From NCBI GenBank assembly GCA_017438635.1, contig JAFRUZ010000011.1, positions 5,766 through 69,765 of the forward strand: DNA of 64,000 nucleotides. Reading direction: 5' to 3'. The DNA comes from Bacilli bacterium. Its GTDB lineage: Bacteria; Bacillota_I; Bacilli_A; RF39; UBA660. The position numbers and the translations under genes were made by a program. The notes under the pieces were generated by a model. The model searched no databases. It was not told the DNA's origin and saw nothing but the letters and a program-made list of their open reading frames with translations. Within the stretch, counting starts at the first letter, position 1. The number at the start of each line of letters is the position of its first letter. Positions 1 to 64,000 of the stretch are shown here, piece by piece.

Positions 1-479
1 CTAACTGCTCTAAGTATTCTAAGAGCATCTTCTTCCATTTTTAAATCAGCCTCACCGATACTACGAATAATTTTCTTTTTTAAATCTTTTCTACCATTAT
101 GTAAATCAATAATTTTATCATTAACATTCATACAAATAGAATTAATAGTAAAATCACGTCTTAAAAGATCTTCTTCAAAAGAATCAATATACTCTACACT
201 TTCAGGTTTTCTATTATCTTGATACTTTATATCTTTTCTAAAAGTAGTTATATCAAATTTATAATTATCTGTTTCAAAAGAAACATTACCATATTCATGT
301 AATTTAACATCATATTCTGGAAAAAGTTCAAGTACTTCTTTAGGTCTAGCCTTAGTAGTTATATCAATATCGAAACCTTTCTTACCAAGAAGTTTATCTC
401 TAACATAACCCCCAACAATGTAAGATTCATAATTGTTATCTTCTAATTTTTTTAATACATTATATATAACTTTTTCCAT
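1..479 (-). CDS. cca: CCA-adding tRNA nucleotidyltransferase, N-terminal part (gene runs off the left edge)
   Basis: Own minus-strand translation from the ATG at 479 (GGAGG just upstream): MEKVIYNVLKKLEDNNYESYIVGGYVRDKLLGKKGFDIDITT...RRDFTINSICM...EEDALRILRAV. It has the GGxVRD, DxD and RRDFTIN motifs of the PolyA_pol/CCA family. It is absent from the ORF track because no stop lies in the window. Confidence 0.85.
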   Translation of the reverse strand, partial: MEKVIYNVLKKLEDNNYESYIVGGYVRDKLLGKKGFDIDITTKARPKEVLELFPEYDVKLHEYGNVSFETDNYKFDITTFRKDIKYQDNRKPESVEYIDSFEEDLLRRDFTINSICMNVNDKIIDLHNGRKDLKKKIIRSIGEADLKMEEDALRILRAV

Positions 480-576
480 AACATCCTCCAATAAATATTA
501 TACAGAACAAACTATGAAAAAACAACATTATTAAAAGATAAAAAAAATAACAATGTAAACAAAAGGAAAGCAACAT

Positions 577-622
577 AAAAAGAGAAAGACTATGCTTCCT
601 CTGTTTCTTGTTTGTTTGATGA
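577..622. repeat. 46-nt direct repeat, copy A: orphan copy of the ssb 3' end plus downstream flank
   Basis: aaaaagagaaagacTATGCTTCCTCTGtTTCTTGTTTgTTTGATGA matches 3680-3725 at 40 of 46 positions (hand alignment). On the minus strand it reads SSNKQETEEA-stop, versus SSNKQEAEEA-stop at the real ssb C-terminus. Confidence 0.7.
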
Positions 623-671
623 TCTGCACTACTGTTAAAGCTTACTAATGATTTTTAATAAGTAACGAAAA

Positions 672-1280
672 CTAGTAATCAGTTGTAACTAAATACCAAT
701 TATTTTTTAGTTTTTCTATTTTTATTATTGGATGTCCGGTTTCATTTTCTTTTATTAAATCTTCACCACCTGTGGAATACATCAACTGAGTTGAACCTGA
801 TTGTATTCCTCTAAATACCCAAAAAGCAATAACTTGCCCTTCTTTATCATTTTGGTACTCAACGACTTCACCACTTATTGAATATTTTTTGTATTTATTA
901 GGCAAAACAACATTTCCATTTTCATCTTTTGATTTTAGTTTACCAGACTTAATCATATCTACTATCTCAAGTCTAGGTTTTTCAAATTTATTTAGTTCAT
1001 ATTGAAATTTCACATCTCTAAAAGGAAAAACGATAATAAATATAACAGATGCTATTAAAACAATTAAACTAATAATACTGATATAAGATTTGTCTTTAAC
1101 AATTCCTATAATACTAAATGTGAATAAAGCAATTTCACCAATCATTAATATAAAATAAGGTACAAGTGAAAATATGAACAAAGCATCAAGCAATTCAACT
1201 TTATACCAACTGATTATAAAAGCACCAATTGCCCAACATACTGACAAAACTAATACTAAATATTTTTCTGTTTTTGACAC
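672..1280 (-). CDS. Hypothetical membrane protein (3 N-terminal TM helices plus a soluble domain of about 115 aa)
   Basis: 202-aa ORF. Hydrophobic segments are LVLVLSVCWAIGAFIISW, FIFSLVPYFILMIGEIALFTF and ISIISLIVLIASVIFIIVF. No motif was recognised. Confidence 0.55.
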   Translation of the reverse strand: MSKTEKYLVLVLSVCWAIGAFIISWYKVELLDALFIFSLVPYFILMIGEIALFTFSIIGIVKDKSYISIISLIVLIASVIFIIVFPFRDVKFQYELNKFEKPRLEIVDMIKSGKLKSKDENGNVVLPNKYKKYSISGEVVEYQNDKEGQVIAFWVFRGIQSGSTQLMYSTGGEDLIKENETGHPIIKIEKLKNNWYLVTTDY

Positions 1281-1328
1281 ATATATTCCTCCTTCATTAT
1301 TATAAATTAAACAAACAATTAAAAACTA

Positions 1329-1667
1329 TTATTTTAGCATTAAACAAAATAAAATAACTACTATTATTGAAATTACTAAAAAAATCACAAAAATTCTATC
1401 CTTTTGCATCTGCTTTTTTAACAATATATCTTTATTAATAATATAATAGATAATATCATTATACATACTTTCAATTGACTTTGGATGTCTGTGATCATCT
1501 AAAAATCCAAAAGCGCTGTATCGTTTACTTATGCCAACCATATCTTCATTAGCATATATATAAAACAATTCTTTTTCTAATGTAATATTATCATTTTTAT
1601 CTAATTCAATCTTCCAATCAGGATAATCTTTTAATAGTCTTTTGTAAATATCATTTATACTTTTCAT
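1329..1667 (-). CDS. Hypothetical tail-anchored protein
   Basis: 112-aa ORF with a single C-terminal TM helix (IFVIFLVISIIVVILFCLML). GAGGGTG SD upstream of the ATG. Confidence 0.5.
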   Translation of the reverse strand: MKSINDIYKRLLKDYPDWKIELDKNDNITLEKELFYIYANEDMVGISKRYSAFGFLDDHRHPKSIESMYNDIIYYIINKDILLKKQMQKDRIFVIFLVISIIVVILFCLMLK

Positions 1668-1700
1668 TTATACACCCTCAACATTATTAATATATAGCAA

Positions 1701-2228
1701 TCAATTTATTAATTGATTTATCTTATTCTCATAATTAGTATCTAAATGTATGCTAGAAATATTGTTTATGTTAACACATGTTTTACCTTCACATGTACCA
1801 TCTTCGTTATACATATTTAGCACTAAAATATTTTCATCATATTCTTCTGCTATACCAGTTATACCAGTATTGGGAGCAATTTCAATGCAAACAGAAATTA
1901 CTTTATGATTATCTTTAGAATGTTTCAAGAAGCTTAATATAAAATCATTATTTATAACTATATCACATTCTAATTTTTTTTCATTGGCATCGTCATTTTT
2001 AAAAAAGCTTTCATAATCTGTATCATAATCAACTCTAAAGATATCTTTTAACCTAAATAGTTTCAAACCATCATACATACACTTTTTTGACAAATTGTAT
2101 AGAATTAAATAATCACAATTAACTTCATACACAAATCCAGTATCAACTGCATTAATATCTTCGAGGTCTACATAAATAGATATTATTTCATTATTTGTTT
2201 TAAATCTATCGAATAATTCTTTTTTCAT
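1701..2228 (-). CDS. Hypothetical acidic cytoplasmic protein
   Basis: 175-aa ORF. Its ATG overlaps the stop of the upstream ORF by 1 nt (TAATG), which suggests translational coupling. No motif was recognised. Confidence 0.5.
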   Translation of the reverse strand: MKKELFDRFKTNNEIISIYVDLEDINAVDTGFVYEVNCDYLILYNLSKKCMYDGLKLFRLKDIFRVDYDTDYESFFKNDDANEKKLECDIVINNDFILSFLKHSKDNHKVISVCIEIAPNTGITGIAEEYDENILVLNMYNEDGTCEGKTCVNINNISSIHLDTNYENKINQLIN

Positions 2229-2839
2229 TATTTATCTACTCTCCTTTCAGCAAAATACAAACCTGCTTCTTTTCTTAGAATATCAACTGCAGCATAAACG
2301 TCTTTTCCATCTTCCTCGATGCTATTCCTTTCTCCAGGATTTGATTTATTAAAATACTCCCATGCTGTAATTAAATCATCGACAGGTTTAATACCATTAC
2401 TATTCATTAACTCCTCATATTTTGATATATCCTCTTTTTTGCATAAAATATTTACAACATTATATTTATCTGTCATAATTTCAGACTCAGTAATATGATT
2501 GCCAACACCGATTTGAGCCATTCCATCATTTACGAATAAATTACCAAATACTTTGAGAATATCTTTAACAAATTCTTTTGACATATCATCTAAATAGTAG
2601 ACATCTTTATGAAATTGTTTAATTGTATTACCATCATCTTCTACTTTCTCATATTTTAGACTTGTTGGTACTTCTATTATTAAAAATAATGGGTGACTTT
2701 GCAAATCAACAAAATCATAAATTAATTTTAGTATTTTGTCAGCATTAACATTAGCAATAATACTACTTCCATCAACTATATATTCCTCGTTTAATTTATC
2801 AGCATCGTTAATTACTGCACCTTTTATCATTTTTAGCAT
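2228..2839 (-). CDS. Hypothetical protein
   Basis: ORF 2228-2848. The start is placed at the second Met (MLKMIKG) because GAGGTG lies 6 nt upstream of it. No motif was recognised. Confidence 0.5.
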   Translation of the reverse strand: MLKMIKGAVINDADKLNEEYIVDGSSIIANVNADKILKLIYDFVDLQSHPLFLIIEVPTSLKYEKVEDDGNTIKQFHKDVYYLDDMSKEFVKDILKVFGNLFVNDGMAQIGVGNHITESEIMTDKYNVVNILCKKEDISKYEELMNSNGIKPVDDLITAWEYFNKSNPGERNSIEEDGKDVYAAVDILRKEAGLYFAERRVDK

Positions 2840-2868
2840 TCTAAACACCTCTATTTGTTTTTATTATA

Positions 2869-3663
2869 TCATAAATCCATTTTTGCAGAAATCTCTTTTT
2901 CATACAACTCTTTAGTTATTCTAGAAATGTTACCACCTCGTTTTGCCACTTTTATATTTTCTTTTAATCCTTTAGGATGTTCTTTTAAAGCAATATCTCT
3001 TGTCGATACTTCCCCAAGATCAGTAAGTATTACTTCAATATCTGTCATATTATCTCTAAGCGATTCTTTTGTAATACCTTTTAATTTTTTATATTCTTTG
3101 GCTTTCATACCTGACCAACTCTTATAGATTTCATCTGTTAATAATGCAAATTCATAATCTTTTTCTATTCCTCCATCTTTCCACACATCAGTAAGTTTTT
3201 TTCTATTTAGAATTCCTTTTAATCTAAGTTCTATCCAGTTATCGTCATATCCTTTATTCCTATAATAGCTAATTGCTCTATCGATAGCAAGCGATGGATC
3301 ATATACTTCATTTATTCGATCATTACCAAGATTTGCAAGCCAAAGCTTAAACGGTTCAGCCTTCGGGCTTGGGATAGATTCAATAAGCCTTAGTATCCCT
3401 TTTGTATCAAGCGTATCAGTACTTCTCATTTTGCCATCTTTAGCTTTAAATTTCAATATCCGACAAATTGTCGGAAGTTCACTTCCTTCTTCTTTTCTTA
3501 ATCTCTTCTTAAGCGTAGTCCAGTAATCACTAGGGTCTTTACTATTGGTCAATACTCTTATAACATCTACAACACTAAAATAATACTCCTCTTTTTCTTC
3601 ATCCCAAATACTTCTTATTTCGTATCCTTCGAACACTTTATTGAATGTTTCTAATTTATTCAT
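2869..3663 (-). CDS. dinD: Bro-N domain / DNA-damage-inducible protein D-like protein
   Basis: N-terminus FEGYEIRSIWDEEKEEYYFSVVDVIRVL fits the Bro-N pattern (FE..IR.....wF.a.Dv..vL). The C-terminal part KGITKESLRDNMTDIEVILTDLGEVSTRDI resembles the DinD C-terminal region as recalled from E. coli DinD. AGGAGGAAG SD. Confidence 0.65.
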   Translation of the reverse strand: MNKLETFNKVFEGYEIRSIWDEEKEEYYFSVVDVIRVLTNSKDPSDYWTTLKKRLRKEEGSELPTICRILKFKAKDGKMRSTDTLDTKGILRLIESIPSPKAEPFKLWLANLGNDRINEVYDPSLAIDRAISYYRNKGYDDNWIELRLKGILNRKKLTDVWKDGGIEKDYEFALLTDEIYKSWSGMKAKEYKKLKGITKESLRDNMTDIEVILTDLGEVSTRDIALKEHPKGLKENIKVAKRGGNISRITKELYEKEISAKMDL

Positions 3664-3679
3664 TCTTCCTCCTTACTAG

Positions 3680-3725
3680 AAAAAGCAGAAGATTATGCTT
3701 CCTCTGCTTCTTGTTTATTTGATGA
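3680..3725. repeat. 46-nt direct repeat, copy B (functional ssb 3' end plus the ssb-dinD spacer)
   Basis: See copy A at 577-622. It covers the last 10 codons and the stop of ssb plus 13 nt downstream. Confidence 0.7.
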
Positions 3726-4031
3726 AAGAAAAGTTACTTTTTCTGCAATTACTTCAGTTATATATTGCTTTTCATCATCAGTTTCATAAACTCTAGATTC
3801 TATTCTGCCTTTTACGCCTACTATATCACCTTTTTTACAGTATTCTTTTGTGTTAGTAGCCATAAGTTGCCAAAGCACGCAATCAATAAAATCTGTTTCA
3901 TACTCACCATTTACATTTTTATAGCTTCTAGGTACTGCCAAAGTAATATAAGAATAACTATTACCATTCTTAGCTTTTTTAACTTCTGGATCTCTTACTA
4001 ATCGACCAACCAAAACCACCTGATTAAGCAT
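3693..4031 (-). CDS. ssb: Single-stranded DNA-binding protein, short form without an acidic C-terminal tip (SsbB-like)
   Basis: MLNQVVLVGRLVRDPEV...YITLAV...TDFIDCVLWQ...GDIVGVKGRIESRVYE is an OB-fold SSB signature. It is only 112 aa and ends ..SSNKQEAEEA, with no DDD(I/L)PF tip. Confidence 0.9.
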   Translation of the reverse strand: MLNQVVLVGRLVRDPEVKKAKNGNSYSYITLAVPRSYKNVNGEYETDFIDCVLWQLMATNTKEYCKKGDIVGVKGRIESRVYETDDEKQYITEVIAEKVTFLSSNKQEAEEA

Positions 4032-4051
4032 AAATCACCTCCTTTTCTGTT

Positions 4052-4080
4052 ACTATAAAATGGATAAAAATTTTTTGCAA
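4052..4080 (-). promoter_or_regulatory. Sigma-A-type promoter for ssb
   Basis: The minus strand reads TTGCAA, a 17-nt spacer, then TATAGT. It lies about 20 nt upstream of the AAGGAGGTG SD of ssb. Confidence 0.45.
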
Positions 4081-4122
4081 ATGAGGTTTTTTCACTATTA
4101 AAAACAAGTTTTAAAACAAATT

Positions 4123-4147
4123 AAAAAATCCTATATAGGATTTTTTT
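4123..4147. terminator. Bidirectional rho-independent terminator
   Basis: Perfect palindrome AAAAAATCCTATATAGGATTTTTT with A/T runs on both sides, downstream of the 131-aa gene. Confidence 0.6.
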
Positions 4148-4200
4148 AATTTGAATAGAAAAACTAATATCAATAGATTAATTTCGAAGTTTTTAATTTT

Positions 4201-4596
4201 TTATCTTATGCCCCTTATTTTTACTAATCTTACAGATTCTACTTTATCATATCCGTCACGATATATTTCAGAGGCCATTCTTTTCAATTCATCAACCTTA
4301 TCTTCGCTTTTTAATAAAGTATTAATAAGCGCAATTTTCACTTCATTATCCTTAATTTTTTGAACGATTGTATAACTAGCATCAGTAATTTCCACAACCT
4401 TAAACACTTCAACTCCAGTTGCTTCTCTAGAATCACACATAGTATAATTAATAGCTCTACAATCAGACATAAACTCATCTACAGCACCATCTGTAATCAA
4501 GTAGTCATAGACTTCATGACAAAGCTCACTATTAGATTGAAATAAATATGAAAGTGCATGTATGCCATTAGCCTTTTTATTATTTAAAATAATCAT
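4201..4596 (-). CDS. Hypothetical protein (131 aa)
   Basis: ORF 4201-4635. The start is moved to MIILNNKK because AGGAGGTG lies 4 nt upstream of that ATG. No motif was recognised. Confidence 0.55.
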   Translation of the reverse strand: MIILNNKKANGIHALSYLFQSNSELCHEVYDYLITDGAVDEFMSDCRAINYTMCDSREATGVEVFKVVEITDASYTIVQKIKDNEVKIALINTLLKSEDKVDELKRMASEIYRDGYDKVESVRLVKIRGIR

Positions 4597-4624
4597 AAAA
4601 CACCTCCTAAAAATAGTGCTCTTT

Positions 4625-4652
4625 ATTATAATCAAAAAACAATAATTGTCAA
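4625..4652 (-). promoter_or_regulatory. Consensus sigma-A promoter for the 131-aa gene
   Basis: The minus strand reads TTGACA, a 16-nt spacer, then TATAAT. Confidence 0.5.
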
Positions 4653-4679
4653 TAAAAAAAGAAAAGCATATTGCTTTCT

Positions 4680-5987
4680 TTATAAATTTTGTTTTAAAAG
4701 CTGATTTAATTCAACAGCATATTCCATAGGAAGTTCTTGTTTGAATTTATCAGTGAATCCTAAAACTATCATTTCAATAGCTTTTTCTTTAGGAATACCT
4801 CTACTCATTAAATAGAATAGTTTTTCTTCACTTATTTTAGATACTGTTGCTTCATGTTCAATATTACTACTTTTATTACCAACTCTGTTAGTAGGATATG
4901 TATCACTGCTAGATTCTTTATCTAAAATTAAAGTATCACATTTTACCATACTTTCTGAATTAGTAGCACTTTTCCTTATATCAACAAGACTTCTAAAGTC
5001 TGATTTACCGCCATTTGAAGCGATACTTTTAGATACGATGTTACTTGTAGTATTTTTACCAATATGAATCATTCTAGCACCACTATCTTGATATTGATTG
5101 GTTCTTGCAACACTAATAGTAATACAAGTCCCTTTTGAATTATCACCTTTAAGAACACAGCATGGATACTTCATAGTTTTATATGAGCCGATATTACCAT
5201 CTATCCATTCCATTGTTCCGTTCTTCTCTACTAAAGCTCTTTTTGTTACTAAATTATATACATTAGTAGCCCAATTTTGAATAGTAGAATATCTACATGT
5301 ACTATTTTTTCCAACATATATTTCAACTACAGCAGCATGTAAATTAGAACTAGAATAATTCTTAGCAGTACATCCTTCAACATAGTGTAGACTGCTATTA
5401 TCATCTACTATAATAAGTGTTCTTTCAAATTGCCCTAAATCTTTAGAACTAATTCTAAAGTAACTTTGAAGAGGACGATCTAATTTTGTATTCTTAGGAA
5501 CATATATAAAACTCCCTCCAGAAAATACTGCTCCATTTAAAGCCGTAAATTTATTCTCTTCTGGCTTTACAATTTTTGAAAAATACTTATCTATTAAATC
5601 TCTATGATTTTTAAAAGCATTTTCAATAGATGTAAATATAACATTTTTATCCTCAAGTTCTTTTAACATGTTATGATATATTACTTCACTTTGGTATTGA
5701 ACACCAATACCATCTAAATACTCTTCAGATTGTGGTACTCCAAGAGAATCTAGTTCTTTTTTTGTTTTTAGATTTATCTTACCCCAATCATCAGTTAAAT
5801 TATCATCACTTGATTTATAATAAACAATACTGTCAAAATCAATACTTAAACTTGGCCCAAAACTAGGCAAATCAAGTTCTTTAAACTTTTTATAACATTT
5901 TAAACGATATTCTAATGTCTTTTTATCTTCACCTTTTTGCTTGGATATTTGCTCTACTTTTTCTTCATTTAATCCTTTAACTATCAT
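4680..5987 (-). CDS. sufB: Fe-S cluster assembly scaffold protein SufB
   Basis: The translation shows typical SufB blocks (FIYVPKNTKLDRPLQSYFRI, LHYVEGCTA, NWATNVYNLVTKRA, EHEATVSKISEEKLFYLMSRGI). It is the last gene of a sufCDSUB cluster. Confidence 0.95.
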   Translation of the reverse strand: MIVKGLNEEKVEQISKQKGEDKKTLEYRLKCYKKFKELDLPSFGPSLSIDFDSIVYYKSSDDNLTDDWGKINLKTKKELDSLGVPQSEEYLDGIGVQYQSEVIYHNMLKELEDKNVIFTSIENAFKNHRDLIDKYFSKIVKPEENKFTALNGAVFSGGSFIYVPKNTKLDRPLQSYFRISSKDLGQFERTLIIVDDNSSLHYVEGCTAKNYSSSNLHAAVVEIYVGKNSTCRYSTIQNWATNVYNLVTKRALVEKNGTMEWIDGNIGSYKTMKYPCCVLKGDNSKGTCITISVARTNQYQDSGARMIHIGKNTTSNIVSKSIASNGGKSDFRSLVDIRKSATNSESMVKCDTLILDKESSSDTYPTNRVGNKSSNIEHEATVSKISEEKLFYLMSRGIPKEKAIEMIVLGFTDKFKQELPMEYAVELNQLLKQNL

Positions 5988-6408
5988 GTTCTAATTCCTT
6001 TAACAATTTTTCTACAGCTTTAGCAGGTAATAACGCACAATTTTTTCTATTTGGTTGAAGATATATTTCATCATAGACATTTAATTCTTTTAAAAGATCT
6101 TTATCATATTCTTGTTCATTTATCATATTTATATAATTATTAAGTAATTCCTTTACTTCATCTACTTTTTTATTTATTAAACTCTTTAACATTATTGAAG
6201 TAGCACTTGTAGATATAGCGCAAGCTTCTCCATTAAAACCTGCATCGGCAAATACACCATTTTCTACCTTAAAATAAATATCTAAATCATCTATACAAGA
6301 TTCATTATTTGTATTTATTTTTATATAAGAGCTATCTTCAATAGTTTTTTTATTGTATGGATTTTGATAATTATCTATAATTATTTCTCTTTTTAATTCT
6401 TTATCCAT
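5977..6408 (-). CDS. sufU: SufU/IscU-like sulfur-transfer protein
   Basis: 143 aa with NPYNKK..., ESCIDDL, GEACAISTSATSIM and NCALLP motifs (the conserved Cys triad of SufU). It lies between sufS and sufB. Confidence 0.85.
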   Translation of the reverse strand: MDKELKREIIIDNYQNPYNKKTIEDSSYIKINTNNESCIDDLDIYFKVENGVFADAGFNGEACAISTSATSIMLKSLINKKVDEVKELLNNYINMINEQEYDKDLLKELNVYDEIYLQPNRKNCALLPAKAVEKLLKELEHDS

Positions 6409-7605
6409 TTATATCACCACATCAAATATATTTTTAGAGTTTTTTAATACTTGGATTAATTTATCAATCTCTTCTTTTGTATTATATAAATATAATGATA
6501 TACGACATGTATTTTTTATACCTAATTCATCTTTTAACAGTTTAGCACAGTGATTACCTGCTCTAACACAAATATTATAATTATCAAGATATATTGCAGT
6601 ATCTTGAGGGAAAACATCTTTTATATTAAATAAAACGTTACCTGCTTCTGATTCTTTATTTAGTATTTCAATATTTTCTATTTTAGATAGTTCTTCTATT
6701 AAATAAGATCTAAGTTCTTTTTCATGTTCTTCTATTTTATCAAAACCTACCCTATTTAAATAATCAACAGCAGTACCAAGTCCTATAACTCCTTCAATGT
6801 TTTGAGTACCTGCCTCAAATAATGTTGGAATACTTCGATACTCGCGAGATCCATCACCTTCAAAGAAGTTATTCATACCACCACCATAATTAATTGGCTT
6901 TGTTTTCTCTAAAAGTTCTTCTTTTCCATAAAGCACTCCGATACCTGTAGGACCACACATTTTATGTCCAGAAAATGCTAGAAAATCAATATTCATATCT
7001 TGGACATCTATTTTTCTATGTCCTGCACTTTGGGCAGCATCTACTACAAAATAAATATTCTTGTCCTTTAATCTTCCCCCTATTTCTTTTAAATTTCTGA
7101 TATCACCAATAGTATTAGTAATATGAGCAATAGAAACTATTTTAGTTTTTGGAGTAATCTCTTTTAATAAATCACTTGCTTGAAGTTTTAAATTCTTATC
7201 AAGTGGTGCATATTTTATCTTTATTCCAATTTCATCAGCAAGTTCAAGCCAAGGTAATACGTTAGAAGCATGTTCAGTTTTAGTAATTATTACTTCGTCT
7301 CCAGGTTTTAAATTATGTTTTGCAAAACCAAATACTGTTCTATTCAATGAATCAGTAGTACCACTAGTAAATACTATTTCTTTACTAGATTTTGCATTTA
7401 TAAAATCTTTTACTTTATCTCTAACACCTTCATATAAACTATCAACCTTTAAACTAATTTTATAATCCCCTCTATGAGCATTTGCAGTATAACTTGTATA
7501 ATAATCATTTATAGCATTCAAAACACTCTTAGGTTTAAATGTAGTTGCACTATTATCAAAATAAATTATGTCTTGTTTTAACATATCAAAGTCTTCTCTA
7601 TTCAT
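6409..7605 (-). CDS. sufS: Cysteine desulfurase SufS (class V aminotransferase)
   Basis: FDNSATT, ANAHRG, FSGHKMCGPTGIGVLYG (PLP lysine) and RAGNHCA (active-site Cys). The start is set at MNREDF because GGAGGTG lies 6 nt upstream. Confidence 0.95.
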   Translation of the reverse strand: MNREDFDMLKQDIIYFDNSATTFKPKSVLNAINDYYTSYTANAHRGDYKISLKVDSLYEGVRDKVKDFINAKSSKEIVFTSGTTDSLNRTVFGFAKHNLKPGDEVIITKTEHASNVLPWLELADEIGIKIKYAPLDKNLKLQASDLLKEITPKTKIVSIAHITNTIGDIRNLKEIGGRLKDKNIYFVVDAAQSAGHRKIDVQDMNIDFLAFSGHKMCGPTGIGVLYGKEELLEKTKPINYGGGMNNFFEGDGSREYRSIPTLFEAGTQNIEGVIGLGTAVDYLNRVGFDKIEEHEKELRSYLIEELSKIENIEILNKESEAGNVLFNIKDVFPQDTAIYLDNYNICVRAGNHCAKLLKDELGIKNTCRISLYLYNTKEEIDKLIQVLKNSKNIFDVVI

Positions 7606-7609
7606 AGAA

Positions 7610-8305
7610 TCACCTCCAATACTCATTTATTTGTTTTAAAATAATCTCTCTTTCTTCAAAAGAAATATCCATACCTCCAATTAAGAATGATCTAACTAAT
7701 AAAACAGTAGCATCATCTCTAGATATTCCTCTTGTCATAAGATAAAAAATATTATCTTCTTTAAATCTACCTATATAAGCAGAATGATTAGCTTCAATAT
7801 CATCGTTATCAATTAATAAATTAGGTTTAATAGTAGAATTATTATCTTTTAAAGTAATAATCTTACTATCTTGATTAGTATTAATTCTAGTATAATTTTT
7901 TGGTACTACTGTATTGATAACATATGATAATTTACTATCTGTAGTATTAATACCATGATTAGTTATCTTACTAGTTATATTATTACCTAAATGATTAATG
8001 TTGATATTATAATCATTATCTTTAATATTAATATTACTATAATAATAATTAAATAATATATCATCCTTCAGTAGATCTATATCAAAACTAACAGAACTAT
8101 CTATGGCAAATACATAAACCCTTGTATTATGAACAGTACTATACTTAATTCTTATATCAGAAAACAGAACATTAATAAATACTTGGATATCATTTTTTGC
8201 AACAATACTTAAATAACCTTTGTACTTTTCTATAATAAGTGTTGTATCCTCTTCAAGATAAAGGGTCTTACTTGTATTGATGTCTCCTATAAGTAGTTTA
8301 TTCAT
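7610..8305 (-). CDS. sufD: Fe-S assembly protein SufD (short form)
   Basis: C-terminus IEANHSAYIGRFKEDNIFYLMTRGISRDDA is the SufB/SufD family signature. The start at MNKLLIG overlaps the sufC stop by 8 nt. Confidence 0.8.
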   Translation of the reverse strand: MNKLLIGDINTSKTLYLEEDTTLIIEKYKGYLSIVAKNDIQVFINVLFSDIRIKYSTVHNTRVYVFAIDSSVSFDIDLLKDDILFNYYYSNINIKDNDYNININHLGNNITSKITNHGINTTDSKLSYVINTVVPKNYTRINTNQDSKIITLKDNNSTIKPNLLIDNDDIEANHSAYIGRFKEDNIFYLMTRGISRDDATVLLVRSFLIGGMDISFEEREIILKQINEYWR

Positions 8306-9068
8306 AAACGATATCCTCTTCTTGTTCTTTTTCATTATTTTCAAATATTTTATAACCTTTTTCCTCGATTAGATCCGCTAAAGAAGAATCCCCTGTTTTA
8401 ATTATTTTCCCATCCTTTAAAACATGAACAAAGTCAGGTTTTATCTTTTCAAGTATTTTGTTATAATGAGTAATTAATAAAATTGAACATTTTTCCCTTG
8501 CGTGGTATTCTAAAACATTTTTACATACCAAATCTAAACTGTCGACATCAAGTCCTGAATCAAGTTCATCTAGTATTAAAAACTTAGGTTTTAATATCTT
8601 CATTTGAATGATTTCATTTTTCTTTTTTTCTCCTCCAGAAAAGTTTTGATTAACTCCTCTATGCATCATTTCTTTTGAAAAACTTAAATCTTTATAGTTT
8701 TCTTCAAGTTCTTTTATAAAATCATATAACCCAATTGGTGTTTCACGATTAGAATTAATTGCCATCTTTAAAAATTCTTGATTTGTAACACCTTCAATAT
8801 CGATTGGATTTTGAAATGACATAAATATACCAAGTCTTGCTCTTTCATCAGTTGTAAGTTTAAGAATTGATTTATTATCTACTAAAATATCTCCTGATGT
8901 AACCTCATATAAAGGAGATCCCATAATAACGTTTGATAAAGTACTTTTACCTACTCCATTAGGACCCATTATTACATGAATTTCTCCTTCTTTTATATTT
9001 AAATTTAATTTTTCTAAAACTGTTTTTTCTTTTACTTTAACAGTTAAATTTTTAATTTTGATGTCCAT
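8298..9068 (-). CDS. sufC: Fe-S assembly ATPase SufC
   Basis: Walker A GPNGVGKST, ABC signature FSGGEKKK and Walker B FLILDELDSGLD. The start is at MDIKIKNL (GGTGGTGA SD). Confidence 0.95.
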   Translation of the reverse strand: MDIKIKNLTVKVKEKTVLEKLNLNIKEGEIHVIMGPNGVGKSTLSNVIMGSPLYEVTSGDILVDNKSILKLTTDERARLGIFMSFQNPIDIEGVTNQEFLKMAINSNRETPIGLYDFIKELEENYKDLSFSKEMMHRGVNQNFSGGEKKKNEIIQMKILKPKFLILDELDSGLDVDSLDLVCKNVLEYHAREKCSILLITHYNKILEKIKPDFVHVLKDGKIIKTGDSSLADLIEEKGYKIFENNEKEQEEDIVYE

Positions 9069-9178
9069 AAAAATCACCACCTATATTTTAGCACTAAAAG
9101 GTCTTTTTAACAATAAAAAAAGGTTTATAATATTTTAAATTCAAAAATAATGTAGTATACTATATAAGAGGTGAAAAT

Positions 9179-9550
9179 ATGGAAAATTGTGTTTTTTGTA
9201 AAATAGTAAGTGGTGAGTTTTCTAGTTATAAATTATATGAAGATGACAAAGTAATGGCTTTTTTAAGCGCAGGTCCTGTATCATATGGTCATACTTTAGT
9301 AACACCTAAGAAACATGTACTTGATTACGAAGAAATAGATTTAGAAACTATTACTAATATAAATAAAGTAGGACAAGAACTATATAAAAAATTAAAAGAA
9401 AAACTAAATCCTGCTTCAATACAACTAGTTCAAAATAACGGTAAACTTCAAGAAGTAAAACATTATCACTTACATTTAATACCTTTCTTTGATGAAGAAA
9501 AAGAAGGTAAAGAAAATTTAGAAGAAGTATTAAAAACTATTATGGAATAA
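9179..9550 (+). CDS. HIT-family (histidine triad) hydrolase
   Basis: CVFCKI at the N-terminus and the histidine triad HYHLHLIP. Confidence 0.9.
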   Translation: MENCVFCKIVSGEFSSYKLYEDDKVMAFLSAGPVSYGHTLVTPKKHVLDYEEIDLETITNINKVGQELYKKLKEKLNPASIQLVQNNGKLQEVKHYHLHLIPFFDEEKEGKENLEEVLKTIME

Positions 9551-9580
9551 AAAAAAGAATTATTATTAATTCTTTTTTTT
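9549..9580. terminator. Bidirectional rho-independent terminator (hit / rbfA)
   Basis: Stem AAGAATTA, loop TTAT, stem TAATTCTT, flanked by an A-run and a T-run. It lies between convergent genes. Confidence 0.55.
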
Positions 9581-9926
9581 ATAACTTATTCTCTTCTTTT
9601 AACTCTTGAATTTTTCTTTCTATATTTTCACCATATTCTACAGAGTTATCATAATGAAAACTTATTTCTGGCATTTTTCTTATATCTATACTTTTAGAAA
9701 GAGCTATTTCTATAAATTTTGAAGCACTGTTTAAAGCTTCTTCTATTTCTTCTTTATCTTCTCTATTTAAAGTAAGAAAAGAAACTTTAGCATATGATAA
9801 ATCATTTGTAATATCACAACCTGTAATTGTTACAAATTTAATTTTTGGGTTTTTTACTTCTTCAAGTATTATTCTACTTATTTCTCTAGTAAATAAACTA
9901 CCTAATTTTTCTGTTTTTAAGCTCAT
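9579..9926 (-). CDS. rbfA: Ribosome-binding factor A
   Basis: 115 aa with the REISRIILEEVKNPKI...VTITGCDITNDLSYAKV pattern. Its ATGA overlaps the infB stop, and it occupies the canonical position after infB. Confidence 0.9.
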   Translation of the reverse strand: MSLKTEKLGSLFTREISRIILEEVKNPKIKFVTITGCDITNDLSYAKVSFLTLNREDKEEIEEALNSASKFIEIALSKSIDIRKMPEISFHYDNSVEYGENIERKIQELKEENKL

Positions 9927-12043
9927 TTTATCTTTACCTCTTCCATCGTATATGCTTCAATTATATCTCCTTCTTTTATATCGTTAAAGTTTTCAATAGT
10001 AATACCACATTCTATACCTTTTTTAACTTCATTTGCTTTTTCTTTACCTCTTTGTATAGATCCAATTTGTCCATCATAAATTACGATTCCATCTCTAATT
10101 ACTCTAGCTTTATCATTATTTTTGATAACACCATCTGATACAAAACATCCAGCAATTGTTCCAACTTTAGAGAATTTAAACAATTGTCTTACTTCTGCTT
10201 CACCAAGAATTTTTTCTTCATATTCTGGGTCAAGCATCCCAAGAATAGCATCTTCAAGTTCTTCAATTATTTTATATATTACATTATGAAGTCTTATATC
10301 TACTCCATATTCTTTTGCTAAATCAACAGTCTTACTATTTGGTCTTACGTTAAAACCAATGATAATAGCATCTGATGCATTAGCAAGTATTACATCACTT
10401 TCAGTAATTGTTCCTACACCACTTCTTATAACATCAACTTTTACATCGTGAGAATCAATTTTTGATAGTGACTGTTTAATAGCTTCTTCACTACCCTTAA
10501 CATCTGTTTTTAATACTACACTTATTGTTTTAGCACCTTCTTTTACTTTACTAAACAAATCTTCAAGTGTCATACCTGATCTATTAGTATTTGATTCAGA
10601 AAAACGCATTTTTCTTTCTTCAGAAACTTTTCTTGCTTCTTTTTCTGTTTCAAATGCCATGAAACGATCACCTGCAACTGGCAAATCTGTTAAACCTGTA
10701 ATTTCTACAGGAGTACTTGGCGCAGCAGTTGTTATATTTTCTCCTCTATCATTTTTTAATGTACGAACTTTTCCGTAATTAGTACCTACTACAACAGGAT
10801 CTCCAAGACGAAGTGTACCATTTTGAATTAGAATAGTAGCAACTGTTCCTATATTTTTATCAAGTCTAGCTTCAATTACAGAACCACTAGCATATCTATT
10901 TGGATTAGCCCTTAAGTTTTCCATATCTGCTACTAAAAGAATGTTGTCTAATAATTCTGGAATACCCATTTTTGTTTTTGCAGAAATCTTGTTTACTAAA
11001 GTATCTCCGCCCCATTCTTCTGGAGTTAGACCGGCTTCAGAAAGTTCTGTTAAAACTCTCTCAGGATTTGCACTAGGTAAATCCATTTTATTAATAGCCA
11101 CAATTATAGGTACTTTTGCAGCTTTAGCATGATCTATTGCTTCAATAGTTTGAGGTTTAACACCATCTTCTGCAGATACTATTATTATTACTATATCTGT
11201 AACAGAAGCACCTCTTGCTCTCATTTCTGTAAATGCTGCATGTCCTGGAGTATCTATAAATGTAATTAATCTGTCATTTGCTTTTACTTGATATGCACCA
11301 ATATGTTGAGTAATACCACCAGCTTCCCCAGACACTACACTTGTTTCTCTAATAGCATCAAGAAGTGAAGTTTTACCGTGATCTACATGCCCCATTATAG
11401 TAACAACAGGAGGACGTGCTATCAAATCTTCTTCTTTATCAATTATTTCATATTCTTCGAAATTAGAAATATCTCTAGTTTCTTCTTTTACTAATTCTTT
11501 ATTATAATCTACTACCAATAGTTCAGCAGTACCAAAGTCTATACTTTGATTTAAATTAGTAAGTGCTCCAAGATCAAATAACTTTTTAATTAAAGTTGCT
11601 GGAGCTTCTCCAAGAGCATCTGCGAGTTCTTTTACAGTCATTCCTTCTTTGTATAAAACTACTGTTTCATCTTTTTCATCATTCGTTTGAAGTTTTTCTT
11701 TATGCTTATATAGTTTCTTTTTAGCTTTTAGATAATCTTTATTATCTTTTTTATTAGAAACTGGTTTCTTTTTCATCTTTTGAGTTGCTTCGTCATGAAC
11801 AATTTCAATTCTTAAATCTTTCTCAAGTTCATCATCATCAACTACTTCATCTTCATAAGAATCTTCCTCAATTTCTTCATCTTGTTCTTCATCAATAGGA
11901 AGTTCATTATCAAGCATAATAATATCATCTTCACTAAGCATATCTTCTTCATTTGTAGCTTTAATATCTAGTTTTTTACATAGTTTTAAAACTTCTTCTA
12001 CTGTTTTGTCTACATCGACTGCATATTCCATTACACTCATCAT
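9923..12043 (-). CDS. infB: Translation initiation factor IF-2
   Basis: G-domain motifs GHVDHGKTSLLD, DTPGH and NKMD. Acidic/lysine-rich N-terminal region. The start is chosen at MMSVMEY (AGAGGTGA SD 5 nt upstream). Confidence 0.95.
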   Translation of the reverse strand: MMSVMEYAVDVDKTVEEVLKLCKKLDIKATNEEDMLSEDDIIMLDNELPIDEEQDEEIEEDSYEDEVVDDDELEKDLRIEIVHDEATQKMKKKPVSNKKDNKDYLKAKKKLYKHKEKLQTNDEKDETVVLYKEGMTVKELADALGEAPATLIKKLFDLGALTNLNQSIDFGTAELLVVDYNKELVKEETRDISNFEEYEIIDKEEDLIARPPVVTIMGHVDHGKTSLLDAIRETSVVSGEAGGITQHIGAYQVKANDRLITFIDTPGHAAFTEMRARGASVTDIVIIIVSAEDGVKPQTIEAIDHAKAAKVPIIVAINKMDLPSANPERVLTELSEAGLTPEEWGGDTLVNKISAKTKMGIPELLDNILLVADMENLRANPNRYASGSVIEARLDKNIGTVATILIQNGTLRLGDPVVVGTNYGKVRTLKNDRGENITTAAPSTPVEITGLTDLPVAGDRFMAFETEKEARKVSEERKMRFSESNTNRSGMTLEDLFSKVKEGAKTISVVLKTDVKGSEEAIKQSLSKIDSHDVKVDVIRSGVGTITESDVILANASDAIIIGFNVRPNSKTVDLAKEYGVDIRLHNVIYKIIEELEDAILGMLDPEYEEKILGEAEVRQLFKFSKVGTIAGCFVSDGVIKNNDKARVIRDGIVIYDGQIGSIQRGKEKANEVKKGIECGITIENFNDIKEGDIIEAYTMEEVKIK

Positions 12044-12068
12044 ATGTATCACCTCTTTCTTTTTATTT

Positions 12069-12326
12069 TTAACACTTTTGTATTAATTCATCGTATACCT
12101 TATCCTCAATACTTGTTTCAAGATGTCTTTCTAATATTTTACTAGTTCTTGCTTTTTCAATGACATCTTTATCTTTTTTTAAGTAAGCCCCTCTTCCGTT
12201 TTGTTTCCCGGTTTCATCAACTACAACTGTTCCTAGAGGAGTTCTTACTACTCTAATGAGTTCCTTTTTAGGATATTTTTCATGTGTAACGACACATGTT
12301 CTCATAGGAATCTTTTTTGGTTTCAT
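12069..12326 (-). CDS. ylxR: YlxR/RnpM-family RNA-binding protein (DUF448)
   Basis: PMRTCVVT...EL(I)RVV...DETGKQNGRGAYL motif. It lies between nusA and infB. The start at MKPKK has a GGTGA SD inside the nusA 3' end. Confidence 0.85.
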   Translation of the reverse strand: MKPKKIPMRTCVVTHEKYPKKELIRVVRTPLGTVVVDETGKQNGRGAYLKKDKDVIEKARTSKILERHLETSIEDKVYDELIQKC

Positions 12327-12327
12327 A

Positions 12328-13398
12328 TTATTCACCTACTCTTATATTAATACCCATTTCTTTTACTTGTTCACTGTTTTTTACATCAATCTTAAATTTA
12401 GTAAGACGAGAAGCTAAACGAACATTTTGTCCTTTTTTACCAAGTGCTAATGAGAAATCATCTCCATCTGCTATAGCAAGTGCTTCACTCTTTTTAGGAT
12501 CTAGTATATAAACAGATACATTCTTTGCAGGATTTAAAGCATTCTTAATAAATTCTTCTTTATCTTCAGAGTATCTAATTATATCTAATTTTTCACCAGA
12601 TAATTCTTTTATTATATTTGATATTCTAGAACCTCTTTCACCAATACAACATCCAATCGGATCTATATTAGCATATTCAGAATATACTGCAACTTTACTT
12701 CTAGAACCTGGATCTCTTGCAACAGCATATATCATTACAGATCCATCTGCAAGTTCAGGTATTTCAAGTTCAAATAATCTTTTTACAAAGTTATAATGAC
12801 TTCTTGATAAAAGAATAATAGTTCCTTTTGCATTTGAATTTACTTTTGTAACATAAGCCTTTATATTTGAACCCATTTCAATTTTTTCATCACCAATTAA
12901 CTCAGATTTTGGAAGTATTCCATTAGTTCTTCCTAAATCAATATAATAATTGTTTTCATCTTCAAGAGCTACAGTACCTGAGATTAATTCTCCTTCTTTT
13001 TCTCCAAACTCTTCGATTAAACTATTTCTTTCTGCTTCTCTAACTTTTTGAATAACTACTTGTTTCGCAGTAGATGCTGCAACCCTACCAAAGTTATCTG
13101 GTGTTACTTCAGTATCAATAGTATCTCCAAGTTCTAAAGTTTTATCAATTTTCTTAGCATCTTTTAAAGATATTTCAGTATCTTCATCTTCTACTTCTTC
13201 TACTACTGTTTTATAAGAATAAATCTTAATATCACCAGTTTCCCTATTAATATTAACTTTAGCGTTAGTTAAAGAATCAAAATTCTTTTTATATGCAGAT
13301 AAAAGTGCAAGTTCCATAGCTTCGAAAATAATATTACGATCTATCTTTTTTTCCTTTTCAAGTAAATCTACTGCATTTAAAAACTCTTGACCATTCAT
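12328..13398 (-). CDS. nusA: Transcription termination/antitermination factor NusA
   Basis: NGQEFLNAVDLLEKEKKIDRNIIFEAME N-terminus, S1 and KH regions (GRTNGILPKSE, DPIGCCIGERGSRI, LALGKKGQNVRLAS). The start at MNGQEF has an AAGGAGG SD. Confidence 0.95.
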   Translation of the reverse strand: MNGQEFLNAVDLLEKEKKIDRNIIFEAMELALLSAYKKNFDSLTNAKVNINRETGDIKIYSYKTVVEEVEDEDTEISLKDAKKIDKTLELGDTIDTEVTPDNFGRVAASTAKQVVIQKVREAERNSLIEEFGEKEGELISGTVALEDENNYYIDLGRTNGILPKSELIGDEKIEMGSNIKAYVTKVNSNAKGTIILLSRSHYNFVKRLFELEIPELADGSVMIYAVARDPGSRSKVAVYSEYANIDPIGCCIGERGSRISNIIKELSGEKLDIIRYSEDKEEFIKNALNPAKNVSVYILDPKKSEALAIADGDDFSLALGKKGQNVRLASRLTKFKIDVKNSEQVKEMGINIRVGE

Positions 13399-13399
13399 C

Positions 13400-13636
13400 T
13401 TAATTACCTCCTTTTTCTTTGCTAGATATATCAAGCATATATTCATTTTTTATAAAGTCTTCTTTATCTAAAATATCATTTATCAAGTGACTAGCTTCTA
13501 CAATACGATTTAAATCAATTACTTCATCACTATCTAATACTATGTTTAGATTACCTTTTTCAAAACTTATACTATCTACAACCATATTAAGCTTCTCTAA
13601 AGGTTTTGCTATTACTTTTTTTACTTTTTCTTCCAT
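13400..13636 (-). CDS. rimP: Ribosome maturation factor RimP, N-terminal domain only (78 aa)
   Basis: It occupies the canonical position directly upstream of nusA. The pattern is ...VIAKPLEKLNMVVDSISFEK...LNIVLDS...IDLNRIVEASHLINDILD...YMLDISS, then it stops 2 nt before the nusA ATG. The Sm-like C-terminal domain is absent. Confidence 0.6.
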   Translation of the reverse strand: MEEKVKKVIAKPLEKLNMVVDSISFEKGNLNIVLDSDEVIDLNRIVEASHLINDILDKEDFIKNEYMLDISSKEKGGN

Positions 13637-13657
13637 AATGACTCCTTACATGAACAA

Positions 13658-13677
13658 AAGTGGGATTAATCCCACTT
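13658..13677 (-). promoter_or_regulatory. Leader hairpin (possible attenuator) of the rimP-nusA-infB operon
   Basis: Perfect 20-nt palindrome AAGTGGGATTAATCCCACTT followed on the minus strand by TTTTGTT. It lies between the predicted promoter and the rimP SD. Confidence 0.4.
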
Positions 13678-13689
13678 CGTTGTACATAA

Positions 13690-13717
13690 ATTATATCATA
13701 AAATCCATATAATGCAA
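13690..13717 (-). promoter_or_regulatory. Promoter of the rimP-nusA operon
   Basis: The minus strand reads TTGCAT, a 16-nt spacer, then TATAAT with a TGn extension (TGATATAAT). Confidence 0.45.
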
Positions 13718-13736
13718 AGGTTTTTGCAAAATATTA

Positions 13737-15359
13737 CTATTTTAATCTATTTAATCCAGTTATTAATGTAGGTACTACTTGTTTTTTTCTAGAAACTTGA
13801 TCATCAATATAAACACCTTGTTCTATGTCTTTTAAACCATATCCAGATTCTAGAACTTCTTTACCACTCTTAGTAAAGATAAAGTAAGAACCATTTCTGA
13901 TTATATCAGTAATAACTACTACTATAAACTTAAATCCATTTTCTTTAGCCATATCTTCAATTAATGATATATAACCTTCCATATCTTTTTTAATTGAATC
14001 AAAATCTAAAGTGAATATTTGACTTACAGCATATTTAACATCATCACCATAAGTAAATGTTTTTATATCAGTATTAATAACTTCTTGTTTAGTTTTTCCT
14101 TCCAAAGAAGTACCTGCTTTAAACATATCAAAACCATATTTTTCATAATCAACACCTGCAAGTTTTGATAAATCGTTTACTACTTCTACATCAAGTTCAG
14201 TAGTCGTAGGACTTTTTAGAATAAGTGTATCAGATAGTATTCCGGAAAGCATTAATCCTGCGATATCTGAAGGAATCTTTACATTGTTTTCTTTATATAA
14301 CTGATGAATAATTGTATTAGAACTACCTACAGCCATATTTCTGAAATTAATTGGTAAACTTGTAGTTAAATCTCCAATTTTATGATGGTCAACTATTTCA
14401 AGTATTTCTGCTTGAGAAAGGCCTGTAATGCTTTGAGCACTTTCGTTATGATCTACTAAAATAACATGTTTTCTATTAACATTTTCTAAGTCTGTTAAAC
14501 GAAGAAGTCCTAAACATTTATTATCGTCATCTACTACTGGATAGTTGTTATGTCTAAGTTTTCTAGATAAATCTACAAAATCATCATAATATCCATTTTC
14601 GTTTACAACAACAGTTTCTTTAGCGCAGAATACACTTGCGTAATTAGTAAGAGATATAAACTTTAAAGCCTTAAAAACTTCAAGTTCTGTTCTAATTATA
14701 TTAATCTTATTTTTCTTTGCTTCTTCTAATAGTTTTTTATCAATATCAAATGAACCAATTACAATAATATTCTTAGCTTTGTTTTTAATTGTGCTTTCAA
14801 TTAAATCTTTATTTGATATAACAAAAACACTATTTTTACCAGATTCAACTACTTCTTTTTCAAAATCAGAATCAATTTCATTAGCAATGATTTCTCCATC
14901 AATTTCATCATTAAATCTAAGTATTTCTTTTCCTTCCAAAACCTCAAGTACATTATCATATGAAGTAGTTACATGAGTTAAAGCAACACCAAGTAATTTC
15001 TTTAATATCATTTTTGAAGTAATAAGTCCTAAATAAGTACCATCATCATTTACAATAGGAAGCCCTGTTATTTCCTTATCTATTAAAAAATCATAAACCT
15101 TTTTAATAGAAACTGTTCCTTTCATACAGTAATCCTTATGATATACAATATCTTTAATTTGAACTTTTACATTATCTAAATACTTCGGTGCATTAACTTT
15201 AAAATGATTTAAAACAAATTCAGTTTCTTTACTTATTGCATCTAAAACCCTAGGTTCTGTATTCATTCCTAATTTGTTTTTTAAATAAGACAAACTGATA
15301 GCACCACAAACAGTATCAGTATCTGGGTTATGGTGACCAAACACATATGTTTTTTCCAT
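13737..15359 (-). CDS. ppaC: Family II (DHH/DHHA2) inorganic pyrophosphatase with a CBS-domain insert
   Basis: N-terminus YVFGHHNPDTDTVCGA and later DHNE...VDHHKIG (DHH motifs). The DHHA2 C-terminus has GILSDTLILKSPTT. CBS-like segments lie between them. The start at MEKTYVF has an AAGGAGTGA SD. Confidence 0.9.
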   Translation of the reverse strand: MEKTYVFGHHNPDTDTVCGAISLSYLKNKLGMNTEPRVLDAISKETEFVLNHFKVNAPKYLDNVKVQIKDIVYHKDYCMKGTVSIKKVYDFLIDKEITGLPIVNDDGTYLGLITSKMILKKLLGVALTHVTTSYDNVLEVLEGKEILRFNDEIDGEIIANEIDSDFEKEVVESGKNSVFVISNKDLIESTIKNKAKNIIVIGSFDIDKKLLEEAKKNKINIIRTELEVFKALKFISLTNYASVFCAKETVVVNENGYYDDFVDLSRKLRHNNYPVVDDDNKCLGLLRLTDLENVNRKHVILVDHNESAQSITGLSQAEILEIVDHHKIGDLTTSLPINFRNMAVGSSNTIIHQLYKENNVKIPSDIAGLMLSGILSDTLILKSPTTTELDVEVVNDLSKLAGVDYEKYGFDMFKAGTSLEGKTKQEVINTDIKTFTYGDDVKYAVSQIFTLDFDSIKKDMEGYISLIEDMAKENGFKFIVVVITDIIRNGSYFIFTKSGKEVLESGYGLKDIEQGVYIDDQVSRKKQVVPTLITGLNRLK

Positions 15360-15449
15360 AAACATCACTCCTTTTTTTACAATACTAATTTTATCATAAA
15401 AATGCTAAAAAAAGTATAAAAATAATAAAAAAATGTATATTTAAATAGA

Positions 15450-15478
15450 TTGACTAATAAAAAATATAATGTTACAAT
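15450..15478 (+). promoter_or_regulatory. Promoter for tRNA-Cys
   Basis: TTGACT, a 17-nt spacer, then TACAAT with a TG extension. It ends 9 nt before the tRNA 5' end. Confidence 0.5.
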
Positions 15479-15487
15479 TACTAAGAC

Positions 15488-15562
15488 GGGTCTATAGCCA
15501 AGTGGTAAGGCGTGGGTCTGCAAAACCCTGATTCGTCGGTTCAAATCCGACTAGGCCCTCCA
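15488..15562 (+). tRNA. tRNA-Cys (anticodon GCA), CCA encoded
   Basis: Hand-folded cloverleaf. The acceptor GGGTCTA pairs with TAGGCCC. The anticodon loop is CTGCAAA. The T-arm is GTCGG-TTCAAAT-CCGAC. The discriminator is U73, the CysRS identity element, followed by CCA. Confidence 0.9.
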
Positions 15563-15573
15563 AAAAAGATAAA

Positions 15574-15603
15574 AACTAACTATTTTTAGTTAGTTTTTTT
15601 ATA
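15574..15603. terminator. Bidirectional rho-independent terminator
   Basis: Stem AACTAACTA, loop TTTT, stem TAGTTAGTT followed by a T-run, with an A-run upstream. It overlaps the stop codon of the convergent 264-aa gene. Confidence 0.6.
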
Positions 15604-16370
15604 CGTATTTTTTTAAGTCTAGCTTTTTCAAGAGTATCTTGATTATACTCATCATATGTAAGTGGCAAACCATATAATAACCTAGTATCAAATGAATAAC
15701 CTTCTTCTGCTATTCGCTTCTTTAGTAGTTTTAAATCAAATAATTGATTAGTTTCAAGAAGAAATCTAAATGTAGGACAATCCAAATAGTATCCATTATC
15801 ATGATAGCCTCTTATATAAGAACAATAAAGCATTGTTCTTACATCTAATAAATCTTTAGTTTTATTTTGATTTTTTAATAAGTTTACTACATACTTCCAA
15901 GAATTTATATAAGCAAGTCGTTCTCCAGGATTTATTGAAGGGTTACTTTTAGTAGCAAGAGTCAATATCAATAAATCCATTTCACTTATCTTTTTAGGTT
16001 CTAAGCCACTTGCTATAGCATAACTTCTAAGTGCATAAAACAATACTTTTGATTCGATATCGTTTTTGCCTTCTTCAAGTTTTTTTAAGTTCTTAGCGTG
16101 TTCTATTTCATGTTTTATTGTATTTATACCTAAAACATTTTTAGAAAGAAGAGTGTTTTCATTTATTGTTTTTTTATTTATAACAATACTTTTATTATCA
16201 TTTGAATAAGTTCCAAAAAAATCAGTTTGTTTTTCACAAATATCAAAGTCATGAATATATGGCCACAAATCTTGTTCATTAATCATCATATAATCAAAAG
16301 CCTTTATAATAAATTCGTCATCTATATCTCTGTCTTTATAAGATTGATATAACTCGTACAAATTAGTCAT
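15576..16370 (-). CDS. Hypothetical protein with an HExxH motif (possible metallopeptidase)
   Basis: 264 aa with IKHEIEHAKN. The start at MTNLYEL has a GGAAGGTG SD. No other motif was recognised. Confidence 0.5.
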   Translation of the reverse strand: MTNLYELYQSYKDRDIDDEFIIKAFDYMMINEQDLWPYIHDFDICEKQTDFFGTYSNDNKSIVINKKTINENTLLSKNVLGINTIKHEIEHAKNLKKLEEGKNDIESKVLFYALRSYAIASGLEPKKISEMDLLILTLATKSNPSINPGERLAYINSWKYVVNLLKNQNKTKDLLDVRTMLYCSYIRGYHDNGYYLDCPTFRFLLETNQLFDLKLLKKRIAEEGYSFDTRLLYGLPLTYDEYNQDTLEKARLKKIRIKKLTKNS

Positions 16371-16414
16371 CAAAAACACCTTCCTATTTTATTATAACAA
16401 AAAAAGCAGCAATA

Positions 16415-16993
16415 TTAACTGTCTTTTTTCCAATTCTCATACTGAGTAATTATAATACTTGCAACTTCATCAGGAGTTTTATCAGTAGTATCAACTACTA
16501 AATCGTAATTATTCATATCTGTTCTATCTACTCCATATAAATTTAAATATCTTTCATTTTCACTATTTGTTCTTTCAATTAATGCTTGTTTATGTTCATC
16601 AATTGAAGAATAGTTTTCTAAATCTTTCCTCTTTTCATCATTAAAAGCTCTTTTGGCAGCCTCATCTATATGAACTTTTAAATACACTTTAAAAGATTCT
16701 GGTACTGCATACCAACCTAATCGTGCATCAATAATAAAATTATCATGAGTTTCAGCGTGTTTCTTAGCACTGTTTTCTATTTCAATATCTATTTCAGGAT
16801 GCTCTTCTACATATTTAGTAAACTCTGATAAATCCATATCATACTCTTTAGCAAGTTTTCTAAAATACTCACCATTTCTATAAATACTATGTCCAAGTTT
16901 TTCCATTAAAATCTCTGAAACAGCACCTTTTCCAGACGCTAAATCTCCAGAAATTGAAATTATATTTTTCTTTTGCAAAACAATCATCTCCAA
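16415..16993 (-). CDS. Cytidylate kinase-like P-loop NMP kinase
   Basis: P-loop ISISGDLASGKGAVSE and IIDARLGWY (NMP-binding-like). The start is ambiguous: the TTG at 16978, preceded by GGAGATGA, is an alternative. Confidence 0.7.
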   Translation of the reverse strand: MEMIVLQKKNIISISGDLASGKGAVSEILMEKLGHSIYRNGEYFRKLAKEYDMDLSEFTKYVEEHPEIDIEIENSAKKHAETHDNFIIDARLGWYAVPESFKVYLKVHIDEAAKRAFNDEKRKDLENYSSIDEHKQALIERTNSENERYLNLYGVDRTDMNNYDLVVDTTDKTPDEVASIIITQYENWKKDS

Positions 16994-17160
16994 GAAAAAT
17001 ATAACATAAGGACCAAAAAAATAAAATTAATTCAAAAAAAAATAACATTTTTTTTACACAAAATGTGTAAATATATAGTAAAAATACTAGTCACAATTAG
17101 GTAAATAATTCTATTAATGATATAATATAATATATAGATAGTATGAAAGGATGTGTTCTC

Positions 17161-19959
17161 ATGCGAAAGAAAATATTTATGATAATTGTTTTTATGGCAA
17201 CTTTACTAGTATGTGGAAATGTTAATGCTGCTACTTATGCTAGAGTAACAAATACTAGTGCAGATGTATGGAGTGGATTAGGAACAAATTATGAAAAAAT
17301 CACAACATTGAAATATAACGATACTATTCCTCTTATGAATACTACACTTCTAACAAGTGAAGAAGGTTGTGAAGAAGGAATGTATAGAATTGACCTAAAT
17401 GGTAAATATGGATACGTATGTAAAAGTAATGTTTCTATTTCTACAGTGACAGTTAGACTTAATACAGATGAGATTAATGTAAGAACAGGCCCAGGTACTA
17501 ACTATGACGTCTATAAAAGCTATAACACTGGAAAACTATTTACCTTAGCATATACTAAAAAATACGAAGGTGATGGTTGTGAAGACGGTTGGTATAGATT
17601 AAACCTAAACAATGATAATGAAAAATATATATGTAGTACTTATGTAGATCATTATAATGCTAAAACAAACGCTATGATAATGAATACAAAAGGAAGTGAA
17701 ATAAAAAAGACAGCTTCTTCTGAAAGTGACACAGTAGAAAAACTAAAATATGGACAAGCAGTAACAGTATATGAAACTACTCCATATGAAGGTGAAGGTT
17801 GTGAAAGTGGTTGGTTAAAAGTTTACTATAATGCTTATAGAAGATATATATGTAGTGATGATGTAATAAGAACTAACACAGTATATAGAGTAAATAACAC
17901 AGCAGGAGTTAATATAAGAAACGCTGCTAAAAGTACAGGCACTAAAATAGCAACTTTAGGATATATGAAACCTGTAGTTATTCTAGATACAAAAAAAATA
18001 ACAGGAAGTGGTTGTACAGATGGATGGTATAAAATAAAATACAATAATAGTGAAAGTTATTTATGTTCAAAATATGTATCACTTGCAAAAAATACAACAA
18101 CTACAATTGCTAAAGCAAATATTAGAACAGATAAAACCCTTAGTTCAACAATAATTACTACTCTAGATAAGAACAAACAACTTATATTAGAAAGCACAAC
18201 CAAATTAAAAGGAAGTGGTTGTACTGACTGGTATCAAGCAAACTTTAATGGAAAAACAACATACTTATGTAGTAAGAATACAGAAATGGGTACAAAAGTA
18301 CTAGTAACAACATCAAGTACTAAGAAGATTAAATCTATAAGTACAGCATCTGGAAAATACTACACTACTAATAAATGGTCATATAGATTAAAAGAAAATT
18401 ATGGTTATGTTAGAACAAAAGCTAATACTTCTAGTGCCGTACAAAACATAGTATATTTAGGAACAGAATTTGATGTGCTTAGTTCTATTGCTGCAGGAAA
18501 TGGATGTGCTGCAGGATGGTATAAAGTTAAATATTATGGAGGTACTACAGGATATATATGTAAATCATTAGTAGAAAAATATAGTGATGTTACAAGAAAT
18601 GATAGTGAATACTGTAAAAAGCTAAAAGATGAAGGTTTCCCTGAAAGCTACTGCCCTTTCCTTTCATATTTACATTACAAGCATCCAAAATGGGTGTTTA
18701 AAGCAGAAAATACAGGTGTTAAATTTACAAGTGCAGTAAACGGAGAATCAGAAAGAAATTATACTCAAATAACAGAATCAGCATACTTACAATCATGGAG
18801 TGTTAGTGAAGCTGGAGGATGGAGAACAGCATCAGATGCTTATGTTGCTTATATGTTAGATCCAAGAAATTATTTAAATGAACAAAATATATTTGCTTTT
18901 GAATTCTTAGGATTTGATAGCAAATATCATACAATATCTGCTATAAGAAGTATTGTAAAAGATACATACTTAGATACTGATACATACGCAGGATATTTCT
19001 TAGCAGCTGGAGAATTATATCAAGTTAGCCCAGTACACTTAGCATCAAGAGTAAAACAAGAAGGTGGTACTAATTCGTCATATGCTGCAGTATCTGGTAA
19101 ACTTACAAATACATGGACAGTTACAAAATCTGGATATGTATGTACTGCATTCGGTACCAAAGATGGAAGTAACTTTAAAATTAATAAAAACGCAACTCCA
19201 TACGTAAGAGCATCTTCAAGTATTAAAACAAATATATTAAAATACAGCAATGGAAATAAAATGACAGTAAACAGTAATGATACTGTAGTATTAAATAGTA
19301 GTACAAAATATAATGCTATTGCTACTGGAGGAGTAAATGTTCGTGCAGAAACTAATACAAAATCTACTATACTTGGTACTCTAAGTAAAAATAGCGCTGT
19401 TTCACTAGTTAGTAAAACAACTATTAAAGGTTCTAATTGTGAAGCAGGATGGTATAAGATAAAATATGGAAGTCAAACAGGATATGTTTGCTCAACATAC
19501 ATTGATCCAGATGCAGGATGTACATCTGGAGAATGGTATAACGTAAAAGTAAATAAATCATTAAAAGGAATATATAATTATTACAACATTGGTGCATATG
19601 GAAGTAATCCAGTAATAAGAGGTGTCGTAGCAGCAGCAGGTTTCGTAGATGACAATGATGGTACACCATGGAATACTAGAGAAAAAGCAATTAAATATGG
19701 AGCATCATTTATAGCAAATGGATACATCAACCAAGGTCAAGATACTCTATATTATCAAAAGTTTAATACAGGCCCTAATGCTAGTGCAATAAGATATACT
19801 CATCAGTACATGACAAACATTTTAGCACCTGCAAGTGAAAGTTTATCTACATATGATTCATATAGTGAGTTAGGTTTATTAAATAAGGCATACGTATTTA
19901 AAATACCAGTATATAATTCAATGCCAACTTGGTTTACTACTCACCCACCAGTAAAGTAA
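17161..19959 (+). CDS. Secreted cell-wall hydrolase: seven SH3b-like repeats plus a GH73-type N-acetylglucosaminidase domain
   Basis: Signal peptide MRKKIFMIIVFMATLLVCGNVNA. The repeat motif is G-x-G-C-x-x-G-W-Y-[KR]...Y-[ILV]-C-S. The catalytic blocks are MLDPRNYLNEQNIFAFEFL, VSPVHLASRVKQEGG, YNYYNIGAYG, GQDTLYYQKFN and HQYMTNILAP. Confidence 0.85.
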   Translation: MRKKIFMIIVFMATLLVCGNVNAATYARVTNTSADVWSGLGTNYEKITTLKYNDTIPLMNTTLLTSEEGCEEGMYRIDLNGKYGYVCKSNVSISTVTVRLNTDEINVRTGPGTNYDVYKSYNTGKLFTLAYTKKYEGDGCEDGWYRLNLNNDNEKYICSTYVDHYNAKTNAMIMNTKGSEIKKTASSESDTVEKLKYGQAVTVYETTPYEGEGCESGWLKVYYNAYRRYICSDDVIRTNTVYRVNNTAGVNIRNAAKSTGTKIATLGYMKPVVILDTKKITGSGCTDGWYKIKYNNSESYLCSKYVSLAKNTTTTIAKANIRTDKTLSSTIITTLDKNKQLILESTTKLKGSGCTDWYQANFNGKTTYLCSKNTEMGTKVLVTTSSTKKIKSISTASGKYYTTNKWSYRLKENYGYVRTKANTSSAVQNIVYLGTEFDVLSSIAAGNGCAAGWYKVKYYGGTTGYICKSLVEKYSDVTRNDSEYCKKLKDEGFPESYCPFLSYLHYKHPKWVFKAENTGVKFTSAVNGESERNYTQITESAYLQSWSVSEAGGWRTASDAYVAYMLDPRNYLNEQNIFAFEFLGFDSKYHTISAIRSIVKDTYLDTDTYAGYFLAAGELYQVSPVHLASRVKQEGGTNSSYAAVSGKLTNTWTVTKSGYVCTAFGTKDGSNFKINKNATPYVRASSSIKTNILKYSNGNKMTVNSNDTVVLNSSTKYNAIATGGVNVRAETNTKSTILGTLSKNSAVSLVSKTTIKGSNCEAGWYKIKYGSQTGYVCSTYIDPDAGCTSGEWYNVKVNKSLKGIYNYYNIGAYGSNPVIRGVVAAAGFVDDNDGTPWNTREKAIKYGASFIANGYINQGQDTLYYQKFNTGPNASAIRYTHQYMTNILAPASESLSTYDSYSELGLLNKAYVFKIPVYNSMPTWFTTHPPVK

Positions 19960-19969
19960 GGAGGTTACA

Positions 19970-21250
19970 ATGAAAAAATATTTAGTTTTAATAGGTTTAT
20001 TGCTATTACCTATGTCTGTTCATGCAGCGAGCGCTAATATTGATCTTACTGCTTCACAAAGTAGTGCTGATATAGGAAAAACAATAGTAGTTACCGTTAA
20101 TGTAAACAGTAGTACTCCTATTGGATATTACGAATACACATTAGATTATGATCATGACAAACTAGAATTAGTAAATGGTAGATCATACAACATAGAAAGT
20201 GCTGATGATGCTAACACTAAAAGTTTTAAAAAGAAATTTACTTTTAAAGTATTAAAAAGTGGTGCTAACAAAGTATCAGTTAAATCATATGCAGTATCTC
20301 CATCAGGAAGTAATGAAAGCATGAGTGTGACAGTAAACCCAGCAAGTATAAATTCTTCAGGAGAAGATACGACTAATTCAAGTGACAATAACAACTTAAA
20401 ATCACTTGAAATAGAAAACTATAAATTAGAACCTTCTTTTAACAAAAATACTACTAACTATGTAGTAAAAATTGAAGATAGCATAAATGAAATAAATATA
20501 AAAGCAGCTGCAGAAAACAGTAAAGCCAGTATTATTGGTGATGGAAAACATACAATAAAAAGTGGCGATAACAGAATAGAAATTACAGTAACTAGTGAGA
20601 GCGGAAAAGATAAAATATATACTATAAAAGTAAGTTTAACTGAAAAAGACCAATTAAAAATAACTATTGGAGGAAGTCAATACATTGTTTTCAAAAAATT
20701 AGATGGCTTCACTGGATTAAAAAATTACAAGATTAAAAAGATAAAAATAAAAAATACTACCATAGAATCACTATATAATGAAAAAACTAAAATTACTTTG
20801 ATAGGATTAAAAGATGAAGGTGGAAAATCAAATCTATACATATACGATGCTGATAAAGATACATATACAGTCTACAACGAAATAAATAGCGACGGTATTT
20901 CTGTCATGCCAGCATCAACAACACAAAAGATAAAAGATTATTATACTTTCAAAGAAACAATTAATAATATTGAAGTAAAATGCTATAAAACATCAAAATC
21001 TTCAAACTATTGTGTTTTATATGGAATTAATTCTGCAACTGGAGAAGAAAACTGGTATGTATATGATTTAGAAGAAAAGACAATACAAAAATACAATAAC
21101 GAAGCCGAAGAGTTTTACAAAGCTAAAATGGAAAGTACAAAAGTATTAATATGTATACTATCAGGAACTACTCTCCTATTTGGTATACTAACAATTGGAT
21201 TTGCAATAAAATCTGGAAAAAAAGAAAATAAAAAAAGCCTTATTCAATAG
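19970..21250 (+). CDS. Surface protein: signal peptide, cohesin-like domain, cadherin-like beta-sandwich domain, C-terminal TM anchor
   Basis: Signal peptide MKKYLVLIGLLLLPMSVHA. The cohesin-like block is IGKTIVVTVNVNS...YEYTLDYDHDKLELV. The cadherin-like block is NNLKSLEIENYKLEPSFNKNTTNYVV...GDNRIEITVTSESG..KIYTIKV. The TM segment is VLICILSGTTLLFGILTIGFAI. An AAGGAGG SD lies 10 nt after the upstream stop. Confidence 0.65.
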   Translation: MKKYLVLIGLLLLPMSVHAASANIDLTASQSSADIGKTIVVTVNVNSSTPIGYYEYTLDYDHDKLELVNGRSYNIESADDANTKSFKKKFTFKVLKSGANKVSVKSYAVSPSGSNESMSVTVNPASINSSGEDTTNSSDNNNLKSLEIENYKLEPSFNKNTTNYVVKIEDSINEINIKAAAENSKASIIGDGKHTIKSGDNRIEITVTSESGKDKIYTIKVSLTEKDQLKITIGGSQYIVFKKLDGFTGLKNYKIKKIKIKNTTIESLYNEKTKITLIGLKDEGGKSNLYIYDADKDTYTVYNEINSDGISVMPASTTQKIKDYYTFKETINNIEVKCYKTSKSSNYCVLYGINSATGEENWYVYDLEEKTIQKYNNEAEEFYKAKMESTKVLICILSGTTLLFGILTIGFAIKSGKKENKKSLIQ

Positions 21251-21262
21251 AATAAGGTTTTT
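21238..21262. terminator. Bidirectional terminator between convergent genes
   Basis: Stem CCTTATTC, loop AATA, stem GAATAAGG plus TTTTT, preceded by an A-run. It spans the stop codon of the 426-aa gene. Confidence 0.6.
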
Positions 21263-22568
21263 AAAATGGCATTTTAAAATTACCATTAGCAATTTGTTTC
21301 ATCATAGACTTACTTTGTTCAAATTGATTAAGTAGTCTATTTACTTCTTGAACAGATCTACCACTACCTTTAGCAACTCTTTGTTTCCTAGTAGCTTTCA
21401 TAATACTAGGATTTTTTCTTTCTTCTGGAGTCATAGAAAGAATAATAGCCTCTATATGAGCAAGATCTTTAGGATCTATATTAATATTATTAAGACCCAT
21501 CTTTTTAGCACCAGGAAGCATTTTAATGATAGATTCAAGAGAACCTAGTTTTTTAATCTGTTTCATTTGAGAAAGAAAATCTTCTAAATCATATTTACCA
21601 CTTCTCATCTTTTTTAAAGATTTTTCTGCTTCTTTTTCATCAATAACTTCATTAGCTTTATCTACAATAGATAAAACATCTCCCATTCCTATAATACGTG
21701 AAGCCATTCTATCAGGATAAAAAGCATCTAATCCATCAAGCTTTTCAGAAGTACCTATAAACTTAATAGGAACATTAGTTAAATGTCTTACAGAAAGTGC
21801 TACACCACCACGTGTATCACCATCAAGTTTAGTTAAGATAACACCAGTAAGTTCTAAGTTATCATTAAAACCAGTTATAACATTTATAGCATCTTGACCC
21901 ATCATAGAATCTATTACTAAAAGTGTTTCCTGTGGATTAATTTCAGATTTAATATTCTTAAGTTCATTCATTAACTCTTCATCAATATGAAGTCTTCCTG
22001 CTGTATCAATTAAAACATAGTCATAACCATTTTCTTTAGCATAATTAATAGCATTTTTACTAATTTCTACAGGATTACCTTTGCCTTCTTCATATACTTC
22101 AATATTTAATTCCTTACCTATTTGTTTTAACTGATCAATAGCAGCAGGACGATAAACATCACAAGCCACAAGTAAAGGTTTTTTATTATGCTTTTTCCTT
22201 AGAAAATTAGCAAGTTTACCAATAGTAGTAGTTTTACCAGAACCTTGTAAACCTACAAGCATCAATGAAGCAGGACTGCCAGTAACATTTAAAGGTGCTG
22301 CTTCTCCTCCAAGAAGTTCTTCAAGTTCGTCACGTATAATACCTACAAACATTTCTCCAGGAGTTAAACTTTTCTTTACTTCTTCACCAAGTGCTTTTTC
22401 TTTTACTTTACTAGTAAATTCACGAACTACTTGATAGTTAACATCTGCCTCAAGAAGAGCAAGCCTAACCTCCCTTAACATTGGATCAATATTATCTTCA
22501 GTTATTTTTCCATGTCCCTTAATATTTTTAATTGCTTTTTCTAATCTATCACTAAGTGTTTCAAACAT
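21261..22568 (-). CDS. ffh: Signal recognition particle protein Ffh
   Basis: MFETLSDRLEKA, GLQGSGKTTT, DTAGRL, TKLDGDTRGG and the Met-rich M-domain. The start is at MFETLS. Confidence 0.95.
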   Translation of the reverse strand: MFETLSDRLEKAIKNIKGHGKITEDNIDPMLREVRLALLEADVNYQVVREFTSKVKEKALGEEVKKSLTPGEMFVGIIRDELEELLGGEAAPLNVTGSPASLMLVGLQGSGKTTTIGKLANFLRKKHNKKPLLVACDVYRPAAIDQLKQIGKELNIEVYEEGKGNPVEISKNAINYAKENGYDYVLIDTAGRLHIDEELMNELKNIKSEINPQETLLVIDSMMGQDAINVITGFNDNLELTGVILTKLDGDTRGGVALSVRHLTNVPIKFIGTSEKLDGLDAFYPDRMASRIIGMGDVLSIVDKANEVIDEKEAEKSLKKMRSGKYDLEDFLSQMKQIKKLGSLESIIKMLPGAKKMGLNNINIDPKDLAHIEAIILSMTPEERKNPSIMKATRKQRVAKGSGRSVQEVNRLLNQFEQSKSMMKQIANGNFKMPF

Positions 22569-22617
22569 ATATATCACCAATAAGATTATAACAAGAAAAA
22601 CAAAAAAAATAAAGGAC

Positions 22618-23160
22618 TTAGTCCTTACTATAAATATCTATTCCATATTTATTATGCTGAGTATCATAAAATATATAGTTTCTCAAAGGATTATATGTTA
22701 ATGAAGCAAAAACTACATATCCAAGTAGAATTAAAACGATACAAATTCTATTTAATATATTATTCTTTTTATTAGACTCCAATAAATAATAACTAAGTAT
22801 CTCTTCTAAAAGAATTACTATTATTAAAAGAGAAATTGCTATAAACATAGATTCACCAAAAATAGCATACAGAGGTAAATATAAGATTAAATATACAATT
22901 ATACTAGTAACCATAACAATGAATAAATTTAAAGTATAATTACTTACGATAATATCGTTCTTTTTAATAAGAAAACGCTCAATAAAACTCCAAAAAAGGA
23001 ATCCACTATAAAGAAGTTTCATATGTTCCCAAATACTTTCATTTACAGGAAAAAATATGCTAAAAACAGGATTAGGAAACCACTCATATAAAAAATGAAA
23101 TAAAAAAGTAAAAGCAAATACTCCAAAAAAAGATACTATTTTTATTCCCCTTAAATTCAT
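22618..23160 (-). CDS. Hypothetical polytopic membrane protein
   Basis: About 6 hydrophobic helices. The start at MNLRGIK has a GGTGA SD. Confidence 0.55.
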   Translation of the reverse strand: MNLRGIKIVSFFGVFAFTFLFHFLYEWFPNPVFSIFFPVNESIWEHMKLLYSGFLFWSFIERFLIKKNDIIVSNYTLNLFIVMVTSIIVYLILYLPLYAIFGESMFIAISLLIIVILLEEILSYYLLESNKKNNILNRICIVLILLGYVVFASLTYNPLRNYIFYDTQHNKYGIDIYSKD

Positions 23161-23212
23161 ACAATCACCAATACTAGTATATGTAGAAAGTATAAGATTA
23201 TTAAAAAGAAAC

Positions 23213-23237
23213 AAAAAAAGAAATGCAATTGCATTTC
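23213..23237 (-). terminator. Rho-independent terminator after dtd
   Basis: Palindrome GAAATGCAATTGCATTTC followed on the minus strand by TTTTTTT. Confidence 0.6.
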
Positions 23238-23250
23238 CTTAATAAGACAA

Positions 23251-23688
23251 TCATTTTTCAAGTATTATAGTAACAGGTCCATCATTGGTAAAAGAAACTT
23301 TCATCTCAGCACCAAATTCTCCTGTCTCTACTAAAACACCCTTCTCTCTCAGTTTATTATTAAATTCATCATATAAAACAGTAGCTTCTGATCCTCCAAG
23401 CGCTTTAATATAACTAGGTCTATTACCTTTACTAGAATCAGCATATAAAGTAAATTGAGATACAGATAAAATATCACCCTTTACATCTAATAAAGATAAA
23501 TTCATAACACCGTTTTCATCATCAAATACTCTTAAATTTAATACTTTATTTACCATCCAATCTATTTCTTTAGAAGTATCAGTATGAGTAAAACCTACTA
23601 AAAGCATTAAACCTTTATCTATTTTACCTACTACTTTATTATTTACTTCTACTTTTGCATCAATTGCTCTTTGAACTACTACTTTCAT
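23251..23688 (-). CDS. dtd: D-aminoacyl-tRNA deacylase
   Basis: MKVVVQRA...GLMLLVGF...SQFTLYAD..KGNRPS...FGAEMKV.F.NDGPVT is the canonical Dtd pattern. Confidence 0.95.
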   Translation of the reverse strand: MKVVVQRAIDAKVEVNNKVVGKIDKGLMLLVGFTHTDTSKEIDWMVNKVLNLRVFDDENGVMNLSLLDVKGDILSVSQFTLYADSSKGNRPSYIKALGGSEATVLYDEFNNKLREKGVLVETGEFGAEMKVSFTNDGPVTIILEK

Positions 23689-25835
23689 TATTTCATAATC
23701 CTTTCTACATCACTGACATACTTTAATTTATTTAAATTAATAATAAACTTTTCCATTGTTTCTAAATCTTTTACTAATACATCAACTGAATATACATTAT
23801 TATTACTCTTATAAATTAAGTTAACATTTTCAACTATTATATTCATAGCAGCTGCTGCTTGTACTATATCAAAGATTATATTTTCTTTAGAAGTAGAATG
23901 AATAATAATTTCACTATTATATTTATTATTTATAACATCATTCCAAGTAGCATCAATAATTCTATCTTCAAAAAGTTCGATGTTACTGCAGTTCTTTCTA
24001 TGTATACGAATACCACTAGTTTTAGTAATATAACCTACAATTTCATCTCCTGGAAGTGGTAAACAACAGTTAGCTATATGTACTTCAATATTTTTAGTGT
24101 CTCCAACAAGAATGTCACTGTCTCCTACTCTAACGACATTTTTAACTTCTTTTTCTTCTGGTTTTTCTTCATCAGATTCTTGTTTTACTATTGATTTAGC
24201 AGAAAACTTATTATTACCAATATTTAAATATAAATCTTCTACAGAATCTAATTTGAACTTCTCAAAAACTTTCTTTAAATTTTCATCACTCATAAAATCA
24301 CTTATAGGGATCTTTTTTCTTCTAAGTTCTTTTTCAAGTAAATCTTTTCCTTGAGCAATATAATCTTCCTTAGTGTTTCTATTAAAGAAGTTTTTAATTT
24401 TATTTCTAGCGCTAGTAGTCTTAGCAATATTTATCCACTCTCTTGAAGGCCCTTTAGAATTATTATTAGTAATTACTTTAATTACATCTGTATTCTTAAG
24501 TTCATAAGAAAGAGGTACCATACTATTATTAACTATCGCGCCAGTCAGTTTATCACCTATTTGTGTATGAATCTTATAAGCAAAATCAATTGGTGTTGCA
24601 CCTTTAGGTAATTCTATAACATCCCCTTTTGGAGTATAAACATATATATTATTATTAAGTACTTCATTTTTTACTGTATCTACAAAATCTTCATTAGTTA
24701 ATTTATCTTCTTGTAATTCAATAATAGATTTATAAAACTGTAACTTTTGTTCAGTAATATTTTGCATCTCAGTAGCAGCATTTTTATTTTCTTTATAAGC
24801 CCAGTGAGAAGCAATACCATTCTCTGCTATTTCATCCATAGCATAAGTTCTTATTTGAATTTCAAAAATATTACCATCTAATCCTATAACAGTGGTGTGA
24901 AGAGATTGATAAAGATTAGTCTTAGGCATAGCAATAAAATCCTTAAATCTCTTAGGAATAGGTTTATATTTTGAATGAATTAAACCAAGTGCTAAATAAC
25001 ACTCTTGTTCTTCTTCTACAAGTATTCTTATAGCAAGCAAATCATATATATCATTAAAACTACGACCCTTATCTAATTTTCTATATATACTATATATACT
25101 CTTAGCACGACCTTTTATTTGGTGTCTTATACCATTTTTTGTTAAAAGTTCACTTACTTCATCCATCATCTTTTTAACGTATGCTTCACGTTCTACCTTC
25201 TTTTTATTAAGTTTTTCTACTACATCATTATAAGCTTCAGGTTTTAAATATTTAAGTGATAATTCTTCAAGTTCACTTTTTATTTTATTCATACCAAGTC
25301 TATGAGCAATAGGTGTAAGTATTTCTAATGTTTCTTTTGCTTTTTTCTTTTGTTTTTCATGATCAAGCGCATAAAGAGTTCTCATATTATGAAGTCTATC
25401 TGCAAGTTTAATTATAATAACTCTAACATCTTCACTCATACCTACAATTATCTTTTTATAATATGTAGTTAAATATTCATTATCCGTAGAAACATGAATA
25501 TTATTAATCTTAGTAACACCATCTACTAGTTTAGCAACAGAAGGCCCAAATTGTTCTTTAATATCGTTTTTACTAGTTTCAGTATCTTCAACAACATCAT
25601 GTAATAAAGCTGCAATAATAGTTTCTCTATCAGCCTTTATAGATGTAAGAATATCTGCAACAAAAAGAGGATGAACAATATATGGTTCACCAGTTTTACG
25701 ATATTGACCATGATGTTTCTTTTCTGCAAAAGCATATGCCTTATCAATATCTTCTAGTTCATCTTTTGTTAAATACTTTTCAAGTTTTTCTCTTAAATTT
25801 TTATATTCTATAGTTCTATTATCCAAGATTATCAC
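23688..25835 (-). CDS. relA: Bifunctional (p)ppGpp synthetase/hydrolase RelA/SpoT homolog
   Basis: HD domain (HGQYRKTGEPYIVHPL, LLHDVVEDT), synthetase block (YRKLDKGRSFNDIYDLLAIRI, YQSLHTTV, EIQIRT), TGS and ACT-like C-terminus. The start is uncertain: GTG at 25835, or TTG at 25826 with a GAGGTGA SD. Confidence 0.95.
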   Translation of the reverse strand: MIILDNRTIEYKNLREKLEKYLTKDELEDIDKAYAFAEKKHHGQYRKTGEPYIVHPLFVADILTSIKADRETIIAALLHDVVEDTETSKNDIKEQFGPSVAKLVDGVTKINNIHVSTDNEYLTTYYKKIIVGMSEDVRVIIIKLADRLHNMRTLYALDHEKQKKKAKETLEILTPIAHRLGMNKIKSELEELSLKYLKPEAYNDVVEKLNKKKVEREAYVKKMMDEVSELLTKNGIRHQIKGRAKSIYSIYRKLDKGRSFNDIYDLLAIRILVEEEQECYLALGLIHSKYKPIPKRFKDFIAMPKTNLYQSLHTTVIGLDGNIFEIQIRTYAMDEIAENGIASHWAYKENKNAATEMQNITEQKLQFYKSIIELQEDKLTNEDFVDTVKNEVLNNNIYVYTPKGDVIELPKGATPIDFAYKIHTQIGDKLTGAIVNNSMVPLSYELKNTDVIKVITNNNSKGPSREWINIAKTTSARNKIKNFFNRNTKEDYIAQGKDLLEKELRRKKIPISDFMSDENLKKVFEKFKLDSVEDLYLNIGNNKFSAKSIVKQESDEEKPEEKEVKNVVRVGDSDILVGDTKNIEVHIANCCLPLPGDEIVGYITKTSGIRIHRKNCSNIELFEDRIIDATWNDVINNKYNSEIIIHSTSKENIIFDIVQAAAAMNIIVENVNLIYKSNNNVYSVDVLVKDLETMEKFIINLNKLKYVSDVERIMK

Positions 25836-26049
25836 CTCTAGACATTAAAGTATTACCATTAATTTTTAAAATATCATTAACTACTTCATTCAAAGTTAAG
25901 TTTTGACTTTTAGACCATTTATTCTGTTTTAAATAAAACCAAATATCTTCAGCAGAAAAATCAAAGCCTTCATTTCTAAGTCTTTCTTCTTTCATTTTTA
26001 AAGCAGGCATTACCCTATTTTTTAATTCTAAAGCACTTTCAAATTCCAT
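25819..26049 (-). CDS. Small conserved protein, possibly a ComN/YrzD-like post-transcriptional regulator
   Basis: 76 aa with a GGAGG SD. The pattern is IWFYLKQNKW....LTLNEVVNDIL. The family assignment is from memory only. Confidence 0.4.
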   Translation of the reverse strand: MEFESALELKNRVMPALKMKEERLRNEGFDFSAEDIWFYLKQNKWSKSQNLTLNEVVNDILKINGNTLMSRGDNLG

Positions 26050-26090
26050 ATAAGCCTCCGATACTATCTATATATATATTGTAACACTAT

Positions 26091-26945
26091 TTAATTATTT
26101 TTTAAAGTCAAAACAGGTTTCATTTCTGCAAATGAATTACCATACAAAACAACATCTTCACCATTTTTAGTAAAAAGAAGATACTTAGACTTGCTTCTTT
26201 CTATTTTATTACCATTCAATATCCTATTTTCAAGTTCTAAAGGTATTTCTTCTACATCTACATCAATAACATCTCTTATATTTAGACTTTTATAATTTCC
26301 ACTTTTAATATCTTCTAAAGTATTAGCGTCATCCAAACTAAATTTATCTTGTTTAGTTCTAACAAGTTTACTCATACAAAGAGGAATATTAATCTTTTTA
26401 GATATATCATTTATTAAACTTCTTATATATGTACCTTTACTAACAGTACAAGAAAAACTAAAGTATTGATAGTTATCTCTTTCAAATAAGGAAATTAAGT
26501 TAATATCAAAAATAGTAACTTCTTTTTTAGGTAAAGAAACACTAACTCCTTCTCTAGCATATTCATATAGTCTCTTACCATTTACTTTAGTAGCACTATA
26601 AATTGGTACTTCTTGAAAATAAGTACCCTTAAAAGTACTTAGAGTTTTTTCTAAAGTATCCTTATCTATACTAGTATAATTCTCAGAAATAGTATTCCCT
26701 TCAATATCATAAGTATCAGTACTTCTTCCTACAAGTACTTCTGCAATATATTCTTTTGAATCATTCTCAAAAAAATTACCAAGTTTAGTATAATTACCAA
26801 CTCCAATAATTAATAAACCTTCAGCCATAGGATCAAGAGTTCCAAAATGCCCTACTTTCTTAGTATTCAAGGCTTTAGATACAATATTTACAACATCTCT
26901 TGAAGTATATCCTTTTTCTTTATCAATTAGTATTATTTCATCCAT
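26091..26945 (-). CDS. truB: tRNA pseudouridine(55) synthase TruB
   Basis: GYTSRDVVN, KVGHFGTLDPMAEGLL (catalytic Asp), YSATKVNGKRLYEYAR and GTYIRSL. The start is at MDEIILI. Confidence 0.9.
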   Translation of the reverse strand: MDEIILIDKEKGYTSRDVVNIVSKALNTKKVGHFGTLDPMAEGLLIIGVGNYTKLGNFFENDSKEYIAEVLVGRSTDTYDIEGNTISENYTSIDKDTLEKTLSTFKGTYFQEVPIYSATKVNGKRLYEYAREGVSVSLPKKEVTIFDINLISLFERDNYQYFSFSCTVSKGTYIRSLINDISKKINIPLCMSKLVRTKQDKFSLDDANTLEDIKSGNYKSLNIRDVIDVDVEEIPLELENRILNGNKIERSKSKYLLFTKNGEDVVLYGNSFAEMKPVLTLKNN

Positions 26946-26995
26946 AGTATCACTTCCAAAACATATATGAATTATAACATATAAAAGAAGATATC

Positions 26996-27283
26996 TCAAT
27001 TACTTATATAATCGTTATAACCTCCTAAAACATTTACTACATTATAACCTCTATTAGAAAGTTCTAAACAAACTTTAGGGCTCTCTAAACCAGCATTACA
27101 ATATATGTAGTATATACTATCTTTATCTAAATATTTATCAGGATTCATAAGTAAAAAAGAACTAGGTATATTTTTACTACTTGGTATATTACCAATATTA
27201 TATAAATAGTTTTTCCTTATATCTATAATATTAACTTTACCTACCAAACCCTTTAAATCAGTAGCTCTAATATTCTTATACAT
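26996..27283 (-). CDS. Rhodanese-domain protein
   Basis: 95 aa with IIDIRKNYLYNIGNIPSSKNIP and the active-site loop YCNAGLES. Confidence 0.85.
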   Translation of the reverse strand: MYKNIRATDLKGLVGKVNIIDIRKNYLYNIGNIPSSKNIPSSFLLMNPDKYLDKDSIYYIYCNAGLESPKVCLELSNRGYNVVNVLGGYNDYISN

Positions 27284-27333
27284 AAATACCTCCCATATTA
27301 TTTTATGTATAAAAACAAAGAATTGTATATAAC

Positions 27334-27358
27334 AAAAAAATCCTTAAAATAAGGATTT
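27334..27358 (-). terminator. Rho-independent terminator closing the T4SS gene set
   Basis: The minus strand reads stem AAATCCTTA, loop TTT, stem TAAGGATTT followed by TTTTTTT. It lies 3 nt after the coupling-protein stop. Confidence 0.65.
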
Positions 27359-27360
27359 TA

Positions 27361-29619
27361 TTATTCATCAAAGAAATCATCAAAGAATTGATCATCAGTA
27401 ACCATAATACCAGATACTGGTGAATCAATAACAGGTTCACTCTTCTTCATTGGAGCTATTTCATCACTTGGTTTAAAACCTGTAAACATAGTAGGAGCAA
27501 TATTAGCCACTTCTTGAGAACTAGAAACAGTTTCAGTTACCTCTTTTTCTTCAGAAACTTCTTGTATTTCTTCTTTCTTTTTAGTTTCTTTAACTGCAGC
27601 TTCTTCTTTCTTCTTTTGTTCCTCTATTTTCTTTCTTTCTTCCTCTTCCTCTTTTTCAAGTTCAGCAATCTTAGCATCAATTTTCTTTACTAAATCGTCA
27701 ACATTCAAACCTGAAGGTTCAGAACTAGACATTGGATTACCAGGCATAGGATTACTATTCTGAATAGGATTAAAAGGATTAGTAGTCATCCCTGGTATAC
27801 CAGGCATATTAGGCATTCCTGACATTCCAGGCATAGCCATACCACCATCTTGCATGCCACCAGCATTTTCTATCATATTCATAAATTTATTTTTTCTTTT
27901 ATCTTTAACAAATTCTTTTATATCAAATACTTTTACTGGTCTCTTTTGTCTTTCAACAAATGGATCAGCATCAACTTTAGGTATATTCCAATCTATTTGA
28001 AAATTTGGAGTTAGTTTAGTTTTATAAGGATTAAGTCTAGTCCTTATAACAATAGCCTCAAACTGTTTCATCTTTTGAAGATCAGCAACAGTTATAAGTG
28101 GTCTAGCTTCTTCTCTTTCTTTTTCACCACTACCTACTTTAACCATTTTATCTCCACAAAGTTCACTGATTTCTTTCAAAGCTGAAAGCTCAGTAGTAAG
28201 CAAATACAAAAGATTAGTACAGTTACTTCTGATAGTTTGAGCTATTTCTTTATTATAAGTAGCCTCAAGCCCTGCAAAGTTTTGAACTATCATTGTAAGA
28301 CGAATATGTCTAGAACGAGCCGCCGCTACCATTGTAGTAATATCTTTAAGTGGCGGCATATTTTGAAACTCATCTAGTATAAAATTAGTTCTTACTGGAA
28401 GTTGCCCTTTATCAGAATGTTGAGCAACATCTATTAATGATTCATATACTTGCTTAATAAATATAGTAGCAAGTGCATGATATGTTTTCTTTTCATCTTG
28501 AATAATCATAAATACTGCTGTTTTCTTTTGACCAATAGAATCTATATCAAAATCATTTTGTGATAACATTTCTGATAAGTTTTCACGTGAAGCAAAAAGT
28601 CTGATTTTTTGCTTAAAAGTAGATAATATAGAACCTTTTGTTTCTTCAGGAGCAGTAATTGTACCAGATGCACTAGTATAAGCTGCACCTGCAGGATCCT
28701 TTTCATTAAAGTATTCCTTAATATATGTACTTCTTCCCCCAAATCTTTCTTCCCCTACAGTAGTCATAAGAGAAATACTATTAAGGTTAATTTCTTCCTC
28801 TTTAGCATCCTCAAATAAACCTAAAGCAAGACCAACAAAGTAGTCAGCAGAAGTCTTTTCCCAAAATGGATCCTTACTTGATCCTCCAGTATCATCATAA
28901 AGAATATTAGCAGCAAGGTCATCTAAAAGTTCCATTGACTTATCAGTATTACCTGCTTGATATAATTTATATGGTAAGTTAAGAGGATTCCAAGTATTTC
29001 CTTTCTGAGGATCACGGAAATTAAGTACAATTATTTGATATCCTTTTTCTTTTAAAAGACCAGCACTTTCACGATAGATTTCACCTTTAGGATCAGTTAC
29101 AATCATCGATTCACCTCTTTTAGCAAGTATCTTAACAAGTGGATGAATTACACATTGAGTTTTACCTGTACCAGTAGAACCGATTACAATATTATGTGTA
29201 TCAGCATCATCAACCCAAAACTTATCACCATTACTAATTATAGGAAAACCAGCGTAATCATAATCAGAATCCCTTACGTTAACTTCCTTTAAAGTATTTT
29301 TTACTTCTTTAGCAGTAGACCATCTTGAAAAACCTTTTTCATCTTTAGGTCCAAAAGATATTCCGGGTCCCCCAACATCTCTATCAAAGAAATAATCCTT
29401 AACTGTTACAAATAAGAAAATCATAGCGAAAATATAAAAGAGTAATACTGCACCTAAATTATGGAAAAGTGCATGAAATGGATCTATACCTGCAAACTTA
29501 CCAGTAGTTGAAAATGAATTAATATTATTAACTAATATTGAAACAACTACTAATAATAGTATTGCAAATGCTCCAAATATCATCCAATCTCTTTTAGTTG
29601 CTTTAAGTCTTAATTTCAT
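27361..29619 (-). CDS. virD4: Type IV coupling protein (VirD4/TraG family) with a long low-complexity C-terminal tail
   Basis: Two N-terminal TM helices. Walker A IGSTGTGKTQ. Walker B FILDEFQNMPPL. ARSRHIRLTMIVQNFAGLE. The tail carries MPGMSGMPNMPGIPGM repeats, an E/K-rich stretch, and ends DDQFFDDFFDE. Confidence 0.9.
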   Translation of the reverse strand: MKLRLKATKRDWMIFGAFAILLLVVVSILVNNINSFSTTGKFAGIDPFHALFHNLGAVLLFYIFAMIFLFVTVKDYFFDRDVGGPGISFGPKDEKGFSRWSTAKEVKNTLKEVNVRDSDYDYAGFPIISNGDKFWVDDADTHNIVIGSTGTGKTQCVIHPLVKILAKRGESMIVTDPKGEIYRESAGLLKEKGYQIIVLNFRDPQKGNTWNPLNLPYKLYQAGNTDKSMELLDDLAANILYDDTGGSSKDPFWEKTSADYFVGLALGLFEDAKEEEINLNSISLMTTVGEERFGGRSTYIKEYFNEKDPAGAAYTSASGTITAPEETKGSILSTFKQKIRLFASRENLSEMLSQNDFDIDSIGQKKTAVFMIIQDEKKTYHALATIFIKQVYESLIDVAQHSDKGQLPVRTNFILDEFQNMPPLKDITTMVAAARSRHIRLTMIVQNFAGLEATYNKEIAQTIRSNCTNLLYLLTTELSALKEISELCGDKMVKVGSGEKEREEARPLITVADLQKMKQFEAIVIRTRLNPYKTKLTPNFQIDWNIPKVDADPFVERQKRPVKVFDIKEFVKDKRKNKFMNMIENAGGMQDGGMAMPGMSGMPNMPGIPGMTTNPFNPIQNSNPMPGNPMSSSEPSGLNVDDLVKKIDAKIAELEKEEEEERKKIEEQKKKEEAAVKETKKKEEIQEVSEEKEVTETVSSSQEVANIAPTMFTGFKPSDEIAPMKKSEPVIDSPVSGIMVTDDQFFDDFFDE

Positions 29620-29642
29620 TACTTGTCGCCTCCTTTAGAAGT

Positions 29643-31433
29643 CTATAGTCCTCCACCACTACCAAATGATTCTAACTCTTCTGGAGTTACTATAACTGAT
29701 ATTCTCATTCTTCTAGAACCACATACAAATAGTGCTTCTCCTTGAGAATATCTCTTTATACTTTCTTTTTCATTATCATTCAAATCTATTAGAAGTGATA
29801 AATCTTCTACAGCTTGTTTTTTAAGTCCCATTACTAGGTAATAAGAAGCGTTATCAAAGATAGCTTTTCCTTGAGTTATTACTTCTCTAGTAGTAAAGTC
29901 ACTTGGTTGTTGAGTAATAATTATATTACCAGTATTATACTTACGAGATCTTCTTTGAATTTGTGCTAAGAAATCAGCTCCAAGTACATTACCTCCAGAT
30001 AAAAGTACATGTGCTTCATCTACCATAAGTACTGTATTTATACTTGAATCTAAACACAAACTCCAAGCATATTTAAGAACATTGAATAATAATGCATTTC
30101 TAATATTTACATCAGTATTCATAAGTTCCCTTATATTAAATACTATAAAATTACTGTTTATAGTTATTGTAGTTTTTCCATTAAAGAAAAATCTAAGTTC
30201 GTTGACAAATGGTCTAACTTTTAATTCAAGTCTTTCCATTATATCTCTTTCATGTGTCATATCTGTCATAGATGTAAGTTTACCTTTAATAGTAGTATAA
30301 ACATCATCAAATGTTGGATAGTTTTGACTCGTAAAATTAGAGAAATCTGTATCAAAACCAATTCCAAATCTTTGATATGTTTCTTGAGTAAGTTCTATAA
30401 ATAAGTTAAGAACATCTTCTTCAATAGATGGGTCATAATACTTCATAAATCCTTTTAAGAATTGAAGAGTTTTAGTAAGTACTGTATAACCAAGTCCTTG
30501 TCTTAATTCTTCATCATCAGCATCTATTAATACTTCAAGTGGATTTATAAGTCCGAATTCACCACCCTTACCTAAATCTATAACATCTCCACCAGTAGCT
30601 TCTACCATTTCTTTAAGTTCGTTTTCAGGATCGATAGCTACTATTTTATAACTATTTCTAATAGCAGTTCTAAGAAGTAATTTTGCAGCAGTTGATTTAC
30701 CACTACCAGAAGTACCTAATATAATCATATTAGCATTAGTTCTATTATGTTCTTTTCTCATTTGATATAAGAATTGATTAAACATAACGACACCACCAGA
30801 GAAATCTGTACCAAGAAGTACTGAAGGCCCTGGATCTTTAATACTATCAAATATATATGGATACATACCAGCCATAGTTGGGCTTGGCATTATAGTACCA
30901 ATACGTTCCTCAATTTCTTGTTTTGGAAATACTGGTATCATAGATTTTAATACTTGTTCTTGTTCAAATCTAAGAGGTATAGCACGAAGTTGCATAGCAT
31001 CTAAATAATTCTTAATTTGAATTCTCTTTAAATCTACATCTTCTTTAGAATCACCAGAAACAATTATATGCATTTGAAAATCAAATGTTTTCGATTGAGC
31101 TGAAGCAAGTTGTTGAATAAATGATTCCAAAGTTTCGTAATCTTGTCTAATCGATTCTTGATAAGTTGCATCTCTTTCTTCTTGATATCTAGTTTTCATA
31201 GCTGCAAGTTCTTTGTTAAGCATCTTAGTAAGAGTAGAAAATGGGACTGGAATATGTTTAATAACAATTTTTACTCCAGGCATATTAGTAATATTAGATA
31301 AGAAACCTACTCCAACATATCTAGGATAACCAACAACAGATAGAATAGTCATATATTTATCTGAAGCTACAACCATACTACTATTTGAAAAATCAAGCCC
31401 TTTCGGAGCTACCTCACTTTTGAAAAAACTCAT
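29643..31433 (-). CDS. virB4: VirB4-family T4SS ATPase (middle plus ATPase domains)
   Basis: Walker A ILGTSGSGKST, Walker B VLMVDEAHVLL, IIITQQPSDF, and the N-terminal block YMTILSVVGYPRYVGVGFLSNI typical of Gram-positive VirB4 (PrgJ/Orf16/TcpF-like). Confidence 0.9.
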   Translation of the reverse strand: MSFFKSEVAPKGLDFSNSSMVVASDKYMTILSVVGYPRYVGVGFLSNITNMPGVKIVIKHIPVPFSTLTKMLNKELAAMKTRYQEERDATYQESIRQDYETLESFIQQLASAQSKTFDFQMHIIVSGDSKEDVDLKRIQIKNYLDAMQLRAIPLRFEQEQVLKSMIPVFPKQEIEERIGTIMPSPTMAGMYPYIFDSIKDPGPSVLLGTDFSGGVVMFNQFLYQMRKEHNRTNANMIILGTSGSGKSTAAKLLLRTAIRNSYKIVAIDPENELKEMVEATGGDVIDLGKGGEFGLINPLEVLIDADDEELRQGLGYTVLTKTLQFLKGFMKYYDPSIEEDVLNLFIELTQETYQRFGIGFDTDFSNFTSQNYPTFDDVYTTIKGKLTSMTDMTHERDIMERLELKVRPFVNELRFFFNGKTTITINSNFIVFNIRELMNTDVNIRNALLFNVLKYAWSLCLDSSINTVLMVDEAHVLLSGGNVLGADFLAQIQRRSRKYNTGNIIITQQPSDFTTREVITQGKAIFDNASYYLVMGLKKQAVEDLSLLIDLNDNEKESIKRYSQGEALFVCGSRRMRISVIVTPEELESFGSGGGL

Positions 31434-32089
31434 ATTGGCATCACGCTCCCAGATTCATATTTTCTTCCCCCATTTAAGAAATTATCAATAATCATTCTCA
31501 AATCATCGTTACTAGTTTGACTAGCAATAAGTCCCGCACTAGCAAGAGAATTAATCATATTACGAAGTTTCTTTTGAAGAAGTTCACCATTCTTTTCCTT
31601 AAATAAAAGGAAATATTCTGTATCAACAACATCATTATTTATGAAATAATCACCTTTTTGTAAATCTTGTGCAATTAATTTACGAATTCTAGGATCTTGA
31701 GTACTATTGTATAAAACTTGAAGTTCTGCTTGATATACTGCAATATCAACAGGACGATCTGCTACAACTAGCCAGAATTCAAAATCCAAAGTGTTGTAAA
31801 AATTCATTAAACCAATAAGTGCATTATCCATAGAACCTTGATCAAGGATAAATATGTTTCTTGGTTGAACTTTTACACCTGTAATCATTTCATTTTTGTT
31901 GTTGTACATGATACCATTACTAATTGCTTTTAATGGTAACCAGTTCTCAGTATATTTAGCATTAGTTTGTGCTGCTTTAGGCATTTTTTTAGTACCAGCA
32001 TCACCTTTACTAGCAATACCAGCTTGAGAACTGTTAATACCACTAGTCACACTTTGATTAACTTGATTGTTCATCATTTGATTGTTCAT
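31430..32089 (-). CDS. Separate ORF resembling the N-terminal domain of Gram-positive VirB4 proteins
   Basis: ENWLPLKAISNGIMYNNKNEMITGVKVQPRNIFILDQGSMDNALIGLMNFYNTLDFEFWLVV resembles the N-terminal region of Orf16/PrgJ-type VirB4. Its stop overlaps the virB4 ATG by 4 nt (ATGA). Combined, the two ORFs are roughly the size I recall for single-chain homologs. The start is set at MNNQMMNNQ (GGAGAGGTTGGTG upstream). Confidence 0.55.
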   Translation of the reverse strand: MNNQMMNNQVNQSVTSGINSSQAGIASKGDAGTKKMPKAAQTNAKYTENWLPLKAISNGIMYNNKNEMITGVKVQPRNIFILDQGSMDNALIGLMNFYNTLDFEFWLVVADRPVDIAVYQAELQVLYNSTQDPRIRKLIAQDLQKGDYFINNDVVDTEYFLLFKEKNGELLQKKLRNMINSLASAGLIASQTSNDDLRMIIDNFLNGGRKYESGSVMPI

Positions 32090-32390
32090 ATTTATAACAC
32101 CAACCTCTCCATACATATTTTCTTCTATTTACAAAATAGAATCTATACATTTCACGAAAGAATATTCTTGCGTTGTGATAATTTGGAATTGGAAACACCA
32201 AAAACCCTGAAACAAATGCCGGTAATATTATAAGCAAACTAATAAAGAAAGATGCGCTATGGAAAATTGCAAACAGTAGAAATGATATACCAATTCCAAC
32301 TGCAGCAATTATAGCATCAGTAGGTGTTAAAAAACCAAATATTAAACTCTGCTTCTTACTATTAGCAGGCACTAAATAATTATAATCCAT
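32058..32390 (-). CDS. Small two-TM membrane protein in the VirB3/PrgI/Orf17 position
   Basis: 110 aa with two adjacent hydrophobic helices (AIIAAVGIGISFLLFAIF and FFISLLIILPAFVSGFLVF) and a basic C-terminus. It lies immediately upstream of, and overlaps, the VirB4 N-domain ORF. Confidence 0.5.
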   Translation of the reverse strand: MDYNYLVPANSKKQSLIFGFLTPTDAIIAAVGIGISFLLFAIFHSASFFISLLIILPAFVSGFLVFPIPNYHNARIFFREMYRFYFVNRRKYVWRGWCYKYEQSNDEQSS

Positions 32391-32407
32391 CTAGTATCAC
32401 ATCCTTT

Positions 32408-35041
32408 TTATTTATTATCACTATAATACATTTTTTCCAATGCTTTAAGTTCTTGATATTCTTTACTATTAGTAATTCTAATTTCATCTTTATCAAGTTC
32501 TCTCATTGCATCATAAGTAGATAATTTAATATCTTGAACATTCTTAAATCCTTTAGCAAGAGTATTTAGGTCTAATCCTTGACCAGATAAAGCCTGTGCA
32601 AGAGCAGGATTAGTTTTAATAGCATCAATAAATGTTTGCATCTTTTGTTCTGCTGTATCTACTCCTTTAGCATAAGCACCAGCTTTGAAATCACCAAGTG
32701 ATATTTCACGACCATCTCTATCTCTAATACCCAAATGATCAATGTTTAATGCAGCATCCCCGTTATATGTTCCATCAGCATTTCTATTAGAATTCATTTG
32801 TTGGCCAACATTAGTAAGTATATTTTTAAAATCATTATCAGTAATTAAGCCTTGAGAATTAAGTTTAGCCAAGTCATTAATTGCTGGTATTTTCTTAACA
32901 GCACTTTCAAAATCATCAGCAAAGCCTTGCATACTTTTTGTTATTTCTTGTAAGGCCTTTATATTATTCAATTTTTCTTCAACTTTATCTGTAGGTTTAC
33001 CAACTCTAAATTTTGAAATAATACCTTCAGCTAATACTTTGGTAGGTTTAATACCATCCTGTCTAAGCCTATCAATATAACCTTTATTATCTGTAGCCAC
33101 AGATGAGCCACCTTCAAATGGTTTACCAGAAACACCAGATCTAGCTCCTCTAAAGAATCCAGAAAATGTACCACCGAGAACAGTTTTTCCAAATGCAACT
33201 CCACTATTTAATACATCATTTTTTAAATAATCTTTACGAGTATCTTTTAACCATTGCTTTTGACTATCATCACCTTGCCTTGCAGCAGCTATAGCATTTT
33301 TTCTAGTTTCTCTACTCTGTTTAACAGAATCCAAATTTCTATAATCACCATACGCTTTAATTCCACTTACTAAACCTGCGCCAACTCCAATAGCTGCCCC
33401 AGCAGTCATTCCTATAGCCTTTTTACCCATATCTGTAATTTCTTTGAACGAACCAGATCCAACTTCAATACCAAATATTTTAGATATCATAGTTGGTATC
33501 ATCTTAGCAAATAACAATATAGCTATAATATAGAAGAATAATAAAAGTCCAGATCCTTCAACAGCAGTACTTACTGATTTTAATAAAACTATAGCAAATG
33601 AAATAGCAATCAATTTTAAGAACAAATCTAAATATGTTAGGATATACATTTCACCCCAACGTTTAAATATCTTATCATTTGGATCCACATAACTAATTAT
33701 AGGTATTGGAGCCATTATTTCAAGTAAAATCAATTTAAATCTACGAATAATTACCTCAACACATAATACCGCTATCCATACAACTAACCCTATACCTGCA
33801 ACCATTCCTATTACAAAATCTAATGTCATTGCAGAATTATCATCATCAAGAGCATTTTCTATATCTTTATTAGCAACATTTGACATTAACATTTTTTCTT
33901 TCAATGGTTCACACTCACTATCACCATTACACTCAATAAAAGAAGATAAAGCGCTTTGTGCAAACTGAATAGCCTCATTGCTAACACCAAATAAAAAACT
34001 ATTTTCAGCACTTATTCCTAATGATTCTGAAATTGTTTCAGCATTAGAGCCAGCAGCAGGTATTCCACTTTTTTGAACAGCAGCCATCATTGTTTCCGCA
34101 GAATGCCAACCACCTACATATCTAGAATATACTTCTTCCCAAGACGAAGCATTTCCATAACCATCAGACGCTTTATTACGTCCACCTCCAACTTCTTCTA
34201 TTACATTAGGGCAATTATGCTTACTTGGCCAACCATTTTCTAATGTAGGCCAATTCATAGCACCATTTTCCCAAAGACCTCCTGCAACACTTACTCCAAA
34301 ATCAGCTTCATATGGAGAAGAAGAATCAGAAGTAAAACTATAATCACAACCACCTAATTTACCACTACACAATTTATTTGTAACACCAGTCTCTGTATCA
34401 GGATACAAAGTAAGATGAAGCATATGCGTAATACTCTTTTCACTCTTAGGAGTATTTCCACCATTCTTATTAGCTATATTCTGACTTGATGCAGTAATAT
34501 AAACATAATAACAATCATATCCTTGGTTAGAATTAACTGCATATACATTATCAACAAATAATTCATTTTTACTATTTGACTTACTTAAAGTACCTTTCTC
34601 ACCATTTACCTCAGGTAATATATTATTTATCAAACCATCCTCTGCTAATAAGGCTCTTTCTATACGCATTAAAATACCTGGATCGTCAGGATTTTTATTA
34701 AAAATCCAACCGTTTGGAACGAATAATAACAACATTGCTAAACTTGTTATTATTCTAGTAATCATTTTAGCAGGACCTGCTTGAGCATCATTAAGTTTAT
34801 CAGGTTCAATAAGAAAGTTAATCATTGAAAGAGTAACCCTAAATAACATAAATACCCCTGCAAGAGTATACATAGTAGTCATGACATTAGTAGTAGTAAT
34901 AATAAAATTATCAGGTACTCCACCATCACTGTAATAACCAGTTAATTTAAGCATAATATCATATATTCTAGCTACTGTACCAAACAATCCGGCTAAAATA
35001 CCGAACCCTATACTAGCCCATCCTAATAATATCTGAATCAT
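32408..35041 (-). CDS. Large polytopic membrane protein, VirB6/TrbL-like, with a Cys-rich ectodomain of about 270 aa and a soluble C-terminal region of about 300 aa
   Basis: 877 aa with multiple TM helices at residues 1-110 and about 400-560. Six Cys residues lie in the intervening loop (GYDCYY, KLCSGKLGGCDY, KHNCPN, IECNGDSECEP). The position and topology are those of the VirB6-like component. An AGGAGG SD lies 3 nt after the pilin-1 stop. Confidence 0.6.
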   Translation of the reverse strand: MIQILLGWASIGFGILAGLFGTVARIYDIMLKLTGYYSDGGVPDNFIITTTNVMTTMYTLAGVFMLFRVTLSMINFLIEPDKLNDAQAGPAKMITRIITSLAMLLLFVPNGWIFNKNPDDPGILMRIERALLAEDGLINNILPEVNGEKGTLSKSNSKNELFVDNVYAVNSNQGYDCYYVYITASSQNIANKNGGNTPKSEKSITHMLHLTLYPDTETGVTNKLCSGKLGGCDYSFTSDSSSPYEADFGVSVAGGLWENGAMNWPTLENGWPSKHNCPNVIEEVGGGRNKASDGYGNASSWEEVYSRYVGGWHSAETMMAAVQKSGIPAAGSNAETISESLGISAENSFLFGVSNEAIQFAQSALSSFIECNGDSECEPLKEKMLMSNVANKDIENALDDDNSAMTLDFVIGMVAGIGLVVWIAVLCVEVIIRRFKLILLEIMAPIPIISYVDPNDKIFKRWGEMYILTYLDLFLKLIAISFAIVLLKSVSTAVEGSGLLLFFYIIAILLFAKMIPTMISKIFGIEVGSGSFKEITDMGKKAIGMTAGAAIGVGAGLVSGIKAYGDYRNLDSVKQSRETRKNAIAAARQGDDSQKQWLKDTRKDYLKNDVLNSGVAFGKTVLGGTFSGFFRGARSGVSGKPFEGGSSVATDNKGYIDRLRQDGIKPTKVLAEGIISKFRVGKPTDKVEEKLNNIKALQEITKSMQGFADDFESAVKKIPAINDLAKLNSQGLITDNDFKNILTNVGQQMNSNRNADGTYNGDAALNIDHLGIRDRDGREISLGDFKAGAYAKGVDTAEQKMQTFIDAIKTNPALAQALSGQGLDLNTLAKGFKNVQDIKLSTYDAMRELDKDEIRITNSKEYQELKALEKMYYSDNK

Positions 35042-35044
35042 ACA

Positions 35045-35377
35045 CTAACCTCCTATATGACAAGACCCACTTGCCAAACCTGCTAAATCTAGTATTGCAT
35101 CTATTAAAATTGGAACAAAGAAGATAGCTAAACCAATAATAACTCTTTTAATAGATCTAGAAATAGCAGCACTCATAGCTTCTTCTTTTTGAGCAGTAAC
35201 TGCTTTTAGAATATCTACAGAACATAAAAGTATAACAAGAATAGGAACAGCAATTTGAATTGCTTTATAAACATCTCTTAAAACCTCTGTTAATTCAGCT
35301 CCTAAAACTGATTCACAATCAGTAATAGTAGTAAATATTCCTAAAACATTTAAGTTACCTAAAATAGCATTAATCAT
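35045..35377 (-). CDS. VirB2/TrbC-like pilin-like protein, paralog 1
   Basis: Two-TM hairpin with a K/R-rich loop (AVPILVILLCSVDILKAV...KRVIIGLAIFFVPILIDAIL). One Cys lies before TM1 (TDCES) and one after TM2 (GSCHIGG). The start at MINAIL follows an AAGGTGA SD. Confidence 0.55.
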   Translation of the reverse strand: MINAILGNLNVLGIFTTITDCESVLGAELTEVLRDVYKAIQIAVPILVILLCSVDILKAVTAQKEEAMSAAISRSIKRVIIGLAIFFVPILIDAILDLAGLASGSCHIGG

Positions 35378-35481
35378 ATACATCACCTTCATTTATATTT
35401 TCAAACTATTAACCTATTTTATTATATCAAAAAAAAAGATGCAAAACAACAAATTTCACATCTTTTTTTATTATTTTATTC

Positions 35482-35796
35482 CTATTTAAAGCCCATTGCT
35501 GCAAAGCATGCATTAGTAGTGGCATCAGTTTGTCCTATTCCAGTAAATATTGCCTTAACAATAACTACAACAAAGAATACAACTACACCATAAATAACTC
35601 TCTTAATTAACATCTTTTGAGCAGACTTAATTTCATCATCTTTACCAGCCATTACAGCCTTTCCTAAATCTAATGTTCCTAATAATACTATCATTATAGG
35701 AATAACCCATTGAATAATTGTAATAATTGTACCAACAGTACTCCAAATTGGTTGTGTAGCTTCACAGAACTCTCTAGCTCCTAATATTTGTAACAT
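35482..35796 (-). CDS. VirB2/TrbC-like pilin-like protein, paralog 2
   Basis: 104 aa with the same hairpin topology. It shares the motif IVLLGTLDLGKAV-AG-D with paralog 3. Cys residues lie at FCEAT and NACFAA. Confidence 0.6.
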   Translation of the reverse strand: MLQILGAREFCEATQPIWSTVGTIITIIQWVIPIMIVLLGTLDLGKAVMAGKDDEIKSAQKMLIKRVIYGVVVFFVVVIVKAIFTGIGQTDATTNACFAAMGFK

Positions 35797-35841
35797 ATTT
35801 TCTACCTCTTTCCTCTACAAATTTTCTTACTTTATAAACAA

Positions 35842-35870
35842 ATTATACTATACATATAATTTTGTGTCAA
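35842..35870 (-). promoter_or_regulatory. Consensus sigma-A promoter for pilin paralog 2
   Basis: The minus strand reads TTGACA, a 17-nt spacer, then TATAAT. Confidence 0.55.
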
Positions 35871-35886
35871 ACTATTTTTATATAAA

Positions 35887-36294
35887 TTATGCTTCTTCAC
35901 TAGAATGATTAGAAACACCACTATCAGTACTGTCATAACCATCAATACTACCAAAATCTACATCTTTTATATAACTTTCACATTCACTACCATTAGGTTT
36001 AGTAGCACACTGCCAACAAACTCTTGGAGCCCCACTGTTTAAGTCTAATCCAAGTAAACCAAAAATTACATAGACTATGTTAAATACAAAGAATATAGCA
36101 ATACCATATACTAGTCTTAGTAAAAATGATTTTTGTGACTCTTTAATTTTCTTATCTTCTCCTGCTATTACAGCTTTACCTAAATCTAGTGTACCTAATA
36201 ATACTATAATAATTGGAATAGCAATTCTTATTATATAAATAATAAACCCTACTACCTTCCAAATTCCTGCAGTTTCTGCACAAAATGAACTCAT
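35887..36294 (-). CDS. VirB2/TrbC-like pilin-like protein, paralog 3 (extended Cys-rich, acidic C-terminus)
   Basis: 135 aa. MSSFCAETAGIW..IIIVLLGTLDLGKAVIAGEDKKIKESQK..second TM..RVCWQCATKPNGSECESY. GGTGGTGA SD. Confidence 0.6.
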   Translation of the reverse strand: MSSFCAETAGIWKVVGFIIYIIRIAIPIIIVLLGTLDLGKAVIAGEDKKIKESQKSFLLRLVYGIAIFFVFNIVYVIFGLLGLDLNSGAPRVCWQCATKPNGSECESYIKDVDFGSIDGYDSTDSGVSNHSSEEA

Positions 36295-36318
36295 TAAATC
36301 ACCACCAATTTCTTGTAA

Positions 36319-36348
36319 ATTATACCATATTTTTTATCTTTTAGTCAA
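36319..36348 (-). promoter_or_regulatory. Promoter for pilin paralog 3 and the head of the T4SS set
   Basis: The minus strand reads TTGACT, an 18-nt spacer, then TATAAT with a TGn extension (TGGTATAAT). Confidence 0.5.
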
Positions 36349-36411
36349 TAATATTACAGATTTTATTTATTTTATTTAAAAACTGTGTTATTATTTTAGG
36401 GAGGTGTTTTT

Positions 36412-36846
36412 ATGAAGAAATATAAATGGTTAATAATCTTAGGTGTAGTAATTCTAACATTATCTATAATTGCAATAGTATTCTCTGATAAACCAATAGA
36501 TGAAGATAAGTATTTACGTGAAATACCATTATCAAAAGTTATTAAAAAAATAGATAATAAAGAAACATTTATTCTGTATATAAAACAAACAAGCTGTGAG
36601 CATTGTAAAGCCTTCTCTCCTGTATTTGCAAGAGTATTAATGGAAAACAAGCTTAAAGCTTATGTATTAAATCTTACAAACTTATCTGATGAAGAAAATG
36701 AAACATATAACAAAAAGTTTAATGTAAATGGTACTCCTACAGTTCTCTTCTACAGTGAAGGTAGTGAAAGCCTAGTTAGAATTGAAGGAGAACAAACTAG
36801 AGATAGAATAATATCTAAATTACAAGCCTCAGGATTTCTAAAATAA
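36412..36846 (+). CDS. Membrane-anchored thioredoxin-fold thiol-disulfide oxidoreductase (CxxC = CEHC)
   Basis: N-terminal anchor KWLIILGVVILTLSIIAIVF, then FILYIKQTSCEHCKAFSPVF and GTPTVLFY (the cis-Pro loop of the thioredoxin fold). GGGAGGTG SD. Confidence 0.8.
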   Translation: MKKYKWLIILGVVILTLSIIAIVFSDKPIDEDKYLREIPLSKVIKKIDNKETFILYIKQTSCEHCKAFSPVFARVLMENKLKAYVLNLTNLSDEENETYNKKFNVNGTPTVLFYSEGSESLVRIEGEQTRDRIISKLQASGFLK

Positions 36847-36872
36847 AAGTAGATACAAATCTACTTTTTTTT
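36846..36872 (+). terminator. Rho-independent terminator after the thioredoxin gene
   Basis: Stem AAAGTAGAT, loop ACAA, stem ATCTACTTT followed by TTTTT. Confidence 0.6.
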
Positions 36873-37748
36873 GTTTTTTAAATAATATGGTTTTATTAAT
36901 CTATCCCCACTACTTATTTTATTAATTAATTTCCTTACAATCTGTATATTTTTTATCTCATCGTTTGAAAACTCTATTTTAAAAGGAACTGAAATAATTA
37001 TAAAAAACAGTTTCATCTCATCAATAGTTAATGGATATTTTTCTAAATAATGATTTAACAAAACACTAAAATCTATTTTATCGTGATATTTATTATAAAT
37101 ACCTACTAAATCATATATAGGAAGATCCACTTTAGAGTTATTCCAACTTATTAAATATGAATTCTTATTTACAAGTACATGCTCTAAATCTAAGTTATTA
37201 TGAATGAATACTACTCTTTGTTTATTATTACTTTTAATTATTTCATACCAATTATCCAATTCATTTTTACAAAAAGATAAAGATCCATAAATCTTTGAAA
37301 TATTACGCGCTAACAAATAATGTGAAGGAGACATATATATTTCACTATCTATAGAATCATTTAAAGCAATATAATAATTATATAAATACTCTATTTTTTT
37401 TAATAAATCTTCATATATAATTTTATAGTCATCTATATCTATGTTTTTATATCTAGTAGTCTTAGTATGTAATAAAATAATCAAGTTTATCATTTCATAA
37501 AGTCTTTCTTCTGAAGAAATATTACTATCGTTTATATATGAAAATACATCATAATTATCAATCTTATAATAAACAGGGAAACTATTAAAACTCCTAGAGT
37601 ATAAATAATCAAACTTATCTTTTAAATTACAATTATTATCTTTTATTACAAAGTTATTTTTACCATCATTAATTAAATATGCACTATTAATCTTTCTTAT
37701 ACTTTTAATTGTTAAACCATTATTCTTAAATAATTTATAATTAATCAT
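36861..37748 (-). CDS. CotS/YsxE-like phosphotransferase-fold (spore coat kinase-like) protein
   Basis: VFIHNNLDLEHVLVNKNSYLISWNNSKVDLPIYDLV fits the HxDxxxxN...D motif spacing of the APH/CotS family. Its 8-nt overlap with the upstream SpoVID-like gene mirrors the Bacillus spoVID-ysxE pairing. Confidence 0.6.
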   Translation of the reverse strand: MINYKLFKNNGLTIKSIRKINSAYLINDGKNNFVIKDNNCNLKDKFDYLYSRSFNSFPVYYKIDNYDVFSYINDSNISSEERLYEMINLIILLHTKTTRYKNIDIDDYKIIYEDLLKKIEYLYNYYIALNDSIDSEIYMSPSHYLLARNISKIYGSLSFCKNELDNWYEIIKSNNKQRVVFIHNNLDLEHVLVNKNSYLISWNNSKVDLPIYDLVGIYNKYHDKIDFSVLLNHYLEKYPLTIDEMKLFFIIISVPFKIEFSNDEIKNIQIVRKLINKISSGDRLIKPYYLKNKKK

Positions 37749-38373
37749 TAAAACTAGGTATTACTATTTTAGAACCTACTTTTATACTATCTAAGTCATT
37801 ATAATCTCCTAAATCATCTTTTGTTATGTTATATTTTTCTAAAACACTATCTATGCTATCCCCTTCTTTAAATATATATACTTTATAAGTTAAATAAGTA
37901 TCACTTTGTTTTTTTATTGATTCTTGAACCTCTAAAAAAGAAGTTATTTCTGGTTTCTCTTCTTCAATACATCTATCATCATCTCTTAATACTTCTACTA
38001 CCTCTTCCTCTTTTGCTTCTTTTTCTTCTTTAATTTCTTCTTTTTCTTTCTTTTGTAAATTATCTATTACTAGCACAATATTTATTCTAAGTACTTCATC
38101 ATCTATTATCTCATAATGAAAATCATCTATATCCACAGTAGCATGAAACGTATCATATTCATCACTTATTGCTATTTCACATGGTATTTTATAACTATAA
38201 GTTTCTTCTAAAGCAGAAGTTTCTATCATTTTATAACTACCATTTATATAAAAATTACCACTTATTAAATCTTCTCCCTTTAACATTAAATCATTGTCTA
38301 AACTTATAGAAATAATTTCCCCAATCTTAGTCTTAAATGTAATATCTTTTGTAAAAGGTATAGTTTGTTTCAT
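37741..38373 (-). CDS. SpoVID-like protein: N-terminal SPOCS-type domain, E/K-rich linker, C-terminal LysM
   Basis: N-terminus MKQTIPFTKDITFKTKIGEIISISLDNDL. C-terminal LysM TYKVYIFKEGDSIDSVLEKYNITKDDLGDYNDLDSIKVGSKIVIP. Confidence 0.65.
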   Translation of the reverse strand: MKQTIPFTKDITFKTKIGEIISISLDNDLMLKGEDLISGNFYINGSYKMIETSALEETYSYKIPCEIAISDEYDTFHATVDIDDFHYEIIDDEVLRINIVLVIDNLQKKEKEEIKEEKEAKEEEVVEVLRDDDRCIEEEKPEITSFLEVQESIKKQSDTYLTYKVYIFKEGDSIDSVLEKYNITKDDLGDYNDLDSIKVGSKIVIPSFND

Positions 38374-38434
38374 TATATCCCTCCTACTGGAAGTATATTA
38401 AACAAGTAATTAAATAGAACAAAAAAACTAATTA

Positions 38435-39067
38435 TTAATTAGTCTTAGTATTACACATTGATAAAATATTATAAATATGAATATGTTTACTACAAAAACT
38501 ATTTAAACTTTTCTTTAAATAATTATAAATATATTCAAAATCTTTACTCTCTTTATTAGTAAATTCATAGTATAAATAGATTAATTTATTTATATCTTTG
38601 TCTTTATATAAAGAGTCTAGTTCTACCAGTAATAGTTCTTTTATTTTTGATTCAGTTCTAGTTAAGGTATTATCTTTTTTTATTCTATTTTTTATAATTT
38701 TATAATCTATTTTTATATTATCTAAACTATCTAAAGAAAGTAGTATTTCATATTCTTCATCTAATAATAATCTAGAAATATATTTTACTACATTATTCTC
38801 TATTAATAATCCTATTACTATATTCCCATCTGTTAATAAACATAACTTACACTTTTCTTTTATATTATTAATTTCATACTTTGGAATACTATTAGTAAAG
38901 TTTGAAGATAGTAATACTGTATTATTAACTATATCTTTTACTATTTGTTCGTCAACTTTAAATAGCATTATTTTTTTTATATACTTTATATTATCATTAT
39001 CATCCCATTCAAAAAACTCTATCAAATCTTCATTAAAATTAAGTAAGATATCATATATATAATCCAT
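38435..39067 (-). CDS. Conserved hypothetical protein
   Basis: 210 aa with a GAGGGA SD. N-terminus MDYIYDILLNFNEDLIEFFEWDDND. It may belong to a Bacillota DUF family, but this was not verified. Confidence 0.5.
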   Translation of the reverse strand: MDYIYDILLNFNEDLIEFFEWDDNDNIKYIKKIMLFKVDEQIVKDIVNNTVLLSSNFTNSIPKYEINNIKEKCKLCLLTDGNIVIGLLIENNVVKYISRLLLDEEYEILLSLDSLDNIKIDYKIIKNRIKKDNTLTRTESKIKELLLVELDSLYKDKDINKLIYLYYEFTNKESKDFEYIYNYLKKSLNSFCSKHIHIYNILSMCNTKTN

Positions 39068-39160
39068 TTATAATCCCTCAGAAATAGTATATACAATATT
39101 TTATTTTTTAATGTGTTTAAAAAAAGACAAATTTGGTATATAATTAATATAGGTGATTTT

Positions 39161-39991
39161 ATGTTAAGAATTATTTGGTATGTAGTTCTTGGTATTGTCC
39201 AAGGATTTACTGAACCTATTCCAGTATCATCAAGCGGACATGTAATGATAATTAATAATCTTTTAAAAACTAATATTGATATTGAATTACTTGCTATACT
39301 TACTAATTTTGGTAGTTTAATAGCTATCATATTCTTATACAGAAAAAAGATTATTGTTTTAGTAAAAGATTTCTTTTCATGTCTAAAAGCATTATTTTCT
39401 AAGCATAAGATAAAAGACAAACAAGTATATAATAATTTTAAATACTGTATATATTTAATAATTGGAACAATACCTGCAGGAATTATAGGTTTAATTGTTA
39501 CTAAACTTAATCTATTTGATTTCCTAGATAACAACATTAAATTTGTAGGTGTTACTCTTCTAATTACAGCGATATTCTTATTCTTGATTAGAAATATAAA
39601 AGGAAGTAAAGATAATGAAAATATAACAACTAAAGATGCAATTATAATTGGTTTATTCCAAGCAATTGCAGTTCTTCCGGGTATATCAAGAAGTGGTGCT
39701 ACCATTGTTGGAGGTATGACTAGAGATTTAAAAAGAGAAACAGCATTTGATTTTTCATTCTTACTTTATATTCCTATAAGTTTAGCAACTGGCCTACTTG
39801 GTTTTAAAGATTTACTCAGTGCTAATATTGATACTTTTACATTTGTATTATATATTTTAGCAACAGTAATCGCAGGTATAGTTACATACTTTGCTACTAA
39901 ATGGTTCAAAGATATTGTTAAAAAAGGAAAACTTATATACTTTGTAATATACTGTGCTATTGTAGGAACAATTATAATATTATTTTTATAG
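39161..39991 (+). CDS. uppP: Undecaprenyl-diphosphate phosphatase (BacA/UppP)
   Basis: GIVQGFTEPIPVSSSGH, QAIAVLPGISRSGATIVGG and FSFLLYIPISLA. The start at MLRIIWY has an AGGTGA SD. Confidence 0.9.
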   Translation: MLRIIWYVVLGIVQGFTEPIPVSSSGHVMIINNLLKTNIDIELLAILTNFGSLIAIIFLYRKKIIVLVKDFFSCLKALFSKHKIKDKQVYNNFKYCIYLIIGTIPAGIIGLIVTKLNLFDFLDNNIKFVGVTLLITAIFLFLIRNIKGSKDNENITTKDAIIIGLFQAIAVLPGISRSGATIVGGMTRDLKRETAFDFSFLLYIPISLATGLLGFKDLLSANIDTFTFVLYILATVIAGIVTYFATKWFKDIVKKGKLIYFVIYCAIVGTIIILFL

Positions 39992-40016
39992 GAAATAAAA
40001 AAAAATGATTATTTAA

Positions 40017-41084
40017 TCATTTTTTTATTATTGTATCTTTTCTTTGAAGACTAACTATTTCTTCAGGGGTTAATAATTCTCCTGAAGATCTTTTATTTTC
40101 AAGTAAACTGTTATAACTCATTACAATTTGTTTATAATTATCTAAACCAAATTCTTTAATTACACCACATAACTCTTTTATATCGATAGAACTATGTAAA
40201 TTAGATAATAATTTAGATTGTAACATATCATTTACAGGCATATGTTCAAATAAATATTTATAAAAGTCTTCTTGATAATAATCAAAAACTAAATTAATGT
40301 TATCATATTCATCTTTAACTGAAGATAATTTATCTTTATCAGCACTTTTACCAGTTAATACATCAAAATGAAGAACTTGTGCTATATCCCTTTCTTTAGC
40401 AATATTATCAATCGTAGCAAGAGTCATTTCTTTTGTGTCTGAATCACGATATCCCCTATCTTTTCTAGATAAAGATAACTCTTCAGGTATATATCTACCT
40501 GTACTAGCAAGTGTTTCTTTTACTGCTTCTTTTAAAGAACCATCAAAAACTCTTTTTTCAAAATCACACTCAAACAGTTTAGCCTTCAATTCATCTGGTA
40601 AAGACTCATAATACTTTTCTTCAATTAAAACTATAGCATCTTTTGATAACTCAATACTTCCTTTTACAGCAGTATCTGTAGGCACTAAAGAAACAACTTG
40701 ATCAATATGTTGAGATAAAGCATCAATAACTGCACATTTTTTATCAAAAAAAGTATTATTACCAAAACTAACCTCTGAATCATCAGGAACTAATCCATTT
40801 AATGAGAACAATATCATAGAATTATAATCAGAATTATATGGAATATAATCATTTTTAATATTAGCAAGTGTTTTTCTATACTCTTCTAAATAAGAATCAT
40901 CATCAGCCTTTGACCAATCAAATTGAGGTAATAATCCTTCTTCAACAAGCATAGTATGTATCTCACTAGAATATGCAAGATTAAAATTCCTTTTTAAATA
41001 AGGTGTCTCACTTATCGGCCTCATAACCCCATCAAAAGGAATAACATTAGTAGCTCTTACTAAAGCAATATTATCAATATTCAT
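40017..41084 (-). CDS. Hypothetical protein (355 aa)
   Basis: Long ORF with an SD. No motif was recognised. Confidence 0.5.
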   Translation of the reverse strand: MNIDNIALVRATNVIPFDGVMRPISETPYLKRNFNLAYSSEIHTMLVEEGLLPQFDWSKADDDSYLEEYRKTLANIKNDYIPYNSDYNSMILFSLNGLVPDDSEVSFGNNTFFDKKCAVIDALSQHIDQVVSLVPTDTAVKGSIELSKDAIVLIEEKYYESLPDELKAKLFECDFEKRVFDGSLKEAVKETLASTGRYIPEELSLSRKDRGYRDSDTKEMTLATIDNIAKERDIAQVLHFDVLTGKSADKDKLSSVKDEYDNINLVFDYYQEDFYKYLFEHMPVNDMLQSKLLSNLHSSIDIKELCGVIKEFGLDNYKQIVMSYNSLLENKRSSGELLTPEEIVSLQRKDTIIKK

Positions 41085-41101
41085 TTAGAATCAACTCCAT
41101 C

Positions 41102-42055
41102 CTATAATACAAAAACTAAAGTGTAATATATTACGAATATAGCAAGCATAAATACCCCTTCATAACGTGTAATTCTTTTAAAAGTTCTAGAAAATAGAAA
41201 TAATAAAACTGCTGATAATACTAACATTACTAAATCTATCATTTGAAAACTACTTGGTGTAACAGTGCCATAAATAGCAACTGGTATACCTAAAACTATA
41301 CAAATATTAAATATATTACTACCTATTATATTACCTACTAAAAGATCTTGTTCTCCTTTTTTAGAAGATACAATAGTAGTAACAAGTTCTGGAAGTGACG
41401 TTCCAAATGCTATTATAGTAAGTGCTATTATTCTTTCACTTAAACCAACAGATACTGCTATAGAAGAAGCATTATCAACTACAAAATTACTTCCTATAAT
41501 TATACCTACTAAACCAATTAATACTAATATAAGAGATTTCAATAGTTTATACTTAGGCTTATCCTCTTCTTTTGATTCTTTTTTTTGCTTAGCTAAACTT
41601 ATCAAATAATATAAGAATACTGAAAAGAAAAGTAATATAACTAGTGCATCACTTCTAGTAATTTGATTTACTGAACCATTTCCTAAAGCAATATCAATAA
41701 ACAAAACTACTAATAAAGTAGAAATAAGCATTGTAAGTGGTAATTCTTTTTTTACAGTATTATCTCTAATTTGTATAGGATGAATTACAGCAGCTACTCC
41801 AAGAATTAATAAAATATTCATAATACAGCTACCAATAACGTTACCTAAAACCATATCTGTACTACCAGAAGCTAAAGCACTCATTGATACTGCAAATTCT
41901 GGAGCACTAGTACCAAAAGCAATTATTGTTAAACCTATTAACATTTTAGAAACTTTAAAATTCTGTGCTGTTGATGAAGCACCATCTACAAAAAAATCAG
42001 CACCTTTTATCAATAATACAAAACCCAAAATAAGCAAAAGTACATTAACTAACAT
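41102..42055 (-). CDS. Ca2+/Na+ antiporter (CaCA / YrbG family)
   Basis: It has two internal alpha-repeats (GLTIIAFGTSAPEFAVS and ALTIIAFGTSLPELVTT, each followed by GN(V/I)IGS), about 10 TM helices and an AGGAGGA SD. Confidence 0.85.
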   Translation of the reverse strand: MLVNVLLLILGFVLLIKGADFFVDGASSTAQNFKVSKMLIGLTIIAFGTSAPEFAVSMSALASGSTDMVLGNVIGSCIMNILLILGVAAVIHPIQIRDNTVKKELPLTMLISTLLVVLFIDIALGNGSVNQITRSDALVILLFFSVFLYYLISLAKQKKESKEEDKPKYKLLKSLILVLIGLVGIIIGSNFVVDNASSIAVSVGLSERIIALTIIAFGTSLPELVTTIVSSKKGEQDLLVGNIIGSNIFNICIVLGIPVAIYGTVTPSSFQMIDLVMLVLSAVLLFLFSRTFKRITRYEGVFMLAIFVIYYTLVFVL

Positions 42056-42137
42056 ATATCCTCCTAAGTATTATATTTACTATATTAATTATAACACATA
42101 GTAGATTAATATATTAAAAAATACAACTTAGTTGACA

Positions 42138-42160
42138 CAAAAAAACTAGCCTAAGCTAGT
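42138..42160 (-). terminator. Rho-independent terminator after tRNA-Arg
   Basis: The minus strand reads stem ACTAGC, loop TTAG, stem GCTAGT followed by TTTTTT. Confidence 0.55.
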
Positions 42161-42171
42161 ATTAATCAATA

Positions 42172-42248
42172 TGGCGCGCCCAGAAGGATTTGAACCCTCA
42201 ACCTCTTGGTCCGTAGCCAAACGCTCTATCCAATTGAGCTATGAGCGC
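42172..42248 (-). tRNA. tRNA-Arg (anticodon ACG), CCA encoded
   Basis: The reverse complement is GCGCTCATAGCTCAATTGGATAGAGCGTTTGGCTACGGACCAAGAGGTTGAGGGTTCAAATCCTTCTGGGCGCGCCA. It folds as a cloverleaf with anticodon loop CTACGGA and T-loop TTCAAAT. Confidence 0.9.
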
Positions 42249-42323
42249 ATCTTTCCAACAAAAAGATTATACTATAAATTACACTTTTTTTCAAGTACTA
42301 AGCAAAAAATAGCAGTATTACTG

Positions 42324-43010
42324 CTATTTATCTATTTCAAAATAATTACCGCTATCTAAGTACAATTTACCAGTTTTACCTTCAAATTTAACTACCATTT
42401 TATCATAATCGTTAAAATTCTTAAACTTTGGAAGATTAATATATACTCTATTTGAATCATTCATATAAAGAATGAATCTATCTTCATCATATTTAGTAGG
42501 TTCATATTTTATTTGTGAAACTCTCTTTAATAAACCATAATTAATTTGTTTTAGTTTTTTAATTAAATCATCATATTTAGTATTAGGTACATAATTAATT
42601 AAATAAGGAACATCTAAATCCTTTGATACATTATTTTTAACCTCATTATTCTTATCAAATACTATCATATTAGTATCTTCTCTTATAAATAATGGTTTGT
42701 TCTCTTCTATATAAATATGAAATTGTAATAATAAGTCCCTTTTAACTTCTACATTTTTTATAAATACATCTTTTTCTAGTTTTCTTTCAATATTTTTAGT
42801 ATTTGTTAAAAAGAAATTAGGATAATCTATAATATCAGCAATTTCTAATATCTCATCATCACTTACAATACTATTACCATGCATGATAACAGTTCTTGTT
42901 TTTACATCTAATACATAAGAACACAGTAAAAATACACCAAGACCAATAAGTATAATGACACTTAGTATAAAAATAAATATTTTAAATTTTCTACGTGTTC
43001 TTTTCTTCAT
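42324..43010 (-). CDS. divIB: Cell division protein DivIB/FtsQ
   Basis: Basic N-terminus, one TM helix, then a POTRA-like segment (VIMHGNSIVSDDEILEIADI...FIKNVEVKRDLLLQFHIYIEE). It occupies the canonical position after murB. Confidence 0.8.
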   Translation of the reverse strand: MKKRTRRKFKIFIFILSVIILIGLGVFLLCSYVLDVKTRTVIMHGNSIVSDDEILEIADIIDYPNFFLTNTKNIERKLEKDVFIKNVEVKRDLLLQFHIYIEENKPLFIREDTNMIVFDKNNEVKNNVSKDLDVPYLINYVPNTKYDDLIKKLKQINYGLLKRVSQIKYEPTKYDEDRFILYMNDSNRVYINLPKFKNFNDYDKMVVKFEGKTGKLYLDSGNYFEIDK

Positions 43011-43011
43011 A

Positions 43012-43926
43012 TTATTTCTCCCAATTAAATAATTCTTGTTCTATATGTAAATCTATTCCATAATTATCTTTTACTTTGTCTTTTGCTAAATCCATTAAAT
43101 ATTTAATATCTTCTGCAGTAGCATTATCTTTATTAATTATAAAGTTTGCATGTTTATCACTTATTTGTCCACCACCATGAGTAAATCCTTTCAAATTAGA
43201 ATCTTCAATTAATTTACCTGCATAATTACCTTCTGGATTTCTAAATACTGATCCTGCAGATGGATATTCTAATGGTTGTGATGATAATCTTCTATTTTTA
43301 CGGTCTTCTATAAGTGCAACTATTTGATCTTTATCTCCTTTTTCTAATTTAAAAAAAGCTTTTAAAACAATCCAATCTTTTTCCATAAATATTGAATGTC
43401 TATAACTAAAATCTAAATCTTTATTTTGAACAGTTCTAACATTAAAATCTTCATCTAAAATTTCAGCTTTAATTAAAACTTTAGAAATATCACTTAAATA
43501 AGCACCTGCATTCATATATACTGCTCCCCCAACTGTTGCAGGAATACCACAAGCAAATTCAAGTCCAGAGTAGCCCTCTTTTGATACATTATTGGCAAGA
43601 AGTGGTAAATTGTAACCAGCTTCTACTTCTACTATATTCCCTTCTTGTTTTACTTTATTTAAATTATTAAGTTTAATTATTACGCCTTCATATTCTCTAC
43701 TACTAGCTAATATGTTTGATCCATTACCAAACACTTTAAACTTTATATTATTTTCTTTTATATATTTTAATATTTCTTTTAAAGAATCAACACTATTTGG
43801 ATAAACTACAAGTCTAGCATTTCCTCCTGTTTTATATGTAGTAAGAGTTTTTAAAGAAACATTTTCTTTATAAGTTCCAAGAGCTTTATCATTAATTATG
43901 TTTATTAATTCACTCACTTTATTCAC
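43012..43926 (-). CDS. murB: UDP-N-acetylenolpyruvoylglucosamine reductase
   Basis: TYKTGGNARL, GNGSNIL, SAGSVFRNP and HANFIIN motifs. GTG start overlapping the murG stop. Confidence 0.95.
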   Translation of the reverse strand: MNKVSELINIINDKALGTYKENVSLKTLTTYKTGGNARLVVYPNSVDSLKEILKYIKENNIKFKVFGNGSNILASSREYEGVIIKLNNLNKVKQEGNIVEVEAGYNLPLLANNVSKEGYSGLEFACGIPATVGGAVYMNAGAYLSDISKVLIKAEILDEDFNVRTVQNKDLDFSYRHSIFMEKDWIVLKAFFKLEKGDKDQIVALIEDRKNRRLSSQPLEYPSAGSVFRNPEGNYAGKLIEDSNLKGFTHGGGQISDKHANFIINKDNATAEDIKYLMDLAKDKVKDNYGIDLHIEQELFNWEK

Positions 43927-44995
43927 CTAATAGCCTTTCTATTTCGTTATAAATTCTAGTATTACTATCCGTAATACCAATCTTCTTAGCAGATGATACC
44001 ATTTTCTTATAACATTCTTTATCTCCTAGTATTTCATCTATTTTATTTAATAAAAGTTCTCCTTCAAAATCAGCTTCTCTTATTACAACAGAAGCACCAA
44101 CATCTTCCAAATCTTTAGCATTTATTTCTTGATGGTTGTTAGCAACATATGGACTTGGAATAAGTATCGAAGGAATACCTAGTGAAGTTATTTCAGATAT
44201 TATAGTAGCTCCTGCCCTTGTAATAATTAAATCAGTGTATTTTAAAACTTCACCCATTTTCTCAATATATGGAACTATTTTTACGTTCTTAGGGAGTTTT
44301 GTTTTAGCAATTTCATCATAGTTATCTTTACCTGTAACTAATAAAACTTCATATGACTTTGTCTTAAAATCATTTAACATATTTACTATTTTTTGATTTA
44401 TAGTAGAGGCTCCTAAAGAACCCATTGTTATTAATACTAGTCTTTTTGACAATGAAAGATCATAATCTCTTTTATCACCCTTTTTAAATTTTTGGATTTC
44501 TTCACCACGAGGATTACCAGTAAGTACTACATTATTATGTTTAAAATACTTTCTAGAAGATTCCATTGAGATACATATAGAATCTGCAAACTTACTAAGT
44601 ACTAAATTAGATTTACCGGGAATACTGTTTTGTTCATGCAAAATTGTTTTAATTTTTAATGAATGAGCAGCCAAAACAACTGGAACTGTTATATAACCAC
44701 CAACACCTATAACTATATCAGGTTTAAACTTCTTCATTATTTTTTTACATTTCTTAGTGCCTGAAATTGTATTTTTTACAAACATAAAAAGCATCTTTGG
44801 ATTTTTATTTAATCCATTCATCTTAATACCTTCATAATCTATTTGCATATTAGGAACTATATCTTTTTCCATTCTATCAGTAGTCCCAATATAAAGTATT
44901 TTAGCCTTTTTATCTTCTTCTTTTATTTTGCTAATAATACTAAGAGCTGGATAAATATGACCCCCAGTACCTCCTGCAGAAACTATATACTTCAT
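43919..44995 (-). CDS. murG: Lipid II synthase MurG (UDP-GlcNAc transferase)
   Basis: AGGTGGHIYPALS, GGYITVPV, HEQNSIPG and RAGATIISE motifs. Confidence 0.95.
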   Translation of the reverse strand: MKYIVSAGGTGGHIYPALSIISKIKEEDKKAKILYIGTTDRMEKDIVPNMQIDYEGIKMNGLNKNPKMLFMFVKNTISGTKKCKKIMKKFKPDIVIGVGGYITVPVVLAAHSLKIKTILHEQNSIPGKSNLVLSKFADSICISMESSRKYFKHNNVVLTGNPRGEEIQKFKKGDKRDYDLSLSKRLVLITMGSLGASTINQKIVNMLNDFKTKSYEVLLVTGKDNYDEIAKTKLPKNVKIVPYIEKMGEVLKYTDLIITRAGATIISEITSLGIPSILIPSPYVANNHQEINAKDLEDVGASVVIREADFEGELLLNKIDEILGDKECYKKMVSSAKKIGITDSNTRIYNEIERLLGE

Positions 44996-45050
44996 ATAAT
45001 CACTCCTATAATAATTATATCATTAAATACCCCTATTATTAAACCTTTTA

Positions 45051-45638
45051 TTAATTTCTTAATGAGAATTGACACCCACAATAGTCTTGTCTATATAAAT
45101 CATATTCTTTAGATAAAACTATACTTCTTTTATACCCTTCTTTTTTCTTAAAATCAGAATATAAGTACGGCATATTATACTCTTTTTCTAAAGAAAAACC
45201 TATTTCATTTATCATTTTACTATTCTTATGAGGACTTACTGACAAAGTTGTAGTAAAAAAATCATAACCGTGTTCTTTTGCATAACGACAAGTCTCTTCC
45301 ATACGTAAACTTATACATGACTTACAGCGAAGTCCTCCTTCAGGTTCTTGTTCTAAACCACGAACTTTTTCTTTATATAAATCATAGTTATAATTACCTT
45401 CAATAAATTTTATATTTTTATCTAATTTTTTTAGTAATTTTTCTTGTTCATTCTTTCTTTTTACAAACTCTTCTTCTGGATAAATATTTGGATTATAGTA
45501 TAAAACATCTATATCAAAGTATTTAGTAAGAAACTCAAGTACAGAACTAGAACAAGGTCCACAACAACTGTGTAACAATAATTTGGGTCTATAATCTAAA
45601 CTTTCTAAAAAAGACTCAAATTCTTTATATGATTTCAT
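45051..45638 (-). CDS. queH: Epoxyqueuosine reductase QueH (DUF208)
   Basis: LLLHSCCGPCSS, YYNPNIYP, RCKSC and QDYCGC, the Cys pattern of QueH. Confidence 0.85.
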   Translation of the reverse strand: MKSYKEFESFLESLDYRPKLLLHSCCGPCSSSVLEFLTKYFDIDVLYYNPNIYPEEEFVKRKNEQEKLLKKLDKNIKFIEGNYNYDLYKEKVRGLEQEPEGGLRCKSCISLRMEETCRYAKEHGYDFFTTTLSVSPHKNSKMINEIGFSLEKEYNMPYLYSDFKKKEGYKRSIVLSKEYDLYRQDYCGCQFSLRN

Positions 45639-45735
45639 ACGAATCACCAGTAAAATTATAACATAAAAAACATAAAAAAAACACTAAAACATTAGTCTTA
45701 GTGCTATTTTATTATTAAATTTAAATCAATTATAC

Positions 45736-46350
45736 CTAACGTCTTTGTCTTACATTGGCATTTTTTCTTTCATCAGTCAGCCATAACATACTACATAATT
45801 CTATATTGTTCAAATTTTTAATAGAATTAATACTTAGTGGTACTACCTCATTGTGAACATCTGCCAGTTTTTCTTGTAAGACCAAAGGTAACGAATAATA
45901 AAACTCATCATCCACTACTATCTTATCAAAAAAATCAAAGTTTTCTATTAAAACAGTATCTTTTTGATAATCGTCAAGAACTTCGTCTACCTTAACTTTT
46001 GTTAATGAATTATTAGTTACAAATGCTGCACCTGCTCCCATTGTTATTGCAAGGAGTAATTCTCCTTTAGTGGCTGCACCCGTAGACGCAATCATACAAG
46101 CAACTGTTGTTGCAACACCTGCTCCTAAAGATATTAAATCCTCTTTTGTAGTATACGCCATTGATATAAAATTATCATAATCTCGATATTGTCTCATCAT
46201 GATTTTATCTAAGTTGGAAACAGTTTTTTCTGTAAGAAGAATTCTTCTTGAACTGCCATCTCCAAATGTTACTAAAACGTGGTTATCATTAGTGATTTCA
46301 TATTCACTAATCATTTTCTCATTTCCACTTGCTATTGCATACTTTTTCAC
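45736..46350 (-). CDS. Hypothetical protein with a Gly/Ala-rich hydrophobic core segment
   Basis: 204 aa. The GTG start has AAAGGAG 7 nt upstream. Contains GAGVATTVACMIASTGAATKGELLLAITMGAGAAFV. Confidence 0.45.
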   Translation of the reverse strand: MKKYAIASGNEKMISEYEITNDNHVLVTFGDGSSRRILLTEKTVSNLDKIMMRQYRDYDNFISMAYTTKEDLISLGAGVATTVACMIASTGAATKGELLLAITMGAGAAFVTNNSLTKVKVDEVLDDYQKDTVLIENFDFFDKIVVDDEFYYSLPLVLQEKLADVHNEVVPLSINSIKNLNNIELCSMLWLTDERKNANVRQRR

Positions 46351-46369
46351 ATTTTTACTCCTTTATCAA

Positions 46370-47074
46370 CTATTTAGTAATTACTCGAGTGCCTTCTTTA
46401 TTATCAAGAACATCTTGTATACTATTAATCTTGCTAGAACTATATACGTATAATGGCATTTTATTTTTTGAAAGTGCAGAAAGAGCTTCAAGATCCATTA
46501 CCATAAGAGAATCTACACCTTGCTTTAGTGACATAGAAAGTAAATCTTCATGAGATATTTCACTTAACTTTTGAGCGCCTTCTTCTTTTGGATTTCGATC
46601 ATATATAGCATCTATACTTTTAGCCATTAATATCAAATCTGCTTTATGTTCAACCGCTTTTGAAACAGTAGTCATATCAGTAGTTAAATTAGGAATACCA
46701 AGTCCTCCACCAAAGACTACAACTTTTTTATTTTTCAAATCATTTTCTACTTGATAATAAGTTCCTTTTTTTATAACACCAGTTATATCAAAAGAACAAT
46801 ATGCACTTGATTCAATACCATTTTCATTCAAATATGAATTGATTGCTAGTGTATTCATAGCAGTAGCAAGCATTCCAATATAATCTGATACACTAATATT
46901 AATATTCAAGCCATTTCTACCTCTCCAGAAATTACCGCCACCAGGTATAATGATCAATTCTGCTCCAGATGCTACAAGTGCCTTTGCATCTCTAAGAGCA
47001 TTTTCTAAGGCGTTACTATCTAAATCATATTCCCCCTTTAATGATTCTCCACTTATTTTTAATACTACTCTCAT
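46370..47074 (-). CDS. pyrH: UMP kinase
   Basis: RVVLKISGESL, IIPGGGNFWRG, MLATAMN and the amino-acid-kinase fold pattern. Confidence 0.9.
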   Translation of the reverse strand: MRVVLKISGESLKGEYDLDSNALENALRDAKALVASGAELIIIPGGGNFWRGRNGLNINISVSDYIGMLATAMNTLAINSYLNENGIESSAYCSFDITGVIKKGTYYQVENDLKNKKVVVFGGGLGIPNLTTDMTTVSKAVEHKADLILMAKSIDAIYDRNPKEEGAQKLSEISHEDLLSMSLKQGVDSLMVMDLEALSALSKNKMPLYVYSSSKINSIQDVLDNKEGTRVITK

Positions 47075-47106
47075 ATTCCCTCCTTTAGAAAAAAGACTAA
47101 AAATTT

Positions 47107-47646
47107 TTAATAGTTTTCAGCCTTAACTTCAAAATAACTTTGAGGATGTGCACATACTGGGCATACTTTTGGAGCATTTTTACCAATAACAATATGACCA
47201 CAGTTACGACATATCCAGATTTTATCTTCATCTTTAGAGAACACTACTTCATCTTCAATATTCTTAAGTAGTTTTCTAAATCTTTCTTCATGATGTTTTT
47301 CAATTTCTCCAACCATTCTGAACTTTTTAGCGATTAAATCAAATCCTTCTTCTTCTGCAACCTTAGCAAATTCTTCATACATATCAGTCCACTCATAGTT
47401 TTCACCTTCAGCAGCAGCAAGTAAATTATCAGTAGTAGTTGGAACTTCTCCACCATTTAATTCTTTAAACCACATTTTAGCATGTTCTTTTTCATTATTT
47501 GCAGTTTCTTCAAAAATAGCAGCTATTTGTTCATAACCATCTTTTTTAGCCTTACTAGCAAAATAAGTATATTTATTTCTAGCTTGTGATTCTCCCGCAA
47601 AAGCTGCTAATAAGTTAGCTTCTGTTTTACTTCCTTTTAATTCCAT
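47107..47646 (-). CDS. rbr: Rubrerythrin
   Basis: Ferritin-like diiron motifs ([31 protein letters not shown]) plus a C-terminal rubredoxin-type CRNCG...CPVC. Confidence 0.95.
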
Positions 47647-47664
47647 AATTTTACCTCCAGTTAT

Positions 47665-47693
47665 ATTATAATAAATATAAAAGCTTTCTTCAA
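47665..47693 (-). promoter_or_regulatory. Rubrerythrin promoter with an overlapping PerR-box-like palindrome (47666-47680)
   Basis: The minus strand reads TTGAAG, a 17-nt spacer, then TATAAT. TTATATTTATTATAA matches the B. subtilis PerR box TTATAATnATTATAA at 13 of 14 defined positions. Confidence 0.4.
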
Positions 47694-47803
47694 GAAATTT
47701 GTATAATTATTTCAATTTTATATATTTATTAAATTATTAATTTTAAGAGATAAAAAATAACTTTTGATGATAATCTTACTATCAAAACGTAAAAAATAGC
47801 CAT

Positions 47804-47832
47804 TTGCTTAGCTATTTTCTCTGTGTTATAGT
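47804..47832 (+). promoter_or_regulatory. Promoter of the small hydrophobic-peptide gene
   Basis: TTGCTT, a 17-nt spacer, then TATAGT with a TGn extension (TGTTATAGT). Confidence 0.5.
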
Positions 47833-47888
47833 GCATTTTGAGCACTTAATTGTTAGGCGTGCCTATCCTTTTATAAAGGAGGTGCCAC

Positions 47889-47975
47889 ATGAGTAAGAAG
47901 GATTTTATAATTCTCTCTTTACTGATTGTAGTTTTTTATCTATTATCAATTCTCTATGGGGTTTTGGTTCAATAA
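47889..47975 (+). CDS. 28-aa hydrophobic peptide, candidate type I toxin
   Basis: My own read gives ATG...TAA encoding MSKKDFIILSLLIVVFYLLSILYGVLVQ. A strong SD (AAAGGAGGTG) lies 5 nt upstream and can be occluded by a TCCTTT/AAAGGA hairpin. The ORF is too short for the supplied track. Confidence 0.55.
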   Translation: MSKKDFIILSLLIVVFYLLSILYGVLVQ

Positions 47976-47977
47976 AT

Positions 47978-48072
47978 AAAAAAGCCTAACTAGTAGTTAG
48001 GCCTACCCTACAAAGGTAACGCTTAACCTCGAAAATTAAGTGTTCCTTTTTTTTAGAGATTTCTCTCTTAAT
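47978..48072 (-). ncRNA. Candidate cis-antisense RNA (antitoxin-like), about 95 nt, complementary to the 3' UTR of the peptide mRNA
   Basis: It has its own promoter at 48076-48103, a GAAA-tetraloop hairpin AGAGA-GAAA-TCTCT, and a terminator formed by stem GCCTAAC, loop TACTA, stem GTTAGGC plus TTTTTT (47978-48002). The ends are approximate. Confidence 0.45.
48019..48054 (+). terminator. Rho-independent terminator of the peptide mRNA
   Basis: Stem ACGCTTAA, a 9-nt loop, stem TTAAGTGT (one G-U pair), followed by TCC and 8 T residues. Confidence 0.5.
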
Positions 48073-48075
48073 TTC

Positions 48076-48103
48076 ATTATACTAAAAAAAATAGTAATTT
48101 CAA
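48076..48103 (-). promoter_or_regulatory. Promoter of the antisense RNA
   Basis: The minus strand reads TTGAAA, a 16-nt spacer, then TATAAT. It begins 2 nt after the rluB stop codon. Confidence 0.5.
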
Positions 48104-48105
48104 TA

Positions 48106-48828
48106 CTATTTTTCTTTTTTTGATAAACTATACAATTTCTTTACTTCTTTTATAGTAAGAGTTCTATATTCTTTTGAAGATAAACCGTCAAGTGTCAAAA
48201 AAGCATACTTTTCTCTTTTTAATTTTAATACTTTGTGCCCTACTTTTTCAAACATCTTTTTAACTTGATGATTTCTACCTTCAGTAATAGTTATGATAAC
48301 TATACTAGTATCTGTTTTTTTATCATAACTTTTAATTTTCAACTTTGCTCTTTTAGTTTTCTTACCATCAATAACTACTCCATTTTTTAAAGTCATAAGT
48401 TCATTTGGAAGTAATTTACCACTTATTTTAGCAACATATGTTTTTTCTATATCACTACTTGGATGAGTAAGAATATTAGCAAGTTCACCATCGTTAGTTA
48501 AAAGTATTAACCCAGTAGTATCATAATCAAGTCTACCTACAGGAAATATCCTAATATCAGTATCAATTAAAGAAGTAATAATCTTTCTATTTTTATCATC
48601 ATCAGTAGTACATACTACTCCTCTAGGTTTATTAAGTAAAATATATACTTTAGTATTATCTTCAATTAAAATATCATCCACCATCACTTGATCTTTATTC
48701 TCCACTTTAAAACCAAGTTCGGTAACAACAGAACCATTTACTTTTACTTTTCCTTTTTTTATTAATTCCTCTGCTTTTCTTCTAGAACAATATCCAGAAT
48801 TGGCAATTCTTTTTTGTAATCTTTCCAT
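48106..48828 (-). CDS. rluB: 23S rRNA pseudouridine synthase RluB-type (S4 domain plus RsuA/RluB catalytic domain)
   Basis: MERLQKRIANSGYCSRRKAEELI (S4), VGRLDYDTTGLILLTNDG (catalytic Asp) and EGRNHQVKKMF. Confidence 0.9.
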   Translation of the reverse strand: MERLQKRIANSGYCSRRKAEELIKKGKVKVNGSVVTELGFKVENKDQVMVDDILIEDNTKVYILLNKPRGVVCTTDDDKNRKIITSLIDTDIRIFPVGRLDYDTTGLILLTNDGELANILTHPSSDIEKTYVAKISGKLLPNELMTLKNGVVIDGKKTKRAKLKIKSYDKKTDTSIVIITITEGRNHQVKKMFEKVGHKVLKLKREKYAFLTLDGLSSKEYRTLTIKEVKKLYSLSKKEK

Positions 48829-48876
48829 AAAAAGCACCTCAAAAGAATTATAGTGTATTTTTCTTTTTTATGCAAA

Positions 48877-49917
48877 CTATTTAAACATATTAATAATTCT
48901 TTTAAAAAAACTTATTTTATTCTCTTTTAAATATACTTTTTCTTTATGTATTTCTAAATCACCTAAATATACAATCATATCTGCAACATAACCCCTTTTG
49001 TCTTTGTTATATACTAATACTTTTCTTATATTATTTAACTCTTCATTAGTTAAAGGATAAACAAATGAATTCTTAATAAAAAGTTCCCCACTTAAATTAG
49101 TATCTTGTTTAAAACTTTTTTTATCTAATATCGTATAGTTTTTATAATTAGAAAAAACTTCTTCATAAAAAGCAATATGAGAATCATAACCATATGTATT
49201 ACCACGAGATGCTATTACTATATTTAAATCATTATTAGAACTACTACTTATAAGTAATCTTCCTGCTTTTGGTGTATAACCTGTCTTACCACCAGTAGAT
49301 TTATCATATAAATTAATTATTTCAGTTCTGTTTTTAAAATAATAACTTTTCTTATCACTACTAGTTTTATATTCCTTTGTCTTTAGTATTTTTCTAAATA
49401 GTTTGTTCTTATATCCATATGAATAAATAATAGCAAGATCATTCACAGAAGAATAATTCTTAGTAGTATCATCTAACCCTGTAGGGTTTTGAAAAGAAGT
49501 TTTTTTTAAACCTAATTTTACTGTTTTCTCATTCATTAACTTTACAAAATTATCTACTGTTCCTCCAGAGTTTTTAGCAATTATTAAGGCAGCATCATTA
49601 CCACTTCTAAGAATCATTCCATATAATAAATCTTCAAGAAGAAAGTTTTCTCCTACTTCTGCATAAATATTTGTACCATCTGCAATTAATATTTCATCTC
49701 CTACTTTTACCACATCCATAAGATTAGAGTTTTCAATAGCAACTATTAATGTCATTATTTTAGTAGTACTTGCAGGTAGTATTCTTTCATCTTTGTTAAG
49801 CTCTTTTATTATTCTTCCTGAATCCATATCCATAACTATATAATTATTTAATATTTCAGCAGCATCTATATTAAAAGGAAATAACAAAAAAAAGAAAAAA
49901 AACAACACTTTTTTCAT
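48877..49917 (-). CDS. D-alanyl-D-alanine carboxypeptidase (S11, DacB/PBP5-like)
   Basis: Signal peptide, SxxK motif ASTTKIM, SGN motif RSGNDAA and KTG motif GKTGYT. Confidence 0.85.
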   Translation of the reverse strand: MKKVLFFFFFLLFPFNIDAAEILNNYIVMDMDSGRIIKELNKDERILPASTTKIMTLIVAIENSNLMDVVKVGDEILIADGTNIYAEVGENFLLEDLLYGMILRSGNDAALIIAKNSGGTVDNFVKLMNEKTVKLGLKKTSFQNPTGLDDTTKNYSSVNDLAIIYSYGYKNKLFRKILKTKEYKTSSDKKSYYFKNRTEIINLYDKSTGGKTGYTPKAGRLLISSSSNNDLNIVIASRGNTYGYDSHIAFYEEVFSNYKNYTILDKKSFKQDTNLSGELFIKNSFVYPLTNEELNNIRKVLVYNKDKRGYVADMIVYLGDLEIHKEKVYLKENKISFFKRIINMFK

Positions 49918-49958
49918 CTAAATCACCTAATTAATAGTATGAAAAAAAGAAGTATATA

Positions 49959-51779
49959 TTATATATACTTCTCACTAATTCTCTTTACTTCATCTTCTAT
50001 TTTTTCTTCTATCATACAGTCACTAAATCCATCTTTTATAAAATGATCTTTAATAAACTCTTTATCTTTTTTAATAATTATAACAACTGGTGTATTAAAC
50101 TTCTTATTTTCTTTTAATTCTTTCAAAATAGAATATGCAGAATCTGGTTTCATATCGTCTTTTAAAACTATTAAATTGTATTTATCACCAGAATTAATTT
50201 TATCAATTGCATCGTGTCCTATTAATGTACAAATAACATCTGTATCTTTTTTTGAAAACAATCTTCCTAATTTATCTAAACTATCACTATTATCATCAGC
50301 AATCAAAACTCTTGCCTTATCATTAAAATCTAGATTATAACTTTTCACACTTTTTAAAGTTTTGTTTTCCTTATCTTGAACAATTTTTTGATCTATTACA
50401 ATAACAATAGTTGTACCTTTACCTTTATCACTACGAATATTAACAGAACCACCCATTACCTTTAATACTTTTACAACTAACGGAATATTTAAGTTTAAAC
50501 TGTCAATTTTATCAAAATCAGAAACATCTACTTCTTCATTAGAAGATAAAAGCTTATTTATTTGACCAATTTCCATCCCTTGACCTGAATCTTTTATAGA
50601 GAATATCAACCTACAGACATCATATTTAGTAGTTACATCAAGATCAAGATCAATGAAACCTTTTTCCGTATACTTTATACTATTTGAAACCAAAGAAAGA
50701 ACAACTTGTTTTACTTTTATATAATCACCAATTAGCTTTTCAGGATAATCATTATTAAGATTAAAATTAAGTTTAATATCTTTATCCTTATTTGCAACTT
50801 TTAATTGGTTTTCTGTATTAGTTTTGATATCTAGAAGAAGTTTTTTAGTTATATATGGAGTACCTTGTATTTTAAACTTTTTAAAATCCTCTGAAGATAT
50901 ATTAGTGATATCATTTATGATAAAGTATGCAGCATTAGCATCTTGAGAAATAGATTCTACAATACTATCTTTTTCCTCACTAGTTTGTGCTTTAGAATAA
51001 GCCCCCACACTATCTATAATACCTTGAATTGGTTTTTTAATCTCTTGTGATACTTTAAACAAGAAATTAGATTTATCATTAACTGTTTGCTCTACTAATT
51101 CTTGATTTCTTAAAAGAGTATTTATTGCTTGAACATCCGGATTTTCAATAGTAAAGTACATGATACAACATAATACTGCTTCAACTGAATCAGATAATGT
51201 TATCTGAGGATATATCATTTGAATTATCATAATTATTAATCCAAATACTATGAATAATGACAATGGTAATATTTTTAAACCAAATTTCTTCTTTCTACCA
51301 GCAATCATTATAAATATTAATATATTTGATATTAATGCAGATACTGCATATACATAGTTTACTGATGGACCATACGTATAATAAACGCCTGCTGCTTCAT
51401 TTTGGAATAAAAATATAGGAAGTGCATATATCATGATTATTTCTATAATAAATGATATCAATATAGCAATTATTGGTTTTTTATTTTTCGGAGATAATAT
51501 AGTCATTCCATATACTAATAATAAATTAGCAAACAGAATAAACATTACTAAAAATGTTTTAAAAACAAAGTTTACTAGTATAGGACTAATGCTATCTTGA
51601 ATATATACTACAACATAACATAGCATATGAAAAATAAGAGACACTATATTGGATATAAGTACTCCTTTATATATCTTATTCTCATCATTATCTACTCTTT
51701 CTTTCGAAAAATATATAATACTTAAGCCAATACTATAAAGCATACTAAAAACAACTAAAAACATCATGCCTACTGCCAT
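49959..51779 (-). CDS. Hybrid sensor kinase-like protein (multi-TM sensor, HisKA-like, HATPase_c, receiver-like) with a degenerate H-box
   Basis: About 6-7 TM helices. The H-box position reads KSNFLFKVSQEIKKPIQGI, with Q where the phospho-His is expected. N-box LVSNSIKYTEKG. G-boxes IKDSGQGME and GGSVNIRSDKGKGTT. The receiver-like domain has VLIADDNSD...NLIVLKDDMKPD. Confidence 0.75.
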   Translation of the reverse strand: MAVGMMFLVVFSMLYSIGLSIIYFSKERVDNDENKIYKGVLISNIVSLIFHMLCYVVVYIQDSISPILVNFVFKTFLVMFILFANLLLVYGMTILSPKNKKPIIAILISFIIEIIMIYALPIFLFQNEAAGVYYTYGPSVNYVYAVSALISNILIFIMIAGRKKKFGLKILPLSLFIVFGLIIMIIQMIYPQITLSDSVEAVLCCIMYFTIENPDVQAINTLLRNQELVEQTVNDKSNFLFKVSQEIKKPIQGIIDSVGAYSKAQTSEEKDSIVESISQDANAAYFIINDITNISSEDFKKFKIQGTPYITKKLLLDIKTNTENQLKVANKDKDIKLNFNLNNDYPEKLIGDYIKVKQVVLSLVSNSIKYTEKGFIDLDLDVTTKYDVCRLIFSIKDSGQGMEIGQINKLLSSNEEVDVSDFDKIDSLNLNIPLVVKVLKVMGGSVNIRSDKGKGTTIVIVIDQKIVQDKENKTLKSVKSYNLDFNDKARVLIADDNSDSLDKLGRLFSKKDTDVICTLIGHDAIDKINSGDKYNLIVLKDDMKPDSAYSILKELKENKKFNTPVVIIIKKDKEFIKDHFIKDGFSDCMIEEKIEDEVKRISEKYI

Positions 51780-51829
51780 ATATCATCACCTATTATAGAT
51801 TATAGCATTAAAACATGATATTTTCAATA

Positions 51830-53698
51830 TTATAATTCTCTTACTTTTTCTCTATCTTTACTGTATTCTTTATATTTTATAAATCCTTCAGTTTCCTTCT
51901 TTAAACCTGCAAGATCTCGTTTTCCAAATAATGCATGTGGAAATTCATCTCTTATTTTAAATACTGTAGGTACATAGTTTTCATTTCTAAACTCATCATA
52001 TACTTTTTGTTCTATATCTGATAACTTTTCATACAACATTTTTGGATTATTAGTTATTAATTGTTTATACATATCATTAAAGACAATATGAGTAACTAAA
52101 GTATCACCATTACCATTTACAGGCATTATATCAACATCTTGTATATCTTCATCAGCAGCAATAACTTCCTCTACATCAAAATTATATACTTTTTCCCCAT
52201 TTACCATACTGTAATCTTCTGCTCTACCATAAACAAATAGATTACCTTCTTCATCAATACTTCCTATATCTCCAGTACAACTCCATTTTGTTCCAAATGG
52301 ATCTGTATAAAAGAATTTATCTGTTTCAAGGGGTTTATTATAGTATCCAATCATACCTGATTTAGTATTTACATATATTTCACCACGTTCATTATATGGA
52401 AGTTCATTTCTATCTTCATCAAATATGCCACATACAACTCCTGGTATTGGTATACCTACAGAACCATCTGATCTATAAAAATCATCTGTTTGTGTAGCAA
52501 TTCCTGCGCCGCATTCACATTGACCATATCCTATTTTTAAAGCGCTTGGTGAGCCATGATCATGAAATACTTTTTCAATAGCTTCTTTCATCTCTTTACC
52601 AAGATGTTCTCCACCTTGAAATGGATTAGTAAAATGTGATAAATCCGCATCTTTAACAAGTTCAGGTTCCAAAAACCCAGTATATAAACTAGTAGTTGCT
52701 ACAACTACATTTATTTTATATTTAATTACATTTTCTACAAAAACTTTTCTATCAAATCTTGGATCCATAAATACAGTTGCACCATTTGCAAGAGGTAAAT
52801 GCATTGCCGTACTTGCGCCTGTAGAAAACCAAGGTGGAATAACTTGATAATCTTTTAAATCTCTTGATAAATCCATATTACATGCTTCGTATGAATGGAT
52901 TGAATTTTGAAAACTGTCATTTGATAAAACTATTGCTTTAGATGATCCAGTAGAACCAGATGAATATACCATTGCTACAGGCATATCAGGTTCATATTCG
53001 GCAGTTTTAACATTAGCAATTACTTTTCCAGCTTTTATAAATTGATTATATAAAACAGCATTTTGATCCAATTCAACTTTAGATGGTTTTACAAATCTAA
53101 GCGGTGAAGAATTAAGAGTTGGCACTACTACTATTTTTTCAATAGTAGACTCCTTTACTTTTTCTTTAACACTCGGATAAAACTGATCCATAACAAGCAA
53201 TATCTTTGAGTCACAATCATTTATTCTTTCAGTCATTCCTGCTACATCAAAAAATGGTGACATCGAGTTAGCACATGCTCCAATTTTAGAAAGTGCATAA
53301 AATGCATACGTTGTCTCGGGTATACCAGCACAAGATATGGTAACCATATCACCTTTTTTAACACCATTAGCAACTAGTGCTCTTGCTAAATCATCTATTT
53401 CTTCGAATAATTTTTTATACTTTATTTTGGCACCATAAAACTCAATAGCAATACCATTTAAATTATCTCTATTGTTATCATATATTTCTTGATAAATTGT
53501 CTTCTTGGTTCTTGGCTTATACAGAACATCTAAATCTACTAATTTTAACCAAGGTCTATCTATAGTAGGATAACCTACTTTTGGTCCTTGTATTTTACCT
53601 GTTGCTAAATCCTTTAAATAGTAATCAAGTTCTTTTTTTTCTTCTTCATTTAAATCTTTTAAGTTTTTTTTTAGTTCTATTAATTCTTCTTTAGTCAT
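51830..53698 (-). CDS. AMP-forming acyl-CoA synthetase / adenylate-forming enzyme
   Basis: AMP-binding motif YSSGSTGSSKAI, GYGQCECG and TGDIGSIDEEGNLFVYGR. Confidence 0.85.
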   Translation of the reverse strand: MTKEELIELKKNLKDLNEEEKKELDYYLKDLATGKIQGPKVGYPTIDRPWLKLVDLDVLYKPRTKKTIYQEIYDNNRDNLNGIAIEFYGAKIKYKKLFEEIDDLARALVANGVKKGDMVTISCAGIPETTYAFYALSKIGACANSMSPFFDVAGMTERINDCDSKILLVMDQFYPSVKEKVKESTIEKIVVVPTLNSSPLRFVKPSKVELDQNAVLYNQFIKAGKVIANVKTAEYEPDMPVAMVYSSGSTGSSKAIVLSNDSFQNSIHSYEACNMDLSRDLKDYQVIPPWFSTGASTAMHLPLANGATVFMDPRFDRKVFVENVIKYKINVVVATTSLYTGFLEPELVKDADLSHFTNPFQGGEHLGKEMKEAIEKVFHDHGSPSALKIGYGQCECGAGIATQTDDFYRSDGSVGIPIPGVVCGIFDEDRNELPYNERGEIYVNTKSGMIGYYNKPLETDKFFYTDPFGTKWSCTGDIGSIDEEGNLFVYGRAEDYSMVNGEKVYNFDVEEVIAADEDIQDVDIMPVNGNGDTLVTHIVFNDMYKQLITNNPKMLYEKLSDIEQKVYDEFRNENYVPTVFKIRDEFPHALFGKRDLAGLKKETEGFIKYKEYSKDREKVREL

Positions 53699-53906
53699 AT
53701 GATCACTCCCCCACTATAAACATTATAACACTTTTTAACCCAATAATAAAACAAAAGTGTAAATGGTTTACACAAAAAACACTAGTATTATATTTTTTTA
53801 TTTATATTTTAACAATAGTTTTTATAACATTTGCGTTTTAAACAAAAATTCATGGTAATAATTGTAAAAAAATTAAATTTTTATTATAATAAAACTAGGT
53901 GATATT

Positions 53907-54803
53907 ATGAATGTCGTTATAAAAGTTGATGATGAAACAAAAAATAAAATGATTGAGTATTACAAAGATAAAGTAAGAGAAAAGACTCCACCTTATGCTA
54001 TATTTCAAGCACAAGAAGAAGACACTATTATTACTCTATATGAATCAGGTAAAGTTATGTTTCAAGGAACTAGTGCTTTTGTAGATGCAAACATGTGGAA
54101 AGCTATAAAAGAAAATGATGAAGAAGATGAAGACCAAAACGATTATATGAACATCTCTTCAGTAGGTTCTGATGAAGTTGGTACAGGTGACTACTTTGGC
54201 CCTATTGTAGTTACTAGCACTTATGTAAAGAAAGATGATATAGACTTTTTAAAAAGTTTGGGATGCACTGACTCTAAAAAAATAACTGATGATAAAATTA
54301 AGAAAATAGCTCCTGAAATTATAAAAAGAATTAAATACAAAAGTATCATCTTAAAAAATGAAGAATATAATGAAAAGTATTCTAAAGAAAACAACATGAA
54401 TAAAATTAAAGCAATTATGCATAACAAAGTACTCTATTCTATTTTAAACGACATAAATGAAAAACCCGAACTTATAATAGTAGATGAATTTGCTAGAGAA
54501 GCTAGATACTATTCATATCTCGAAGGAATACCTAATGTTGTAAAAGGAATAACATTTGTAACTAAAGCAGAATCAAAAAATCTTGCAGTAGCAGCAGCAT
54601 CTATTATAAGCAGATATATATTCTTAGATGAATTTGATAAAATATGTGATGAATACCATTTACCTTTAGTAAAAGGTAGTGGTCATGAAGTAGATACTAT
54701 AGGACAAGAAGCAGTAGAAAAATATGGAAAAGAAATCCTTGATAAAATTGCTAAAAAGAATTTTTCAAATACTAGTAGAATATTAAAAACTAGAATAGTA
54801 TAA
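53907..54803 (+). CDS. rnhC: Ribonuclease HIII
   Basis: N-terminal DUF3378-like region (YAIFQAQEEDTIITLYESGKVMFQG) and the RNase HII/HIII core GSDEVGTGDYFGPIVV, DSKK and AAASIISR. Confidence 0.9.
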   Translation: MNVVIKVDDETKNKMIEYYKDKVREKTPPYAIFQAQEEDTIITLYESGKVMFQGTSAFVDANMWKAIKENDEEDEDQNDYMNISSVGSDEVGTGDYFGPIVVTSTYVKKDDIDFLKSLGCTDSKKITDDKIKKIAPEIIKRIKYKSIILKNEEYNEKYSKENNMNKIKAIMHNKVLYSILNDINEKPELIIVDEFAREARYYSYLEGIPNVVKGITFVTKAESKNLAVAAASIISRYIFLDEFDKICDEYHLPLVKGSGHEVDTIGQEAVEKYGKEILDKIAKKNFSNTSRILKTRIV

Positions 54804-54826
54804 GAAGGTCTATACCTTCTTTTTTA
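54803..54826 (+). terminator. Rho-independent terminator after rnhC
   Basis: Stem AGAAGGT, loop CTAT, stem ACCTTCT followed by TTTTT. Confidence 0.6.
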
Positions 54827-54875
54827 TTAACCATATATAATAACCAGCATAGTATATAACAGAAAGGAGTTATAT

Positions 54876-55064
54876 ATGAGATACAACTATTATCCAACTC
54901 AAATAAGAAATTACCAACAAGGAAACAGATTAATAGGTGGCGGTAACTTCTTATTCCCTTTTGCACTAGGATTTGTAACTTCTCCTCTAGTATATGGAAT
55001 AACTAGACCTAGACCACCATATCCATATTATGGCCCTGTATATAGACCTTATCCTTATTATTAA
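54876..55064 (+). CDS. Small Tyr/Pro-rich protein (spore-coat-like composition)
   Basis: 62 aa with an AAAGGAG SD 6 nt upstream. MRYNYYPTQIRNYQQG...RPRPPYPYYGPVYRPYPYY. Followed by a hairpin shared with the convergent gene. Confidence 0.55.
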   Translation: MRYNYYPTQIRNYQQGNRLIGGGNFLFPFALGFVTSPLVYGITRPRPPYPYYGPVYRPYPYY

Positions 55065-55071
55065 AAAAGAC

Positions 55072-56280
55072 CTACTGTAATAGTAGATCTTTTACTCTGC
55101 TTTCAGAAAGCACTTCAGTAAATTCCTCAATCTTAGATTTTAAAATAATGTTCTTATAAACTATATCATTATATGTCTTAGTATTATCTCTAAATATATT
55201 AGATATATTCAATTTAAACTGTTCATAAAACTTAGCAAATTCTTTTTCAAAAAAATCATTAAACTTATCACGACTATGTGTTGGCACATTAAACTCTTTT
55301 TTATATTCACTGAAAAGTTTATCAAATTTAAGGTTTAATTCATATATATGAGATATTAAACCATTAAACTCTTTTACTTTATCACGCATTTGATTTTGTT
55401 CCAAAGTAACTGCAGCATTCATCTCATCAAAGATATTCATAGCCTTTACTCTAATAGTATTATTAAAACCAAGTAAATAGTCTTTTGCATTACTATACTT
55501 TATATTATTATGTTTTTTAATACCCAAATCTTTTTGTACTTTATCTTCAAAAGTATTAAAAAAATCAATAACTAGTTTACTGTTTTCTTTATTGTATTTA
55601 TCTATAACAAAATACTCTTGTTCTTTTAAATATAAATATGTAGTATTAGTTATAACTTTTAAATTCATTGCCTTTATCTTCTCTATATCATCCATAGTAT
55701 CTTTAGTTATAGAATCTATAAAAGATTTATAAGAAGTAAGTACAACTTCATTTTTAACTGCTACATTTTTAATCATAGCCTCTGTAATAAACTCAATATA
55801 CTTTCTTACTATTGTAGTAATCTTTTTACTATCATTTACTACACAATTAGTATGGATTTGTTCTAAAAGAAGATTACCATTGGAATTTGACAAAACTTTT
55901 ATTTTATCTTCAAGATTAGTATTAGTATTAATCTCTAACTTAAAATTGTTATATATATTAACTAAATTACTAGATTTTATATATTTGTTAAAAACACTAA
56001 CTTTAACAACTTTAGTAAACTCATTAACAGCATTATTAACTATTCTAGAATAATACTCTTTCATATTATCAAAAACTATATTAGTATTAGCCCTAAAGTT
56101 ATTACAGATTAAATCATATAATTTATCTTTATCATATACTTCATAACTTACTTCAGTATACAAAAGTTCTATCATTTGAATAAAATAGAATAATGTTTGT
56201 TGATCACTCTGATTAAATGATGCTTTATTACTACTTGAAATATCTTTTAATTCTTGCTCTATTCTAGCAGTATCGTTCAC
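55072..56280 (-). CDS. Hypothetical protein (402 aa)
   Basis: Long ORF with a GTG start preceded by AGAGGTGG. No motif was recognised. Confidence 0.5.
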   Translation of the reverse strand: MNDTARIEQELKDISSSNKASFNQSDQQTLFYFIQMIELLYTEVSYEVYDKDKLYDLICNNFRANTNIVFDNMKEYYSRIVNNAVNEFTKVVKVSVFNKYIKSSNLVNIYNNFKLEINTNTNLEDKIKVLSNSNGNLLLEQIHTNCVVNDSKKITTIVRKYIEFITEAMIKNVAVKNEVVLTSYKSFIDSITKDTMDDIEKIKAMNLKVITNTTYLYLKEQEYFVIDKYNKENSKLVIDFFNTFEDKVQKDLGIKKHNNIKYSNAKDYLLGFNNTIRVKAMNIFDEMNAAVTLEQNQMRDKVKEFNGLISHIYELNLKFDKLFSEYKKEFNVPTHSRDKFNDFFEKEFAKFYEQFKLNISNIFRDNTKTYNDIVYKNIILKSKIEEFTEVLSESRVKDLLLQ

Positions 56281-56546
56281 AAATAACCACCTCTTTATTT
56301 GTACTCTAATTATATTTTATACTTTTTTAGAAAAAAATACTAGTAAATAATGTCTTTTTTTGTAAACATAAAGTATATATCATTTACTTTTTGTACAAAA
56401 TATTATATACTTAACGTGTAAGATATGGAGGTGGTAGTATTAATAATAAAAGTTTTAATGACTTTTTTGAGTACATAAATGACAACAATGAACAAAACAC
56501 ACTTATACCTCAAAGACCTAATAGAAGTTTAGGATTAGTAGCTACC

Positions 56547-57293
56547 ATGTTTGCCATAGCTCTTTTATTAAGTGGAGGTTATGGTGTTAAATACATATTA
56601 GATCAAAAAGAAGATATTGAAAACTCTAGAATTAGACAACAAGAACTGATGACAAGTAGTCAACAAAAAGCAAAACAAATAACAGAAAACATTAAAAGAG
56701 AAAATCAAAATGATGACAACAAAACTAATGTACATCGTGATTTTACCGAATTAAAGAAAAAAAATAGTGATACTGTTGCTTGGTTAACAGTACCAGGAAC
56801 TGATATAGATATGCCAATTGTTAAAGGAGAAAATAACACTTATTATTTAACACATGACTTTGATAAGAACAGCAATGCAATGGGTTGGGCATTCGCAGAT
56901 TCTCAAAATACATTCCCTACTCTAAGCACAAACACAATTATGTATGGTCATACCTATAGAATGACTACAATATTTAGTAAATTAAAAAATGTTTTAAGTA
57001 GAAAATGGCTTGATAATGAAAGTATGCAAAGAATAACACTAGATACAGAAAAAGAAAGATTAATATTTAAAGTATTTAGTGTCTACACTATTAAAGAAAC
57101 TGCTGATTATTTACAAATAAATTTTGATAGCAGAGAAAAATATCAAGAATATCTAAATACTTCATTAAAAAGAAGTATAAAAGATTTTAAAACACTTCCA
57201 ACTGTAAACAATAAAATAATTACTTTATCAACTTGTTATCAAAATTCAAATCAAAGATTAATTGTCCAAGCAAAATTAATAGGCTCTGAATAG
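56547..57293 (+). CDS. srtB: Class B sortase (the true start is probably upstream, at the ATT at 56439)
   Basis: DTVAWLTVPGTDIDMPIVKGENNTYYLTHDF, MYGH, TLSTC (catalytic Cys) and LIVQAKL. The in-frame open region extends back to 56415 and contains most of the TM anchor. Confidence 0.85.
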   Translation: MFAIALLLSGGYGVKYILDQKEDIENSRIRQQELMTSSQQKAKQITENIKRENQNDDNKTNVHRDFTELKKKNSDTVAWLTVPGTDIDMPIVKGENNTYYLTHDFDKNSNAMGWAFADSQNTFPTLSTNTIMYGHTYRMTTIFSKLKNVLSRKWLDNESMQRITLDTEKERLIFKVFSVYTIKETADYLQINFDSREKYQEYLNTSLKRSIKDFKTLPTVNNKIITLSTCYQNSNQRLIVQAKLIGSE

Positions 57294-57302
57294 AGCCTAT
57301 TT

Positions 57303-57305
<3 letters not shown>
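57279..57305 (+). terminator. Rho-independent terminator after srtB
   Basis: Stem ATAGGCTCT, loop GAAT, stem AGAGCCTAT followed by TTTTT. It spans the stop codon. Confidence 0.6.
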
Positions 57306-59877
<2,572 letters not shown>

Positions 59878-59956
59878 TTATAAAAGAAATAACAAAATAA
59901 AACAAGAAATATTCCCAAAAATAAGCATATTTCATATATTACAATAGGTGATAAAA

Positions 59957-60163
59957 ATGAGACATAGTTTTTTTTGTTCATGTAATGTCTGCAGAAACAG
60001 AAGACGTTCCAGTAAGTTTTATCTATTGTTTTTATGCTTTTGGATACTAATAATCATATATCAATCTTTCATAACTATGTTCTTTTGTGTCACAGTTAAT
60101 GCTATAATTCTATTTGTAGAAATAATTTTATTCTTTGTATTTTTATTAAAAATACTCTTGTAA
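59957..60163 (+). CDS. Small hypothetical membrane protein (Cys/Arg-rich N-terminus, two TM helices)
   Basis: 68 aa measured from the ATG, with an AGGTGA SD. MRHSFFCSCNVCRNRRRSSKFYLLFLCFWILIIIY... Coding status is uncertain. Confidence 0.35.
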   Translation: MRHSFFCSCNVCRNRRRSSKFYLLFLCFWILIIIYQSFITMFFCVTVNAIILFVEIILFFVFLLKILL

Positions 60164-60188
60164 AAACAAAAAAACCTTAATGGTTTTT

Positions 60189-60863
60189 TTATTTTATAAT
60201 ATCTTTAATTATATATGAAGCAATAAGTAATCCCGCAGAAGAAGGTACAAAAGCAGTTGAACCAATCTTTTTTCCTTCACACTTAAGTGGTTCTTCCTCT
60301 GAATAACAACAAATAACTTTATCTTTTATATTACTATCTTTTACATACTTCCTAAGAATTCTAGCTATTGGATCATTTTTAGTATCTCTTATATCACAAA
60401 TAGTTAATTTCGAAGGATCTAATCTCTTTCCTGTACCTAAACAAGTAATAAACTTTATGTTATTTTTAATACAATTCTCAATAACTAATTTCTTAGTAGA
60501 AACTGTATCACAAGCATCTATAAAATAATCAATTTTATCTTTAAAAATACTATCAATATTCACAGAATCTATAAAAGAAGAAATCTTTTTTACTTTTACT
60601 CTATTATTAATACTTAATATTCTTTTTTCAAATTCGTCAGTTTTAAGTTTTCCAATATTATTTAAATTAGCAATAATTTGTCTATTTAAATTTGTTATAT
60701 CAACAGCATCATTATCTATTATTGTAATGTTTTCTATACCTGATCTAACTAATGCTTCAACAACATATCCTCCGACACCACCAAGTCCTAAAACTACTAC
60801 ATTTTTTTCTTTTATTTTACTTAAGGAATCTTTTCCTATTAAAAGTTCTAATCTATCAAACAT
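60189..60863 (-). CDS. tcdA: tRNA threonylcarbamoyladenosine dehydratase (ThiF/E1-like, TcdA)
   Basis: FDRLELLIG...VVVLGLGGVGGYVVEALVRSG...IDNDAVDITNLNRQ is the E1-like dinucleotide fold. The start is at the first ATG. Confidence 0.8.
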   Translation of the reverse strand: MFDRLELLIGKDSLSKIKEKNVVVLGLGGVGGYVVEALVRSGIENITIIDNDAVDITNLNRQIIANLNNIGKLKTDEFEKRILSINNRVKVKKISSFIDSVNIDSIFKDKIDYFIDACDTVSTKKLVIENCIKNNIKFITCLGTGKRLDPSKLTICDIRDTKNDPIARILRKYVKDSNIKDKVICCYSEEEPLKCEGKKIGSTAFVPSSAGLLIASYIIKDIIK

Positions 60864-60878
60864 AAACAAAAAATAGAC

Positions 60879-61601
60879 TTAGTCTATTTCTAAATTATGA
60901 TACACATCAGAAACATCATCAAGTTCTTCAAGTGCATCAATTAATCCCATTACTTTAGTAGTTTTATCTTCTTCAAGAGATATATAATTCGAAGGTATAA
61001 ATCTAACTTCATTCATTATAAAGTCATTAACTCCAAAAGCATCAAGAGCCTCATTTATTTTTACAAAATCTTCAGGTGTAGTTGATATCTCATAAGAATC
61101 ATCATTAGTAGTAAAATCAAGTGCATCATTTTCTAAAGCAATAGTCATAATATCATCTTCACTATAAGTATTAGGAACAACAATTATACCTTTTCTTTCA
61201 AACATATAACTTACTGATCCATCAGTACCTAAATTACCACCACGTTTAGTAAATGTACTTCTTACAGCAGATGCTGTTCTATTTCTATTATCTGTTAAAC
61301 AATCAACCATTATAGCTACTCCATTTGGTCCATATCCTTCATAACGAACAAATTCATAATCTTCCCCACCAGAACTCTTAGTAGCTTTTTCTATTGCAGA
61401 AGCAATTCTATCTTTAGGCATATTTGCAGCCTTTGCTTTATCAACTACCATACGAAGTGATGGATTATTATCTATATTACCATCTGTTCCTTTAGCAGCA
61501 ACATATATTTCTTTTGCTAGTTTTTGAAATACTTTACCTCTTTCTGCATCTATTAATCCTTTTTTACGTTTAATTGTAGCCCATTTAGAATGCCCACTCA
61601 T
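60879..61601 (-). CDS. yebC: YebC/PmpR-family DNA-binding regulator
   Basis: MSGHSKWATIKRKKG..DAERGKVFQKLAKEI...YEGYGPNGVAIMV is the canonical YebC signature. Confidence 0.95.
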   Translation of the reverse strand: MSGHSKWATIKRKKGLIDAERGKVFQKLAKEIYVAAKGTDGNIDNNPSLRMVVDKAKAANMPKDRIASAIEKATKSSGGEDYEFVRYEGYGPNGVAIMVDCLTDNRNRTASAVRSTFTKRGGNLGTDGSVSYMFERKGIIVVPNTYSEDDIMTIALENDALDFTTNDDSYEISTTPEDFVKINEALDAFGVNDFIMNEVRFIPSNYISLEEDKTTKVMGLIDALEELDDVSDVYHNLEID

Positions 61602-61635
61602 AATATCACCTCACAAGAATTATACTATAAAACAC

Positions 61636-61664
61636 AAAAAAAAGAAATACAAGATTTCTTTTTT
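61636..61664. terminator. Bidirectional-looking rho-independent terminator after ezrA
   Basis: Stem AAGAAAT, loop ACAAG, stem ATTTCTT flanked by an A-run and a T-run. Confidence 0.55.
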
Positions 61665-61666
61665 AA

Positions 61667-63385
61667 TTATTTATCTTCTTTATATAAATGAAGCATTTTT
61701 TTATAAATATCTGGTTCAATAATATTTATAGCAGCAAGTGCAGTTTCAAGTGCTTTTTTATAATTACCTTTCATAAACAATTGACCTGCTACATCTAAAC
61801 CTTGCTCTATATCTTTATCAACTGGTTTATATCTATTACCATACATAATAGACATTTCACATAGTTTCGCAGTTTTTACCATTTCATTAGTAGTACTGTA
61901 TAGTTTTAAAGATAAATCTCTAGCAGTATCTACTCTAATATTTAATGTTTTAATAGTAATAGGTGTCTTTTCAAGTTCTTTTACTATTTCATATATAGCA
62001 TCATTAGCTTCACTAAGTTCTACAAAATAATTATTAGAAATAATAGGAAGTGGATTATGTCTAATCTTAGCTCTACATTTCTTTAATAACTCAGTAATTT
62101 CATCTAATTGTTCTCTTGCTCTCATTTCATCATCATGCATACTACCCAATGATTTTAAACATAGATTTAAGTCATCTTCAATCTTACCAAATCCACTTGA
62201 TAAATGCATAATTTTATCTTTAAGTTTAGAATATGGAAGATTTTTGTTTTTTAAATCTCCAATTATATCGTTAAACTTATTATTTACTTTGAATAATTCT
62301 TTATTTATTTGTTCAAGATCCGCTAAATCCTCAGAATCTAAATTATACATGTTTTTAATATCATCTAATTGATTATATATATCTGTGACAATACGATTAA
62401 CTTTTTGAAGTTTAATCTTGAATGTTTTAGCAGTTTCATCAAATAATCTTTTACTCTTCTTTTCTATTTCAAAATCAGTGAATAGATTATCTAAATAATC
62501 AAGAAAAGTTTTAAGTTCAAACATACTATCTTCAAGATTAAGTATTTTTATTCTTGTTTTAATATCATTTACTTTGTTTTCAATTTGTTCAAGATTATAT
62601 GGAACTTTCATATGTTCAAGTGGATAATCTTTAGCCACTAGTTTCTCATAAGTATCACGAACTTCTTTTATTCTATTAGGCAATATTTTATCTGTAAGAA
62701 GTATAAGATCAGGTAATTCTTCAACTACTACACCAATATGGGCAATCATTTCATCAAGAACTTTTACTAAACTAACTACTTCTTCATATTCGTTTTGTTC
62801 CATTACCTCTTCAAAATCTGAAAATTTCTTTTCAATATTCTCAAATTGAAGTTCAATGTTATTTACCACATCACCATATGCTGATTTATTACTTTCAAGA
62901 GTTCTTTCAAGTTCTCTAAATCTAGATTTTAACTTAGTTACAATAGCACGATTTCTTTCTTCACTCATAGTAACTTCACGTATTTCATCAAGTAAATTAT
63001 CTGTACTAACACGAAGTTTATATATTTCCATTTCTAGATTGACTATAGCCACTCTTGCTTCTTTATAATCATTTTCTTCAAGTAAATTATCGACTTCTAA
63101 AAGTTTATCAGTTATTTCTTCATATCTTTGATTTTTTATAATGTCATATCTTTTATTCCAGTCTTTATATTTACCCTCCAACTCAGAATTATTGATAATA
63201 ACTTTCACTTTATCAAGTTCAGTCATAACAGGTGTAGCTACAATTAAGTTGCGCCCACGCTCTAATTCCTCAAGTTTTTCGCGTAGTTGCTTACGTTGTC
63301 TACGTTTTATAGCTATGAAACAAACAATGCACATTATTAAAATAATTGTTACTATGCCTATAATATACAACTTCTTAATGTCCAT
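61667..63385 (-). CDS. ezrA: Septation ring formation regulator EzrA
   Basis: 572 aa with a single N-terminal TM helix (YIIGIVTIILIMCIVCFIAI), then a long coiled-coil with the typical EzrA start ...LEELERGRNLI..PVMTELDKVK. Confidence 0.85.
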   Translation of the reverse strand: MDIKKLYIIGIVTIILIMCIVCFIAIKRRQRKQLREKLEELERGRNLIVATPVMTELDKVKVIINNSELEGKYKDWNKRYDIIKNQRYEEITDKLLEVDNLLEENDYKEARVAIVNLEMEIYKLRVSTDNLLDEIREVTMSEERNRAIVTKLKSRFRELERTLESNKSAYGDVVNNIELQFENIEKKFSDFEEVMEQNEYEEVVSLVKVLDEMIAHIGVVVEELPDLILLTDKILPNRIKEVRDTYEKLVAKDYPLEHMKVPYNLEQIENKVNDIKTRIKILNLEDSMFELKTFLDYLDNLFTDFEIEKKSKRLFDETAKTFKIKLQKVNRIVTDIYNQLDDIKNMYNLDSEDLADLEQINKELFKVNNKFNDIIGDLKNKNLPYSKLKDKIMHLSSGFGKIEDDLNLCLKSLGSMHDDEMRAREQLDEITELLKKCRAKIRHNPLPIISNNYFVELSEANDAIYEIVKELEKTPITIKTLNIRVDTARDLSLKLYSTTNEMVKTAKLCEMSIMYGNRYKPVDKDIEQGLDVAGQLFMKGNYKKALETALAAINIIEPDIYKKMLHLYKEDK

Positions 63386-63466
63386 AGAATCACCTACTAT
63401 AACAATTCTATCACAAAAACAAGTTTTAATAAATAAAAATTAAAGAAATTTACATTTAATTTAACG

Positions 63467-64000
63467 TTAAATTATCATATATTCTCTAAAACTAATTCTG
63501 GAATCACTACAATACTCTATTACAAATCTATTATTTCTTTTTGATATAATTATTCCTATAGTTTTATTATCATCAATAGTTTTAATATTTTTATCAATAT
63601 AATTCATATATGCTTGGATTTGTCCAATGTGTTCTTTCTTTAATTCCGTTACTTTTAATTCGATTACTATAAAACACCTATAAATATAATTATATAAAAG
63701 TAAATCTATATAATTATAAGTATGATCAAGTTTTATTTTATATTCATTTTCTATAAAACAAAAACCAGATCCTAATTCTTTTAAAAAACTTGATATATTC
63801 TCCATGATTAATTGTTGTAATGCTTTTTCATTTATATCTTCATATTTATTTATATTTCTTATAAAAATAGGATTCTTTATAAAATCAGATACATTAAATT
63901 CTTCTTGTTTTATTACTTTATTTTTAGTTTTTTCATCCAATCTTTCATATTCTTTGTTCTTAATTCTTTCTCTAAGTTCCCTTTTACTTAAATTTTGTTT
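63467..64000 (-). CDS. PDDEXK nuclease-like protein, YhcG/DUF1016 family (5' end beyond the window)
   Basis: The C-terminal block IDLLLYNYIYRCFIVIELKVTELKKEHIGQIQAYMNY fits the D...(E/Q)LK pattern. The frame stays open upstream of the track's TTG start and reads ..LSKRELRERIKNKEYERL, which is typical of DUF1016 N-terminal parts. Confidence 0.65.
   Translation of the reverse strand, partial: KQNLSKRELRERIKNKEYERLDEKTKNKVIKQEEFNVSDFIKNPIFIRNINKYEDINEKALQQLIMENISSFLKELGSGFCFIENEYKIKLDHTYNYIDLLLYNYIYRCFIVIELKVTELKKEHIGQIQAYMNYIDKNIKTIDDNKTIGIIISKRNNRFVIEYCSDSRISFREYMII

Follow-up and report, generated by a model that had tools for sequence, protein, structure and literature searches.

Gene content of the T4SS locus

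Eight co-oriented genes of a type IV secretion system (T4SS) were found at positions 27361-36294, all on the minus strand, of the 64 kb stretch of DNA that was analyzed (the window). Every ORF reported in an earlier note on this DNA was recovered at the same position and on the same strand, and domain searches backed the identities given there, namely VirB2-like pilins, a VirB6/TrbL-like protein, VirB3/PrgI, a split VirB4, and VirD4. The tight packing described in that note was also borne out, with spacers of 90 and 89 nt between the pilin genes, gaps of 3 nt (pil3-VirB6), 17 nt (VirB6-PrgI), and 23 nt (VirB4-VirD4), and overlaps of 59 nt (PrgI/TrsD) and 4 nt (TrsD/VirB4, ATGA).

The first gene, pil1 (35887-36294, minus strand), encodes a 135-aa VirB2-like two-TM pilin paralogue that is rich in Cys at its C-terminal tail and belongs to a 121-member pilin cluster. 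It is followed by the VirB2-like paralogues pil2 (35482-35796, minus strand; 104 aa) and pil3 (35045-35392, minus strand; 115 aa, or 110 aa from an alternative start), the latter coupled to the VirB6 gene. Taken singly, the pilins of the window fell under the Pfam PF18895 threshold of 26.6 bits (pil2, 17.9 bits; pil3, 24.3 bits; pil1, no match); at the family level, 23 of 48 pilin relatives matched PF18895 (T4SS_pilin; best E 1.8e-9), supporting the pilin identity that had been proposed for these small proteins. The AF2 model of pil2 was a two-helix hairpin (pLDDT 83.6), a generic helical fold for which comparison with solved pilins gave no specific match, and the window's pilins had no cleavable signal peptide. 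The Cys preceding TM1 was invariant in a 48-sequence sample, while most of the 121 pilin copies carried at least one Cys on either side of the TM hairpin; the two conserved cysteines (before TM1 and after TM2) are predicted to face outward.

Promoter-like sites were scored against the sigma-70 consensus. The site for pil1 (36319-36348, minus strand; TTGACT-18-TATAAT with an extended TG) is a consensus match at 11 of 12 positions, and the RBS GGTGGTGA stands ahead of the pil1 ATG. The site for pil2 (35842-35870, minus strand; TTGACA-17-TATAAT) matched perfectly, at 12 of 12. A hairpin with a T-run (inverted repeat I9; 35421-35479, minus strand) lies 3' of pil2 and is terminator-like or attenuator-like.

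The extended VirB6/TrbL-like polytopic channel protein (32408-35041, minus strand; 877 aa) scored 29.6 bits against PF19597 (TrbL_4; gathering score 27), and the top four Foldseek PDB matches of its AF2 model were TrwI/VirB6 of R388, although these were weak (E ~0.5). In its conservation profile, the TM blocks were conserved, the ectodomain (approximately residues 150-400) was hypervariable and contained four near-invariant Cys, and the C-terminal helical domain was variable. Duplicated VirB6 paralogues occurred in some species (L010, L012, and L016). The VirB3/PrgI-like two-TM protein (32058-32390, minus strand; 110 aa) reached 25.6 bits against PF12666 (PrgI), for which the gathering score is 27, and its gene held the same position in 77 of 81 loci.

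VirB4 is encoded by two ORFs. Its N-terminal domain is a separate TrsD-like protein (31430-32116, minus strand; 228 aa; NF045975, E 2e-12; precomputed PF26593 TraC-like assignment), whose profile could be aligned by hhalign (probability 97%, E 3e-11) with a fused VirB4 of 870 aa, over residues 31-187 of the latter. The ATPase domain (29643-31433, minus strand; 596 aa) matched P-loop_TraG/AAA_10 and NCBIfam VirB4_plasma (338 bits). A model of fused Mycoplasma VirB4 was tiled by PrgI (4-94), the N-domain (92-278), and the ATPase (299-893). We rejected a defect or frameshift as the origin of the split, as TrsD plus VirB4 is a known arrangement that was kept in every relative, with TrsD standing as its own ORF in 81 of 81 loci; these comparisons indicate that the split is the ancestral state.

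The last gene encodes a VirD4/TraG-type coupling protein (27361-29619, minus strand; 752 aa) whose C-terminus continues into a long disordered extension. It matched PF02534 (E 7e-56), TrwB_AAD_bind, and TraG-D_C, scored 306 bits against NCBIfam conju_CD1115 (cutoff 250), and passed the NF045973 cutoff. Its acidic/aromatic C-terminal tip, TDDQFFDDFFDE (27364-27399, minus strand), contains FFDDFF, which followed a hypervariable linker in 59 of 59 VirD4 homologues. No FFDDFF-like motif was found in the other proteins of the window and loci.

The flanking genes named in the earlier note, encoding TruB, rhodanese, thioredoxin, APH/CotS-like, and LysM/SpoVID-N-like proteins, were all seen, but the thioredoxin and rhodanese genes may be more than neighbors, as many genomes show them in linkage with the cluster. 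The thioredoxin gene (36412-36846, plus strand; PF00085), divergent from pil1, is a candidate accessory gene for a membrane-anchored, PedC-like CxxC (CEHC) protein with a TM anchor and a weak match to F-plasmid TraF. It adjoined the pilin array in ~23 loci (cluster count), nearly all of the compact clade to which this locus belongs, and its divergence tracked that of VirB4 (rho 0.77). From this linkage, we infer a functional tie to the T4SS. The single-domain rhodanese (26996-27283, minus strand; PF00581) lies directly 3' of VirD4 and did so in 33 loci of both architectures, with different genes farther out; its divergence tracked that of VirB4 weakly (rho 0.32, p 0.07). Both genes may be members of the cluster.

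Vertical inheritance of the T4SS in order RF39

The related genomes were MAGs of uncultured gut Bacilli, two of which could be placed, both in order RF39. A VirB4 relative was carried by 494 genomes, more than 7,200 protein clusters (90% identity) matched VirB4, and all 120 VirB4 matches listed were ~596 aa long. Across 80 species, VirB4 identity was 70-97%. The synteny comparison proposed in the earlier note revealed a conserved set, as the order pilins-VirB6-VirB3-TrsD-VirB4-(hydrolases)-VirD4, with the rhodanese at the end, was kept in all 80 species-level genomes examined. The cluster was chromosomal in every relative examined, and all eight conspecific contigs carried it, with no empty site among them. 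The thioredoxin and rhodanese flanks recurred across species, and the wider context varied while the cluster stayed intact.

Values of dS for the T4SS genes (0.54-1.03) equaled those of flanking housekeeping genes (0.49-1.13). The dN/dS ratios were 0.04 for VirB4, 0.09 for TrsD, and 0.155 for VirD4, compared with 0.07 for RelA; purifying selection on VirB4 is tighter than on RelA. Divergences of the components were correlated (rho 0.75-0.79). The T4SS is inherited vertically and is fixed on the chromosome of the gut order RF39, whose members have reduced genomes.

Domain searches of the eight genes detected neither the mobility enzymes (relaxase, integrase, and transposase) nor VirB8-like or hydrolase domains, and ORF reading of the rest of the 64 kb, with Pfam searches of ten unassigned ORFs, likewise revealed none of these and no recombinase. 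No convincing flanking or att-like repeats were found in the window, and neither an oriT nor an effector candidate was identified. The absences described in the earlier note were thus upheld, except that the lack of a hydrolase is specific to this clade: sister clades encode cell-wall hydrolases between VirB4 and VirD4.

These results bear on the two possibilities raised previously, namely that the T4SS was domesticated or that the locus is what remains of a stripped ICE. A decaying, non-functional remnant that merely looks intact would account for the missing hydrolase, VirB8-like, and relaxase genes in this clade. However, the eight ORFs were intact in all species sampled, dN/dS was 0.04-0.16 for the machine genes, promoter and coupling signals were kept, and the split VirB4 involves no frameshift; decay is effectively refuted. 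A still-mobile or recently immobilized ICE, with its relaxase, oriT, and recombinase beyond the window, would agree with the homology of the module to ICE conjugation modules, and coupling-protein and relaxase genes can lie apart from virB4 in some elements (PMC12102498). Against this stand the 27 kb of housekeeping genes on each side, the lack of recombinase and repeats in the window, the shared dS, the conservation of the immediate flanks but not the wider context, and the presence of the set in every conspecific contig and of VirB4 relatives in hundreds of genomes. The cluster GC of 31% was also inside the range of the window's other conserved genes, and we consider such an element very unlikely. 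Domestication was favored over a remnant because of the conserved order, the purifying selection, the dS equal to that of the flanks, and the lack of an empty site, mobility genes, and att repeats.

Ancestry and resemblance to known systems

The RF39 VirB4 proteins formed one 50%-identity cluster. The next relatives were two unnamed proteins (44% and 41%). Below these came proteins at 30-34% identity, of which those with a name were from Thomasclavelia, Coprobacillus, Solobacterium, and a Mycoplasmatota plasmid. The genes of T. ramosa follow the same order (small 2-TM protein, VirB6, VirB3, TrsD, VirB4, hydrolase) and lie within an element that also encodes SSB, primase, and a serine recombinase. 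The resemblance to Mollicutes ICEs pointed out in the earlier note was supported, as the best curated matches were Mycoplasma ICE families (Mbov_0397 for VirB4; NCBIfam MMCAP2_0566 and Mbov_0396 for the large TM protein), all below membership cutoffs. The T4SS derives from an ICE conjugation module of the Erysipelotrichales/Mollicutes type, within the Gram-positive lineage MPF-FATA. As its nearest outside relatives are ICE-borne (Erysipelotrichaceae and Mycoplasma ICE families), it looks like a domesticated conjugation module.

As a functional parallel, ComB, named in the earlier note, was less close than the T4SS of Patescibacteria, which has the same VirB4, TrsD, VirB3, VirB6, and VirB2-like pilin array, is chromosomal, and lacks a relaxase (PMC12102498). 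The coupling protein is usually unlinked in Patescibacteria, whereas in RF39 it is encoded within the cluster and evolves under strong constraint. The parallel may be convergent, since the named nearest VirB4 relatives were all Bacillota or Mycoplasmatota, with no Patescibacteria (30 looked up, most of them unnamed). Extended VirB6 proteins are also mentioned in published work (PMC12857230). Details added by the present analysis are the VirD4 FFDDFF tip, the pilin cysteines with a linked thioredoxin, the hypervariable VirB6 ectodomain, and, in sister clades, the hydrolases and Tad-like pilus cluster.

Possible function of the T4SS

The explanation that we consider likely overall is a complete, functional-looking, domesticated, and non-mobile T4SS for contact-dependent transfer. 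Because it is fixed and strongly conserved, RF39 probably depends on moving something directly between cells. A VirD4 hexamer would recruit a cytoplasmic substrate, probably through its acidic/aromatic tip and all-alpha domain, and would hand it to a membrane channel in which the extended VirB6 is joined by VirB3 and by VirB4 (ATPase plus TrsD-like N-domain). The three pilins, each with its own promoter, would be produced in surplus and assemble into a filament or conduit outside the cell. The thioredoxin may form the predicted disulfide joining the outward-facing N- and C-terminal tails of the pilins and, likewise, the disulfides of the VirB6 ectodomain. The pilins, together with the hypervariable ectodomain of VirB6, could make contact with a partner cell species-specific, and the output would be contact-dependent transfer of macromolecules. 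The lack of a VirB8-like protein or cell-wall hydrolase within the 64 kb counts against this explanation. So do the sub-threshold Pfam scores, missing signal peptides, and generic hairpin model of the pilins, the weak structural match of VirB6, the failure to find a relaxase, oriT, or effector candidate, and the weak tracking of VirB4 by the rhodanese.

By analogy with ICE-dependent chromosomal transfer in Mycoplasma, our tentative preference for the substrate is DNA or nucleoprotein passed between RF39 cells, with no linked relaxase. Protein effectors are a possible but rather doubtful substrate, and uptake from a partner cell seems unlikely.

A rival explanation of low probability is acquisition as in Patescibacteria, in which the T4SS and filament would join an auxotrophic RF39 cell to another bacterium or a host cell for the uptake of DNA, lipids, or other molecules; the T4SS would then be near essential for growth and RF39 partner-dependent. 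A Tad-like pilus cluster lies directly upstream of the T4SS in sister clades, echoing Saccharibacteria, in which type IV pili and T4SS are jointly needed, and the very strong selection on VirB4 and the hypervariable surface parts are in line with acquisition, as is the core parts list shared with Patescibacteria. Southlakia requires its T4SS, of this type, for epibiotic growth (PMC12857230), and RF39 is uncultured and without fatty-acid, several amino-acid, and vitamin pathways (PMC6784871). However, the present data show no sign of an epibiotic habit, RF39 genomes (~1.5-1.6 Mb) far exceed Patescibacteria genomes in size, and the named VirB4 relatives lie elsewhere. The linked, constrained VirD4 of RF39 also differs from the coupling protein that is non-essential in Southlakia. 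Export was favored over import because VirD4 is kept, tightly linked, and tipped with invariant FFDDFF, and the role of coupling proteins is to recruit substrates from the cytoplasm; known uptake systems, ComB among them, are without VirD4.

A second rival is a protein-effector or antibacterial T4SS that injects VirD4 substrates into competitors or host cells, or releases them, as in the Xanthomonas X-T4SS, the Rickettsiales rvh system, or Streptococcus suis 89K. The relaxase-less set keeps VirD4, and its pilin arrays, extended VirB6, and, in some species, duplicated VirB6 paralogues recall the effector systems of Rickettsiales. The large hydrolases inside the sister-clade clusters could be read in the same way, but they resemble the usual VirB1/PrgK-type enzymes that open the wall, and this clade does not have them. 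A conserved effector candidate or immunity pair was not found in or beside the cluster of the compact clade, and the VirD4-tip motif was recognizable in no other protein of the loci. We regard an effector function as improbable, and contact-dependent transfer by a domesticated T4SS remains our preferred explanation.

The host had been described as a walled spore-former. Evidence for the wall came from several genes of the window (murB, murG, uppP, a sortase gene, and one for a D-Ala-D-Ala carboxypeptidase-like protein); sporulation was supported weakly within the window, and SpoVA genes were present in relatives.

Gene content and setting of the cluster

All inner-membrane parts of a Gram-positive type IV secretion system (T4SS), counting a candidate VirB3, were present in the RF39 cluster together with a pilin array, and the set was intact, expressed-looking, selected and vertically inherited. 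The eight co-oriented minus-strand ORFs that the earlier note had claimed at 27361-36294 were found at exactly those positions, with intergenic spacers and overlaps matching its description. The VirD4/TraG coupling protein was recognized by PF02534 (E 7e-56) and by NCBIfam conju_CD1115 (NF045973) at 306 bits against a cutoff of 250. The VirB4 ATPase, which has a P-loop, matched PF19044, PF12846, DUF87, P-loop_TraG and AAA_10 in Pfam, and VirB4_plasma (338 bits) and conju_CD1110 (168 bits) in NCBIfam. The 877-aa VirB6-like protein scored 29.6 bits with PF19597 (TrbL_4), above the gathering score of 27, and the same family was present in nearly all VirB6-like homologues; Foldseek with the VirB6 model ranked TrwI/VirB6 at the top, weakly (E ~0.5), and gave no match for the ectodomain. 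The PrgI/VirB3-like protein reached 25.6 bits with PF12666, slightly below the gathering score of 27. It aligned weakly (E 0.025) to the VirB3 part of the fused Mycoplasma VirB4 model, and its two-TM topology and its place beside VirB4 agreed with VirB3/PrgI.

The earlier note had read VirB4 as two ORFs, one for the N-domain and one for the ATPase. Against the fused Mycoplasma VirB4 model, the PrgI-like, 228-aa (TrsD-like) and 596-aa ORFs tiled positions 4-94, 92-278 and 299-893, and the family profile of the 228-aa protein aligned to a fused 870-aa VirB4 (residues 31-187; hhalign 97%, E 3e-11); the split reading was therefore right. The TrsD-like and VirB4 ORFs were joined via an ATGA overlap. 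The Pfam scan gave no match for the TrsD-like family, whose identity is based on NCBIfam, hhalign and precomputed PF26593 (TraC-like) matches. A frameshifted VirB4 pseudogene was also considered for this pair of ORFs and was rejected, as all relatives kept both the split and the offset in frame; the TrsD-like ORF was separate from VirB4 in 81 of 81 loci.

Of the window's three small two-TM proteins, two gave weak PF18895 (T4SS_pilin) matches, all three being individually below threshold. Among 48 pilin relatives, PF18895 was matched by 23 (best E 1.8e-9) and TrbC/VirB2 by one. Foldseek with the pilin model returned generic helical hairpins only, and the TrsD-like and pilin alignments, run as profiles against all PDB chains, produced no meaningful match. 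Promoter-like sequences lay in the spacers before the pilin genes pil1 (11/12 of the sigma-70 consensus) and pil2 (12/12), and a hairpin followed by a T-run lay directly 3' of pil2.

The cluster was surrounded by housekeeping genes (suf, infB, nusA, ffh, relA, truB, murB, murG, ftsQ, pyrH, ligA and ezrA), which indicated that the organism is walled. GC content was 27% for the window and 31% for the T4SS genes, inside the range of other conserved window genes. No relaxase was found within the 64-kb window by ORF reading and Pfam on unassigned ORFs, and no recombinase/integrase or transposase was found within it either, so that the lack of all three, noted earlier, held for the eight genes and for the rest of the 64 kb. 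Near the cluster in 80 loci, no conserved gene family was recognizable as a relaxase. The search for att-like flanking direct or inverted repeats yielded AT-rich chance matches only, none of them credible, as the claim of no obvious flanking repeats had it. Thus, of the ICE features looked for, namely a linked relaxase/oriT, a recombinase with att repeats, presence/absence polymorphism and foreign composition, none was found. The reported lack of a VirB8/TcpC-like protein was borne out for the eight genes, in which neither Pfam nor NCBIfam detected a VirB8-like (PrgL/TcpC-fold) domain; the rest of the 64 kb likewise yielded none.

Conservation, selection and two architectures

Relatives were gathered by a scan of one genome per species, and the closest 80 loci were compared by tblastn and ORF clustering. 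A VirB4 relative was present in 494 genomes of this one-per-species scan, and the best 80 were 70-97% identical, including uncultured Bacilli/Tenericutes/Mycoplasma sp. CAG:611 and Candidatus Coprosoma. The GTDB order RF39 includes Candidatus Coprosoma and likewise the family CAG-611 (PMC8035907); this gut order is uncultured, and its genomes are highly reduced, with many auxotrophies (PMC6784871). The synteny comparison proposed in the earlier note showed that the cluster order was kept across the 80 related loci, running pilin array, VirB6, VirB3, TrsD-like, VirB4, VirD4 and rhodanese. Of the 90%-identity clusters matching VirB4, which exceed 7,200, the 120 listed had a protein length of ~596 aa. 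Horizontal spread to Bacteroidaceae, Muribaculaceae and Lachnospiraceae was considered and rejected. The odd taxon labels were attributed to mis-binned contigs, because the contigs had 28-34% GC and showed RF39 synteny where their flanks were long enough.

Compared with the closest relative (locus L029), the T4SS genes had dS values of 0.54-1.03 and the flanks 0.49-1.13, and were therefore equal in synonymous divergence. The dN/dS ratios were 0.04 for VirB4, 0.09 for TrsD, 0.15 for PrgI and 0.155 for VirD4, with 0.07 for RelA, and component divergences were correlated across species. The T4SS was present in all eight conspecific contigs bearing the window's rhodanese gene, and presence/absence polymorphism was not seen. 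Two readings had been offered for the set, a domesticated T4SS and the stripped remnant of an ICE. The conserved order, the purifying selection, the flank-like dS and the conspecific presence exclude a decaying remnant and likewise an active ICE, and the remnant option was abandoned. The domesticated reading was supported by the conserved order, by selection, by vertical inheritance and by the absence of ICE features.

The set occurred in two architectures among RF39 loci. The compact form was common to species with VirB4 at least 79% identical to that of the window; it has a thioredoxin gene upstream, divergently transcribed, and VirB4 and VirD4 mostly without intervening genes (exceptions were loci L012 and L021). 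VirD4 was not adjacent to VirB4 in L017, L022 and L027. RF39 species at 73% VirB4 identity or less had 2.5-6 kb inserted between VirB4 and VirD4 (for example L044 11799-17288, L058 11793-14219 and L088 11823-14941). The insert encodes Peptidase_C39_2 + NlpC/P60, Glucosaminidase + CHAP, CHAP and SpoIID-like hydrolases, which are large and membrane-anchored, and repeated ~220-aa lipoproteins with a C-terminal TM segment. In this extended form, the VirB2-like pilin array was immediately preceded, on the same strand, by a Tad/Flp-like pilus cluster (L044 2848-4849, L065 82-2002 and L088 535-5221), with an RcpC/CpaB-like protein, a T2SSE ATPase, two polytopic proteins, TadE-like/minor-pilin-like small proteins and a 335-aa protein; together with the T4SS it makes up one supercluster of ~20 kb. 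The extended architecture was also found in a complete 1.54-Mb chromosome (L044).

No VirB1-like cell-wall hydrolase was present among the eight genes of the window or seen in the rest of the 64 kb, and tblastn found no homologue of the sister-clade hydrolase, lipoprotein or Tad genes in the 64-kb window. The claim that the system has no hydrolase was thus true for the window, but it describes a clade-specific state, as sister clades carry hydrolases. In the compact clade, the machine would have to cross the wall with neither a hydrolase nor a VirB8-like protein linked to it. The hydrolase and lipoprotein genes of the sister clades have been lost or relocated in the window's clade.

Several further features varied among the loci. 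In L010, L012 and L016 the pilin and VirB6 module was duplicated, giving two VirB6 paralogues of ~780-865 aa, which recalls the VirB6 paralogue families of Rickettsiales. YhcG/DUF1016 PDDEXK-nuclease genes occurred in multiple copies in or beside the cluster (L012 10768-12600, L027, L040, L055 and L019), two of them between VirB4 and VirD4 in L012; at the right end of the window, a 157-aa ORF (63467-63940) corresponded to the C-terminal nuclease domain of YhcG/DUF1016 only. These may be selfish or defence genes. Genes for SpoVAC, SpoVAD and SpoVAEB lay 1.4 kb downstream of VirD4 in L088/L089 (18545-20333), a Candidatus Onthousia-like genome with VirB4 ~73% identical to that of the window and with RF39 membership itself unconfirmed; sporulation genes therefore exist in this reduced-genome group. 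The sole sporulation signs of the window were weak SpoVID-N/LysM and APH (YsxE-like) matches at 36861-38373. The cluster was within the first 5-8% of the record in L044 (OZ007038.1 105952-127724 of 1.54 Mb) and L055 (OZ007022.1 78240-100012 of 1.52 Mb). If these records begin at dnaA, the T4SS is origin-proximal, as reported for Patescibacteria.

Origin and relation to known systems

At 50% identity, the whole RF39 VirB4 family formed a single cluster. The next VirB4 relatives were two proteins at 44% and 41%, followed by a 30-34% tier whose named members were Thomasclavelia ramosa, Coprobacillus, Solobacterium, other Erysipelotrichaceae and a Mycoplasmatota plasmid; all VirB4 relatives carrying a name, a minority of those looked up, were Bacillota or Mycoplasmatota. 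In T. ramosa (loci L086/L087), with a VirB4 31% identical to that of the window, the order was a small 2-TM protein, a VirB6-like protein of 704 aa, VirB3 of 121 aa, a TrsD-like protein of 225 aa, a split VirB4 of 606 aa and a hydrolase, and the core order was identical to that of RF39. The T. ramosa module differs in having a single pilin-like gene and in being sporadic and inside an ICE, whereas the RF39 set is lineage-wide; encoded in the same T. ramosa element are SSB, a Toprim primase, a serine recombinase and a SpaA pilus with a sortase. Among curated families, those scoring best with VirB4 and with the large TM protein were from Mycoplasma ICEs, all below their cutoffs (Mbov_0397, 338 vs 590 bits; MMCAP2_0566, 45.1 vs 90; Mbov_0396, 33.8 vs 70). 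From the Erysipelotrichaceae ICE relatives and the Mycoplasma ICE family matches, the RF39 set is best read as a conjugation module of the Erysipelotrichaceae/Mycoplasma ICE type that would have been captured and fixed. The intermediates on offer between ICE modules and domesticated systems are ICE-borne (Erysipelotrichaceae), hydrolase- and Tad-extended (some RF39 families) and minimal (the window's family).

The distant relative P0270 (GCA_016648615.1), a member of the 41% cluster, has VirB4 with a separate TraC-like/TrsD ORF, and relA, uvrD and a NUDIX gene adjacent. The position of its VirB4 beside relA and uvrD suggested another chromosomal copy in a more distant lineage, and chromosomal capture may extend beyond the tight RF39 cluster.

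The Mycoplasma ICE module (CDS5/VirD4, CDS17/VirB4 and CDS16/VirB6-like) supplies the closest curated families, of which the RF39 proteins are not members. Like the set of the window's clade, it is reduced to a minimum, having neither a VirB8-like protein nor a hydrolase, and in its MMCAP2_0566 a pilin-like N-terminal region is fused to VirB6-like TM segments. In Mycoplasma, unconventional chromosomal transfer depends on the ICE conjugative machinery (bioRxiv 10.1101/2021.07.12.452010; PMC12857230). However, the Mycoplasma module has VirB3, N-domain and ATPase in one fused protein, and these are three ORFs in the window and all 80 relatives. Its ICE backbone (DDE transposase, CDS14 lipoprotein and others) is absent with the RF39 set, and it is sporadic, whereas the RF39 set is chromosomally fixed in a walled host. 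MPF-FATA systems of the pGO1/pSK41 type have, as in RF39, a separate TrsD that is homologous to the VirB4 N-terminus and lies beside VirB4 (PMC12102498). They differ in being plasmid-borne conjugation systems with a relaxase, and according to a 2025 review they are without a VirB2-like pilin array (PMC12857230).

On paper, the RF39 system is like the chromosomal T4SS of Patescibacteria (CPR), described by Quinonero-Coronel et al. in 2025 (PMC12102498) and reviewed for Southlakia epibionticum (PMC12857230). The Patescibacteria T4SS is required for epibiotic growth of Southlakia and has been called unique among Gram-positive-type bacteria for its VirB2-like pilins (PMC12857230). Both systems are chromosomal, lineage-wide and without a (linked) relaxase, and both have a VirB4 of the MPF-FATA type, a separate TrsD-like N-domain protein and VirB6, with VirB3/PrgI matched in RF39 by a candidate protein (PMC12102498). 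Divergent VirB2-like pilin arrays of the same Pfam family, PF18895, and a reduced-genome host with many auxotrophies are also common to the two. In Patescibacteria, peptidoglycan hydrolases lie downstream of virB4, whereas in RF39 they do so only in sister clades; VirD4 is linked and highly conserved in RF39, with a unique invariant tip, and usually unlinked in CPR; and the host RF39 is a classical Bacillota order rather than Patescibacteria. Because the named VirB4 relatives were all Bacillota or Mycoplasmatota, placement of the RF39 VirB4 inside the Patescibacteria VirB4 clade is unlikely. The RF39 system is probably not a member of that clade, and the resemblance may reflect parallel evolution.

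The rvh T4SS of Rickettsiales is chromosomal and relaxase-less, in a reduced-genome host, with tandem VirB2 paralogues and an extended, sometimes duplicated VirB6 with large hydrophilic domains, and in these respects it resembles the RF39 system. It differs in being a diderm P-type system with an outer-membrane core complex, in its other class of VirB4 and in its intracellular-pathogen hosts. Pilin arrays are mentioned in PMC12102498 and extended VirB6 proteins in PMC12857230.

According to the 2025 review, VirB2-like pilins with a cell-serving T4SS in Gram-positive-type bacteria are known only from Patescibacteria (PMC12857230). The RF39 locus is an apparently independent, second lineage-wide domestication of a Gram-positive conjugation machine with VirB2-like pilins, within Bacillota. 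No paper linking RF39 to a T4SS was found in the searchable literature, subscription journals not covered. No member of the host order, common in the guts of humans and animals and auxotrophic for many compounds, has ever been cultured, and the locus provides a concrete, testable hypothesis for its biology, contact-dependent exchange. The RF39 T4SS is also a natural comparison for finding what relaxase-less Gram-positive T4SSs move, and is relevant to T4SS and gut-microbiome specialists.

Conserved parts and proposed function

The VirD4 C-terminus carried FFDDFF within an acidic tip, invariant in 59 of 59 homologues and preceded by a hypervariable linker; the motif did not occur outside VirD4 in the window or the loci. 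A basic cytoplasmic loop was common to the pilins, which numbered 1-5 per locus and 121 in all, spread over 63 loci. A Cys before TM1 was invariant in a 48-sequence sample, and one or more Cys followed TM2 in most copies; the positive-inside rule predicts that both face outward. The AF2 model of the pilin was a two-helix hairpin, and a tail-to-tail disulfide between pilins could be a non-covalent-backbone analogue of the cyclised TrbC/VirB2 pilins. The thioredoxin adjoining the pilins (36412..36846, plus strand) is anchored by a TM segment, carries a CEHC motif and gave a PedC-like match and, more weakly, one to F-plasmid TraF. It was linked in ~23 loci, its divergence tracked that of VirB4 (rho 0.77), and a role as pilin/VirB6 oxidoreductase is plausible. 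In VirB6 the TM blocks were conserved, while the ectodomain (~residues 150-400), which has four near-invariant Cys, and the C-terminal domain were hypervariable; its best non-self homologue was 55% identical, versus 96-97% for VirB4. In 33 loci, spanning both architectures, the single-domain rhodanese (26996-27283, minus strand, in the window) directly followed VirD4, and the genes beyond it varied (truB in the window, rmuC or others elsewhere). For biochemistry, specific leads are offered by the invariant tip of VirD4 and by the link between pilins and thioredoxin.

In the mechanism we propose, VirD4 would recruit a cytoplasmic substrate via its conserved C-terminal tip and pass it to a channel of VirB4/TrsD, VirB3 and VirB6. 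The pilins, each with its own promoter, would build an external filament or conduit, and the variable surface parts would give species-specific contact. Export or exchange is favoured over pure uptake, because VirD4 has been retained, linked and constrained. Relaxase-independent exchange of DNA or nucleoprotein was ranked first, because the closest curated families belong to Mycoplasma ICEs, the machinery of which supports unconventional chromosomal transfer; protein effectors were placed second and a Patescibacteria-like acquisition third. A bolder proposal, which we consider unlikely, is that RF39 independently turned a Gram-positive conjugation machine and VirB2-like pili into a near-essential organelle for cell coupling and macromolecule acquisition or exchange. 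If so, RF39 would be partner-dependent, and the T4SS would explain its resistance to culture and give a handle for culturing it.

Other observations concerned the rest of the window and a conspecific contig (L081). The relA/spoT gene, a single 715-aa ORF in the window (23688-25835), was two genes (515 and 201 aa) in L081 (11456-13757); the cause is either disruption in that strain or faulty assembly. Just downstream of ligA, a plus-strand sortase gene (56547-57293) neighbours a minus-strand gene (57303-57878) whose product has a prepilin-type N-terminal methylation motif. At 672-4635, four ORFs without a Pfam match surround a Bro-N domain protein (2869-3663); within a region that is otherwise housekeeping, this block may be a small defence islet or one derived from a phage. 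A plus-strand block at 17143-21250, with locally reversed GC skew, was conserved in L081. Its first product is a secreted protein of 938 aa that has six SH3b repeats and an unassigned C-terminal third of ~330 aa and might be a wall-binding enzyme; next comes a cadherin-like surface protein of 426 aa.

Follow-up and report, generated by a model that had tools for sequence, protein, structure and literature searches.

What is encoded in the 459-nt gap between the genes for rubrerythrin and RluB in a Bacilli bacterium? The gap lies in a 64,000-nucleotide stretch of contig JAFRUZ010000011.1 with a G+C content of 27%, hereafter called the window, and the identities of both flanking genes are confirmed by recorded Pfam matches for the same locus in metagenome assemblies. 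A sequence-only reading of this DNA had proposed that the gap holds a type I toxin-antitoxin-like module, and every motif that it listed is found in place by inspection of the sequence and by scans (Table 1). We conclude that this intergenic region is probably a chromosomal type I toxin-antitoxin-like module that represents a previously undescribed family with 3′-overlapping antisense control. Two sequence features expected of the type I class appear to be present, namely a small hydrophobic ORF with an RBS and an antisense gene with a promoter and a terminator. The proposal is further supported, at the level of sequence, by conservation of the hydrophobic ORF, by fold-back of the mRNA and sequestration of its Shine-Dalgarno (SD) sequence in all 42 homologues, and by a patchy distribution.

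Table 1. Positions in the window of the flanking genes and of the observed and predicted elements between them
Feature	Position	Strand	Details
Rubrerythrin gene	47107-47646	minus	Left flank of the gap
Sense promoter	47804-47832	plus	−35 TTGCTT (47804-47809), 17-nt spacer, TG-extended −10 TGT-TATAGT TGTTATAGT (47824-47832)
Predicted peptide mRNA, ~215 nt	47840-48054	plus	Inferred start G47840, inferred end at end of T run; fold z score; 42 homologues with the same architecture
5′ arm of long-distance 5′-3′ helix	47840-47863	plus	GAGCACTTAATT + GTTAGGCGTGCC; predicted fold, inverted repeat I18, compensatory changes
Anti-SD/SD hairpin	47866-47884	plus	TCCTTT (47866-47871)-TAT-AAAGGA (47875-47880); overlaps SD AAAGGAGGTG (47875-47884)
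Candidate toxin ORF	47889-47975	plus	MSKKDFIILSLLIVVFYLLSILYGVLVQ, 28 aa including a one-codon read-through; canonical length 27 aa
Antisense terminator (first 3′-UTR hairpin on the plus strand)	47972-48004	minus	GCCTAAC/GTTAGGC and a T run overlapping the stop codon of the peptide ORF
Predicted antisense RNA, ~98 nt	47972-48069	minus	5′ hairpin (48068-48055), SL2 (complement of the sense terminator), terminator hairpin
3′-UTR copy of 5′-UTR segment	47996-48016	plus	GTTAGGCC... versus GTTAGGCG... at 47852-47879; repeated GTTAGGC = direct repeat D2
3′ arm of long-distance helix (also sense terminator hairpin and T8 run)	48015-48054	plus	GGTAACGCTTAAC ... AATTAAGTGTTCC
Sense terminator	48018-48054	plus	Stem AACGCTTAA (48018-48026) with TTAAGTGTT (48036-48044), then T8 run (48047-48054)
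Antisense promoter	48076-48103	minus	TTGAAA-16-TATAAT; 11/12 consensus; begins 3 nt after the rluB stop codon
rluB	48106-48828	minus	Right flank of the gap

The adjacency of rluB and the rubrerythrin gene is kept in only two of 80 RluB neighbourhoods from related species. One of these (L001) has a syntenic gap of ~80 nt from which the module is absent. The other (L002), when compared with the window by local blastn alignment (a global MAFFT alignment proved misleading), retains the last codons of the ORF, both 3′-UTR hairpins and the TTGAAA-16-TATAAT antisense promoter, and lacks the sense promoter, 5′ UTR, SD and start codon. Metagenome contigs of the same species as the window carry an identical or nearly identical locus. 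In addition, a contig of this species with an identical RluB and the same antisense promoter (L087) carries a different peptide allele.

Further copies of the module were sought. Metagenome contigs were scanned for the pattern GGTAACNCTNAAC-N(4-16)-TAAGTGTTC, the core conserved between copies of the locus, and a covariance model called R1 was built on the antisense region. Together, the scan and the model recover about 60 related modules. The pattern scan returned 71 loci, of which eight are chance matches in high-G+C sequence and the rest carry the module. Most of these true loci have a 27-codon ORF, and the end of its GGAGG SD lies about 45 nt before the motif. Forty-two distinct full-length modules can be aligned from the sense −35 to the antisense −35 element (alignment A3). 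Common to these copies are the sense promoter, the pairing between the 5′ and 3′ ends of the mRNA, the SD hairpin, the ORF, two 3′-UTR hairpins, the terminators and the antisense promoter.

R1 recognizes a single copy in the window (95.5 bits), and in 617 kb of the relatives' rluB neighbourhoods it finds L002 and a divergent member, L017 (MTKRELSQFIIIILLFILVFIILFK). Extra copies were found by R1 on four contigs (L147, L148, L138 and L150), which together with L108 and L158 make six contigs with two copies, arranged in tandem in four cases. Neither tblastn nor blastn reveals a second copy in the window; the second-best independent R1 match there, at 15463-15644, is a tRNA-Cys gene with its terminator. 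No match was obtained in a plasmid collection (blastn and tblastn) or a phage collection (blastn), and the one match from a pattern scan of viral contigs is a chance hit inside a coding region. The proteins encoded next to the modules fall into 73 clusters, and those sampled are housekeeping proteins such as LepA, an M16 peptidase, a class-V aminotransferase, a radical SAM enzyme and a pyrimidine-nucleoside phosphorylase. The distribution is patchy, multi-copy and duplicated across unrelated contexts, as is the case for the type I class. In about ten loci there are tRNA genes within a few hundred nucleotides of the module, not always on the side of the antisense promoter.

The candidate toxin ORF is preceded by a GGAGG SD at a distance of 6-7 nt and codes for a peptide with one predicted transmembrane helix. 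In the window copy, the peptide has a charged N-terminus (M-S-K-K-D) followed by a Leu/Ile-rich helix, and it ends without a charged tail. The ORF had originally been read as 28 codons, which holds for the window but not for the family, whose canonical length is 27 codons (exactly 27 in 40 of 42 homologues). The extra codon in the window copy arises because CAA replaces TAA at the first stop; a contig with 92% identity (L090) has TAA at the canonical position and thus a 27-aa peptide.

Evidence for coding constraint comes from several features of the alignment. None of the 42 modules has a stop in the ORF frame, whereas the two other frames are interrupted in 42/42 and 29/42 modules. Codon position 2 is the most conserved, with 0.17 pairwise differences per site compared with 0.34 at position 1 and 0.38 at position 3. 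Forty-one of 42 copies begin with ATG or GTG at a shared position, and the remaining one has ATA. The 42 modules encode 35 distinct peptides in which K3, K4, L18 and L22 are invariant. These follow the pattern M-[S/N/T]-K-K-D-[F/L]-L-[I/V], then a hydrophobic stretch, and the consensus contains neither Pro nor Gly. Seven family peptides gave no match to Pfam, NCBIfam or PADLOC (including none to NF033608 or PF13955 at E<=10), whereas control peptides were recognized: Fst and PepA1 match NF033608 and PF13955, and TxpA and BsrG match PF16935 (E values of 1e-7 to 1e-8). Likewise, ten exact peptide variants are all missing from a collection of 15 billion proteins, and a text search of the literature for the peptide N-termini retrieved no paper that prints these peptides.

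A small membrane protein need not be toxic, and the antisense RNA might instead tune the level of a harmless accessory subunit or regulator of a membrane protein. Such an explanation would be consistent with the very short length of the peptide, its lack of both a charged tail and a match to toxin families, and the housekeeping character of its neighbours. However, the 73 unrelated flank clusters indicate that there is no conserved partner gene. Moreover, tandem duplication, presence/absence variation between close relatives, and frequent loss of the 5′ half of the ORF with retention of the antisense region are typical of toxin-antitoxin loci. We therefore regard a regulated, non-toxic membrane protein gene as unlikely, and favour the interpretation that the peptide is a type I toxin candidate.

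The predicted mRNA for this peptide begins downstream of a promoter whose −35 element matches only three of six consensus bases in the window copy, and is thus weak, combined with a TG-extended −10 element. The poor −35 element explains why the promoter scan did not list this site. Both elements occupy conserved positions in the alignment (A3 columns of about 20-48). A 219-nt sense RNA has a predicted folding energy of −63 kcal/mol (z = −5.4 relative to shuffled sequences). Its large advantage over the shuffles is due to a 5′-3′ helix of ~25 bp that joins the first ~25 nt of the RNA to the terminator region. Part of this helix had already been recognized as a 12-nt complementarity between GAGCACTTAATT (47840-47851) and AATTAAGTGTTC (48034-48045), which corresponds to inverted repeat I18.

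Comparative sequence analysis supports the formation of this long-distance helix. In the A3 alignment, 92.8% of the cells of the two-part helix are paired, versus 30-44% when the partner is slid, and compensatory changes are evident at columns 77/307 and 80/304. Because the pattern used for the scan constrained most of the 3′ arm, support that is independent of it comes from two free positions, from the unconstrained 5′ arm and from copies found by the covariance model. The two 3′-arm positions that the pattern left free covary with the 5′ UTR (G-C to A-U, n = 6; U-A to C-G, n = 4), as counted, like the other covariation in the family, with shared ancestry among the sequences ignored. Multiple compensatory substitutions are found in three divergent copies, in which the helix arms are GGATATATTTAAT and ATTAGATATATCC (L017), TTTAG and CTGAA (L138b), and TGCC and GGCA (L148b). 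Minimum-energy folds contain the 5′-3′ helix together with a paired SD in all 42 homologues.

The ~25-bp imperfect inverted repeats near the module ends could also be the terminal repeats of a MITE-like mobile element, which would mimic an RNA helix and carry the ORF and promoters incidentally. The many unrelated contexts, the presence of several copies on a contig, and the presence/absence polymorphism would fit an element of this type. Two observations led us to set this explanation aside. First, non-Watson-Crick cells of the 5′-3′ helix are nearly all G·U on the sense strand (96 G·U versus 8 A·C), which indicates that the constraint acts on the sense RNA rather than on inverted repeats in the DNA. 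Second, the conserved sequence does not stop at the inverted repeats but continues for about 45 nt and about 75 nt, taking in both promoters and the 5′ hairpin of the antisense RNA. The coding constraint on the ORF also argues against a mobile repeat, and no target-site duplications were noticed by eye. An element of this type is thus highly improbable, and a selected pair of RNAs encoded by a toxin-antitoxin-like module remains the preferred interpretation.

Within the closed molecule, a local hairpin is predicted to cover the SD. The TCCTTT/AAAGGA pairing, which had been noted in the window, can be read directly in the sequence and is recovered in predicted folds. Across the family, the SD has a pairing probability of 0.77-1.0 in 42 of 42 homologues, with differing anti-SD sequences.

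The opposite strand carries the elements of a convergent gene, as had been anticipated. Its promoter was recovered by the promoter scan (11 of 12 consensus positions), and the terminator scan likewise finds the GCCTAAC/GTTAGGC hairpin as a minus-strand terminator at 48004-47982 followed by a T run. This is one of two terminator-like sites in the region, where shuffled sequences average 0.3. The transcript, which had been estimated at about 95 nt, would be ~98 nt in length and fully complementary to the 3′ UTR of the peptide mRNA. It has three predicted hairpins (z = −4.4). The overlap between the antisense and sense RNAs is about 85-95 nt, and overlap with the ORF is limited to the region of the stop codon. 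A search of Rfam with the window region and one main-type copy gave chance-level matches only, the best being to RprA for the window (E = 9.9) and to Ref55 for a terminator-like hairpin in L106 (26 bits versus a gathering threshold of 43).

Homologues support each part of this antisense gene. The best promoter-like site on the minus strand is found at a fixed distance in 36 of 55 distinct homologues, located 35-36 nt beyond the sense terminator stem or, in the subtype to which the window copy belongs, 29-30 nt beyond it. The family promoter is usually TTGACA-17-TGnTATTAT or TATAAT, and most copies have a TG-extended −10 element. Directly downstream of the promoter, 44 of 50 homologues have a hairpin at the 5′ end of the antisense RNA, whose stems covary, differing in sequence yet remaining paired (AUGAAG/CUUCAU, AUGAGA/UCUCAU, AUGAGG/CCUCAU and CAAG/CUUG, with AGAGA/UCUCU in the window). 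The antisense terminator hairpin covaries as well, with a closing pair that is GC in 23 cases, CG in 11, UA in nine and AU in six.

The hairpin between these two elements is shared by both transcripts, as SL2 in the antisense RNA and as the terminator hairpin in the mRNA. As a terminator on the plus strand it is weak, since its stem has two G-C pairs and, in 35 of 42 homologues, contains a C·A mismatch. The complementary nucleotides of the minus strand form a G·U pair, indicating that the hairpin is optimized for the antisense transcript. The predicted mRNA folds favour pairing of these nucleotides with the 5′ end over a local terminator hairpin. The compensatory changes and the strand-specific G·U asymmetry support the existence of both RNAs, as far as alignments can indicate.

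Eleven copies, L002 and ten other loci, lack the 5′ half of the peptide ORF and keep the antisense region. These could indicate that the minus-strand RNA is the primary product of the locus, serving as a 3′-UTR-derived or independent trans-acting sRNA and as a terminator for the upstream gene (rluB in the window), with the peptide gene as an accessory or decaying passenger. Indeed, the ORF start, SD and sense promoter are lost from these copies, at least six of which keep the antisense promoter at its canonical position. The antisense gene is also usually located directly behind a co-oriented gene or tRNA, and the terminator scan of the region found no terminator for rluB other than that of the module. 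The ORF, the SD and the sense-specific 5′-3′ helix, however, are clearly constrained in 42 copies and would otherwise be unexplained, and the antisense RNA can pair along its entire length with the sense 3′ UTR. This alternative is accordingly improbable in our view.

Conservation of the RNA without the ORF had been named in advance as a pattern that would speak against a toxin-antitoxin module. This pattern is seen in some relatives, including L002, but does not apply to the family as a whole. Because the ORF is strongly conserved across the family, the antisense-only copies are better read as cases of toxin decay from a type I module. In 41 of 54 cases, the neighbouring gene on the side of the antisense promoter has the same orientation as the antisense RNA, and retention of the antisense region in decayed copies could reflect use of its terminator by this upstream gene.

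A second region of complementarity might allow the antisense RNA to contact the 5′ UTR. Because a 5′-UTR segment has a similar copy in the 3′ UTR, the antisense RNA is partly complementary to the 5′ UTR. This resemblance, and the possibility that the antisense RNA could reach the 5′ UTR, had been pointed out for the window and now gain independent support from a four-state covariation. Specifically, in 35 of 37 modules the variable base after GTTGGGTG in the 5′ UTR complements the base preceding CACCTAAC, which forms the 5′ arm of the first 3′-UTR hairpin, with four pair types represented (shuffles give a mean of 11.9 and a maximum of 22 in 10,000 trials). The covarying base is unpaired in the closing 5′-3′ helix, and the alternative 5′-UTR helices are 87.5% paired across the family. 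This covariation is expected both from intramolecular pairing with that hairpin arm and from pairing with the identical sequence in the terminator arm of the antisense RNA. The predicted duplex between the antisense RNA and the 5′ UTR averages −31 kcal/mol (z of about −3 against a crude control) and usually reaches the SD.

The bound state was mimicked by forcing the antisense-complementary 3′ region to be unpaired. Under this constraint, opening the SD is predicted to cost more in 32 of 42 copies. The mean cost increases from 5.7 to 6.9 kcal/mol; for the window copy, the values are 6.0 and 8.3 kcal/mol, respectively. Removal of the 3′ arm, in comparison, has no effect on the predicted cost. 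A hok-like activation by processing of the 3′ end was rejected because trimming of this arm leaves the SD closed in the predictions.

These features suggest a mechanism in which a sigma-A-type promoter with an extended −10 element would produce an mRNA of ~215 nt for a 27- or 28-residue membrane peptide with a single helix. Pairing between the first ~25 nt and the last ~35 nt of this mRNA would close the molecule and probably protect both ends. As judged from predicted folds and covariation, the local anti-SD hairpin would cover the ribosome-binding site and keep the mRNA silent. The convergent promoter after the rluB stop codon would generate a three-hairpin RNA of ~98 nt with perfect complementarity to the entire 3′ UTR, and thus also to the 3′ arm of the closing helix. 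Binding, probably initiated at the complementary hairpin loops, would create a long duplex subject to RNase III-type decay, by analogy with RatA/txpA and SR4/bsrG. Binding is also predicted to free the 5′ segment and thereby tighten SD sequestration. The antisense RNA would likely make a second, shorter contact as well, with the 5′ UTR. For a benign peptide, translational silencing in three stacked layers would be unusual.

A more elaborate mechanism is also conceivable, although we consider it doubtful as a whole. In a type I family widespread among uncultured Mollicutes-like Bacilli of gut and rumen, the 5′-UTR segment GTTGGGTG-N might operate as a three-partner RNA switch that pairs with the 3′ end of the mRNA, with the first 3′-UTR hairpin, or with the terminator arm of the antisense RNA. 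Pairing with the mRNA 3′ end would correspond to the closed, inert form. A single antisense RNA would then act at two sites, opening the closing helix at the 3′ end and subsequently clamping the 5′ UTR to lock the SD. If so, the orphan antisense genes that lack a toxin might serve as anti-addiction modules against paralogous toxins.

The overall design resembles that of the txpA/RatA, bsrG/SR4 and bsrE/SR5 systems of Bacillus subtilis, in which a convergent antisense RNA of ~100 nt is likewise complementary to the 3′ end of the toxin mRNA and the SD is likewise partly buried in a hairpin. Several of these B. subtilis type I loci reside on prophage-like elements, whereas the modules described here are not found in prophages. 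The 5′ end of the mRNA in the new family pairs with the very 3′ segment targeted by the antisense RNA, which distinguishes it from txpA/RatA-type modules, as does an antisense overlap with the ORF that is confined to the stop codon region. In addition, TxpA and BsrG match PF16935 (Hol_Tox) and the new peptides do not. The peptides are outside the TxpA/BsrG, BsrE and Hok families, and the resemblance is therefore one of architecture and not of homology. SR4 has been reported to tighten SD sequestration on binding bsrG mRNA (PMC3834814), and the same effect is predicted here. The module also matches the organization described in T1TAdb for Gram-positive families, in which the antisense RNA is located at the 3′ side with partial overlap (PMC8594479).

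Similarities to the par system (Fst/RNA II) of the Enterococcus faecalis plasmid pAD1 include convergent promoters and an mRNA of about 210-230 nt. Both systems also have a 5′ end sequestered by an intramolecular helix, a 5′ stem-loop over the SD, and a second sense/antisense complementarity that derives from a repeated DNA segment (PMC7472228). As in the Fst/Ldr superfamily, the new peptides have an N-terminal K-D charge pair followed by a hydrophobic helix. However, the PXXXG motif that is essential for Fst toxins (PMC7472228) is absent, as are matches to NF033608/PF13955 and the charged C-terminal tail of Fst. Many Gram-positive type I toxins have such a tail, and the family peptides do not. 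Furthermore, par uses one shared bidirectional terminator, whereas each RNA here has its own, and the direct repeats DRa and DRb of par are located at the translation start, whereas the analogous repeat here is upstream of the SD.

Closure of the full-length mRNA by pairing of its 5′ and 3′ ends, which is predicted to render it translationally inert, is a feature shared with hok/sok and aapA1/IsoA1. Sok acts at the 5′ leader, whereas the antisense RNA described here targets the 3′ arm of the helix. The mok leader ORF of hok has no overlapping equivalent in the new module, the peptide is unrelated and has no Pfam match, and truncation of the 3′ end is, unlike for hok, not predicted to expose the SD.

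This family is invisible to protein-based searches, and its ORFs are shorter than the length limits of gene callers. The covariance model R1 provides a means of annotating these loci in MAGs. The module also constitutes a compact, richly covarying pair of RNAs in which a closing 5′-3′ helix, SD sequestration and a 3′-overlapping antisense RNA can be studied together. Members of the family are found on many metagenome contigs, from gut and rumen, of uncultured Bacilli with reduced genomes. The RluB protein of the window is closest (59-78% identity) to those of MAGs labelled as uncultured Bacilli, Tenericutes, Mycoplasma sp. CAG or Erysipelotrichaceae. Among the RluB relatives is Candidatus Faecisoma, which is placed in Mycoplasmatota incertae sedis.

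In the alignment of 42 distinct full-length modules (A3, spanning sense −35 to antisense −35), a 5′-UTR base at column 82 exhibits four-state covariation with the closing pair of the first 3′-UTR hairpin, which on the other strand forms the antisense terminator. This base is unpaired within the closing helix that joins the mRNA 5′ end to its own 3′ end. Its covariation suggests that the mRNA can fold in another way or that the antisense RNA makes a second contact; the corresponding segments of the window copy are listed in the table.

Features located in the window (window numbering)
Feature	Position	Detail
Covarying segments	47852-47860 with 47984-48003	A3 column 82 and bases flanking the first 3′-UTR hairpin
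Extended end of the peptide ORF	47970-47975	Family norm plus one codon
tRNA-Cys gene	15488-15562	Followed by a CTAAC/GTTAG terminator hairpin
Second tRNA gene	42172-42248	Arg-ACG

The peptide ORF of the window copy is extended because CAA stands in place of the canonical TAA stop and the next in-frame codon is TAA, whereas strain L090 carries TAA at the canonical position. A divergent subfamily member is encoded by a minus-strand ORF at L138:157-306, where the N-terminus is longer and more polar (MKKREYNIKLLRYISLILLLLTLLVLVIKK) and the closing helix is retained via compensatory changes. The family is thus broader than the exact-pattern scan of metagenome contigs was able to reveal.

At the rluB-rubrerythrin locus, two contigs from sample ERZ28018698 (L087:807-1013 and L094) are separated by an assembly break within the peptide ORF. 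In one, rluB and the antisense region are accompanied by an ORF end of the main type (…LISSLVLIILLLIALLFVILK); the other has rubrerythrin and a 5′ UTR of the window type. Because the break divides a main-type end from a window-type 5′ UTR, this sample may hold two co-existing alleles or a chimeric allele. In one strain's contig (L092:848-1607), rluB is called as two ORFs of 77 and 183 aa, a split that stems from a frameshift or else from faulty assembly. Several low-G+C contigs (L014, L017, L020, L048, L052, L058, L061 and L064) were deposited as 'uncultured Muribaculaceae'. Their RluB proteins share ~60-64% identity with that of this Bacilli-like genome, and the labels are probably wrong.

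In ten loci (L099, L110, L113, L114, L120, L125, L137, L144, L145 and L148), no more than a few hundred nucleotides separate the module from a tRNA gene, which is not always on the antisense-promoter side. Thus, modules tend to lie near stable-RNA genes or to sit directly behind protein genes. The tRNA-Cys gene in the window, with its terminator hairpin, gave a weak match to the antisense-RNA covariance model (R1) that was rejected as false.
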